A DNA stretch of 64,000 nucleotides from Narcine bancroftii (lineage: Eukaryota), in the NCBI RefSeq assembly GCF_036971445.1, contig NC_091482.1, positions 68,758,001 to 68,822,000 of the forward strand, in the 5' to 3' direction. Below are positions 1 to 64,000 of this stretch, one piece after another (the stretch's first letter is position 1; every line of letters starts with the position of its first letter). The notes beneath the pieces are model-generated. The model saw only the letters and a program-made list of their open reading frames with translations, was not told the origin of the DNA and made no database searches. The position numbers and the translations under genes are program-made.

Positions 1-1869
1 ACCTATTTCAATCATTACCAATTCACCTAACAGAGAAATTCTTCAAGGAGCTAAAGAAAATAATAAGGAAATTCTTATGGAAAGGGGGGAAACCGAGGAT
101 AGCGCTAGATAAATTAACAGAATGGTACAAACAAGGGGGCTTACAGCTACCAAACTTTAAGAATTATTATAGAGCAGCACAATTAAGATACCTATCAGAT
201 TTTTATCAAACAAGGGAAAAACCAGATTTGACAGGTTAAAGCTAGATAAAATAGGGGAGAAGGTACTAGAACATATACTTTATAAGTGGGATGAAAAACT
301 GGTGCAACATAGTGTGATAGTACAGATTCTATCACCAATGTGTATATGTACCTATGTACAGATGGTCGTGTAGGATGACTGTGATTGGTTGAGAGTGTAG
401 CCACACCTACTGGTAGGTCTTAAAGGATTGCTCCTAGCCAGACCAGGTCATTCTGGACTGGTCGACCTACTTGTGATATGCTCCAGTCTTTTAGTTAATA
501 AAAGCCTTGGTTTGGATCAACAATTCTTTGGTTCTTTCGACGCGCATTACTCATAGAAGTTCACCAGTACTGCACCATCTGCTCCACATTTGGAAGAAGA
601 TTCACGTAAAAAGAAAAAAAACAAATTACCAACTACCAAAATTATTATTGACGCAAAATCAACTAATCCCTTTCACAATAGATATCCTTTCCTTTAGAGA
701 ATGGGAGAGAAAAGGGATCAAAAGAATAGAAAATTGTTTTTTGGGAAATAACTTATTATCTTTTGAACAAATTAAGTACAAATATGGTATAACTCACGGT
801 ACAATGTTTGCATACCACCAAACCTACTTAAAGGACAAATTGGGAAACAGACTGAGGTTACCAGAAGGAAGCAATTTTGAATATGTGATTACAGACACAA
901 TGATAATTAAAAGATTTATTACAAACATGTACATTAAGCTGCAAGATAAAGAAAATGATGAAATAAGCTATAAACCCAAACAAAAGTGGGAACAAGATCT
1001 AAACATAAAGATAAAAAATGAAAAATGGGAAAAGCTATGCTCCAGAACTATGAGAAATACAATAAACACAAAGTTACAAATGATATAATATAATTGGTTT
1101 CACAGGCTATACATCACACCCCAAAAGTTAAATAAATGGGACCCAACAGTATCAGACAGATGTTTTCGCTGTAAGAAGGAAACGGGAACAACAGTACATG
1201 CAATTTGGGCATGTGAGAAAGTGGAAAAGTTTTGGGAAGATCTAAACCAGGTATTAAATAAAATCACAAAAAGCAACATATCAAAAAATCCAGAGATCTT
1301 TCTTCTAAGTAATATAAGAAGTAAAGAACTAGGCCTCAAATTGGATGAAGCACAAAAAAGATTTATTATGATAGCCTTAGCTGTAGCAAGAAAATGTATA
1401 ATGTCAACCTGGAAATCAGAAGAGAGCCTGAGAGTACAGCAATGGTACATAGAAATGAATAAATGTAATCCATTGGAAAAAAAATAACATAATTTAAAAA
1501 ATAAAGTCACAGTATTCGAACAAATTTGGGAACCGTACATGGAACACAACAGAGAGGGCCTACCGCGGACCTCCACCCCCTAAAATGATAGAATGAGAAG
1601 AAGACGAAATGAACTGACCCAGTGTGTAAAAGCAAATGACACAATTTTCTTGTTTATTTTCATTGTGTGATGACATTGTTTAATGGGTTTATTGTATTGT
1701 ATATGTTGAACGTTTAGTGGGTAGGGAGGGGGGGTTGGGAAGGAGGAAGGGAAGGGAGGGGGCAAAAAAGAGGGAGAAAATGACACTGCGTATATTCAAG
1801 AGGGAAATGTTTGTGTGTATTTTGGTTAATATGGTTCATAGTGTGAAAAATAAAATTTTTTTAAAAAAA
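1..1869 (+). mobile_element. L1-clade LINE copy A, 3' part of ORF2 plus 3' UTR and A-rich tail, degenerate
   Basis: GGLQLPNFKNYY and CFRCKKE..TTVHAIWAC zinc-knuckle motifs, stop at 1581, G-rich 3' UTR, AATAAA/poly-A; near copy of 4860-6450. Confidence 0.92.
313..551 (+). mobile_element. Solo LTR inserted in L1 copy A
   Basis: TGTGATAG...CATTACT termini, 5-bp TSD CATAG (308-312, 552-556), AATAAA; removing it restores the L1 sequence. Confidence 0.88.
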
Positions 1870-4800
1870 TCCAAGATCCATCTTAGTAAAATTTTTGAGA
1901 TATACGACAAGAGAAAATATACTGGAGCGGGCAAGGAATAAAATTAGAGAAGATAATAAACCATTGGAATACAAGGGTCAAAAAATATTTTTTTACCCAG
2001 ACATAAGGTCTTAAAGAAGAGGAAGGAGTTTAATACAGCAAAATTGATCCTATGGAAAAAAGGTTATAAATTCATGTCAAGACATTCAGCTGTGTTCTCG
2101 GATCTGGAGGAAGCACAAGAATTCGCAAAGCGTTTGCAGGACAGAAGGAGAAATGAAAAGATGGAATAAGAATGAAGAATGGCGATAAAGTATATATAAA
2201 GATGTAAAAACAATGTATATGTAAAGAACTAAAGAGGGAAAAGGGAAAGAAGTAAGGGGAAAAAAGGGAGAGCTTTGTTATATGTGTAAAAAAGTGTTTT
2301 CTAGGGGTGGGGGTGGGGGAAAGAGTAACCGTTACTGCGAAATCAGTTGACGCTTGCGAACAAGAGTGCAATCCAAATGGAAAGGGGTGTTGTGGTTGCC
2401 TGGCAAGGGATAAGGGGCAGCTCAGAGAGGGCAGGGGGAACATTTGGGGTTAAGGTAATATTGGGTGTGGGAGTTGTTGGAGTATTTTATGTTTTAAATG
2501 TGTTGTCATACATGACAATGAGGTGTAAACAAGATATAAGATGGCCACGTTGGACTATATGACTATGAATGGAATAAATAACCAAATTAAAAAGAAGAGG
2601 CTATTAAATTTACTGAAAAAAGAAAAAATAGACATAGCACTTGTGCAGGAAATGCAACTAATTGAAGTGGAACGTAACAAGTTAAAGAGAGACTGGGTAG
2701 GACACATGGCGGCAGCATCATGTAATTCAAAAGCTAGAGGTTATTAATATTAATTAATAAAAATGTACCAATCAAAATAGAGGAGGAAATAATAGATCCG
2801 CAGGGAGGTATGCAATGATAAAGTGTCAGGTACACTCAGAATTTTGGAATTTGCTCAATATATATGCACCTAATGAGGAAGACCAAAAGTTTATGCAGGA
2901 TATTCTTTTGAAGATTGTAGATACACAAGAAAATATATTGATAGGAGGGGATTTTAACCTTAATTTGGATCCAATGTTGGATAAAACTGTACAAAAGACA
3001 AGCAAAAAGAATAAAATAGATGCAGGAAATGAAACTTATGGATATATGGAGGAGGCAGCACCCAAGAGAGAAGAAATATTCATATTATTCGAGTAGGCAT
3101 AAAACATACTCAAGGATTGATATGTTTTTGTTGTCAGCCCATATTCAAGGGAGAGTTAGGAAAACTGAGTATAAAGCTAGATTGCTATCTGATCATTCAC
3201 CTCTTTTATTAGCAATAGAACTGGAGGACATCCCACCAAGAACATATAGATGGAGGTTAAACTCCATGCTACTTAAAAGCCAGGAATTTAGAAAGTTTAT
3301 TGAATGCCAAAAAAACATATTTTGAAATAAACATGAAATCAGTGAAAGACAAATTTATATTATGGGATGCAACGAAAGCCTTCATTAGAGGGTAGATAAT
3401 AAGTTATGTCACTAAGATGAAAAAGGACTACAATCGGGAAATAGAGCAGTTGGAAAGGGAGATAGTAAGTACAGAAAAGGAACTAGTAAAAAGGGATGAT
3501 AAAACAAAAAAGAGGGAATTGGCAGACAAATAAAAATAAACATTACCAACGTACAAGGTGGAGAAGAACATAATGAAAATAAACCAAAAGTATTACGAAC
3601 TGGGAGAAAAAAAAACACATAAAATATTAGCCTGGCAACTTAAAACAGGACAAGCAGGAATTTAATGAAAACTTTAAGGAACTTTATGAACAATTATACC
3701 AAACTGAGAACAAGGGGAAAGATGATAAAATAGAAGAGTTTTTAGCTAAAATTGAACTGCCAAAATTGCAAGAGAAACAAACCAAACTGATAAAACCATT
3801 TGAAAAAGAGGAAGTACAGGATATATTAAAAAAGTTGCCGAACAATAAAACGCCAGGAGAGGATGGATTCCCAATAGAATTCTACAAAACATTTAAAGAG
3901 TTATTAACTCCTCCTCTCCTGGAAGTAATGAACCAGATAGAAGAAATACGAAACTTGCCAGATTCATGTAAGACAGCAGTAATTACAGTAATACCAAAAA
4001 TGGGGAAGGATCCATTAACACCAGCATCATATAGACCAATATCTCTACTTAACTCAGATAATAAGATAATAGCGAAATTATTAGCATACAGATTAGCCGA
4101 TTGTGTACCAAAAATAGTGAAACAAGATCAAACTGGATTTATTAAGAAAAGATGAACAGCGGATAATATCTGTAAACTTATTAATCTAATTCATGCAGTT
4201 CAAGGAAATAAGAAACCAACAGTGGCTGTTGCTTTAGATGCAGAAAAAGCCTTTGACAGAGTAGAGTGGAATTACTTATTTAAAATATTACAAAAGTTCA
4301 ATCTACCAGAAAAATATATAAATTGGATTAAAGCATTGTATAATGGACCGTTGGCAAAGGCAGCAGTAAATGGATATGTATCGAACCAATTTAAATTAAG
4401 TAGGTCAACTAGACAGGGATGTCCATTATCCCCCTCATTGTTTGCCTTAGCAATAGAACATTGGCAGAACAGAAAATAAAATAAAAGGGATAAAAATAAA
4501 GGAGGAGAATAAAATCAGCTTATTTGCAGATGACATCATAGTATACCTAACAGAACCAGAAATATCAATAAAAGAATTGAAGGAGTATGGAGAAATATTG
4601 AGGAACAAGATCAACAGAAATATAAGTGAAGTGATGCTAATGAGTAACATGGATTATACAGAATTTAAAAAAGAATCACCATTTAAATGGCAAACACAAG
4701 CAATCCGATACCTAGGTATCAGTTTAGATAATAACTTAAGCCACTTGTACAAACTAAATTATTAGCCACTAATAAAGAAATTGCAGGAAGACTTAGAACA

Positions 4801-6450
4801 TTGGAAAGAATTACCGCTAACGTTGATAGGTGGGATAAATTGCATTAAAATGAATGTTTTCTCAAGGATACAATACTTATTTCAATCGTTGTCGATTCCC
4901 TTAACAGAGAAATTCTTTAATGAACTAAAGGGAATAATAAGGAAATTCTTGTGGAAAGGGGGGAAACCAAGGGTAGCATTAGATAAATTAACAGAGAGGT
5001 ATACACAAGGTGGTTTGCAGTTACCAAACTTTAAAAATTATTATAGAGCTGCACAATTAAGCTATTTATCAGATTTTTACTAGACAAGGGAAAAACCAGA
5101 CTGGACTAAGATAGAATTAGATAAAATAGGGGAGAAGGTACCAGAACATATACTTTATAAGTGGGATTAAAAACTGGTGCAATATAAAAGCTCACCAGTA
5201 TTGCATCATTTACTTAATATATGGAAGAAGATCCACTTAGAAAGGAAAAAAATGAATTACCAAATACCAAAATTGTTATTGACACAAAACCCACTAATCC
5301 CTTTTACAATAGATAACCTTTCCTTTAGAGAATGGGAGAGAAAAGGAATCAAAAGAATAGAAAATTGTTTTTTGGGAAATAATTTATTAACATTTAAACA
5401 GTTGAAGTACAAATATGGAATAACTCATGGTACAATGTTTGCATATCATCAGCTGAAAGCTTATTTAAAGGATAAATTTGGAAATGGACTGAGATTACCA
5501 GAAGGAAGCAGCTTTGAATATGTGATTACAGACACAATGATAATTAAAAGATTTATAACGAACATGTACATTAAGCTGCAAGATAAGGAAAATGATGAAA
5601 TATGCTCTAAACCTAAACAAAAGTGGGAAAGGATCTAAACATAAAGATAAAAAATGAAGCATTGGAAAAGTTATGTTCTGGAACTGTGAAGAATACAATA
5701 AACACAAGGTTACGCAGGTTATATATCACACCTCAAAAGTTAAAAGAATGGGATCCAACATTATCAGATGGATTTTTCACTGTAAGAAGGAAATGGGTAC
5801 AACAGTACATGCAATTTGGGCATGTACGAAAATGAAAATGTTTTGGGAAGATCTAAATTAGATATTAAATAAAATCACAAAAAACATACCAAAAAATCCA
5901 GAGATCTAAGTAACATAAGAAGCAAGGAATTAGGCCTCAAATTGGATAAAGCGCAAAAAAGATTTATTATGAGAGCCTCAGCAGTAGCAAAAAATATGTA
6001 CAATGTCAACTTGGAAAATGGAAGAGAGCCTGAGAATACAGCAATGCTACATGGAAATGAATAAATGTATTCCATTGGAAAAAAAAATAACATATAATTT
6101 AAAAAATAAAGTCACGTTGTTTGAAAAAAATTTGCAAACCATACATGGAACGTAACAGAGAGGGCTTGCCTCAGACCTCCACCCCCTAAAATGATAAGAA
6201 GACAAAATGACTTGATTTGGTGTGTAAAAGTAGATGACACATTTTTTTTGCTTATTTTTCATTGTTTCATGGTTTCATTGTATTGTATATGTTGAATATT
6301 TGTTGGTTTTGGAGGGGGGTGGGAAGGGGGGAGGGAGAAAAAAGGGAGAAAATGCCACTGTGTATATTTAATGAGAAACGTTTGTATATATTTTGGTTGA
6401 TATTGTTCACAATGTGAAAAATAAAAAAATTATAAATAAATAAAAAACAA
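1870..6450 (+). mobile_element. L1-clade LINE copy B: ORF1 C-terminus, frameshifted ORF2 (APE endonuclease, RT, Cys-rich domain), 3' UTR and tail
   Basis: NIYAPN, GGDFN, SRID, SDHSP (endonuclease); YRPISLLN, LDAEKAFDRV, RQGCPLSP, LFADD (RT); many stops and frameshifts. Confidence 0.95.
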
Positions 6451-7373
6451 ATTAAACATGGCCAGCAAGAATTTATAATAATGTGTGAAAAAAGTCGGAG
6501 CTGGAAAGATTATGTGAGCAACAGGGGAGAAAACTTTGAGGACCCCAATTACATGTCTGGCATATTGCTTAGTAATCAAAGTTAATAATGATTGGAAGCT
6601 CTCACCCTGTCTGTGGAGTATATTTTTAAGACTGAAATTAAAATTTTCTCTGGTTAAGATGTGTAATAAAAATCCAATGAAAGAATGGTTGTTTCAAAAA
6701 TTGCCCGCTGCCGTAAATAAAAAAATTAGGAAATGAAGAATGGCCACTGGGAGGAATCTGGGATCTAGCTAAGTGTAAAAGAGCAGAAGAGGCTATATGG
6801 AAGTGATATAGATTCGTGGAAACTACTAATAATGGCTTGGAGAACTGCAGATAAGGAAATAAATCAGAGGTCCAGAGACGAAATGGGAATGTAATGCAAG
6901 TCAAGGAGGGATAACGGTAAGTGATGGAAAGGGAGGCAGCAAACCTTGGAGGTACTGAAGTATCAATGTGAGAAGCATGATAGGGAAAAGACTGGAAAGC
7001 TAAAGAAGGATACAGGAAAGGAAAAAGGTAATGATATATCAGAAAGGGGTCTGGTCCCGGCAATGTCTGGCTTGTAAGAACTGTTCCAAAATTACACGGA
7101 TCAGAAGACTCCCAATGGCCTCCTGAATTAAACTTCAGGAGTTGCAGAAACTAACCCAGCTAAGTTATTTGGATAAGCAGCACATAAAACTAGAAGGAGC
7201 TAATCAATTGTGATTAATATTGAAATAAAAATTAAAAGTGACATTTAAAAATCACAAATTCCTAAAATTTAAATAAGGAACAGACCAGCACCAACTACAG
7301 AATGCGAAACTGATTTAGCATTTCAGATTAAAGATATGATATTTACTATTAAAATGGTAGCGTACTCTCTTGC

Positions 7374-7917
7374 TCCATCCTCAACATCCATTGGAGCGCT
7401 TACACCCCTAACGTCGAAGTACTCGAGATGGCAGAGGTCGACAGCATCGAGTCCACGCTGCTGAAGATCCAGCTGCGCTGGATGGGTCACGTCTCCAGAA
7501 TGGAGGACCATCGCCTTCCCAAGATCGTATTATATGGCGAGCTCTCCACTGGCCACCGTGACAGAGGTGCACCAAAGAAAAGGTACAAGGACTGCCTAAA
7601 GAAATCTCTTGGTGCCTGCCACATTGACCACCGCCAGTGGGCTGATAACGCCTCAAACCGTGCATCTTGGCGCCTCACAGTTTGGCGGGCAGCAACCTCC
7701 TTTGAAGAAGACCGCAGAGCCCACCTCACTGACAAAAGACAAAGGAGGAAAAACCCAACACCCAACCCCAACCAACCAATTTTCCCCTGCAACCGCTGCA
7801 ATCGTGTCTGCCTGTCCCGCATCGGACTTGTCAGCCACAAACGAGCCTGCAGCTGACGTGGACTTTTTACCCCCTCCATAAATCTTCGTCCGCGAAGCCA
7901 AGCCAAAAAAAAGAAGA
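7374..7917 (+). mobile_element. RTE-clade LINE, 5'-truncated
   Basis: [25 protein letters not shown]...C2H2 end; 10-bp TSD ACTCTCTTGC (7364-7373, 7918-7927). Confidence 0.92.
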
Positions 7918-8930
7918 ACTCTCTTGCCCACACCCCCGCCTTAGAGAGAGGAGAGGAGAGATTTTTTCTGCTATCCCTTCATAAATGACTTAACCCTTTG
8001 TTTTGCTAATCTGTATGTGCATTCTAAGACCACATTAAGCGCCAGGGCTTCCAACATTTTCAAAACAGCACTGAGCCATGCAAATGTTCTACTTGAAACT
8101 CTTCAAAGATAAAACAAGGACCACAATGCCACACCGACTGCTCTACTCAGTTACAACTCCTTATGGAAAAGCATCAGAGGCAGATTTCCAATCACCTGTT
8201 ATTCTTCATTTTGTTGAACATCTTGCATCACGAGTCTCCCAGACTCATGTGAAACATACTTCGATTGAAAAAGTTTGTTCATCTACCAAAATATATCGTA
8301 GAAAATACATGTTTAAAACTGGCACGCCATGCCATTAGTTCACCAATCCGATCCATGTAACACACAATCTCAAGCAACTGGAAAATTCACTTATCCAGCA
8401 TCTGCCAATCCCTGTAGGTGGCGGATATCAGTGATTTTACTTTGAAGGCATTCTTTCTCTGGGTGATCTCATCACCATCAATCCCTGACATGATTTAAAT
8501 CCAAACAAGGAGATGAAATTAGCTCTTCTGTCTGTTATGTATCTTCAGTGAAATAAGCTTGGAACCATTGCAGTCCTGTTCAGAAGCAGCATGTGGCTAC
8601 AGTGCACAGCGTTGTTAATTACAACTGCTGTAACAAGGTAAAATTACTTAATTATTAAGATGGCTCCTGCAGGAAAAAAAATTAACACGGGCAAGAACGA
8701 TCACTGTTCTTATCGCAAGGCTCATATAGAATAAAAAAAAGCTTCCTCTGGTTGTACGATGTCTGACATGTTAGTGTTGAACCCGTGCAATGAGAATGCT
8801 TCACTCCTTATTTGAATCACGCATCTCTTTCTTCACGACACAACAGGAAAAATAGAAATGTTTTTTGTATGGACTCTCAAACCCACTGGTGAGAAACAAG
8901 AAACAGCTGTCAGACTTAATGTTTACATAC

Positions 8931-9047
8931 TTGTTCAGATGTCGGTTCTAATAGCCGTGAGAGTGTTGACAGTATGTTCACTAAAAGCTGTGCTTCCTTG
9001 CTGTTAAACTCCTCTTCATCCCCACTCAGCTGCGTCACAAGGGATCT
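8931..9047 (-). CDS. FANCI: FANCI exon 27 ([23 protein letters not shown]...LLEPTSEQ)
   Basis: AG/GT boundaries, 117 nt, homology. Confidence 0.94.
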
Positions 9048-12000
9048 CTGACAGCAAATGGAACAGAACAAAAATCTTTTTATTTTCCATTTACTGTTCA
9101 CGTTAAAGGATAATCACGTATTCACGATTAGAACCATGAATATGATGTATTTACTATAATTGCAGTGGGACGCAATCATTCTGTAGGAAGATAAGTGGCC
9201 TTAAATTAAAAGCAGTACCACTTACCTGGAGGGAAGCAATAAATGCTGCAGACGCTGTGATTGTAGTGTAATACACAAAAGTGCTAGGGCAACTCAACAA
9301 GTCCCGCAGTGTCCACATGAGGTAAAGATATATAACCAATGTTTCGGGCCTGAGCCCTTCGTCAAGGCATGAGGAAAAAGCTCATAAAAAAGGTGGGGAG
9401 GAGGGAAGAAGGGGCAGGGAGAGAAGCACAAGCCAACAGCCCATAGGTGGACATGGATAGGAAGGCAGGTTAGACAACTGATAGCCCTCTACCCTGATCA
9501 ATTCTGAGCTTTTACTTTCCGCCCTCTAATCCATGTTCATCTACGACTTCTTGGCCTGTGCTCCTATCCTTTTCTTCCCTCCTCCTCTCCTCCATCTTTT
9601 TAATTCAGACACCCTCCTGCTTTTTGCCCATTCCTTGACGAAGGGGTCATTGATTATATATATCTTTGCCTCCTGTAGATGCTGTGGGACCTGCTGAGCT
9701 TCTCCAGGAGTTTTGTGTATTAACCACTTACCTGGAACTGTCTAATATGGAAGGCTACTTTCTCCGTAATGTTGACATTCTCCTGCTCTTCTTCTCCATC
9801 ACTCATCAAATCTAAATATAAAATTCATAGAATATTTTAGTCGCCATTTTCTCTTTTCCAAAAAGATTTTTTTTTAAATTTATCAGCATGTTAACAGGCC
9901 TTTTCAGTCCATGAGCCCATGCAGCCCAATTGACCTAACACCTCCAGTAAGTTTTGAACAGTGGGAGGAAACCGGAGCCCTCAGGGAAAACCCACGCAGA
10001 CATGGGGAGACAATACAAACTCCTTACAGACAGCGGAGGGATTCGAACCCAGGCCCTGATCGCTGGCGTTGTAACAACGCTGTGCCAACTGTGCCGATTA
10101 GGGTGCCACAAGCATCATTGGTACCAACAAACCATTAGGAACATCAAGTACTTCCAGATTACTTGCAATTCTGCTAAGATGCATGCCTCCCTTTATAATG
10201 CTCTTTTAAATATTTGCATATCAGTTCATAGGAAGCAAGTGTAGAACTCTTCCATCATACGACACAGGTTGAATACAAGTAAATTACAAATTTCTGTAAG
10301 CACCATGGTCGAAGTAAAACACACAATGCTGGAGAAGCTCAGCAGGTCAATCAATGTCCTTTATGAAGCAACGGCAAAGATATAGAACCGACGTTTCGGG
10401 CTTGAGCCCTTCAACAAAGTATGAGAAATCGTTCCTGAGTTTAATTGAGCTTCCTTTTAATAATCAAGAGTGAAATGTCTGCGTTTTTGTCTGTGTTTGA
10501 GAACGAAAATTAATATTGGGTCCCAAAAGAGAGTCCCCCTAGAATCACTGAGTGCCTGTCAATTTGCCTCCAGCGCTCCTGCAGCCCTTCCATCCACACA
10601 GAATCCATTCCAAACCTTCCGCAACCTGAGCTCCAGATCCAAACCTCCAACACTTTGCGACCTGGGTCCAATACCTGGGACCTCTTCAGCCAGTCTCCAG
10701 CAGTCTGCCACCTGGTGTGGATCTCTTAACCATAGTCATCAGTAGCCCACAGCCAGCATGGGTTCCTCACCTCGAGTCACCAACAGCCCGTGTCTGTGTG
10801 TTCTTCAGTCACAGAGCACAGAGCCCCTCGCTGATCCGCCACCGTGCTCACCGTCCCATGGGTCGTCTCCTCTGCCTCTCCTTCTCAGACAGTGGGGCGG
10901 GGGGGTTCTCTCTCTTTTCTGGTGCCCTGCACCAGTCCTCTGCTTCCCTGGAGTCTATAACCTCTGGTGGCTGCTGCCAATCCTAGGCACCGCCATCTTG
11001 GGTGCAGAATCCGAAGCCGCAGGATTTTCAATAAAACTATCAGCTTCTTTAACAGGCCGTTTAAAGCTTGCTCACAGCTGATGGCAGTCGAACTGGGCAG
11101 CGGGACCCCGTGGTAAAGCATCGTGCTTCCTATCCCTGCTCTCCGTGGGTCCACACCAGCGGCAGTGCTGTGGTTAATTTATATCAGGCACCACACACTT
11201 GAATATGAATAAGCCAATCATTTACATCTCGGGGTCTACAACATTTGAAAAAATTTCCCACACCTGACTGCATTTAGAAGACTAATGATATTCTTGCCTG
11301 GCTCATCCAGTCTGGTTCTCACATTTGGATAGAAACTCATTACAGCCACACACAATCAAGGTGTGTCTCAAGTAATAAAAATCAAGGGTTTACCTACTAA
11401 CCTAATGTTCTGAAGAACTGTTGAATCTTGCTTTGAAATCTCTGTTGCACTGAGTTAAATATACGCAGTAATCCTTCCAAACATAGTCGTGAAATAGTTC
11501 TTCCTTTCTCTTTCTTCCCAGATTCTTCCACTGCTGACGGAATTGATGTGTATCTCCATAGGAGAACCCTACCAATGCAACAAATAGGTGCTGGTAACGA
11601 CATAGATCACATTATTTCTCAACAAGAGAACCTTATTGTTTGCTGACAGAGCACAAATTTACAGATTCTGGTATTTCAAATGAGTGAATATCAGACAATT
11701 AAAATACCTAAAAATTATCAGTAAAATTAGAAAGCACGGAAAACAAATTGTAACAGGGTCAAGAACAAATCCATTAACATTTCGTACACAATTCTTCAAA
11801 ACAACCCAAAACAATGAACCATCTTTCCCTTTCATATGAGGACCAAGTTGCCATGTATTTACAAAATTCTCTCATTTTGGTTTTGGTTTCTGATAAATGC
11901 TGCCTTTTCTTTCACTGCTTGTAAAAATCAAGGGTATTAGATAAACGTTTAGAAAAAGATAAATTATTTGATTACAGTAAAATCCCCGTTATCCGGAAGT

Positions 12001-15000
12001 CAAGCAACAAGTAGCCTCAAACAACTGACCAAAAAACTGGAAAATGTAAGTTAAAAAATACAAAAATTGAACATTGGAGCCCCTAGCGGTTAGTTCGTCA
12101 ATCCACGCAACACGCAATCTCAAGCAACTGGCAAATTCACTTATCTGGCATCTACCAATCCACACAGGTGCTGGATGCCAGGGGTTTTACTGTATTTGCA
12201 AATACATCATTAAGAATATCTGATTCCGTGCATACAAAAGGAACCCATCTTACCGAGTAATATCACATAGATATTTGAATGTTTTCTCAGTGTTTTGCCC
12301 ATCTGGTCCATCTGTCTGACCCGTCTCCTCAAGTTGCTGTATTTTCTGAAGTGCCATGCTTACAGCATAACGCACAAACTCGTTATTAGAACGCAGAATA
12401 GACAAACTCTCCTCGTGGCTCAGTGTACTATCTCTAAAAATAAAAGAAAAATACTTTTAAATCAAGCAGCTAACTCTTTTTTAAAATGACAAAAAAATCT
12501 GTAGACATTGGAATAAATAAAATTAAAATACACAAATGCTTGAAGAACACAGGAGGCCAGACAGTATCTAGTAGGAGCAGGAAGCCCCCTTCCCTTTCTC
12601 CACCATTAACTCTGCCCTCACACGCATCTCCCATATTTCACACCCATCTGCTCTCACCCCATTCTCCCGCCACCCCACTAATGATAGAGTTCCCCATGTC
12701 CTCACCTACTACCCCACCAGCCTCCACGTCCAACATATAATTATCTGCAACTTCCGCCATCTTCGGCGAGATCCCACCACCAAGCACATCTTTCCCTCCC
12801 CATCACTTTCTGCTTTCCGCAGAGACCGCTCCCTAGGCGTCCCTTAATCCCTTCCATTGCTTCTCCTGGCATTTATCCTTGTAAGCGCAGCGAGTGCTAC
12901 ACCTGCCCTTACACTTCCTCATCACCACTTGGAGCCCTAAACAGTCCTTCCAGGTGAGGTGACACTTTACCTGTGAGTCTGCTGGATTGGTATACTGCAT
13001 CCTAATTTTTATATACAGGTTAACAGTTTCAAGGAATACATCATGAAGGAAGATAAATGAAGATGATGTTCATATCACCCCTAATCTAAGCATATGATGA
13101 AACCCACATGGGGCTAAAAAGCTAACTCCTGTCCCAACATTCCTGATTCTGAACAAAGATTAGCAAATCTGGAACATAAAATGAGCTCTCATGGAAATAA
13201 GGAGCACCTAATGTCTGATGGAGTTGCAAGTAACAGCATCACCCTTTAACATTCTGCTTGCAGATATAAAAGTTTGATGTCAAATTCCTCATTTTGTGAA
13301 ATTAGGTGGTCTCAATATTGGAATCCTAGAATTTATTTCAGTATATTTGGGTTGGTAGAGAGAGGGAAAAAAAATGAGCAGGATCTCTGTTCCTCTATCA
13401 CTAACTGAACACCAAAAGGAGAACTTTGAGCCATTTAGAAAGACCCAAATAAATAAGCATGGATTTATGAAGTTGAATCTGACTAACTCAATTGAATGCT
13501 TTGGAGGTAATAGATGGTCAAAGAGAACTATACGTTTATGTCCTCAACATGGTTTTTAAATCGCAAAGTTTTTGACAATGTCCCACTTGGTCAAAAAAAG
13601 TAAAAGTTCATGGGATCCTCGTGAGAGAAGCAAACGGAACCCAAAAATGGCTCAGGTGTCAAGGCGCAAGGCTAATAATTCATGAGTATCTTGTTTTTGT
13701 GAATGGATGGCTGATACCACTGGAGATACATTCTTTACTTTTTGCTCTATTTGTTAATGTTTTGGACTTTAAAAGCTCAGAAAGAGAAGTTTGCAGTTGT
13801 GGTTGAGATGAAGGCAGAAAGCTTTTGACTTCAAGAGAATGAAATTGCTTTGTAATTTAGGTAGAAATGTCGCAAATTAAATTTTACCCAATTAATTGCA
13901 ACAAAAACCAGGGAAGATATCAAGAAATTAGAGGGGGGGGGGGGGGAGAGAAATCAAAGAGCCTAAACATTAAAGGATAAATTAATATTTCTTTTACACA
14001 AGAACATAAGAAATAAGCAAGATTAGGTCATCCGGCCCATGAAGCCTGCTCCACTGTTCAATGACTAATCTGATGTTAGGTTCACTTCTACCTGCCTTTT
14101 CCCCAACTTGTTAAAAACGTGTCCAACCTTGTCTTAAGTATATTTACCGAGGTCACCTCCACTACTTCAATGGGCAGTGAATTTCAGATTCATCACCCTC
14201 TGAGAACAATAGTTCCTCTTCATCTCCATCCTAAATCTACTATCCTGGATATTGAAGCTATGTCGTCTAGTTTTGGTCTCCCCACCAATGGGAACAACTT
14301 ACTTACCTCTATCTTAACTAAGAAATTTTCTTCCCATTGCTAACCTACTATACCTTTCCAATTTCATTAACATTTGGATTATATACACTATATACTAATA
14401 TATTAGTCATAAGAATGTCCCAGAAGGAAATCTTTAATGGATGCAATTCAGTAAAGCACACCAGTGTATGTTTGCTAAATTTAGTGCCATTACCTGCAAA
14501 TATTGGGCTTTTCATACAGTTAGTGGCAGCTCTAAAGCAAATTTGCTGAAATCACCAAAACAGCACAGTTACTTTGGTGAAACAGCATTTAATCCACAAG
14601 TGTGATACAAAATTTGCAAAAGAAATGGGCCATCATATGCTTTTATTCATGGAGCCAGGAAATCCCAACAAAGCTCTCCATGTTTATAAATTATAAACAA
14701 CATGCAATTTGTTTTGCAGACATTGACTGCATGACCCTCATCCGCCGTTGATCAGTTTCAGAACAATTATTATTACAACACAACATAAAATGCGCTTCAA
14801 TAAAATAGAAACTTCTCATTTATGTACAAATATGCTGGAAAATGAAGGACCTCCACTCTGCAGAGGCACTGAGGATTTATATTACCTGAAAAGTGCAGTC
14901 AGCAAGCTGGAGACAAAATTGAAGGAGAGAAGACTCCTGATTGTTTTATTGGATGAAAGGGATTTGCCTTTTCCAGATTTCTCTTTCAAAAGTTCTGAAA

Positions 15001-18000
15001 GTTTGTGGTAACCGCTGAAGAGGCTTATAACATCTTCAAACCGGCTTGTACTACAAGAAGATAAACAATCTTAGGTTCCTACTCTTAAAATAATCTTAAC
15101 AGAACAACTTAAAAAATGGATTATTCATTAGATACACAAAGCCAAAAAAAGACACTGTGAAGAAAATTTGATGACACAGTAATCTGACATGGATCAGTGT
15201 ACCATAAGTATTATTGTTAGTGCCATGTCTATTAAGACAATATTTCTTGCATTCGAAGGCTTCAGGCACGACTGATGTTGTTGACTTTTTTTTTACAGCA
15301 TATTTATTGCTCCATTGCAGGGCACACAAAGGTAAGTAGTCAGAAAATCCAGGTGCAGGGTTGAGATGGTTCAGGAGTGTGGAAGGGAACAGGGAAGGAA
15401 ATGAGAGATAAGAGCCTGGTAGTTGGAAGTCAGGTCATTGGGCTAGAGTTTGGAGCCCTAAGATCAGAATTGGAGGTAAGGTGGGGATCGAAGAATGGTC
15501 GTGACCCCTATGTTTGCACCCAAATTAGTGCATGATAATGGATCTCATCAGAATACTAGTGACCAAAAGATTAGGAAGGGTACAGTGTGTGGGGTGGGGG
15601 GGGGGGGGGGGGGGGGAAAGGAAAGAGTTATGTTTACGCATGGAAGTATTAAATGAGAGGACACCTGCCATTGTCAGGTTCAAAGCACTCATTAAAACAC
15701 ACACACACACATTGCTGCAGACACTGTAATGTTACCAAAAGCCTCTGAGAATGCAACACCATAGATTTACTCAGTACCACATGGGTCAAATTATGATTCA
15801 GTGCTCCAAGTAGGATGGGCTTTATGTACGCTTCTGTCATGGAAGACTCATTATCAGTACAGGCACAGTTCACACCAGAAGTGCCTTGCCTGATTTTGAG
15901 TGCCATGGTTTGGTCCAGAAATGATCATAATTACTGAAAAAAAAAATTCAACAGAATTTTTATACCACACCTTCATGCAACTGTAATCTTGCATTTAAAT
16001 TTTACTTGAAATGCTACATGATGTGAATAGATTTTAAGTAATTGCTTAGGAGTACAGATAAAAGGATACTCCAAACTGAGGTAAATATATTTGCCTCCTT
16101 TAGTTTTTCTTCACATCATTTCTCCAAGTTCCTGCAAGTCAAGGTAAATTAATTCCAACAACTCCATGTGCTTGCATGGATACTCTAGTGGGAAGAGCAA
16201 GCAGGCAGTTACCAAGTCTGATTATACTCTTACCCACAGTGGGGTCAGAAAGGTCGCTGTCAAAAATCCAAGATAAGGCTAATAGTCAGTGTCTTCAAAT
16301 TGAAGATGCGTTTATCCAGTGCCATGCTTATGCCATAATGTTACCTGAGGTACACTGTGGTACAATACTGCCATAATTGAACATTGTCACAACGCAGAGG
16401 GCAAATGCACTGAGCTTACAAGTAAAACTCAAAACAAATACCAATCAAGGCATATTTAAAATAATAAATGACTGAAAAACCACACAAAACAGCACATGTT
16501 GATGTATTGTATTCTTGTGAATGGTGATCTTAAAGTAAGCTGTCTTTCTGCTACTGGCTTAGGTGGATTTAAAAGATTCACATGCAAATATATGAAGCAA
16601 GCAAATTAATTATTTATCACCATTACAACTTCAATGGCGTACCTGTAATTGCTGGTCAGAAAGTTGTGCTCTATTAGAACTTCAAAGATTCCCATTACCA
16701 GGACAGCATAGATATTATTTTTAATACCAACATTGGATGTTAATGAAAAATCTGCTGATTTGTCCTACAAAAAAAAAGCATGAAAAGATTTTGCAAAAAA
16801 ATCTTCAGGTATGGAATTGAAAGTTGTCAAGTGGTATGAACAGGAAATTGATTGGTAAAATGCAAAAGCTCCACTGACTTCCAAATTCTCTGATTAGATA
16901 CAGTGCAAGCATGATCCCCCAAAGATATATAGATGTACCAGATTTTGTGCCGGGATGGGGTGGAGAGGATATATTTAAACCTTGATGATGATAATTAATT
17001 AGGGGGCAGAAACTATAACCAGAGAAATTAAATAAATAATTAGACAGATAATGGCTGCTGGAGTTAAAAAATATTAATGCACGAGGCCGTACAGGTGGGT
17101 TGAAAGAATGGTAGTGAAACCCATGCATATTTACTCTACAAAAGCAAGCTTGAAAGAGGTAATACTTCGAAAATAATTAATGGATGAGGTTCATTGCAAT
17201 AGGCATTACATAGTCCAGGCACAAATGGGAAAAAAAATCTTGGATAGAGCAGTTATTTTGACATTCATTCCTATACATAGCAAGAAATAGCCTTCCCCAA
17301 AAATGTTTAAAAACAAATATTGTTCAAAGTAATACAAAAAACTTAATAGAATATACTGGCAAGCAAAATTAAAATACTTACCAGTTCAAAGTCTTCCAGT
17401 TCACTCTTAATCATTCTTCGAGTGATTGAGTCCAATTGCACCCCCAAGTCATGATGAAAACCATCTTCATTGTCTTCCTCCTCCTCCTCCTCCTCCTCCT
17501 CCTCTTCATTACTCTTTGGACAATGTAATAAGGATTGTTGAAACCAAGCCAAGCAGTTCTGAATACAACTCAGAAGGTGTGCCTGAGACAAAAAGAATGT
17601 GGGTAACTACTACTGAAATGAAATCACTTAAAGAGCCACAAAAGAGGAAATGGAATGAATATAGCTCCACTGTCACAATTTGCAGAAAATCCCAAATAAT
17701 GTTAAATTATGAAGACCTGCATTAAATATGAAAGCCATTTTGAAAACTTCAATGTGGGTGTGATAGTACAGATTCTATCACCAATGTGTCTATGGACAGA
17801 TGGTCGTGTAGGATGACTGTGATTGGCTGAGAGTGTAGCCACACCTACTGGCAGGTCCTAGCCAGACCAGATCATTCTGGACTGGTCGACCTACTTGTGA
17901 TAGGCTCCAGTCTTTTAGTTAATAAAAGCCTTGGTTTGGATCAACAAGTCTTTGGTTCTTTCAACGCGCATTACAACGGAGAAAAAACTATCAGGTTTTT

Positions 18001-21000
18001 TTTAATGTAACAATGAGGACAAAATAACTTGTTTCTTTTTCAGATAGTATCACAAGATTTTAATCACAGGGATGAGCAGATGAAGCCTCAATATATCACT
18101 GTGGGAAGTATCTGAACTACACAAATTACACAAACTTTTGGAATTCATACCTTTTGAATGAGTAAATTGGTCCTTGCAGGTATACCTGAACCCAAAATCA
18201 CGGACATTATGCAAGACTTTTCTTTATTGTGGTGGCACTTTTAGAAACTTATTTAAACATCCAACTCTTCTGAAGTTTTGAGATGGTCACAGACCCAAAG
18301 GTATTAGCTGTTCTCTGATACTTCACTCCCAAGCAAGCGTTAACAAGTTCTAAAGATCTCCAAATTCAGGTACAACAGAGCTAAACCCTATGACTTCCTC
18401 AACACACATCCCCATTTGGAGATGCACGAGACTGCAGATGCTGGAATCTAGAGCAGAAGATAAATTCCTTTGCCTCCACAGATTCTGCTTCATCTGCCGA
18501 GTTCTTCCAGCAACTTATTCTTTGTTCCACATATTCAGAGTCAATTTGCTTTTCCCGATCACTTACTTTTCCTACTCCAGGGAAACAGATGTCAACTGTG
18601 GGAGGCCAACCATTATTAATACGAGCAGATTCGTGGGTCAGGGTGAGAAACAGAGGTCTTTCAAGCAGGTTTGTTTTACAGCCAACTTCTCACATAAGCC
18701 ACAATATTTGTTGAAATAGATTTTGGGATTCTATGTCTCAAATGTTCTACATTCAAAAAGAATTTCCCAGTTAAATAAATTGAGAAAGTGCAAATTATTT
18801 GATTACCAATGGCTCTTGGAGGTGGATCTGACCTCCCTGGGTCGTGATGCAACTTTCTAGCTTGAGTGGAGGCAGCAGGTCCTCCTCCAGTTCATAATAT
18901 CGGTTTAGCTGAGAAAAGATCAGAGAGGAAATGTCACAGCAATAATTGTTTACTTTGAGAGTTAGAAGAGTGAATCACTTCAGGTTCTTGGGAGAAAACA
19001 TGCCTGGATGAACCATTGTATTTGAACCTGAGTTTCTGGCTCTGTAATAGTGTTGCGCTATCTGCACTCCCCTGGTATGGGAGCAATTCTGCTCAATATC
19101 CGGTGGTGAATGCAGCTCGGAACATTACCCAAACTTTGCTCCCTTCCATAAACTCCATCTACACCTTCCGCTGCCTTGGAAAGGAAGCCAACGTACGAAG
19201 GACCCATCCTCCCCCAGACACACTCTCTTCTCCCTCCTCCCATTCGGGAGAAGGCTCAAGAGTGTGAAATTACACTCCAGCAGAGTTAAAGATAGTACTT
19301 TCCCGCAGCCATCAGCCTCCTGAATGAACCCCACAATAGTGTTCTCATCCTGCTCTTGCTTTATACAAATTGATCTTTGGTTTTATAGTAATCCCATTCT
19401 CTGTAACTGTCCTCCTGTTCCTCTATTTTACACGTGTATGAATATTACTGTTGACCTGGTAGAATGCTCACAGGAGAATTCTTCACCCTGTACCTGGTGT
19501 AATGCAACAATAAACAAATCAAATCAAGTTTAAACCGAAAGCATATCTATCATCGCAAAGATAAGCCATATAAGGTAACCGACGAAACCCTCATAGGATG
19601 AATATGGAATGTTTGTGGCACAATTCACAACAAAAGGTGGCATAGATAAAGGAAAAGTCAATATTATTGGTCCAATTGTTGGTGTTCTTTTGTGAGGTTG
19701 GTAGCATCTAACTCATAACCCCTGACCTGACAAGGCTAAATCATGATGAGCCACGTTTATTGTCATATACATTGTACATCTGCACCAAAATTTTTCCTTT
19801 GCTGCAGATGAAAAGGGACTTGTAAGAATAAATTATAATAATACACTTAATTGAATTAAAAAGACAATACAGAAGATGGATAAATCATAAATATTCACAT
19901 TACAGATTTCCCCCTGCCAAAAGTAGAGTGTTCCCATGAAATATTTTGTCTGCTGAAATAGCATAAAGCAAAGAAGCAATTACCATTAATTTATATGGGA
20001 AACATCTAGTCCAGTTTGATGTTAAGCGTAACACCCTTACAAACTCTCTTTGGCTGTTCTGATACCTTAGGACATATCTTGCAAACGAATGCACAAAATA
20101 AACTGAGATAAAGCACAGATGCTCACAGACACAGTTCAAAGCTATGGCAGCTTGATGCTGAGTATAGTTCCCGGGGAAGGAGCTTGGAGGTGCCACACTT
20201 GCATTGCCTCTATAATAGCTCACTGAAAAACAAATGCTGTTTCGTAAAAGTGAAAATCCTCTTTGGATTTCTTTCAGTTTGGGAGAACAGGTACTAATGT
20301 AGGTCTTTCGTAAAAGTGAAGTGACGTAAAGCAAACTTTCAAAAAACGGGGGATATCTGTAATACTCGTGCAAAAAAAAAAGGAACTTGCAATCGTGCCA
20401 TCAGTCCTACTGAACTATCAGAGCAGCCCATGATTAGTGTAATTGAGGAAGGTTCAGGAGTTTGAAAGGAAACTGTTCTTGAACCTTGAAGTGCTGGTTT
20501 TCAGGCCTCTGTCTTCTACCCAAAGGCAGCAGTGAGCAACAGTGTGATTGAAAAGTACAAGAGTTTTGCTCCATTTAGCCTATGCCTTCTGAAAACAAGT
20601 TTATGATCTGAAAAATACATCAATTCTCAGCTCCAATATCTCTCACCGTGACCACAAGTTCAAAAATAATGGTTCTGAAACAAACATATGGTCTGACACA
20701 AGGCTGTGATAAATACAGATTTGTCTTTATTTACACATCCCCAGAATTGGCTAACCAAGGATGCCACTGACTAAATTCATACTGCAAGATTCAAAGAAGG
20801 GGAAAGCAAATGTAACTGATGGCAGGTCATTTTAAAGAGGGTGCAGAAGGCCTGAAGATCCAATTACATAAATCGTTCAAACTTGGCAACTCAAATTGAT
20901 CAGTTGATAAATCAAGCAATTATAAATAAAAGGATATAAAACTATGGAATTAGAATTTATTGTCACGAACAAGTCAAGAAATTTGGTGTTTTGCGGCCAA

Positions 21001-24000
21001 ACATTCATATTATAGCCTTCTTACAATATAACTATAAATAAATTAATAGTGCACGAAAAGTAAGGCTGTGATTTTTGTTGATTATTCAGGAATCTGATGG
21101 CAGAGGGGAAGAAGCCGTCCTTGGGCCACTGAGTGCTCATCTTTAGGCTCCTGTACCTTTTGACCAATGGTAACAGAGTGAAGAGGACATGGCATGGGTG
21201 GTGGGGTGGGGGGAACTTTGAGGATAGAGGGTGCTTTATTAAGACATTGCCTCATGTAGATGTCTTCAATGAGAAGTCTGGTGCTTGTGATGTTGCAGGC
21301 CAAGCTAACAATCCTCTGGAATTTTCTCTTGTCCTGAAAGTTGGAGCCTCTATACCAGACAGCGATGCAACCAGCCAGAACGCTCTCCACAGAACACTTG
21401 TAGAAGTTTTTGGGAGTCTTCAGTTACATACTAAATCTCCTCAAACAACTCACAAAGACAGTTGATTGCACCGATGTTATAACAAAATGACAGATTATGG
21501 CTTAATTGGATTAAACATTCTAATTTTGTACATTTATTTGGATATCAAGGCCTTAAAAAGACAATTTACCAGAATTATACCAGGGATGGGAGAAGACAAG
21601 AGCAATTGGGATTATTCTCCTTACAAGCAGAGATGATTAAAAGGGAATGTGTTAGTAGAGTTAACTGAGAAGATCAGTAGTCAAAAGATCATTGATAATT
21701 GTCAAATGAACCAGGCAAAGAAAATGCATTGTCACAGAGCAGTTCTTAAAGCAACTTTTTGATAGTAAACCGAAAAGATAGTTGAAAAAGGAAATTAAGA
21801 ATCACTTGCTGTGGGGATAGGAAATAAATGGACAATTCCCTTTTAAAAGTTGCACCAGCATATGGTCCTTTTCCAGATGATTTAATGTCTTGTCTCAAAA
21901 GCATCCCAGCATCTGGTTTAAAAGCAAAAGTGCAAGTAGGCTAGCTGTCACTGAAGTTCAGAATAATTTGTAACTGACAGGAGTACCAATGAGAGGATAT
22001 TTCATGTTGGCAAGCAGCACTGATCTTCCACCACCTTGTTCTCACCTGTGAAAGAAGGGTTTGTAAAATGGTATTTGCCAGCTGTGAATTTCGGCGTAGA
22101 ACATCAAATAAACCCTAAAAACAACAAAAAAAACCAAATCAAGATGAAAATTGAAGAAAGGGACAACAAATTACCAAAATACATCCCTTTCAAACGATAC
22201 AATGGGATGAAGGAATGGTGTAAATAGTTAAACCATGCAGCACATTGACAACTATTTAACAACCCTTGAGGTAAATCCAACATTGGTAAAGGATGCTGGG
22301 CAAACCACGCATACTATCCTGTCCCATCCCTCCTTTCTCCATCTATCATCTCCTGCCTTTGCCTCCCCCCCTCCCACCCCCCTCACTCTTTTGCTTGGAA
22401 CGCCTGCCGGCATTGCTTATACTTTGATGAAGGGGTCGAGCCCAAAACGTAAGTTATGTACTTTTGCTACATGAAGGGCTTCTACATGAGCTTCTCCAGC
22501 ATTTTGTGTTTTTACTTAAACCACGGTGTCATTGGGTGGCATGAGTTTGTAGGCCAAAAGAGCCTGCAGTTATGTCTAAAATAGAAAATCCTGGCATAGG
22601 CCACAAATGAAGGGTAATTGGATTAGTACAGATAGGTATTTGTTGGCCAGCACAGACACAGGGGTTGAAGGTTCTGTTTCCTATCCCATTTAGCACCCCT
22701 GAAGTGTCACTCAACATGAGTGGCCCAAGAGAGAGGGCAAGACATGATCTCCACAATAGTCCGATGGTCACTCCTATATTAACAGTTACATAGATAGTGG
22801 AGAACAAGGTGAAGTAGGTTTAACCCTGCTAATTGCAAAAGGAAAACATAAAGCTGATTTAAAAATTGAAGAGAAATATGTAGAATGCAAAAACATAATG
22901 AAATTGCTTCAGCATCTTTAAATAATAATAATTAAAATTAACTTGGCATTAAAAAAACTAGTTTCCAATTTTAATACCTCATAAAGCATGAGCCGAACAT
23001 CAGCTTGCTGGCTAAGGCAACGCCTCAGGCTGCCCAAGATTTCCAAACACAGGGCTTCATTGGTAGAGACGTTGTAGCACGAATGCACATCCACTTGAAC
23101 CTGGAAAGCAACAAAGAGACATTGTTCACTGCTCAAAATATTTATAAATGCAAGGCAAGTACAACTTATCACACTATTTCCAATGATCAGGTAGCAGTCA
23201 AGGTTGATTCCTAGCACGCACCTTTCAATGAAACACTTAATATTAATCTAAATGAGTGACTCAACAGGTTTCTCCCTGACAACCAATTTGTGACAAACCT
23301 GTTGAATCAGGCAGATCACAATTTGGATTTGTTCCAGTAGATGGCAGGATATTTCTCAATTTCTGCTGGTTTCTCAAGATTCAAAGGTTTTTTTTTTATT
23401 GTTAAGTAATATTACATTAAATTGCTTTTAGTCTGTCAGAAGGCAGACAAAGATTTACCATCAGCAGAAATTGCCCAGCACCCCTTTCAGTCAAAGAGAA
23501 GCAAAAGAGAGTCCCTTCAGATTCACTGCGTTTCCATGGATTCACCTCCAGCATTTCCAAGGCCTCTCAATTCTCAACTCAGAGTGAGATGTTTTTGTTC
23601 AGCAAACCCTTATCTATCTTAATTACAATTTAAATTTTCCTTGATCCGCCTTCCAGAAGCACATTAAGTATTTAAGCGAGCGCCACATTACGTATGTTCG
23701 GCTAGCAGAAATTTACCCATACAGAATTCACAACTCAGTACTCAAAAATTAGAAATAAGGAATACAGTTCACTCAAAATTTATATAGAAAAGAAAGTAAG
23801 TAATGTTTTTTCAACTCTTTTGTTTCTTGATGCTTGATCAGATTCGTGTTATGGAAGAATCACAATACGGACAGTTTTATAGGAATGCTCTCCCAACCAT
23901 AACTTAGGGGTCATGTGCATTGACAATACAGGATTTAGGAAAAAAATAAGCCGATACAAACCATCCTGAGGTGACAGGCTTGTAAATGTTGATGAAAATC

Positions 24001-27000
24001 CAGATGGTTGTTATAGTTACCTGACTGGCTGTGAGAGTCTGAGAACACTGACTGTAAGACAGACTTCCCAACAACTTGAAATTCTTCAGTAGCAGTAGAA
24101 AGCCGGCAACTGCTGACTTCCGGGCGTCCAGCTGACTGAATAAAGCAAATGAAGAGAGAGTGCAAGGGAGAAAATAATTATTAAGACTTATAAAACGTTA
24201 TAAAATTAATTCATGTCACCATATAACCATTTACGCAGCGGAAACAGGCCATGTTGGCCTTTCGAGTCCGCACCGGGTCACTGATTTTGTGCGCCCTCTT
24301 CAGGCATTGGTCCCGGTAGATCTTCATTCAATAATGATGGACGAATTCAATACAGGTGGAATCAGTCGTAGAATGGACGTTTTCATTCTAGTAGAAGGCA
24401 TTCGAAAACCGTAAAATGCCAAGCAACTATTTGGTTCTCATAGGAATCCTGTGTCCTTGATTTTTGATGCACAGAAAGTAATATGTCCAATTACAATAAG
24501 AAATTGATATGTTTATTGCAAAGGAGTTGAATTAGGAAACTAAAATTCCTGTATCAGTCCTTCAGGGCTGAGATGAGAAAAAATGGGTTTACTTGAGGGC
24601 TGAGTGTCCTTGGAAGCTTCTTCTTTCTGAGTGATGTGGACGCTCGGCCATGGAGTATATTCAAATTGATAGATTTTCAAACACTGAATCAAGTTGGATC
24701 ATGGATTTGAGCTACTATCTTTTTTATGGATTTGAGCTACTATCTTACCCGATTAATAATTCTTTTAACTTTGGCCTTATCAAACCCATATTTTATTCTG
24801 ATGAAAGAGGGTAACTTTTTTCCCTCAACAGGATAAGAAGCAAGAGAATACCAAATGAGAAATGGTAATCATTCAATATTTTCTCGCTAGTGTACAACCA
24901 ATGCATAATCACAGCATTTCAGTTAAATTTAAAAATACAGAATAATTGCAAAACTGATGATGATAAAATATCCTGAGTTTGAATAATTCAAGGAAAAATT
25001 CTTCTGGTCTATTCATCCTTATTGACTTCCAATTATCTAGAAATTTTAAAAATCTGCATGGATTATAAAAACTAGAAGCACAGTCTCTGATATATCATGA
25101 CTTCCATTTACTTGGCTTCAAAGCAAATTCCTGAATTAATTAAAGTTATACAGTACTGTTATAATTAGTTTTATACCATGTACTGTTGTCACAGCTTAAC
25201 TGAAAATAAACATATGATAATTAAATCTTACCACAGAGCTTGTCAAAGCAGTTTAATGTTTTTTTGTAAGAAAATAATTTGTTGATCCAATTAAATGTTA
25301 GAACTGGGAAATCCAAGATTTTCCATTTTAGACACCAGGGGGCAGAAATACACCTTTCTCACCAACACCAAATGCTATTAAACCATTGTGGAGCAAGCAA
25401 ATGCAAACCATTATAGTTTTGTAGAAATCAAAGGAACTGTGAATACATATGAGACGATAAAAGCTGGCGATGATATTCTCACATGCATTTAGGACTGGCA
25501 ATGAAAAACTAATAAGACTTCCATTATCAAACAAAGCAGGTTTGAAATAAAGCGAAAAGCAATGTGCTGGACAAACACATCGGTGGAGTAACATCTGTGT
25601 TGGCGGTGGGGTGGGGGGGCGGACGGGGACGGGGGAAAAGAAACTGCCAGCACTCCTCAGTTTCCCCAGCAATTTACTCCAGATTTCAGCATCTTTTGTC
25701 TCCAAATTAAAAATAATCAGCTATGTACCTCAGCCACAGAAGTCGTCTTCAGCAACAATGTTTATTTAACTGCTATCATTCAATGGCCTCCTTTTGTGAG
25801 CATTTAGTGAACTTTGTGCCTTGGCCCGAGCCAGCAAGCAACAGATACAAGATTAAATTAAATACTGGGGATCTGAGGGGTACCAAAGAGGGGTGAGTAC
25901 CTGGAATAAGTGCCTGACAGAGAGAGAGAAGCAGTCGCTGACAGAATTTCAGGGGAGTCTCCTTGGACACACCCAGGTAAAGAAAGTTATGGGCCAATTC
26001 TGAGAGATAGTAATAACACTGGACAACGAACATTTTGTTTTCTGAACACTTAAATTTTAAATTTAGACGTACAACAGGATAACAGGCCTTTTTGGCCCAT
26101 GAGCTCGTGCCATCCAATTACACTCAAATGACCTACAACCCTGTAAGTTTTGAAGGGTGGAAGGAAACCGGAGTACCCAAAGGAAACCCACAGTCAAGGG
26201 AAGAACATACAAACTCCTTACAGACAGCGTCAGATTTAAACCCGGTAGCTAGCACTGTAACAGTATTGCGCTAACCTCTACGCTAACCGTGCTCTTGGTT
26301 GTATTTTTATAGATTTTGCGTTGCTGATCACAAAAATCACCGTAAAAATTTTCCTATCACAAACCTTTTTTTAGATATAACCCATTTTTGTGATTTCCTG
26401 TCCTATTTTAAGTCTCCTTCAAGCCGGCAAAACCATGAAGTGCAACGTGTCGTTGAAAATTCATTTTCTGCACTTGCACTCGGACTCTTCCTGGCTGATC
26501 TGGGTCCAGTCAGTGACGAACATGGTGAAAGGTTTCACCTGGACATTGCGACCTTGGAAAAGCAGTATCAGGGCAAATGGAATCCCATCAATGCTGGCTG
26601 ACTGTTGTCGGACACTGACACGAGAGGCATCAGGTGCTAAGTACCAACGAAAACCAGCAGCAAAACATTTTTAGGTCAGTTGAACTAACGAAATGTCATA
26701 TGCAATTAGACACGCTAAATTCAATAAAAGTTAATGTTTCTCCAGCGTCCTAAGTGATACAGCAAATCTGAAATATTGTGTTCAGCTTGAAGTTGTCTAT
26801 CATAATGCCCAATTATCCTTCAGGAGGCAAACTTTTGAAAATAATTTCTTGGCCAGTGTAAATGAGTTCCCATTGGTCAGCGTGGACATGGTGGGCCTGT
26901 TTTCCTTGTGGTATGATTTTATTTACAGCTTCTGCTGTTTATTTCCAGGGTGTAGCGGGAGCCCCACGCAAACAACAGAATCGCGCGCAGCCTCAGCAGT

Positions 27001-30000
27001 TTAGCGAGCGCAATACCAGAGCCCATAGCCTCCAACGATGTCCCAGTCCTCCAGCTACAAGCCAGGCACCAGCAATTAAGAAAAGCACGCAAATAAGAGC
27101 CCGCACTTTTTATGGCCCCCGACTCCTGAGGCTGAAAAGTGACGTCATTGCCGCATCCCAGAAGCCTCAGCATGAAACACACAGAGGGATCTATAAAAGC
27201 TCTGGTTAAGCACAATAAAGGTATGATTCCTGACTCTACTCTCTCCAGTATCATTTATTGCCACTTGCGTAAGGTAGTGCCGTCAGATAGGCCACTATAT
27301 AATTTGGTGATCCCGACTGGTCTCAGCTACACTGAGTCCCACATGTCTGACATGGACGAGCAACTGACAACTTCGAAGGTGGAGGTCGACGCAGCCTCAC
27401 TGGCTGCAGCACCGGTGGTGATTAATGCGTGAGTAGCAAGAGAGGCTAACAGAATGCAGGTGCAGCCCAGCTGTGCGGCTGAGTTGTCTGAGCCTCCTGA
27501 AATGCCAAGACCACTGGCCTGATCAAGGAAAAAAAAGTTCCAGATACTGTTTTTATCATCGCCGATGAGGTCGCTCTGCCTATAGCTGTAAGAGTCCTTG
27601 CACTTACCCAAGGCCACCACCACGTCTGGGAAACGGACCCGCCAACCGCCGTTAGTGGCTTCGGCGGTTGGCACAGAACGAGGTCTATTTTATTTACATG
27701 ACGTGATTTCAGGGGTGGATTACTTGATAGATACGGGTGCGGAGTTCAGTATTGTTCCCCCAACACGTTTGAGTTGGCACAAGGTGCACGTACTCCACCG
27801 CTTTCAGCAGTTAATGATACCACGATTCCTACTTTCGGAATGAGGAAGGTCACGATACATACGGGTTCAGCGGTATTCTACTGGAAATGCATGGTGGCCT
27901 CAGTTGGATTGCCAGTTTCGACTGCTGAGATGATCTATGGAACTCCACTATCCATTCCAGGTGACATACATACGGGTTCAGCGGTATTCTACTGGAAATG
28001 CATGGTGGCCTCAGTTGGATTGCCAGTTTCGACTGCTGAGATGATCTATGGAACTCCACTATCCATTCCAGGTGACATACATACGGGTTCAGCGGTATTC
28101 TACTGGAAATGCATGGTGGCCTCAGTTGGATTGCCAGTTTTGACTGCTGAGATGATCTATGGAACTCCACTATCCATTCCAGGTGACATACATACGGGTT
28201 CAGCGGTATTCTACTGGAAATGCATGGTGGCCTCAGTTGGATTGCCAGTTTCGACTGCTGAGATGATCTATGGAACTCCACTATCCATTCCAGGTGACAT
28301 ACATACGGGTTCAGCGGTATTCTACTGGAAATGCATGGTGGCCTCAGTTGGATTGCCAGTTTCGACTGCTGAGATGATCTATGGAACTCCACTATCCATT
28401 CCAGGTGACATACATACGGGTTCAGCGGTATTCTACTGGAAATGCATGGTGGTCTCAGTTGGATTGCCAGTTTCGACTGCTGAGATGATCTATGGAATTC
28501 CCCTATCCATTCCAGGTGACATACATTTATTTCAGTAGTGACATAAATCAGAGAGCTGACTTGGATATTTTATGTCTTGTGTGAGATAGCATAGGGCAAA
28601 ACAACCCTATCCCATGGTTTTTCACGGGAGCTCCAAACATCAGGTGCCACACGACCAACTGGCTGCAGAATTTGTGATGGTCAGGAAAGGTCTGAAAGGC
28701 TCAGCATTTCAATGCCCATATGAGGGGCCCTTTAGGCGAGAAGGTGTAGTATTTACATTGGACGTAGGGGGCCAAGAGTGTATGTTCACAAATGAACAAC
28801 TGAAACCAGCACACAATGACCATTCAAGACCAATCGCGTCATCACTGAGACGTCCCAGAGGACGCCCCAGTCTGAACTACCACCAAGAACCTGTGTGGCA
28901 GCCACGATTCTGGGGGGGGGGGGAAGGGTGTAGCGGGAGCCCCACGTGAACAAAAGAATCGCACACATCCACAGCAGTTTAGCGAGCCCATTACCAGAGC
29001 GCAGCCTCCAACGATGTCCCAGTCCTCCAGCTACAAGCCAGGCACCAGCAAATAGGAAAAGCGCGCGAAAAAGAGCCCGCGCTTTTTATGGCCCCCAACA
29101 CCCGAGGCTGGAAAGTGACGTCACTGCCGCATCCCATAAGGCTCGATGTGAAACGCGCAGAGGGAACTATAAAAGCTCTGGTTAAGCACAATAAAGGTAC
29201 TGATTCCTGACTCTACTCTCTCCAGTGTCACTTATTGCCACTTGTGTAAGGTAGTGCCGTCAGATAGGCCACTACAATGGTTACAAACCTTAATAAGAAT
29301 AAAAATTCAATTTCTCCTCTGAAAATTCCATATTTTAGACAAATAGTTATTAAGTCAATGCAGAACTGGAGCAGATCAAACTGCTTCTAAAGTTAAACAG
29401 CATTCTAGCGCACATGAGAGTGTGCAAGTGGGACAAAGTGGCTTCTGATAGTTGTGGGGACTGAAGCGGAACTAAAGTGTTAACACAGGAAGGGAGGAAT
29501 TGAAATCTGCATTTTTATGTTAGTGTAGGAATCAACAAAATCAAACACTTAAAAAGCTGTCAAAGAAATTTCTTGTTTACTTTCAACACTCTTAAAATGT
29601 CACGATCCAATAGGTGAAATCATTCTACTGCATAATCAGAAAACAGACACCAAGAATTGAAGTTCTTTTACAGAATAAAATTTGCTACAACTCCACTGTT
29701 TTATTTTATTCATTCACCTGGAAAACATGGCTTTCCGCAGGACCACGATTAACGAATCTTTCATGGAGATACTGATTTTCAGCAGGGGCTTTAAAAAAAA
29801 AACAGATTATTTTTAATTTAGAGATTCAGCACCTAAAAGGCCCTTCCAGCCCTTGAGCCCGCGCTGCCCAAATATACACAATTAACCTAAAAACCTTGTA
29901 CATTTTTGGAATGTGGACGGAAACCGGAGGATCCAGGGAAAACCCACAGACACCAGGAGAATGTAAAAAAACTCGGTACAGACAGCGCCGGATTCAAACC

Positions 30001-33000
30001 CAGGTCATTGGCGCTTATATATGTCGCACTAACCACGGTGAATAAACCATGTTACTGAATTCATAGCACACTAAAAATAGACCATATTTTCAGAGCACAT
30101 TGAGTACAGATGCCCTAAGTTAGTTATATGGATGATACTACTCTATGTCTATGAAAAGAGCAAAAGCCCATCTCTCATTGCTGTCAATTGACTTACAGTA
30201 AACTTCTCCTGCTTTATTTACATGGATGAAGTTAAAAATTGATGAGATTTCAACAAACAATTGAATCCTGAAACTCCATTTCAGCGACTGCACTGTTGAA
30301 CTTTGCTTAACCTGAAATGATTCTGTAATGTCAATAACCTTAAAACTTTTCAAGTATACCTCATGATGATCTCTTAAAAAAGTAGACTGTTATGACAAGA
30401 CCAAATAAAGAAAACAGGCAGTTTGACAAAATTGCATTTTAATTTTCTTAAAATGTTTAGCAACCTTTCCTATTTAATGATGAGTCGTAGTACAGAGGGG
30501 ATAGAGAGAGCAGTGAGGTCAGCAACTCTCCCTGGTTAGACTTCTGGAAGAGGGGCGGAGCTCACTCCCCAATGGTAAGGAGGTGGAGATAATAGACAGC
30601 TCTAAGCTTCTCTGTGTAAACATCTCCAATGACTTGTCCTGTCACACATCTTTATGTCTCCACATTTACACGATGGGAAGCATTCTATCAGGGCGCATCA
30701 CTGCGTGGTATATGACTGCTCTGCCCAAAACCGCAAAGGCTTGCGAAGACAGCTCAGGCCATGACACAAACCATCCAACTACTTTGCAGACTCCATCTAC
30801 AACTCCCACCTCCTTGGGAAAACAGTCAACATATTAAGACCATCCTGGCCACACTCACTTCACACTCTCCTATCAGGAAGAGCGCACACCACCAGATTCA
30901 AGGAGAGCGTATTTCTTGCCATTAACAAACTCCTGAAACAACTTCAAAATATTATACTGTCTTTGCTCCATACAAAGTGATCTTTCTCTGCAATTCTGTA
31001 CTTTTCTACGATGCGAATAGGTGTCTAACTGGTCTGCCCACAAAACAACCAATTACTCCATCTTAGTATATGCAAAAGGAAAACTCTGTAAAGGCAGACT
31101 GGCATCTTGCCTGAAAAATCTTGTAAATCAAAATTCCCAGAGTACCTCATTGGATTATCAATTCAAATTCCTAGTTATAGCATTCAAAATAATGACAAGA
31201 CATCAAGCAAATGAAGATTGCATCAAAATTGTAAAGTGATATCAATGTTTTATACAGTGAAACAGGAAATTTTATAGCCATTATGGAATAGGGATCAAAT
31301 ATAGATTATTCTATTGTAGAAGTTAAGAGATCGAGGACAATGTTTTACCTGCACGGCCTTTAATAGTCCCTGGACTGTGCTGAGAGGCAAGTAGGACAAG
31401 TGGTCAAATGCCTCGATAACCTTGGAGGAAGAATCCAGGAGAATGAGAGGTGCAGAGGTAACAATATCAGATAGCAAGTCTGAGAAATAGAAAGAAAATA
31501 TTTTTCTTTCTACATACATTTAACTTCATTGTAAGCTGTAAAGAGTGTGGTGGGAGAGCAAACTACACAGAAACAGGCACAATCAAGAACTCTGATTAGT
31601 CACCTCCTGAATAGAAATAAAAGGAATCTCAAAATGACAGATTTTGCAATTATATATTAAATATGTTTAGGCTGCAGCACCCAGATACAAATCCAAATTT
31701 ACACCGTATTCCTGGAAGCTGCAATCTTGACTGGAATACAAGAGAGTGAAACATGAAAGTGTGCAGACCCTGTGATTGTAGTAAAAACACAGAAATGCTG
31801 CAGGTTCAGCCAGTTTCACAGCGTCCATAGGAATTAGAGATATTTTACTGACGTTTGGGGCCTGAGCGCTTCTTCAAGGTAATAAATCTTTATCTCCTAA
31901 GGACACTTTGAGACCAGCTGAGTTCCTCCAGCATTTCTGCGTGTTTTGGAATACAAGGGCAACTACAATCTTTCTGTAAAAATCCCATTTGCACAGGAAG
32001 AAATTAAATTCTCAGTTCCCAACTTCCACCTCGGAAGTGAAAATTTAATTGGATGAATAAACCAACCTTCCCAAAAAATTCAATTTGCTTTACACCCACC
32101 AAGCTTCACGTTCAGAGTTTTGTCCATGCATCTACTTGCCTATGTACTGAGTGATGGGTGAAGTCGTCTTTGTTACCACTCTGTTCAGAACTTGCTCCAA
32201 GATTTCACTTCTAATTGGCTCATGCACCTGTATAAATGGTAGGAGTAGGGAAGTGGGCAGGAAGGAAACGAATGATACATTGATTTTAAAAGCGACTATA
32301 ATTTTATTGCACATCAAGCAAACTGGATATTCAAAATAGAAAGTGGTAAATATTAAAAGGCAAGACAATTAAATTAAAACATGTTAGATAACACTGGTCA
32401 AAATAAAAGGCTCCTGTCTAATCCAGTTGTAGAGACGAATTTAAAGAGTCTATTTCATTATTTGAAGTATAATCAATCTTTCAGTGTCCTCTGGAATACC
32501 TTGACTTCAATAAACAGAAATACAAAAAAAAATTCCCCTCATTCTAAATTATTCTCTACAAAATGCATTTTACATGTCCCTACTCACTGGAATTCAAAAT
32601 AGGATAATTTAAGCACTGAACACGTTACACCGCATTCACCTTGAAAGTTTCCAGAAGAATCTTGGCTCCCAGTCTCGAGGCTTGTTGCGCTGGTGTCTTA
32701 GCTGCCATTGCATTGTTTTCCACAACTTTCCCAAAAGGACCCCCCTTTGGTCCAAAGGAATCCATGAATATAAATCCCAGCTGTACCAGTGATTGAGTAA
32801 CGTGATCCCACCCGAACATACTATTAAAAAAAACATGGAAAGTCTCAGACGGGAAGAAAATAATTTATACAACCAAACAATGGCAGGCGGTTAAACAATC
32901 AATCCTTTCTTTAAAAAAAAATCAACCCCCTTAAGAGTCTGATATTTGTAGTTCTATTACTATTTACTTTTAAAGCAAAACATCTCAACAGCAAGGCCCA

Positions 33001-36000
33001 AATGAAAGCTGATTAGGCAGATATTTCAGTATGTTAATAGATGCCAATCCTCCCATTTTAAATCAGGTTTAAAAAAAAATAGAATTGGCCATGAAGTAAA
33101 TATTTGAAATTCTTCTCTGAACAATAATGGATGAAATGAAGAAAGGTGACAGGGAAGAAAATTACACAAAAGCCCAGTGAAAAAGATCAATGGATGGAGA
33201 CAACAGTTCTTTCCTTTTTAAAAAAACAGATTGTACGGTTTTGCTGAGTACTGCATACACTTTGTTCCAGTATTCACAGTATTTCATTTTTGTCTCAATA
33301 CAAACCTGTTTGTCACTGTATCCAGAATCATTTCAGACACACTGCATTGAACAGGGATCAAATCCTGGAGAAATTTTGAATTCTGTTGAAACAGTCTATC
33401 TCTAAAACTTTTAATAGTTGCTGTTTTTAGAAACTCAAACACCTAAAAGTTAAGAAAACAAAATCAACAACAAAAATCCATCTCCGTGTTCAGCCACATT
33501 TCAGAAACAAAAACTTGCAGATAATCATCACCGGAGGTTCCATGTATTTTAAATTACATAAAGATATGTGGGCATAAACAGTGGAAATGCACAACAATGG
33601 AAGGAAATACAAGTCCTGATATCAGATTAAATTAAAATTTAGACATACAGCACAGTAACAGGCCCTTTCTCCCCACGAGCTCATGTCACCCAATTACAGA
33701 TTTTAGATTTACTGTCAGAGTACATCCATAACAGAATTACCACTTCTTCATAGTGCAAAAAAATTGTACACAGCATATACATGTCAACAATAAAGAACAG
33801 TTGCTCCCCCTCCACCATCAGACTCCTCAACAACAAATTCAATCAGGGACTTATTCAAGGACTCTTGTGCACTTCATTGATTTTTTAAAAATTCTCTCTG
33901 TATTGAACAGTCAGTTTGTTTACATTTGTTATCTGTTTACAATTCTTTATTGTTGACATGTATATGCTGTGTACAGTTTTTTTGCACTATAAAGAAGAGG
34001 TAATTCTGTTATGGATGTACTCTGACAGTAAATCTGAAATCTGTAATTGGGTGACATGAGCTCATGGGGAGAAAGGGCCTGTTACTGTGCTGTATGTCTA
34101 AATTTAAATTTAATCTGATATCAGGTCTTTCAAGTCCAGAAATTTCTAGATCATCTTCTGCACATGCCCAGTCCGTCTCCCACTCTCTCAGCAGACCACC
34201 TTCACCTTAGTTCTTAAAGGCAAACTGTCACTTTCCAAAACAAAACCACACAACATAAAGGCCAATACACAACACAGAACTCTGTAACAGGAGGAAACTA
34301 GAGTCCCTGGGGAAAACCCTTGCAGATACAGGGATCTACAACACATGATGCACATGGAAGGCAAATAACATTGTGGAGGACTTTTCACACCCCTCTTGTA
34401 AGCTGTTCTCCCTTCTGTCATCTGGAAGGAGGTACCATAGCATTTGGGCCCACACGACCAGATTGGGCAACAGTATTTTTCCCCCAAGCCATCAGGCTCC
34501 TCAATTCCTAAAACACACATGCACAGGTATATCATGGATTTTACTGTATTGTGTTTTAATATTTAACTCCTATTTATGTAAATTTACTCCATGATCCTGG
34601 AGAAATGTGATGTCATCCTGAATGTGCACTGCATTAGCTGTTATGGTATGCGCTGGGTGGGTCATGTCTCCAGAATGGAGGACCATCGCCTTCCCAAGAT
34701 CGTGTTATATGGCGAGCTCTCCACTGGCCACCGTGACAGAGGTGCACCAAAGAAGAGGTACAAGGACTGCCTAAAGAAATCTCTTGGTGCCTGCCCCATT
34801 GACCACCGCCAGTGAGCTGATCTCGCCTCAAACCGTGCATCTTGGCGCCTCACAGTTCGGCGGGCAGCAACCTCCTTTGAAGAAGACCGCAGAGCCCACC
34901 TCACTGACAAAAGACAAAGGAGGAAAACCCCAACACCCAACCCCAACCCACCAATTTTCCCCTGCAACCGCTGCAACCGTGTCTGCCTGTCCCGCATCGG
35001 ACTTGTCAGCCACAATCAAGCCTGCAGCTGACGTGGACTTTTACCCCCTCCATAAATCTTCGTCCGCGAAGCCAAGCCAAAGAAAAGAATGTATGATAAA
35101 TAAAGGTGACTGGATTTGAAGCCAATCTGATATTCCAAGTGCATTCCTAACTGCAAAGTCAGTTGACTAACTCATTCTCTGGAAACAACAGATTCACCTC
35201 AAACATTTGAATAAATTTGTTTTTTGTCCAATACATCAACAAAGCAGACCAGCATCCCATTTGTATTACAGCACAGGTCAATGACAATATTCATGCTTTA
35301 TTAATTGTGGGCAACATTTATTTTATTTATCGTCAACCTCCTTCGGGATGTATTAAAAATTCCACTGCCAACTTGCTATTTAAACATAGTCCCAGGAGGA
35401 TATAAAATCTTGAGGAAAACAGGATTAAATACAAATAAAAATAATTGCTTCTGCAAGACAATTTTAGTTTAGTTTTGCAATAAGCATCTGACAAACTAGT
35501 TAAGCAGTTTGTAGAAACGGATTAGTCGCAACAGTGGCACAAAAGGCAACCACAACCGCTCCACTCAACAGCCAAAAATGTAAACCCAGGCTTGAAATTA
35601 CCGATAGTTTAAGAATTGTAACAGCCCTTAACATGAGCTGAGCCCATGTTTAGAAATGCAAAAGCTAGCCAAAAGCTTCAATGAAAAGTGCCACCTTCCA
35701 AGAGATGCAAGATCTGTCGGCTGAAGAATGGATTAACAAGCAGTCTCATTCATGGCTTCCAATATGTTAAATTTCAAAATATTAATTCTGCATTAAATTT
35801 CAACATAAAGCACGGTTACTACAGGCCCTTTCAGAGCGTGAGCCTGTGCTGCCCAAGTACATCCAATTGACCTACAACCCCGGTCTGTTTTGAACAGTGG
35901 GAGCATCCGGAGGAAACCCTCACAGACATGGAAGGACATGCAAACTCCTTACAGACAGTGCTGGATTAGAACCATGGTCGCTGGCGCTGTAACAGCGTTG

Positions 36001-39000
36001 TGTTCACCACTACGTCAATCATACCACTCGTGCAAAGTTTAATCTAAATAAAAATTCATTTCTCTTTTCATCCGGGAAAACCTGCTCAGTTTGAGCAATA
36101 AGGATTAAGAGCTGGAATTCCCTCATCTGATGTTTCCAACACAGGGAATATTCTACTACAGATAAAACACAAAGCACCACTCCCTTTAGAATTGTCTGCA
36201 ACTCAGAGAGATTATTACTTGAGTGCAAGGCAGCAGAAGCTGGGACAAGGATCGTGCATAGGATAACAGATAACGGAGAATGGAGGTGTTTAGGGTTTAA
36301 AGATAATCTAGGTGAACATTAAAATGGGGTGGCAACAATGCTTAGGATACATATAAAATTAGCACAAGATATAGGAGCAGAAGTAGGCCACTTGGCCCGT
36401 CAAGTCTGCTCCACTTTAAAATGAAGGAATAGATCAGTAATGACTGGAAAAATCTAAACGAACAATTCTTTAAAAATCTAACATGGATTCTTAGGATTAA
36501 ATTAGAATGGTTGCTTTGTTTGGTTATTTTCTAAAAGAGAGGATTTCCTTGAATTCAACTCAAAAAAGAATAGTAGCTTTTACTTCGTCAATGGCCAAAC
36601 GATCAATTTGGAAAAGATGGAAAGACAGTAGCTCATATGCACGGGTACAGGGTGTTATGTCTTGCTTCAGTTTGGAGAAAATTAGATCTAATGTTAAAGA
36701 GATCAGGGTTGAATGTGACAAGATAAGGTGATGATCATAACTTGATTGCTCTGTGGGGTTTTCTGTCCGAAAGCTGATACTCAATTCTTTATAATTTTTT
36801 GCTGGTGACTGTGTTTAGTCGGGGGGGAGGGGGGTTAGATTAGTATGGGGTTTTTATCTTTTGCTCTTATTTTTGTTTTTTATATAACTAGAAGGGATTG
36901 GTCTATTTGTTCACAATGTATATCTCCACCTCTCTGACAAAAGGCAAAGGAGGAAAAACCCAACACCCAACCCCAACCCACCAATTTTCCCCTGCAGCCG
37001 CTGCAACCGTGCCTGCCTGTCCCGCATCGGACTTGTCAGCCACAAACGAGCCTGCAGCTGACGTGGACTTTTACCCCCTCCATAAATCTTCGTCCGCGAA
37101 GCCAAGCCAAAGATATCTCAGCATTAAAATACGAGGTGAAATTCTCATGTTATTTCACTTTTCGAGAATATAACATGTGGACTCATATTCTGTATTATAT
37201 AAAAGCCATATAATTAATTAATTGATTGATATGTAAACAATATATACATGTAAAATTTCTCTCTATCAAATTAATAAAAATGTTTTGAAAAGGAATATTG
37301 GTAAAGAAGAGAGAGCCAACTGCAGGATGCTCTTCTTGGGAATGAGAAGATAAAACCTGAACCCACCAACGGCAACTGGCTTGGATTCCATGCAGTCAAC
37401 TCCAACTAACCTTAAGCCAGCCTCAACACTCTGTTTCAGAATTTGAGACCTTTGCTTTTAATACAATTTCACTTGCCAACTGATAATACCGCAACTTATC
37501 CCATGGATTTCAAGTCAATGCATGTCACATATACGGAAATACACAAACTTCCAGAGCTCCATTTTACATGATTAAAGTTCGAACATGCTGCACCAAAATG
37601 CTGGACAAATCTAATGAACAATTACATGATGATACAGTGTAAACAGTAACTTTTCAGGTTACCCTCACAAGACTATTTGTGGATTCTAAATTAAACAATA
37701 AAAAGATGTAAAAAATAAATGTACCTGACCCTCAAATCGATGTATTCTTGCCATTGAGAGCAAGAGAGCAATGTTAAAAGAGCAGAGAACCCGACTAGTG
37801 TCTCCTTGCTGTCCAGTCTGACAGATGACAAAAATAAAAGGCATATTATTAGTCAGACCAATATCATTTACATTCAAAATACACAATAGAATGGAAAAAA
37901 AATTGTTCCTTTTCCCCTACAATTTTGTTCGCTTGATTAGTTAGCTCTAAGGCCATGAGGCAGGGCACTTGGTGGCTCCTGAGTGACTATTATAAAACAC
38001 CATAGAAACATAGGTTCAGGAGTCGACACCGCGATTCAATATGATCATGGCTGATCCGTACCCGGTTCCTGCCTTCTTCCCATATCCCTTGATCCCCTTA
38101 GCCACAAGGGCCAAATCTAACCTACTCTTAAATATTGACGAGGAACCGACCTCATCTACTTCCTGTGGCAAAGAATTCCTCAGATCCACCACCCTCTGAG
38201 AGAAGAACTCATCTCAGTCCTAAAAAAACTTCCCCCTTATCCTTAATCTGTGACCCCTGGTGGTTTTTTACAGCACTGATGTAAAATATTGAAAAAAAAG
38301 CTGCAGATGCTGGAAAGAGCAGAAGCTGTCATTGGGTATCATCTGTTCAGCACGCAGGATGGATACAGAGGTGAGGGAGTGAGGTGAAGGAGGAATGGCA
38401 GGCTGGAAAAGAAATGGATTAGATCCATGTCAGAGCCCTGTAAACTATTGTGGAGGGGAAAATCATGGCAAGCAAACACGTTGGCATTTCAGAACTGCTC
38501 ATAAGGTAGGTGCTGCCATCAGAAAAAATGCAACAGAGGCACAAAAAAAGTGTAAGAATGATATTCTTCTGGTACAGGATGAGTGGAGGTGCAGTCAGAT
38601 CAATGTGGGAATCTATAGGCTTACAATGGATAGCAGTCATAAATCCCAGCTCCATTTTAATAAAGAAAGCCAAGAATCAGAGATGGGACACATAAAAGCG
38701 AGAGCAATTTGTAGTTGACACCAAAAGTAGGAACTCACATAGTTTCATCACAACACCCCCTCCAAAGATAACTGAAAGGAGGGCCATCTCACATATCCTG
38801 CAGTGCCAGCCAAAACTTGGACCTCTGCCAGTTTCCATAGCTATAACTTTGACTTGCACGGAATGAGGACAGTCACATCAAGCAAATGATGTGACTTTGA
38901 TCGCCCATTCTAATTCCATTAACCGTCTGGGGAAAACAACCTTTGCTACTGATGGCGTAGACTGGAAATAGATCAAGGTGGCACATCTCTGACCCCATTG

Positions 39001-42000
39001 CAAAATATCAAATATTAACAATGTGCCACTCCCAACCTTTGATAAACAGCATTTAAACACTGTGTTTAACATCCAAGAACATTATTGTAGGTTATCATAC
39101 TGGTTGGTTGAAGGTACAAGTGAGCTGTTAATGAGTCACATGGGTGGGAGAGAAAGGAAAGTGAGCAAATACATGGGAGGTGATAAAAATTATAAGGAGA
39201 ATTTTGAAGGAAGGACTCTCACACATTTCAGAATTTTTTATAGCCAAAGTAAAATTTCTGAATTGAACTTTAGAAGACAAATAAAAGAAAATGTCATATT
39301 AAAATAAAAGTACAAGCTGAAGAAGATTATAGCATTAAGAACCAAGATGCTAGAAAAATTAAGATCAATGGGAGTGCAGCCAGCAAGTTGGGATGCAGCT
39401 TCAGAGACCCAACAGTGTTCGAAAAATAACACAACTGAGGTTTCAGAGACCAATAATGATTAGATGCAGATATGGACGTTTCAGATATCGATGGCACCAT
39501 GCCTTCGGGACCTGGGTTTGAATCCCATGGTATCTGTAAGGTGTTTTTACATTCTCCCCATGTCTGCGTGGGCTTTCCCTGGAGGCTCAGGTTTCCTCCC
39601 ATTATTCAAGATGTACCAAGGATGTAGGTTAATTGGATGTAAATTAGGCGGCACGGACTCACGGGCCAAAATGATCTGTTACCGTGCTGTATGTAAAATT
39701 TAACTGCCCAGTGCCTAAAGCACATAGCGTTGATGTGAACATATGAACCTCCGATAGGACATACCACCTCTCATTCACAAAAAATGCAACTGCTGGTGCA
39801 ACAGAAACTTTATCAATGAATAACTTACACTTCAATTTTAATCTATTAGTTGGTTTGGAATGCTTCAAGGAAAGACACAAGTCTCCAAGGAAGGTCCCAA
39901 CCATCTCCAAAATTCTTTCAGACACCAGGATCACAGAGAGGTTGGTCAGAGGAGAATCAAAAACATCAGACAAATAGGCAGTTAGCAAACCCATCCACAC
40001 AGGACATGAGTAGCAGAGGGAAGAAATGAGCACAAAAGAAAACATTTAAATAACAAATGGCTCAAGTCCCTCTTCCATGATCCAAGTATAACCAGGAGTG
40101 GCTTTGCTCTATGGATGCTTCTCGGAGCAGAACTCTACATGTGATCTTCAGCTGGGTGTTGCATGCTATTTGATATCACTACTTAACTACACTTGCCTTA
40201 TCACAAAGGACCTGTCACATATTTCCAGAGGTATGCTGATGTAATCAGATTTTGATGAAATTCAATCAAGTGCTGTACTGCAGAATAGAATTTCTCAGCC
40301 AACTTACTGGACAACTTCAGTTTCTGCCAGGGCCTTAAAACGACAATTTTTTTTTTATTTTTTCTTTAAATTTTTTTATTTTTCACACCATAAATCACAT
40401 TAGCCATGATATACACTATTTCTTTTTCACACATATACAGTGACTTTTTCTCCCCCCGCCCTTTCCTCCCAAACCACCCCCCCACCCCCCCCCTCATCCA
40501 TTTTAGGTATACAATCTAGGTTGCATTAAGCCAGTCAGACAATGTTGTCATTCAACAAAATTACACCAGAAATTCTACTGAGTCCATTCTTTTCTTTCCT
40601 TCTCCTTCCATCAACTTAGGTAATGTTTGTCCCCGGTAGGTTTTCGCTATTGTATTTAATGTAAGGCTTGTTCGAATATTTCAATATTATTTCTTAACCA
40701 ATATGTTATTTTTTCTAATGGAATACATTTATTCATTTAAATTTGGTAGTTTCTTCCTTTTAATTTGGTTATGTATTCCATTAATATTTAAAGACATATA
40801 GTTCAGCGTAGCCCTTTTATATTTTGTTTATCTTCTCTTTCCGTTTTTCCATCATTACCTTTCCTCCTTTTCCATTTCTGTTTTCTTATTTTCAACTCTT
40901 TATAAGACAACATTCCTACAACATCCAACATTTTCCTTATTCTCCTATTTCTATCTTATTTATCCCCAATCTCCCCTTCACCTCCTGAGTTGTCCTTTAT
41001 CCCTTGTCGGACAACCACATCTCCCCTCTCCATTTGGATATGCGAATCCACTCGCAAGCGTCAACTGATTTTGCAGTGACCGCTATTTCCCCCCACCCCG
41101 CCTCCCCCAGAAAAGATTTCACTTTTCATATGTCACAAAGGTCACTCTTTTAATTCCCTCCTTATTCTCTCTATTCCATTACCTTCCCTTATTAATTCTT
41201 GTCTATACTATCTATATTTTCCTCTAAGTACAGATACATTCATGTATGCTCATTCTCTCTATTCACTCTTATACCGCTTTACCCGCATACATATCAATCG
41301 TGATCATTTTTACTCTCATTACCCGTCTTCATCCCTCAGTCTATTTTTGTCTTTACCCACATACATATCAATCGTGATCATTTTAACTCTCATTACCCGT
41401 CTTCCTCCCTCAGTCTATTTTTGTAATTGTTCTGCAAATTTTCGTGCTTCTTCTGGATCCGAGAATAGTCTGTTTTGTTGTCCTGGAATAAATATTTTCA
41501 ATACCGCTGGATGCTTTAGTATAAATTTATACCCTTTCTTCCATAAAATCGCCTTTGCTGTATTGAACTCTTTTCTCTTCTTTAGGAGTTCAAAACTTAT
41601 ATCTAGATAAATGAAGATTTTTTGCCCTTTATACTCCAGTGGTTTGTTGCCCTCTCTTACTTTTTCCATTGTCTTCTCCAGTACCTTTTCTCTTGTAGTA
41701 TATCTTAGGAATTTTACTACAATAGATCTTGGTTTTTGTTGTGGTTGTGGTTTAGAGGCCAATACTCTATGTGCCCTTTCTATTTCCAATTCTTGCTGTA
41801 GTTCTGGACATCCTAGGGTCTTAGGGATCCACTCTTTTATAAACTCCCTCATATTCTTGCCTTCTTCATCTTCCTTAAGGCCCACTATCTTTATGTTATT
41901 TCTTCTGTTATGGTTTTCCATTGTATCTATTTTTTGAGCTAGTAGTTCTTGTGTCTCTTTAGTTTTTTTATTAGATTTCTCCAATTTCTTTTTTAAGTCT

Positions 42001-45000
42001 TCTACCTCCATTTCTGCTGCTACTGCCCACTCTTCCATCTTGTCCATTTTCTTTCCCATTTCTGTTAAGGTCATCTCCATTTTATTTATTTTCTCTTCTG
42101 TGTTGTTTATTCTTTTTCTTAAATCCTTAAATTCCTGTGTTTGCCATTCTTTAAATGACTCCATGTATCCTTTAATAAGAGCAAGTATATCCTTTACCTT
42201 GCCTATCTTTTCTTCTTCTATTTCACCATACTCTTCCTCTTCTTCTTCCTCTGGGTTGACCATCTGTTGTTTCTTTGTTGCCCTTTCCTCCTCTTCTTTC
42301 TATTGTCTTCTGTGGTCTTTTCTTGCAGCAGGTGTTCTGCAGCTGTCGTTGCCGGCTGTGGAGATCGACTCCCCAGCTGGTCCCCCCTCCCGTCGGTGTG
42401 TTTTTTTTCATTCGCATCGCGCATGCGCGAAGTTTCGCGCATGCGCGGTTGCGCACTTTTACTCGGCTCTGCGAGCCATTTTTGTAGTCCATTATTTACC
42501 GACCTGAGGGAGCGGGTTTCTCTCTCCGCAGCGGGCCTCTTCGGACAGGTAAGGCCTTCACCTTTTTCCTCCTTTGTCTTCTCTTCCTCTCTTCTTACCA
42601 TTGCTTTCGACTTTTCTTTTTTTGTCGCCATCTTCTTTCCACCTTTATACTCACTTTTCTGTAACTTTTATTTCTGTGCCTTTGTGTTTTCTCTTGTTTT
42701 TCCCGACTTTTCTGGAGAGGGCTGGAGTTCACCGTCCGGCCACTACTCCATCACGTGACTCCTCGACTATTTTTTTAATGCACTGATCTCCTCTCCCGCT
42801 TGACATCTTATCCCAATTCCAGCATTACTTCACTTGCTTCATCCCCCTTTTTTTTTTAAACGAGCTCTTTGGTGCCTTGTATCGCTGCCCTTCAAGGTAT
42901 CTTAGTTACAGTAAAACAAAAACAGTTAACAGAAACAGTCCTCTATTATACCTTCAGATATTTGAGGAGTTCACGACCAAGGTCATGGTCTAATTTGATA
43001 GCAAATACAACATGAAGAATGATGGTCCCTTCTATGTGACGGAGCTGGTCTTTTGGCACAGTGACAGCCTCTAACTCCACGGAACTATAAAAACAAAAAT
43101 CAAAGCACAATTCAGCACATGAAAGGAAATAAGAAGCAATTCAGGGAGCAGGAAAACCAACGCTTCTGCAACATTCCTGAGATATTACCAGAAACAGAGA
43201 GGGGACATGTTGAATGTACTGAAAAAATAAGAAGCATCTACGCTTTATCACCATTGAATAATTCACTGGGTTAAAGAGCATTATGCTGAGATTCGTACAA
43301 CCTTCACTGTTTGGATTAACACAGGAAAAACACAGGCGGCTGAGTTAGCGCAACGGTGTTGCAGCACCAGCGAACGGGACCAGGGTTCAAATCCCGAGCA
43401 GTCTGTCTGGAGTTTGTACATTCTCCCTATGTCTGCATGGGTTTCCTCCCACCACTCAAAATGTACCAGGGGTTGTAAGTCAATTGAATAAGGGCTCGTG
43501 GGCCGAAAGGGTCAATTATTGTGCTGCGTGTCTAAATGTAAAATTTAAATCATGGACATTCAAGTGAAAAATAGTTCAAACTCACTCAGTTGCCATCTGT
43601 TCTTCTTTTTGTAATTGATCTTGCTGATGGAAAAATGTTATGATCCCTTCTAAAAGAGTTTTCTTACAACCCTGTTGAACAAGAAGAACAATTACCAAAT
43701 ATCATTAAGTTTATTGTCAACCTGCCGAAACAGCGTTCTCCGGTCCTCGGTGCAGAACACAAGAACACAAAATGAGACAATACACACACAAAGAAATACA
43801 ACTGATATACAGGACAAGTATTCATATATGCAAATAAATAAATATTGTGTTGCTAATATGAGTCTTGGATGGTTAGTTCGAGTAGTTCCTTTGGTTTTTC
43901 AGCATTCTCACTGCCTGTGGGAAGAAGCTGCTCCTCAGCCTGGTGGTACTGGCTCTGATCCTCCTGTATTCCTTTCCCAACAAGAGCAGCTGAAAATGTT
44001 GTGTGTGGGGTGGAAGGGTCCTCAATGATTTTGTGCACCCTCTTCAGACAAGGACCCCGGTAGATCACATCAATGGTCCAGGGGGTACGAAGACTCCAGT
44101 GATTCTCTCTGTCACTCTTATGGTCCTGTGAATTGATCTCCAATCCATTTCTCTTCAGCAACCGTACCACACTGTGATGCACTCAATAGAGCTCCTGTTG
44201 AAGGTTGACATTATGGTGGCCGGTAGCCTTGCCCACTTCAGTCTTCTCAGAATTTAGTCGCCGTTGCACCTCCCTGACCAGTGAGGGGATGTTGAGTGTC
44301 CATGATAGGTCACTAGTTAAGTGATCTCCAAGAAACTTGGTGTTATCCACTTTCTCCAATACAGAGTTGATGTGTAGTGGAAGGTGGTTGTCCTCCTGAA
44401 GTCCACGATCATTTCATTTGTCCTGTCCACACTGTGACTCAGGTGGTTATTCTCGCACCATCTCCAACTGCAATACCACGATTATTACGTATTCTTTCTC
44501 AGCAAAATATGACAAGCCTGTAATTATTAATTAATCTCAACAATCATTATGAAGGACCAATATCCTCCATCAAATTATCAACTGCCAAAAACCAACAACA
44601 CCTTTTCTACTATCCTACCTTAGCAGAGAGGAGTAGTAACTGGTATACCAGCGGAGGAAGCTCCTGCAAGTCTACCTTGGGGAACATCTTCAGCACTTTT
44701 ATCACAACGAACTGAAGCTCTTCTGTACTGACTTGGACATCCCTTTAGAAATGAGAGTGAACAAGAACAAGCACTTACTCACAGTGTAATGAAATTCATT
44801 CAATGAAGAAGTTATTTCCCCCAAAAAATAATAGTGATTAAACTGATCGAACCATATATAGTTTACCTAAACATGGATGTGAGGTGAATCACACACTTTG
44901 GATCCCATCTGAAAAATATTCAAAATACATCATATATTAAAAAAAAAATCAAGAATGTAGCCACTTCATTAATTTATCAAAAAATAATTCCAAAAACCAT

Positions 45001-48000
45001 CTAAACACAATTTATAGCTCTTGCATACCCAATAAAATAGAGGCTGGAGGAGGGAGTAGAATGATTGGGATCCATTTCCAGGCTTCAGGATGGGCATCCC
45101 TCAAAAAGACTTTGCAGTGGCACAGTTGAATGGAGCTAAATAATCCTGTGGCCAGTTCTACCGGCATTAGGCTGATAGTGGAAATGTCTACAGGATTATT
45201 TAGCTCCATTCAACTGCTCCACTGCAAAGTCTTTTTGAGGGATGCCCATCCTGAAGCTGACTTTCCTGTTTAACTATTTATCAGGGAACTCCTTTAATCA
45301 TTTTCCTACAGTAACTCACTTTCCAGCTTGTGTATGCACATGCTGGAGAAAACGGTGAGAGCTCTACAGACATTTTGAAAGCTATTATCAACCATTCAAA
45401 ATGCAGATAGACCTGGTCCTGGAACAGTTTAATCCTGAAATTGGTGACATTTTTGCAAGAGTATTGCACATGATGTTAGGTTCAACAAAATACAGAAGCT
45501 TAAGGTTTCAGATAAGAAATGTTCTAGTTCATGAGATTTTGCTCCTCTGTAAAACCCGTTCAAGCAACCAGCAGAAATAATTACAAAAAAAAATTTAAGT
45601 AAAAAGTAAGAAGTTTAAAAGTGGCGTTCCTCGCCAATCACGCAGCATGCAATCTTAAACAACCAGATAATTCACTTATCCGACGTCGGCCAACCCCCCA
45701 GAGGTGTTCGATACTTGGGGTTTTACTTTATTTAATTCCGACACAGTTCCATGTAACAATACGGTACTTTGGTATAGTCAGACAAGCTTCTACTTGCCTA
45801 CTGGAGCATAAAGTGTTCAACAATTGCTTCTTGTATTCTTCGCCACATAACTGACCTGGCAAAACATAAGCAGAATAAAACTATGTAATGTTATACATGG
45901 CAAACAGCTAAAATAATTTAAAACATAGATTTCTCAAATGACAAGAACATTTTAAGCAAGATTATGGAACGAAACACAATACATGCCTCATTTCTTGCAG
46001 TAAACTAATTTTTCCTACCTCCGCCATAATTTAGGTTTTCTTGAGAAGCCAGAACGGTCAGTATCGGAGGGAATAGATCGAGTGATTTGCCATTAATAAT
46101 ACTGCCTTCTTTTATGGCATCAACATAAAGACTTGCTAGTTCAGCTAGTGTGGATCCAGGCAGCTGGTGAGCCTAAAATCAAGACTTCAAATGATGAGAA
46201 CAATATTCATGATGCAACAACTTACGATTCCACTATTACGTGGTTAGCGAAACACTAATTATAGCACCAGCGACCAGGGTTAGAATCTGGCATTGTCTCC
46301 AAGTAGTTTGTACTTTCTCCCCGTGTCTGCATGGGTTTCTTCCAGGTCCTCTAGTTTTCTCCCACTCTTCCCAACGTACTGGGGTTGTAGGTCAATTGGA
46401 TGCAATTGGGCTAGAAGGACCTGTTACCATGCTATCCGTCTAAATTAAAAGTATACACTCTATCATCTTTTTAATTCCCAGCTTAACCATGGTACACCAG
46501 TCCCAGGCACAGAGGAAGTGATGTACATTATTTCTTGTGGTTCTGGAACAATAGATCGGATTCTGAATCCCTTAACAGTTGGGAATTAAATGAATCTTGG
46601 TTTAAAAGAAAGTTAGTACAGGTTTATAATCTCTTATCCAAAACCCTTGGGACCAGACTCTTTTCAGATAAAAGTACGTTAAGTCATTGTGCTGACTTCA
46701 GATTTGCACAAAGACTCATTCCAACTAGAAGGGACTGTGGACAAGGGTGGGAGTTGCAGTGGCACTGGATTGGGGGGTGGGGGTGGCAAATGAAGTGAGA
46801 TAGATAGATCATAAAATTAGTAGCGCACTTTTTAATTTTAAGTAAAACATACAGTAAAACTTCAAACAAAAACTAGCTCAAAAAATTTATCTTTCTGCTA
46901 CTTTATGCAGTTCCCGCACCATAATCTTCAGTAAGAAGCCACAATCAAGCTTCTGCAGTAACTCTATTTTCTGCGCTATTGACAACAACAGACGCTTCCT
47001 TTTCTGCTTCCCACAGAGGACTCTGCTGCTCTTTTTGATATTTTCACCGCCTTCAAAGTCTGTGAGAAGCAGAGGCAAGTCTGACTGGTAAGAGCACTGA
47101 GACATGGCGCTGGACGGGGATAGCTCATGTTGGGTCATGTTTGGAGTGCAGATGGCAGAGTGCAGAGGGGTTTCACTATTTAGAATTTTGGATAAAAGAT
47201 TATGTACCTGTATCACCAATAGTGAAGCACATTTCCATTTAGTTAACTAATATCTTTCATTGAAAGCGTGGACCTGTAAATATTCTACAAAACTGTCAAG
47301 GGATAATAAATCCATCAACAACTACATTGGTGCTGCTTCCTGTATTATGAAGAGCTTGTCAACATAATATATTTTGCTGCAACTTTTCATCCCAACCTCA
47401 AATTCACTTGGTTCGTTTCTGGCATGCTCTCCCCATTCTAGATCTCTCTGCCTCCATCCCAGGAGATAAACTCTCTACAGATATTTTCTACAAACCAACT
47501 CCCACAGTCACCACTCCACACCCTGTCCCCTGAAAAGAATCTACACCTTTCTCTCAATTCCTCTACCTCTATTACACCTGCTCCTAGGATGTCCACCTTC
47601 TTTAAAAAACGTGGCTTCCCCTCTACTGCCATCAACTCAGCCCTTAACTGCATCTCCTCTATTTTCTGCACATCTGCCCTGGCCTCCTCCACCCCTAAAC
47701 ACAAGGCTAGGATTCCCCTTGTCCCCACCAGGCTCCACACCCACCATAATTGTCACGATAACGTGATCCCACTACCAGACACATTTTCCCCTCCCTTCTC
47801 CATCTTTCATAGGGACCGCTCCCTCTATGATTCTCTCATTCACTCACCACAGACATTTTCCATTAAACCCCTCCTGAGTCTCTCTCTTTCCCTCTGACTC
47901 CTTTTCTGCAGCTCCCACCCCTTCCCTTCTCTCTCCATTCAGAGCTATCCACTCACTATTCACTTCTCAGCTTTTTTTCTGTTCCACTCATTTCCATTTA

Positions 48001-51000
48001 CGTGTTGGCCCGTACTCCTCCCCCTGTCCCTTCCTTCCTTCTCTCCCCACCTTTTTATTCAGGCGTCTGTCTGCTTTTTGCTCATACCTTGACAAAGCCC
48101 GAAACATTGGTTACCCTTTACTTCCCATAGATGCTGAGTTTTTCCAATGACCTTTTGCTCATTGCACAATAATAAATGCCGGCCTTTCTAGCAGAAGTCA
48201 CATTCCATGAATGAATACAAAGAAAGTCAACAGCTCTCACTTGATAAATACTCGAGTTTTAGATTTGCAGCTTTAATAAAAAGGACACCATTATTTCATT
48301 GTGAACAATGGCTGTCAACCAAATCATCTTCCTCAAGTAAAGCTTACATAAAAAGTGGATGAATAAAACTGTACAAAATTATTTTACATTCAAAGCCTAA
48401 GCAGTTGCACATTAAACTAAATCTTGTCACTTCACAGGCATTTATTTTCCAATTCAGAGCGCAGCCAACAATCACTCGCCCAATTATCACTGATCACCTT
48501 ACAAAACCTTGATTCACCTAAACTTCTGCTGCCCATGACCTCTCTATTGACCAATCAACTATTTTGATCTCCATTGTGGCTCCAATTTTAAAAAGTTGTG
48601 TTCTTTTCCAAATTTCTTTATGACCTATTTCCTCGCTTGTGAGCTTCCATGTTCCTTCACAAAATGAACATATAACTGGTTTTGTGGTTGATTTACTTAA
48701 TTAGAAGCAAATATTTTTAAAAAAACCTTAAAACTACATTTTTAGGAGATACTAAAAGGACTTTCTATCTACAAGACTGCAGATATCTCAAACCTACCAA
48801 TATTCTTCCCGCATTGGTTCTTTCACTGGAAGCATGTCTAATTAACTCATGGATCAATTTATCATCCCAGGTTCAACAGACTTCCAAATGAATTAATCCC
48901 AAACCACAATACATTGCTTACCAAAATACCATCCATCTTCTGTTCTTAGCTTACTTTCTCCTTCCTTTGGAAATCTCTCCCCAGTGATGAAAATTACTTT
49001 CCAAATCTACCATATCAGAACCTGTTTTCTTCAAGTTAGGAGGCAAATTAAGTCCCTTCATTAGAGCCTTTTGTTCGACCACAAATTATTCACAGTGAAA
49101 AACAAATGAGCTTTTTGTGTGGGATATGAAGGAACGAATTTTTACAGTCTAATCAAATCAGTAAAAAGTTAAATACCTATGGAAGCAGAATTTCGACAAG
49201 GGTTATATAATTTCACTAGGGCACAAAATACTATCTCTTCCTCAGCATATGGGCCACTTTTCCATTGTTTTGACTGCATTGTATATTTAGAGTCTGTCTA
49301 ATAAATGCTGGACACATTTCTTACCTCAAGCATCAGTAAACCAATCAAATCTGTTGCTATATCTGATTGAAGATCTCCTGATTCAACCAGCTGCATGCAG
49401 TGCTTGTAAACAAAAAGCCTCCGACAAACTCCTTCATTTTTAGAGCACGGGGACCCTAAAAAAGCAGAAGGTACAAAGACGTATTATGAAAAAAATCAGT
49501 GAATTAATTACAAGTCAAGGACCATGTGCTCAGAATTGAATGAGATCAAATTTATTTTCCTTTTATTACATGGTATCATAGAATGACTAGAGCACGTGTC
49601 TATGCCAGTTCTCTGCAATAACGAGTGTATGGTTCCATTTACTAGCCCAAAATTATTCTCCAACATATATTTATCTAAAAGCCACAATTCAACACGCCTG
49701 CAGATAAATTCCAAGTATTTTTGATGGGCATAGATTAGGTGAATGGAAGCTGTCTATTTTTTCCCCCTGGAAGAGGAAGCTAAAGCTAGAGGGAATACAT
49801 TTAAGGTCAAAGGGAAAGATTTAAAAGGGATCTTTGAGGGGCAACTTTTTCATTTAATTTTTTTAAAATTTAGACATACAGCACGGTAACAGGTCACTTC
49901 AGCCCTCGAGTCCATGCCGCCCAATTTACACCCCCAGTACGTTTTGAATGGCGAGAGGAAACCGGAGCCTCCAGAGAAAACCCACACAGACAAAGGGAGT
50001 ACATACAAAATCCGTATAGATAGCACGGAATATCAAAAAAAAACAAACCATGATTACTTGATTACTTCACATCAATTCGTTGCTCATGAAAAATAAAATG
50101 AACAGCTGATATTCTGGGACAAAACGGGGAAGCAATGCCTTTATAGCACCAGTGATCAGGACAGGGGTTCGAATCCCACGCTATCTGAAAGGAGTTTTTA
50201 CGTTCTCCCAGTGTCTGCAAGCGTTTACCCCGGGGGCTCAGGTTTCCTCCCACTGTTCAAAACGTACCAGAGTATAAGTTAATTGGTGTAAATTGAGTGA
50301 CACGGATTTGTGGGTCGAAAAGGCCTGTTACCGTGCTGCATGTCTAAAAACCTATAAAAAATGAAAAGCCCTGCTTCAGGATTTGGTCTAGATCCCTGCA
50401 TCTGCAATCTTTTGTGTCTCTGGAGTTTTCTTGAAGATGTGACTTGGAGCAAAAGGAAGTGGTATATTTATTTAGGCTCTAAGAGGGCATTTAATAAGAT
50501 CCCATACAGGAGGTTAATCAATGAGGTTAGGGTGCCCTGAGTCAGTGTAATATACTAAGAGTTGAGTTTGCAAGAACAGAAAGATCTCTGACAAGCTTAA
50601 GAAGAACCAACCTTTAAAAATAGCTCTGACAAGTATTCCAATTTCTTTCCCTTTCAACGCATGACTTGTTATTAGAGAGCAAACCTGAAAGAAATGAGTA
50701 ATTAAATTCAAAATAAAATTTTAGATTGAAGAGATATAAGGAATACATTTCAGAGGCTTAATCTTACAAGTCACATCATTCCTATAAACTATTTGGTCAA
50801 ATAAAACTGGTTTTGGAGAAAACAAGGCACAAAATGTATACCTTTGAAATGTGTATTTGAATGCAGCATACATGTAATTTTTATACATGCTGAAGACCCA
50901 ACTGCGCTGGGTGGGTCACGTCTCCAAAATGGAGGACCATCGCCTTCCCAAGATCGTGTTATATGGCGAGCTCTCCACTGGCCATCGTGTCAGAGGTGCA

Positions 51001-57734: not shown

Positions 57735-58269
57735 ACTCCACACACCTCCCCCCCTTTCTGGCTCATTTGGCTGAGATCTCATTGCCATGATGTTGACTGA
57801 AAGGTGGGTGCCCTTTGCATTTCTGCATTTGTAACAGAAGTTATGGAGCAGTGCGGAGAGTTTTGCTGCCCTGCTGCGGTGTTCCTGCCTGCTGTGGAAC
57901 TGACTCGTGTGGCCAGGGCTGTCAATCTGGAACAGCCTCAGAAGGGTTTGCAATCCTTCCAGTGTTTCTATAGTTACAACTTGTTTAAACCTAAGTTTTT
58001 CACCATCTGAGAGAAATAGTAGTTTTAATTTTAAAACTTATCTTTGTGCTGTTAGAAGCCAGAATACGGTTTCTAACAATTTCTCTCAACGTGAATCTTT
58101 GAATGTATTAACATCTCTATCGTCTGTGTATTAATTGTTTTTAAAGTACAGTTTATTGTTTAAAGAGAAAATAAATAGTGGAAAACTCAATGCTATGGAA
58201 ATGGACTTTCATTAACCAGTCAAAACAACCTACTCAATGTACTCATGCAGTTATGAAGGGAATTGATCG

Positions 58270-58440
58270 CAGTTTGATTCTGTCACTGTCTGCAAGGAGT
58301 TTGTTCTTTCTCCCTGTGTCTGCGTGGGTTTCCTCCGGATGCTCGTTTCCTTCCACTCTTCAAAACGTACTGGGGGAGTAGGTCAATTGGGTGTAATTAT
58401 GCAGCATGGGCCTGTTCCATGCTCTATGTCTAAATTTTAA
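58270..58440 (+). mobile_element. tRNA-derived SINE (HE1/V-SINE-like), partial
   Basis: V-domain and tail. Confidence 0.65.
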
Positions 58441-58660
58441 ATAAAGTTAGATTTAAAGTTCAAGTTAAGCTGAAGCTGGACTTTATGAAATGTGAGGGAA
58501 ATGTAGAATCTAACCTGGACCCTCTTCAACCCACCTCAAAACAGGTCCACAGCATTTAACACCGTCACACCATTCTAATTAATTCCTTGGCAAAGTTGAG
58601 CTCCAACACAATCTATTAATACACCATTGTTTGCCAAATAACAGGAAATAATGAGTCCAA

Positions 58661-58724
58661 ATAGCCTGAGATTCTCTGATCTTAGAAGCTAAGCAGGTTC
58701 AGATCTGATCAGTATTTGGAGACT
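58661..58724 (+). pseudogene. Degenerate 5S rRNA-derived fragment (5S pseudogene or SINE3 head)
   Basis: TCTGATCTTAGAAGCTAAGCAGGTTCAG...AGTATTTGGAGAC resembles the 5S internal control region (TCTGATCTCGGAAGCTAAGCAGGGTCGG...AGTACTTGG). Confidence 0.55.
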
Positions 58725-58814
58725 CTCTGTCTGCCTTAATGGTTAAAGAATTTCATGTATGTTACATTATGTAGTATTACATGACAATAATTGAACCTTT
58801 AACTTTAGAATGCA

Positions 58815-58939
58815 GGATGGTACACACCACAAATCCATTCAATGTGCAAGTTGACTTGCCTGGATGGCACACACCACAAATCCATTCAATGTGCAAGTTG
58901 ACTTGCCCGGATGGCACACACCACAAATCCATTCAATGT
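58815..58939. repeat. Tandem repeat, ~2.6 x 47 bp
   Basis: GGATGG.ACACACCACAAATCCATTCAATGT at 58815, 58862, 58909. Confidence 0.85.
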
Positions 58940-60130
58940 ATCTTGACACACATGACAATAACCAACTGAATAAGATATTAAAGACAAAGACTGTGGATTG
59001 CAACGATTGCCATTATTTCCTTTGGAGATAGTCATGAAGTATTTACATAAACTAGGGAATTAGTTTAAGGGTGAAACGCTATTACAGCGCCAGTTGTTCC
59101 ACGCTCAAATTGCAAACTCAGGGGAGATCGTGTTTTCACGATAACAGCCCCCAAACTGTGGAACAACATTCCTCCTTCCATCAAGTCAGCCCCTTCCTTT
59201 AACTCTTAAATCCAGGCTGAAGTTGTATTTTCACTCACAAGTGTTTTGAAGTGATTGTCAATTGTTACCATGTTGTATGTACAATTCAGAACCTCGGAGA
59301 CCCGTTCTATACTGCACTTTAAATATCTGCTTAAGTTAAGATGTAATTTATGATCTGTTCAGTACTTTGGGCATTATGAGTTGTTGTAAATGTGCTCTAT
59401 AACTAAACTAACCCAAACTAAACAACTGTGGAAAGTATACATCAAGGCCTGGTTTGTTCATTCAAGTTCCCAGGAATGCAGGAGCCTGCTGTATGTAGCA
59501 AACGTAACCAAGTCCATTGTGGGCGCCGAACTCTCGTCCTTAAGAAGGCAACCAACATCACAAGGGGTCCCCATCACCCTGGTCACAACCTCTTCTTGCT
59601 GCTACCTTAGAGTCCAGCACCTTCAGTTTCAAAAACAGTCTGTACAAGGACTATCAGGCTCCTCTTTCTACCCTAACCATAAACTACTCCAGGACATCAA
59701 AATTATTGAAAAACCTCTAGTTTTTTTTCTTGCACTAACTGTAACTGTGAATATTTAATAATCTATCTATCCCTTATATTTATTATCTCTTTCTTTATTG
59801 GGGTCATTTCAGGTTTACTAAGGTCGTTGGTGTGTTTTACAAGTAAGCATCATGTAAGAATTTCAATCTATATGTACTTTGCACTTATGTGATTAGCAAT
59901 AAACGTTATCTTTATCATCAGTGCGTTCGAGATACGATTCCCACTGAGTGAATAAGTTCCATCAGGTCCCTTCTCACTTTAAACCCATACCCTCTAGATC
60001 TCGAATCATCTACCCTAGGAGAAAGGCTGCAAGCATCTGAAGAGTATGAGAATGTAATTTTAAAGAAAATTATGGAATTAATTACCTATATTTGTGTGTG
60101 ACTGGATAGTTTCAAAAGTGGTTTTTTTAA

Positions 60131-60446
60131 AATTTTATTGTATATATTATCAAATTAAAAAGTCCCAAGTCTATAAAAACAACAATGGTACACTAAGTGT
60201 TGGGTTAAGCGTTAAGCTAACCATGCTGTCTTCTCACTGCTACTTTCAGGCTGAAACTGGACTGGGAACACTCCAAATGAATGGCCTTAATATCCACTTC
60301 TCTGGCTTTCATTAATTTTATTGTATATATTATCAAATTAAAAAGTCCCAAGTCTATAAAAACAACAATGGTACACTAAGCGTTGGGTTAAGCGTTAAGC
60401 TAACCATGCTGTCTTCTCACTGCTACCTTCAGGCTGAAACTGGACT
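60131..60446. repeat. Tandem duplication, 183-bp period (133-bp repeated block)
   Basis: 60131-60263 repeated at 60314-60446 with two substitutions. Confidence 0.9.
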
Positions 60447-61089
60447 CACTTCTTCCCCCAACTCTGTCTCTCTCCCTTCCCTGTCGCCTCTTGCACAGAC
60501 AGGATCAATTCTCACCTCTTCCCTTACCATACCCAATGAACACCTTTTGTTGGACTTCACCCCTAACCAGCACCACCCGAATTCGGAGACTTTCTGAGAC
60601 ATTCTGCTTATTCCTCCAAGAAGGGCTCAGCCCTGAAACATCAGCAATATATCTTTAATGGACGCTGAAAAGATCCGTTGAGTTCCTCCATTATTTTGGT
60701 GTGTTTTTACTACAATCACAGCATCAGGTGTCTTCCATGTTTCACAAAGCCCAGTTTCTCTCGGTTCAAGAAGTTTTTGTTCCCCAACAACAATCAGATT
60801 GCTGAACCTCCCCCCACCACCTTCACCTTAACTATAAAAGACTTTCATATCATTGACTTTGCATCCAAAGTATTTTCAGAACCAATACAGATAATCTTGC
60901 AAACAGCCATTGAAAAATTCTCATTCAAGATTAAGAAGGACACTTTCTAATGTTTGGTTTTATTTCTGCGGTGATTTCTCGACTGGGCTGAGCTGGGGAA
61001 TTCCAGTGAAACAAGTTTCCAGAAGGAATCATTTGGATTCCCTTTTATTAACTGGAAATTGTCCACAAAATAATCGTCACAAAAATGAA

Positions 61090-61200
61090 AGTCGAAATTA
61101 AAAAGCGAATCACGTGACCTGAAAGATAAATTGCGGCGAGACTCGAATCGAATCAATACCGTAATAATCTTCTTCGTGCGGCCGTGAACGGTGCTTGGAG
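61090..61200 (+). promoter_or_regulatory. Putative promoter and first exon of a gene divergent from FANCI
   Basis: Local CpG enrichment, E-box/CLEAR-like TCACGTGAC at 61110-61118, consensus donor GAG|GTAAGT at 61200/61201. Confidence 0.45.
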
Positions 61201-61429
61201 GTAAGTTAGACGCTGACTTAAGAAGGTTACAAACTACAGGATTTAGATGTAAGCAGATGTCAGAATAACCCATAAAATAAACCGCCTGATGAACAAACGA
61301 AAACAACTAGAGCAAACTGGGCAGAATCTGAACGCGGCTGCACTCAGGATGACAGTCAGCTGGCGAGCTCCTGACAGCTCCTCTCCCCGCTGCCCCTTTC
61401 GCCGGCGCAGGATGTCGGGGCGGGGGACT

Positions 61430-61905
61430 GCAGGGCTAGAGGGGCCGGCGGGGGAGAACGGGGCTGGAGGGGCCGGCGGGGGAGAACGGGGCTGGAGGGG
61501 CCGGCGGGGGAGAACGGGGGCTGGAGGGGCCAGAACGGGGGCTGGAGGGGCCGGCGGGGGAGAACGGGGGAATGGAGGGGACGGCGGGGGGAGAACGGGG
61601 GCTGGAGGGGCCGGCGGGGGAGAACGGGGCTGGAGGGGCCGGCGGGGGAGAACGGGGCTGGAGGGGCCGGCGGGGGAGAACGGGGGCTGGAGGGGCCGGC
61701 GGGGGGAGAACGGGGGCTGGAGGGGCCGGCGGGGGGAGAACGGGGGCTGGAGGGGCCGGCGGGGGAGAACGGGGGAATGGAGGGGACGGCGGGGGGAGAA
61801 CGGGGGCTGGAGGGGCCGGCGGGGGAGAACGGGGCTGGAGGGGCCGGCGGGGGAGAACGGGGGCTGGAGGGGCCGGCGGGGGGGGGGGGGGCAGCGGGGA
61901 GAACG
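61430..61905. repeat. G-rich minisatellite, ~28-30-bp unit (GGGGCTGGAGGGGCCGGCGGGGGAGAAC), ~16 copies
   Basis: Direct reading; G-tract lengths vary. Confidence 0.95.
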
Positions 61906-62113
61906 ATCAGTGTGGGGACATTCCACGGGGGATGAGCCCGCGCTGGCTGTCCCAGCCGCCAGCCAGCCGGAGTGCAGTCAGATGTGCATCCCGGTGCCCC
62001 TGTCCCTTCAGGTGGCCAGCGCTGCGCTTTTAGCGCTGCCACCTGAACGTCAATCAAAGTGCCGCTTTCTCTACTTCAGGCGTATTCTTAGCAGAGAATC
62101 CACCTGAAGAAAC

Positions 62114-62125
62114 ATGAAGGAACAG
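62114..62125 (+). CDS. Putative first coding micro-segment (MKEQ) in a 46-nt exon 62080-62125 of the divergent gene; identity unknown
   Basis: Acceptor ctttctctacttcag at 62079, aacATG context, donor CAG|GTAAC. Confidence 0.3.
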
Positions 62126-62850
62126 GTAACTTTATCTTCGCGCAGCACAACCATGAAGGGGGGACTGGAACCAAGCAATATCCAGGGAAGAGAAACAGCC
62201 ACATGCTTCGCTAATCTAGCAGGAAATGTTATGAGCCTGTCAGTCTAACTCCAAACAGAAAACCGATGCTTTTGTGGTATGTCAGCACCCAGGCCCTTCA
62301 CAAACAGCCGCAGCAAGAACAGGGGTGGGGAGTCCGAGAGCCATGCAGGCTCTTCGGCCCAATCCACCAAAGTTGGCACTCTGGGCTAGTCCTATTTCTT
62401 GGCATTTGACCCATGCACTTCTGAACCCCTTCCAGCCCATCGAGCTGTCCAAATGCACTCTCATTGTTGGCAACCTGTTGGAGTTTAGAACTCGAGACCT
62501 GTGGCACTTCTCTGGGAAGTGCAAGAATGGGCGTTTGTATTAGGGGCAATTTCCCAGGGCAGTTCTGGGGATGAGGGGGCTGAACTATCAGAAATGCCTA
62601 AAACTTAGATCTGTTCCAGTCGGAAACATGCAAGGTTCGAAGAGCTACATGACCAATTAATGTTCAAATGTTTCTATGAGTGGAAGAATCTCAAACATGG
62701 ATAGATGCTAAAGAAACAGACCTTTAAAAGTGAGTTGTGCAAGAATTTCTTCTCGCAGAGGGGCGTGAATCTAGAGGGAGGGAATTGCCTGCCAGGTTTG
62801 CAGAGTCTGGGTTGTGGGAATTGAAGAGGGGTGATGGAGCTGCTTTAAAG

Positions 62851-62964
62851 CATTGGTTTTCAACCATTTTCTTTCCCACATACCACCTTAAACATAGAAC
62901 ACTGATGGCATAGGGATTACTAAAGGTAGTATGTGAGTGGGAAGAAAAAGGTTGAAAACCAATG
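62851..62964. mobile_element. hAT MITE monomer related to 51346-51710
   Basis: TIR CATTGGTTTTCAACC...GGTTGAAAACCAATG, shared internal sequence. Confidence 0.7.
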
Positions 62965-63039
62965 GTTTAAGTAATTGAGGCCAATGTGGAGCTGGCACAG
63001 TTGACACCTGAGGCATCATTTTCAGAAGCAAGGCAGGTT

Positions 63040-63940
63040 TTCAGAATTTATTGGCATATGTCACAAAATTTGTTGTTTTGCAACAACATTTACAGTGTGT
63101 ATATTACTATAAAATTACATTTAAAAATAAATAAATAAGTGCAAAAATAAGAGAAAGTGAGGTAATGTTTTTGGTTCGTTGTCCATTCCCATCTGATGGG
63201 AGAGATGAAGAAGTTGTCCTTGTGTCGCTGTATCTTCAGGCTCCTGTTCTCCTGCCTGATGGCAGCAGAGTGAAGAGGGCATGGCCTGGGTGGTGGGGGT
63301 CCTTGAGGAAAGAGGCTACTTTCTTAAGACACAATCTCTTGTAGATGTCCTTGATGGAATAGAGATTGATGGCACTGGCCAAGTTCACAATTCTCTGTCG
63401 CCTTTTCCTGACCTGTGCATTGGCACCTCCATTCCAGACAGTGATGCACAGTCAGAATGAACTCCAAGAGTCTTTGGTGATGTACTAAATCTCCTCAAAC
63501 TCCTCACAAAATATAGCTGCTGGCCAGCTGCTTTCATGATTGTATCGACTTGGAGACCCTAGGACAGATCCTCAGAGATGTTGACACCCAAGAACTTGAA
63601 CCTCTTAACCCTTTCCACTGCTGACTCCTTGATGAGGACTGGTTCGTGTTCTCCTGATTTCCCCTCTTGAAATGGACAATCATCTCCTTGATTTTACTAA
63701 TATTGAGTGCAAGGTTTTGTTTTGGTGCCACTCAACTATTTGATCTATTTCCCTTGTATGCATTGGCCTCCGTGGTTCTGCCGACAACTGTGGTGCCATG
63801 AGCAAATTTGTAGATGACATTTGAATTATGCCTCCCCACACAGTGCCCAGTGAGTAGAGCAATGGGCAAAGCACGCATCCTTAAGGTGCGCCTATGTTGA
63901 TCGTCAGAGAGGAGGTGGTGTTGTTTCTGATTCATACTGA
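63040..63940 (-). mobile_element. Rex1/Babar-like LINE 3' fragment
   Basis: PLLYSL, KFA..TTVVG, NLALNISK.KEMIV.F motifs. Confidence 0.7.
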
Positions 63941-64000
63941 TGTCTGCTCCTGCTCCTATTGTGTTCTTCCAGTTGAAACGCTGGTTTTACACATCCATTC

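Follow-up and report, generated by a model that had tools for sequence, protein, structure and literature searches.

A Penelope-like insertion that copied a splice donor in FANCI: probably a tolerated retroelement scar

Close behind one of the coding exons of FANCI, a Penelope-like retroelement has inserted 9 nt inside an existing intron and has left a second copy of the exon's splice donor at its far end, where the copy also reads as an acceptor. The insert is likely an ordinary retroelement scar and not a working two-step splicing device. In the reading that we hold to be quite probable, the distal AG|GT is a tolerated decoy, mostly skipped by the splicing machinery, and the present-day intron of 684 nt is removed in one step. 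This reading draws on an extra base within the site of a relative (organism D), on a survival of the repeat that is compatible with neutrality, on the chance rate of AGGTRAG motifs behind related elements, on 24 intronic AGs (the site among them) that score at least equally, and on the published requirements of recursive sites. Against it stand a respectable acceptor, a regenerated donor that is the strongest of the gene, a predicted hairpin bringing the ends of the insert close, and a site that is intact in organisms A and C.

A duplicated donor in FANCI

The window (the whole 64,000-nt stretch that was analysed) holds 26 coding exons of its host gene, FANCI, on the minus strand, and their translation agrees over 1009 codons with FANCI protein P0001, a reference protein labelled in its source as an electric ray protein, with 0 mismatches. 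The exon concerned (9732..9811, minus strand, 80 nt) is the 25th coding exon in the window, which we take to be exon 26 from human numbering; besides the translation, mRNA contigs cover 9732-9811 in 4/4 runs. The next coding exon (8931..9047, minus strand, 117 nt), here exon 27, matches Pfam FANCI_S3 and solved FANCI chains over 9047-8931, and the contig joints show its own acceptor joined in the mRNA. The exon boundary has not been changed by the insert, and the junction peptide agrees with other vertebrates.

Around the 492-nt insert lies a perfect 14-nt direct repeat, ACCACTTACCTGGA, found, as the initial annotation had it, at 9217-9230 and 9723-9736, 506 apart; it occurs nowhere else on either strand of the window. 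Read on the minus strand, the 14-mer is TCCAG|GTAAGTGGT. The proximal copy (9723..9736, minus strand) carries the donor in use, CAG|GTAAGT, as the repeat search, the contig joints, the donor score and the translation to P0001 agree, which bears out the earlier placing of the 14-mer across the exon 26 donor. This donor matches the U1 consensus at 9/9 positions and is the strongest among the 26 of the gene. The distal copy (9217..9230, minus strand) holds the latent AG|GT, with AG at 9227-9226 and GT at 9225-9224. Both sub-introns thus defined end canonically (GT 9731 with AG 9226, and GT 9225 with AG 9048), and the second would correspond to the body of the intron before the insertion (9048..9225, minus strand, 178 nt), whose internal donors are all weak. 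Elsewhere in the gene, two FANCI introns open with GC instead of GT (window positions 45797 and 32139, minus strand), both with the donor TAG|GCAAGTAG. In the window at large, positions 1-6000 and 40000-44000 have a strongly skewed base composition and long open frames of low complexity.

The direct repeat abuts both ends of the element, as in a target-site duplication, which is what the initial annotation had proposed for all 14 nt. Duplication of the donor is upheld; the full length is not, because the element family often continues with TCCA(G) past its end, and the duplication proper thus amounts to 9-14 nt. In a genome-wide pattern count, TCCAG lies beyond the family end in 48 of 3,091 cases (3.9 expected), and TCCA was found in 7/30 sampled ends, with varying later letters. 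The 4-5 letters that open the distal copy of the repeat, AG included, may therefore come from a ragged element tail or from a target preference. Homology priming is not claimed for this insert, since a lizard element was reported to prime in vitro without homology to the cut DNA (available part of PMC11167929). Clear flanking repeats were seen at 2/30 sampled ends (11 and 12 nt) and at 0/30 controls, most copies being too decayed to size. A set of other copies aligned at 9226-9262, which seemed to reach into the repeat, was biased by the minimum match length and was set aside in favour of pattern counts. A second Penelope-like end lies in a FANCI intron at 31732-31957, and its target-site duplication, already pointed out in the initial annotation, is the 11-nt repeat TGGAATACAAG at 31732-31742 and 31947-31957.

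The insert and its family

The insert is composed of two copies of one repeat, each of about 240 nt, in opposite orientation. It had been described earlier as one Penelope-like piece, of which the type of element stands and the single piece does not. The proximal half (9483..9722, plus strand) is an inverted, tail-less Penelope-like 3′ end, antisense to the gene, and the distal half (9231..9482, minus strand) is a Penelope-like 3′ end with its terminal tail; the inner boundary between them is approximate. Because the self-match spans insert positions 39-492 only, a tail of about 38 nt (9231..9268, minus strand) is present at the distal end alone, and its last ~15 nt form the pyrimidine tract of the acceptor-like site. 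Related copies stop at the same endpoint, so the tract derives from the element, as first suggested. The end of a GIY-YIG reading frame lies upstream on the same strand in 11/29 of the best related loci and downstream in 0/29, which indicates that the distal half runs in gene sense; the GIY-YIG query frame clears the Pfam cut-off.

By its sequence, then, the insert is the 3′ end of an endonuclease-bearing (EN+) Penelope-like element together with an inverted copy, and the Penelope-like origin first proposed holds on the one-end tail, the inverted copy and the GIY-YIG context. In the published description, Penelope-like insertions have a truncated copy next to them in inverted orientation, and one of their ends bears a tail of 30-40 bp (available part of PMC8557442); the FANCI insert has both. 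With other EN+ elements, as far as the accessible parts of PMC8557442, PMC11167929 and PMC4209133 describe them, it shares the 5′ truncation with an adjacent inverted copy, the one-end tail of 30-40 nt, a putative hammerhead-like motif and, in longer relatives, the upstream GIY-YIG frame; unlike them, it has lost all of its coding part, and the core of its ribozyme has decayed. The putative remnant of this ribozyme is a minimal hammerhead-like motif at 9335..9365 (minus strand), whose first core base is T instead of C, and an Rfam search of the insert gave no hammerhead match, only 8 weak hairpin-driven microRNA hits far below the cut-off. The insert region is predicted to fold into a long hairpin (z -12.5).

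An exact 21-letter end pattern of the family is found 3,091 times in the genome; this number is a minimum and does not count the diverged FANCI copy itself. Further fragments of the same repeat family occur in the window at 10314-10428, 47960-48113, 54432-54539 and 60591-60725, and the stretch 10373-10428 holds a less decayed hammerhead-like sequence. Reverse transcriptase and GIY-YIG frames are found at five other loci (L069-L072 and L074), whose Penelope-type family is another one and does not match the FANCI insert.

Age and conservation of the site

Two relatives, organisms C and D, both contain the distal end of the insert, and no empty orthologous site was found among them; on these alignments, the insert is older than the split from both. 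In organism C, one contig covers 8872-9262 without a gap and with 23/391 differences from organism A. None of the listed differences falls within 9217-9231: of the 23, the 16 with a listed position are all outside it, and the rest presumably lie near the contig ends. From organism D there is one contig of 124 nt (depth 7.2), which aligns over 9134-9225 and has five listed intron differences in common with organism C. Its loose end at 9225, compared by eye, matches 9226-9254 at 26/29 letters after one inserted base, so that the gene strand reads CCAG-T-GTAAG, with one base between AG and GT. Because of this extra base, two-step splicing in organism D would keep the base and shift the frame. The interrupted AG|GT, known from a single contig that may be one allele, would thus argue against a needed recursive step. 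In organism B (run X5), positions 9195-9226 are uncovered.

The intact repeat in organisms A and C is in turn what chance would give. The halves of the insert differ at 35/182 aligned letters, and if they began identical and each decayed by ~10%, an intact 14-mer would be expected with a probability of ~0.23; between organisms A and C, the 23/391 differences give 0.43. With such values the intact 14-mer needs no selection, and we found no conservation of AG|GT above the neutral expectation in organisms A and C, where it is intact as by chance, or in the single contig of organism D, where it is interrupted.

Nor does the family as a whole show spliceable inserts in excess. AGGTRAG lies within 10 nt after 7 of the 3,091 family ends, with 5.1-6.3 expected, i.e., at the chance rate, and none of the seven loci was tied to a recognisable exon. 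Two of these candidates, L031 and L033, show an upstream repeat at 13/16 letters; in both (L033 around 1500-1680, L031 around 1500-1900) the family end is followed by AG|GTGAG in a similar layout, and a protein search with L033 alone found no match. As a rough guess, with an assumed 200,000 donors and 30,000-100,000 copies, 5-18 donor-spanning insertions would be expected per genome.

Splicing of the insert-bearing intron

The RNA data come from four runs of one study, guessed to be RNA, in the form of assembled contigs only, which drop rare forms. A FANCI contig of 3.4-4.2 kb joins 9732 to 9047 in 4/4 runs (depths 219.9, 66.3, 52.1 and 30.6): normal FANCI mRNA is made. As both routes yield the same mRNA and rare forms are lost from contigs, this join does not decide the splicing route. 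Across the runs 15 joints are listed and 215 more exist, among which a weak 9225-9732 joint could be hidden. In the deepest run (X6), four records were found over 8860-9262, namely the mRNA and three unrelated repeat ends, with no intermediate and no micro-exon join; the same run has no cover over 9056-9223, and that gap was not counted as evidence. A read joining 9732 to 9225 would also be expected from an insertion-free allele, or from reverse-transcriptase switching across the 14-nt repeat that closes the hairpin (see the available part of PMC4176328). Low-depth contigs (2.8-5.6) from the insert core, 9343-9666, occur in 3/4 of the RNA-like runs, with none from neighbouring unique intron stretches; a stable remnant of the hairpin, pre-mRNA or the assembly process may account for them. 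At position 9557, a single contig of depth 2.8 shows an A-to-G change on the gene strand, which may be editing, an allele or an error.

The distal site itself is respectable. With home-made matrices built from this gene only (its own 25 acceptors and 26 donors), the distal AG scores 8.5 bits as an acceptor, rank 16 among the 25 real ones (median 10.0), and the real exon 27 acceptor scores 7.6 bits left out and 8.1 included. The donor regenerated at the site is the strongest of the gene, and a pyrimidine tract with YAG stands directly before it, as in a recursive splice site; the initial annotation had read it as a 3′ splice site followed at once by a consensus donor, and these scores agree. 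By summed score it is first among 133 intronic AGGT sites (39,894 nt of FANCI introns), of which 12 pass the weakest real acceptor and donor. As an acceptor alone it is less singular, with 24 intronic AGs in FANCI, itself included, scoring at least equally. Another intronic AG|GTAAGT, at window position 14306 (minus strand), would also rebuild a perfect donor and has a poor acceptor score of 0.5.

How such a site could be tolerated can be pictured as follows. An insertion at a staggered cut would have copied 9-14 nt of the target, donor included, and the 80-nt exon would go on being recognised with the perfect donor that it already has. As a donor, the distal copy would do poorly, since its use requires an exon of 586 nt; as an acceptor, it would be little used for want of a good donor between it and exon 27, where the best cryptic one (in 9224-9049) reaches 2.4 bits, close to the real donor that scores second lowest (2.5). 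Counted against the decoy is that the donor of exon 27, 295 nt away, could define a 295-nt exon from the distal acceptor. The site would compete with the exon 27 acceptor as an alternative lying further upstream. On the occasions when it is used, either a second cut at the perfect donor thus regenerated would repair the message, or nonsense decay would remove the product. This self-repair could have been a fail-safe, and a possible reason why an insertion so near the exon was tolerated; nothing in the analysis shows selection for it. Published work, in the parts available, fits a decoy: recursive splicing starts with the definition of a downstream RS-exon, the exon junction complex of deuterostomes represses the regenerated donor unless it is very strong (both PMC6224609, PMC8605326), and human introns <1 kb prefer conventional lariats (PMC10156609).

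The initial annotation had proposed that the insert can be removed recursively as its own 506-nt intron. The layout fits this proposal; its use does not emerge from contigs that give the exon 26-27 join only. Its most durable form is a minor but real route, in which a measurable share of the transcripts loses the 506-nt hairpin intron (9731-9226) and then re-splices to exon 27, as a self-repairing bypass. We consider it unlikely. It would profit from an acceptor that scores about as high as the real one and from the perfect donor that is regenerated, and the predicted hairpin would place the donor and the new acceptor side by side. Short human introns do give recursive lariats, as the less frequent mode (available part of PMC10156609), and strong regenerated donors are reported to escape repression (available part of PMC6224609). 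On the other side, the site is broken in the contig of organism D, and two weak tests are unfavourable: the lone yTnAy branch candidate within 70 nt of the distal AG is only 15 nt from it, and in the predicted fold, which leaves the tract and the AG outside the stem, much of the upstream branch zone (9280-9263) is paired. Equilibrium accessibility was given little weight, the real exon 27 acceptor looking atypical, and its tract paired, in the same fold too.

A broader version, which we hold to be unlikely, at about the level of the minor route, is that in this genome the Penelope tail serves as a ready-made acceptor with a bias for TCCA(G) at its junction, that an insertion at the end of an exon creates a self-repairing recursive site in one step, and that the FANCI intron is partly removed in two cuts, the first of them helped by the hairpin of the element. 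Very improbable is a dominant or obligatory recursion, with the insert as a newborn intron beside a zero-length exon: the canonical ends of both sub-introns and mRNA contigs identical to those of one-step splicing would suit it, but organism D would be frameshifted, conservation does not exceed the neutral level, in two sawtooth studies the introns that hold efficient recursive sites in vertebrates have medians of about 550 kb (as given in the available part of PMC10156609), and 684 nt falls in the fifth-shortest class of ordinary introns in FANCI, a gene whose other introns of 0.5-1 kb do without such a site. Equally hard to credit is an unproductive switch, in which the new acceptor with blocked re-splicing, the distal donor or a micro-exon of 20/29 nt would give stop transcripts that tune FANCI levels: all four alternative products do hit early stops (codons 974, 994, 981 and 984) and would be depleted from steady-state RNA, and a donor duplicated by an Alu disrupted MLH1 splicing in a patient (available part of PMC7767547), but with scores of -2.1 and -0.4 both micro-exon acceptors rank lower than any of the 25 real ones, the AG at 9247-9246 is lost in organism D, and there is no sign of regulation. 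Of the earlier predictions on these products, the early stop from using the distal copy only as a donor was confirmed in the translated product; for the frameshifting micro-exon from a CAG 20 nt upstream, the stop is borne out and the quality of the acceptor is not, nor was its join seen in the deepest run.

Known systems and significance

Seen as a tolerated decoy, the FANCI site has a close counterpart in a truncated AluSx-like insertion at MLH1 c.588+8_588+9, in intron 7, with a 14-nt duplication spanning the donor (PMC7767547, in the part available, also for what follows on this case). In both cases a retroelement lies 8-9 nt behind the start of an intron, and a 14-nt repeat duplicates the donor. 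With the Alu, splicing was disrupted and disease followed, whereas the FANCI insert leaves a normal mRNA and is old and common to relatives; here, moreover, the element end adds a pyrimidine tract, so that the donor copy also reads as an acceptor. With recursive sites and cryptic RS-exons (accessible parts of PMC6224609, PMC8605326 and PMC10156609) the site shares a pyrimidine tract-AG followed by GTAAGT that rebuilds a strong donor; unlike them, it lies in a short intron, with no good cryptic downstream donor, no conservation and no intermediate in the contigs. At most, it may be said to resemble a latent recursive site.

Introners and transposon-derived introns, as portrayed in the available parts of PMC11282704 and PMC12130899, have inverted repeats too, their ends and target duplication also spell GT...AG, and removal restores the target. 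They split exons and must be spliced out, whereas the FANCI insert sits in an existing intron, adds no intron position to the mRNA and belongs to a family in which such sites are not in excess. Searches of the open-access literature, with most hits judged by their listings, gave no paper that describes a transposon duplication creating a recursive site.

As a silent scar, the insert is an ordinary example of a retroelement insertion that copies a splice donor and is tolerated, particular in its element-supplied pyrimidine tract and in a relative with a broken site. If the two-step, hairpin-helped reading were true, the birth of a recursive splice site would have been traced here in a vertebrate. 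Should the site be used at all, it would represent a one-step origin of recursive splice sites in a vertebrate, for which organism D, with the site broken by one base, would be the natural control.
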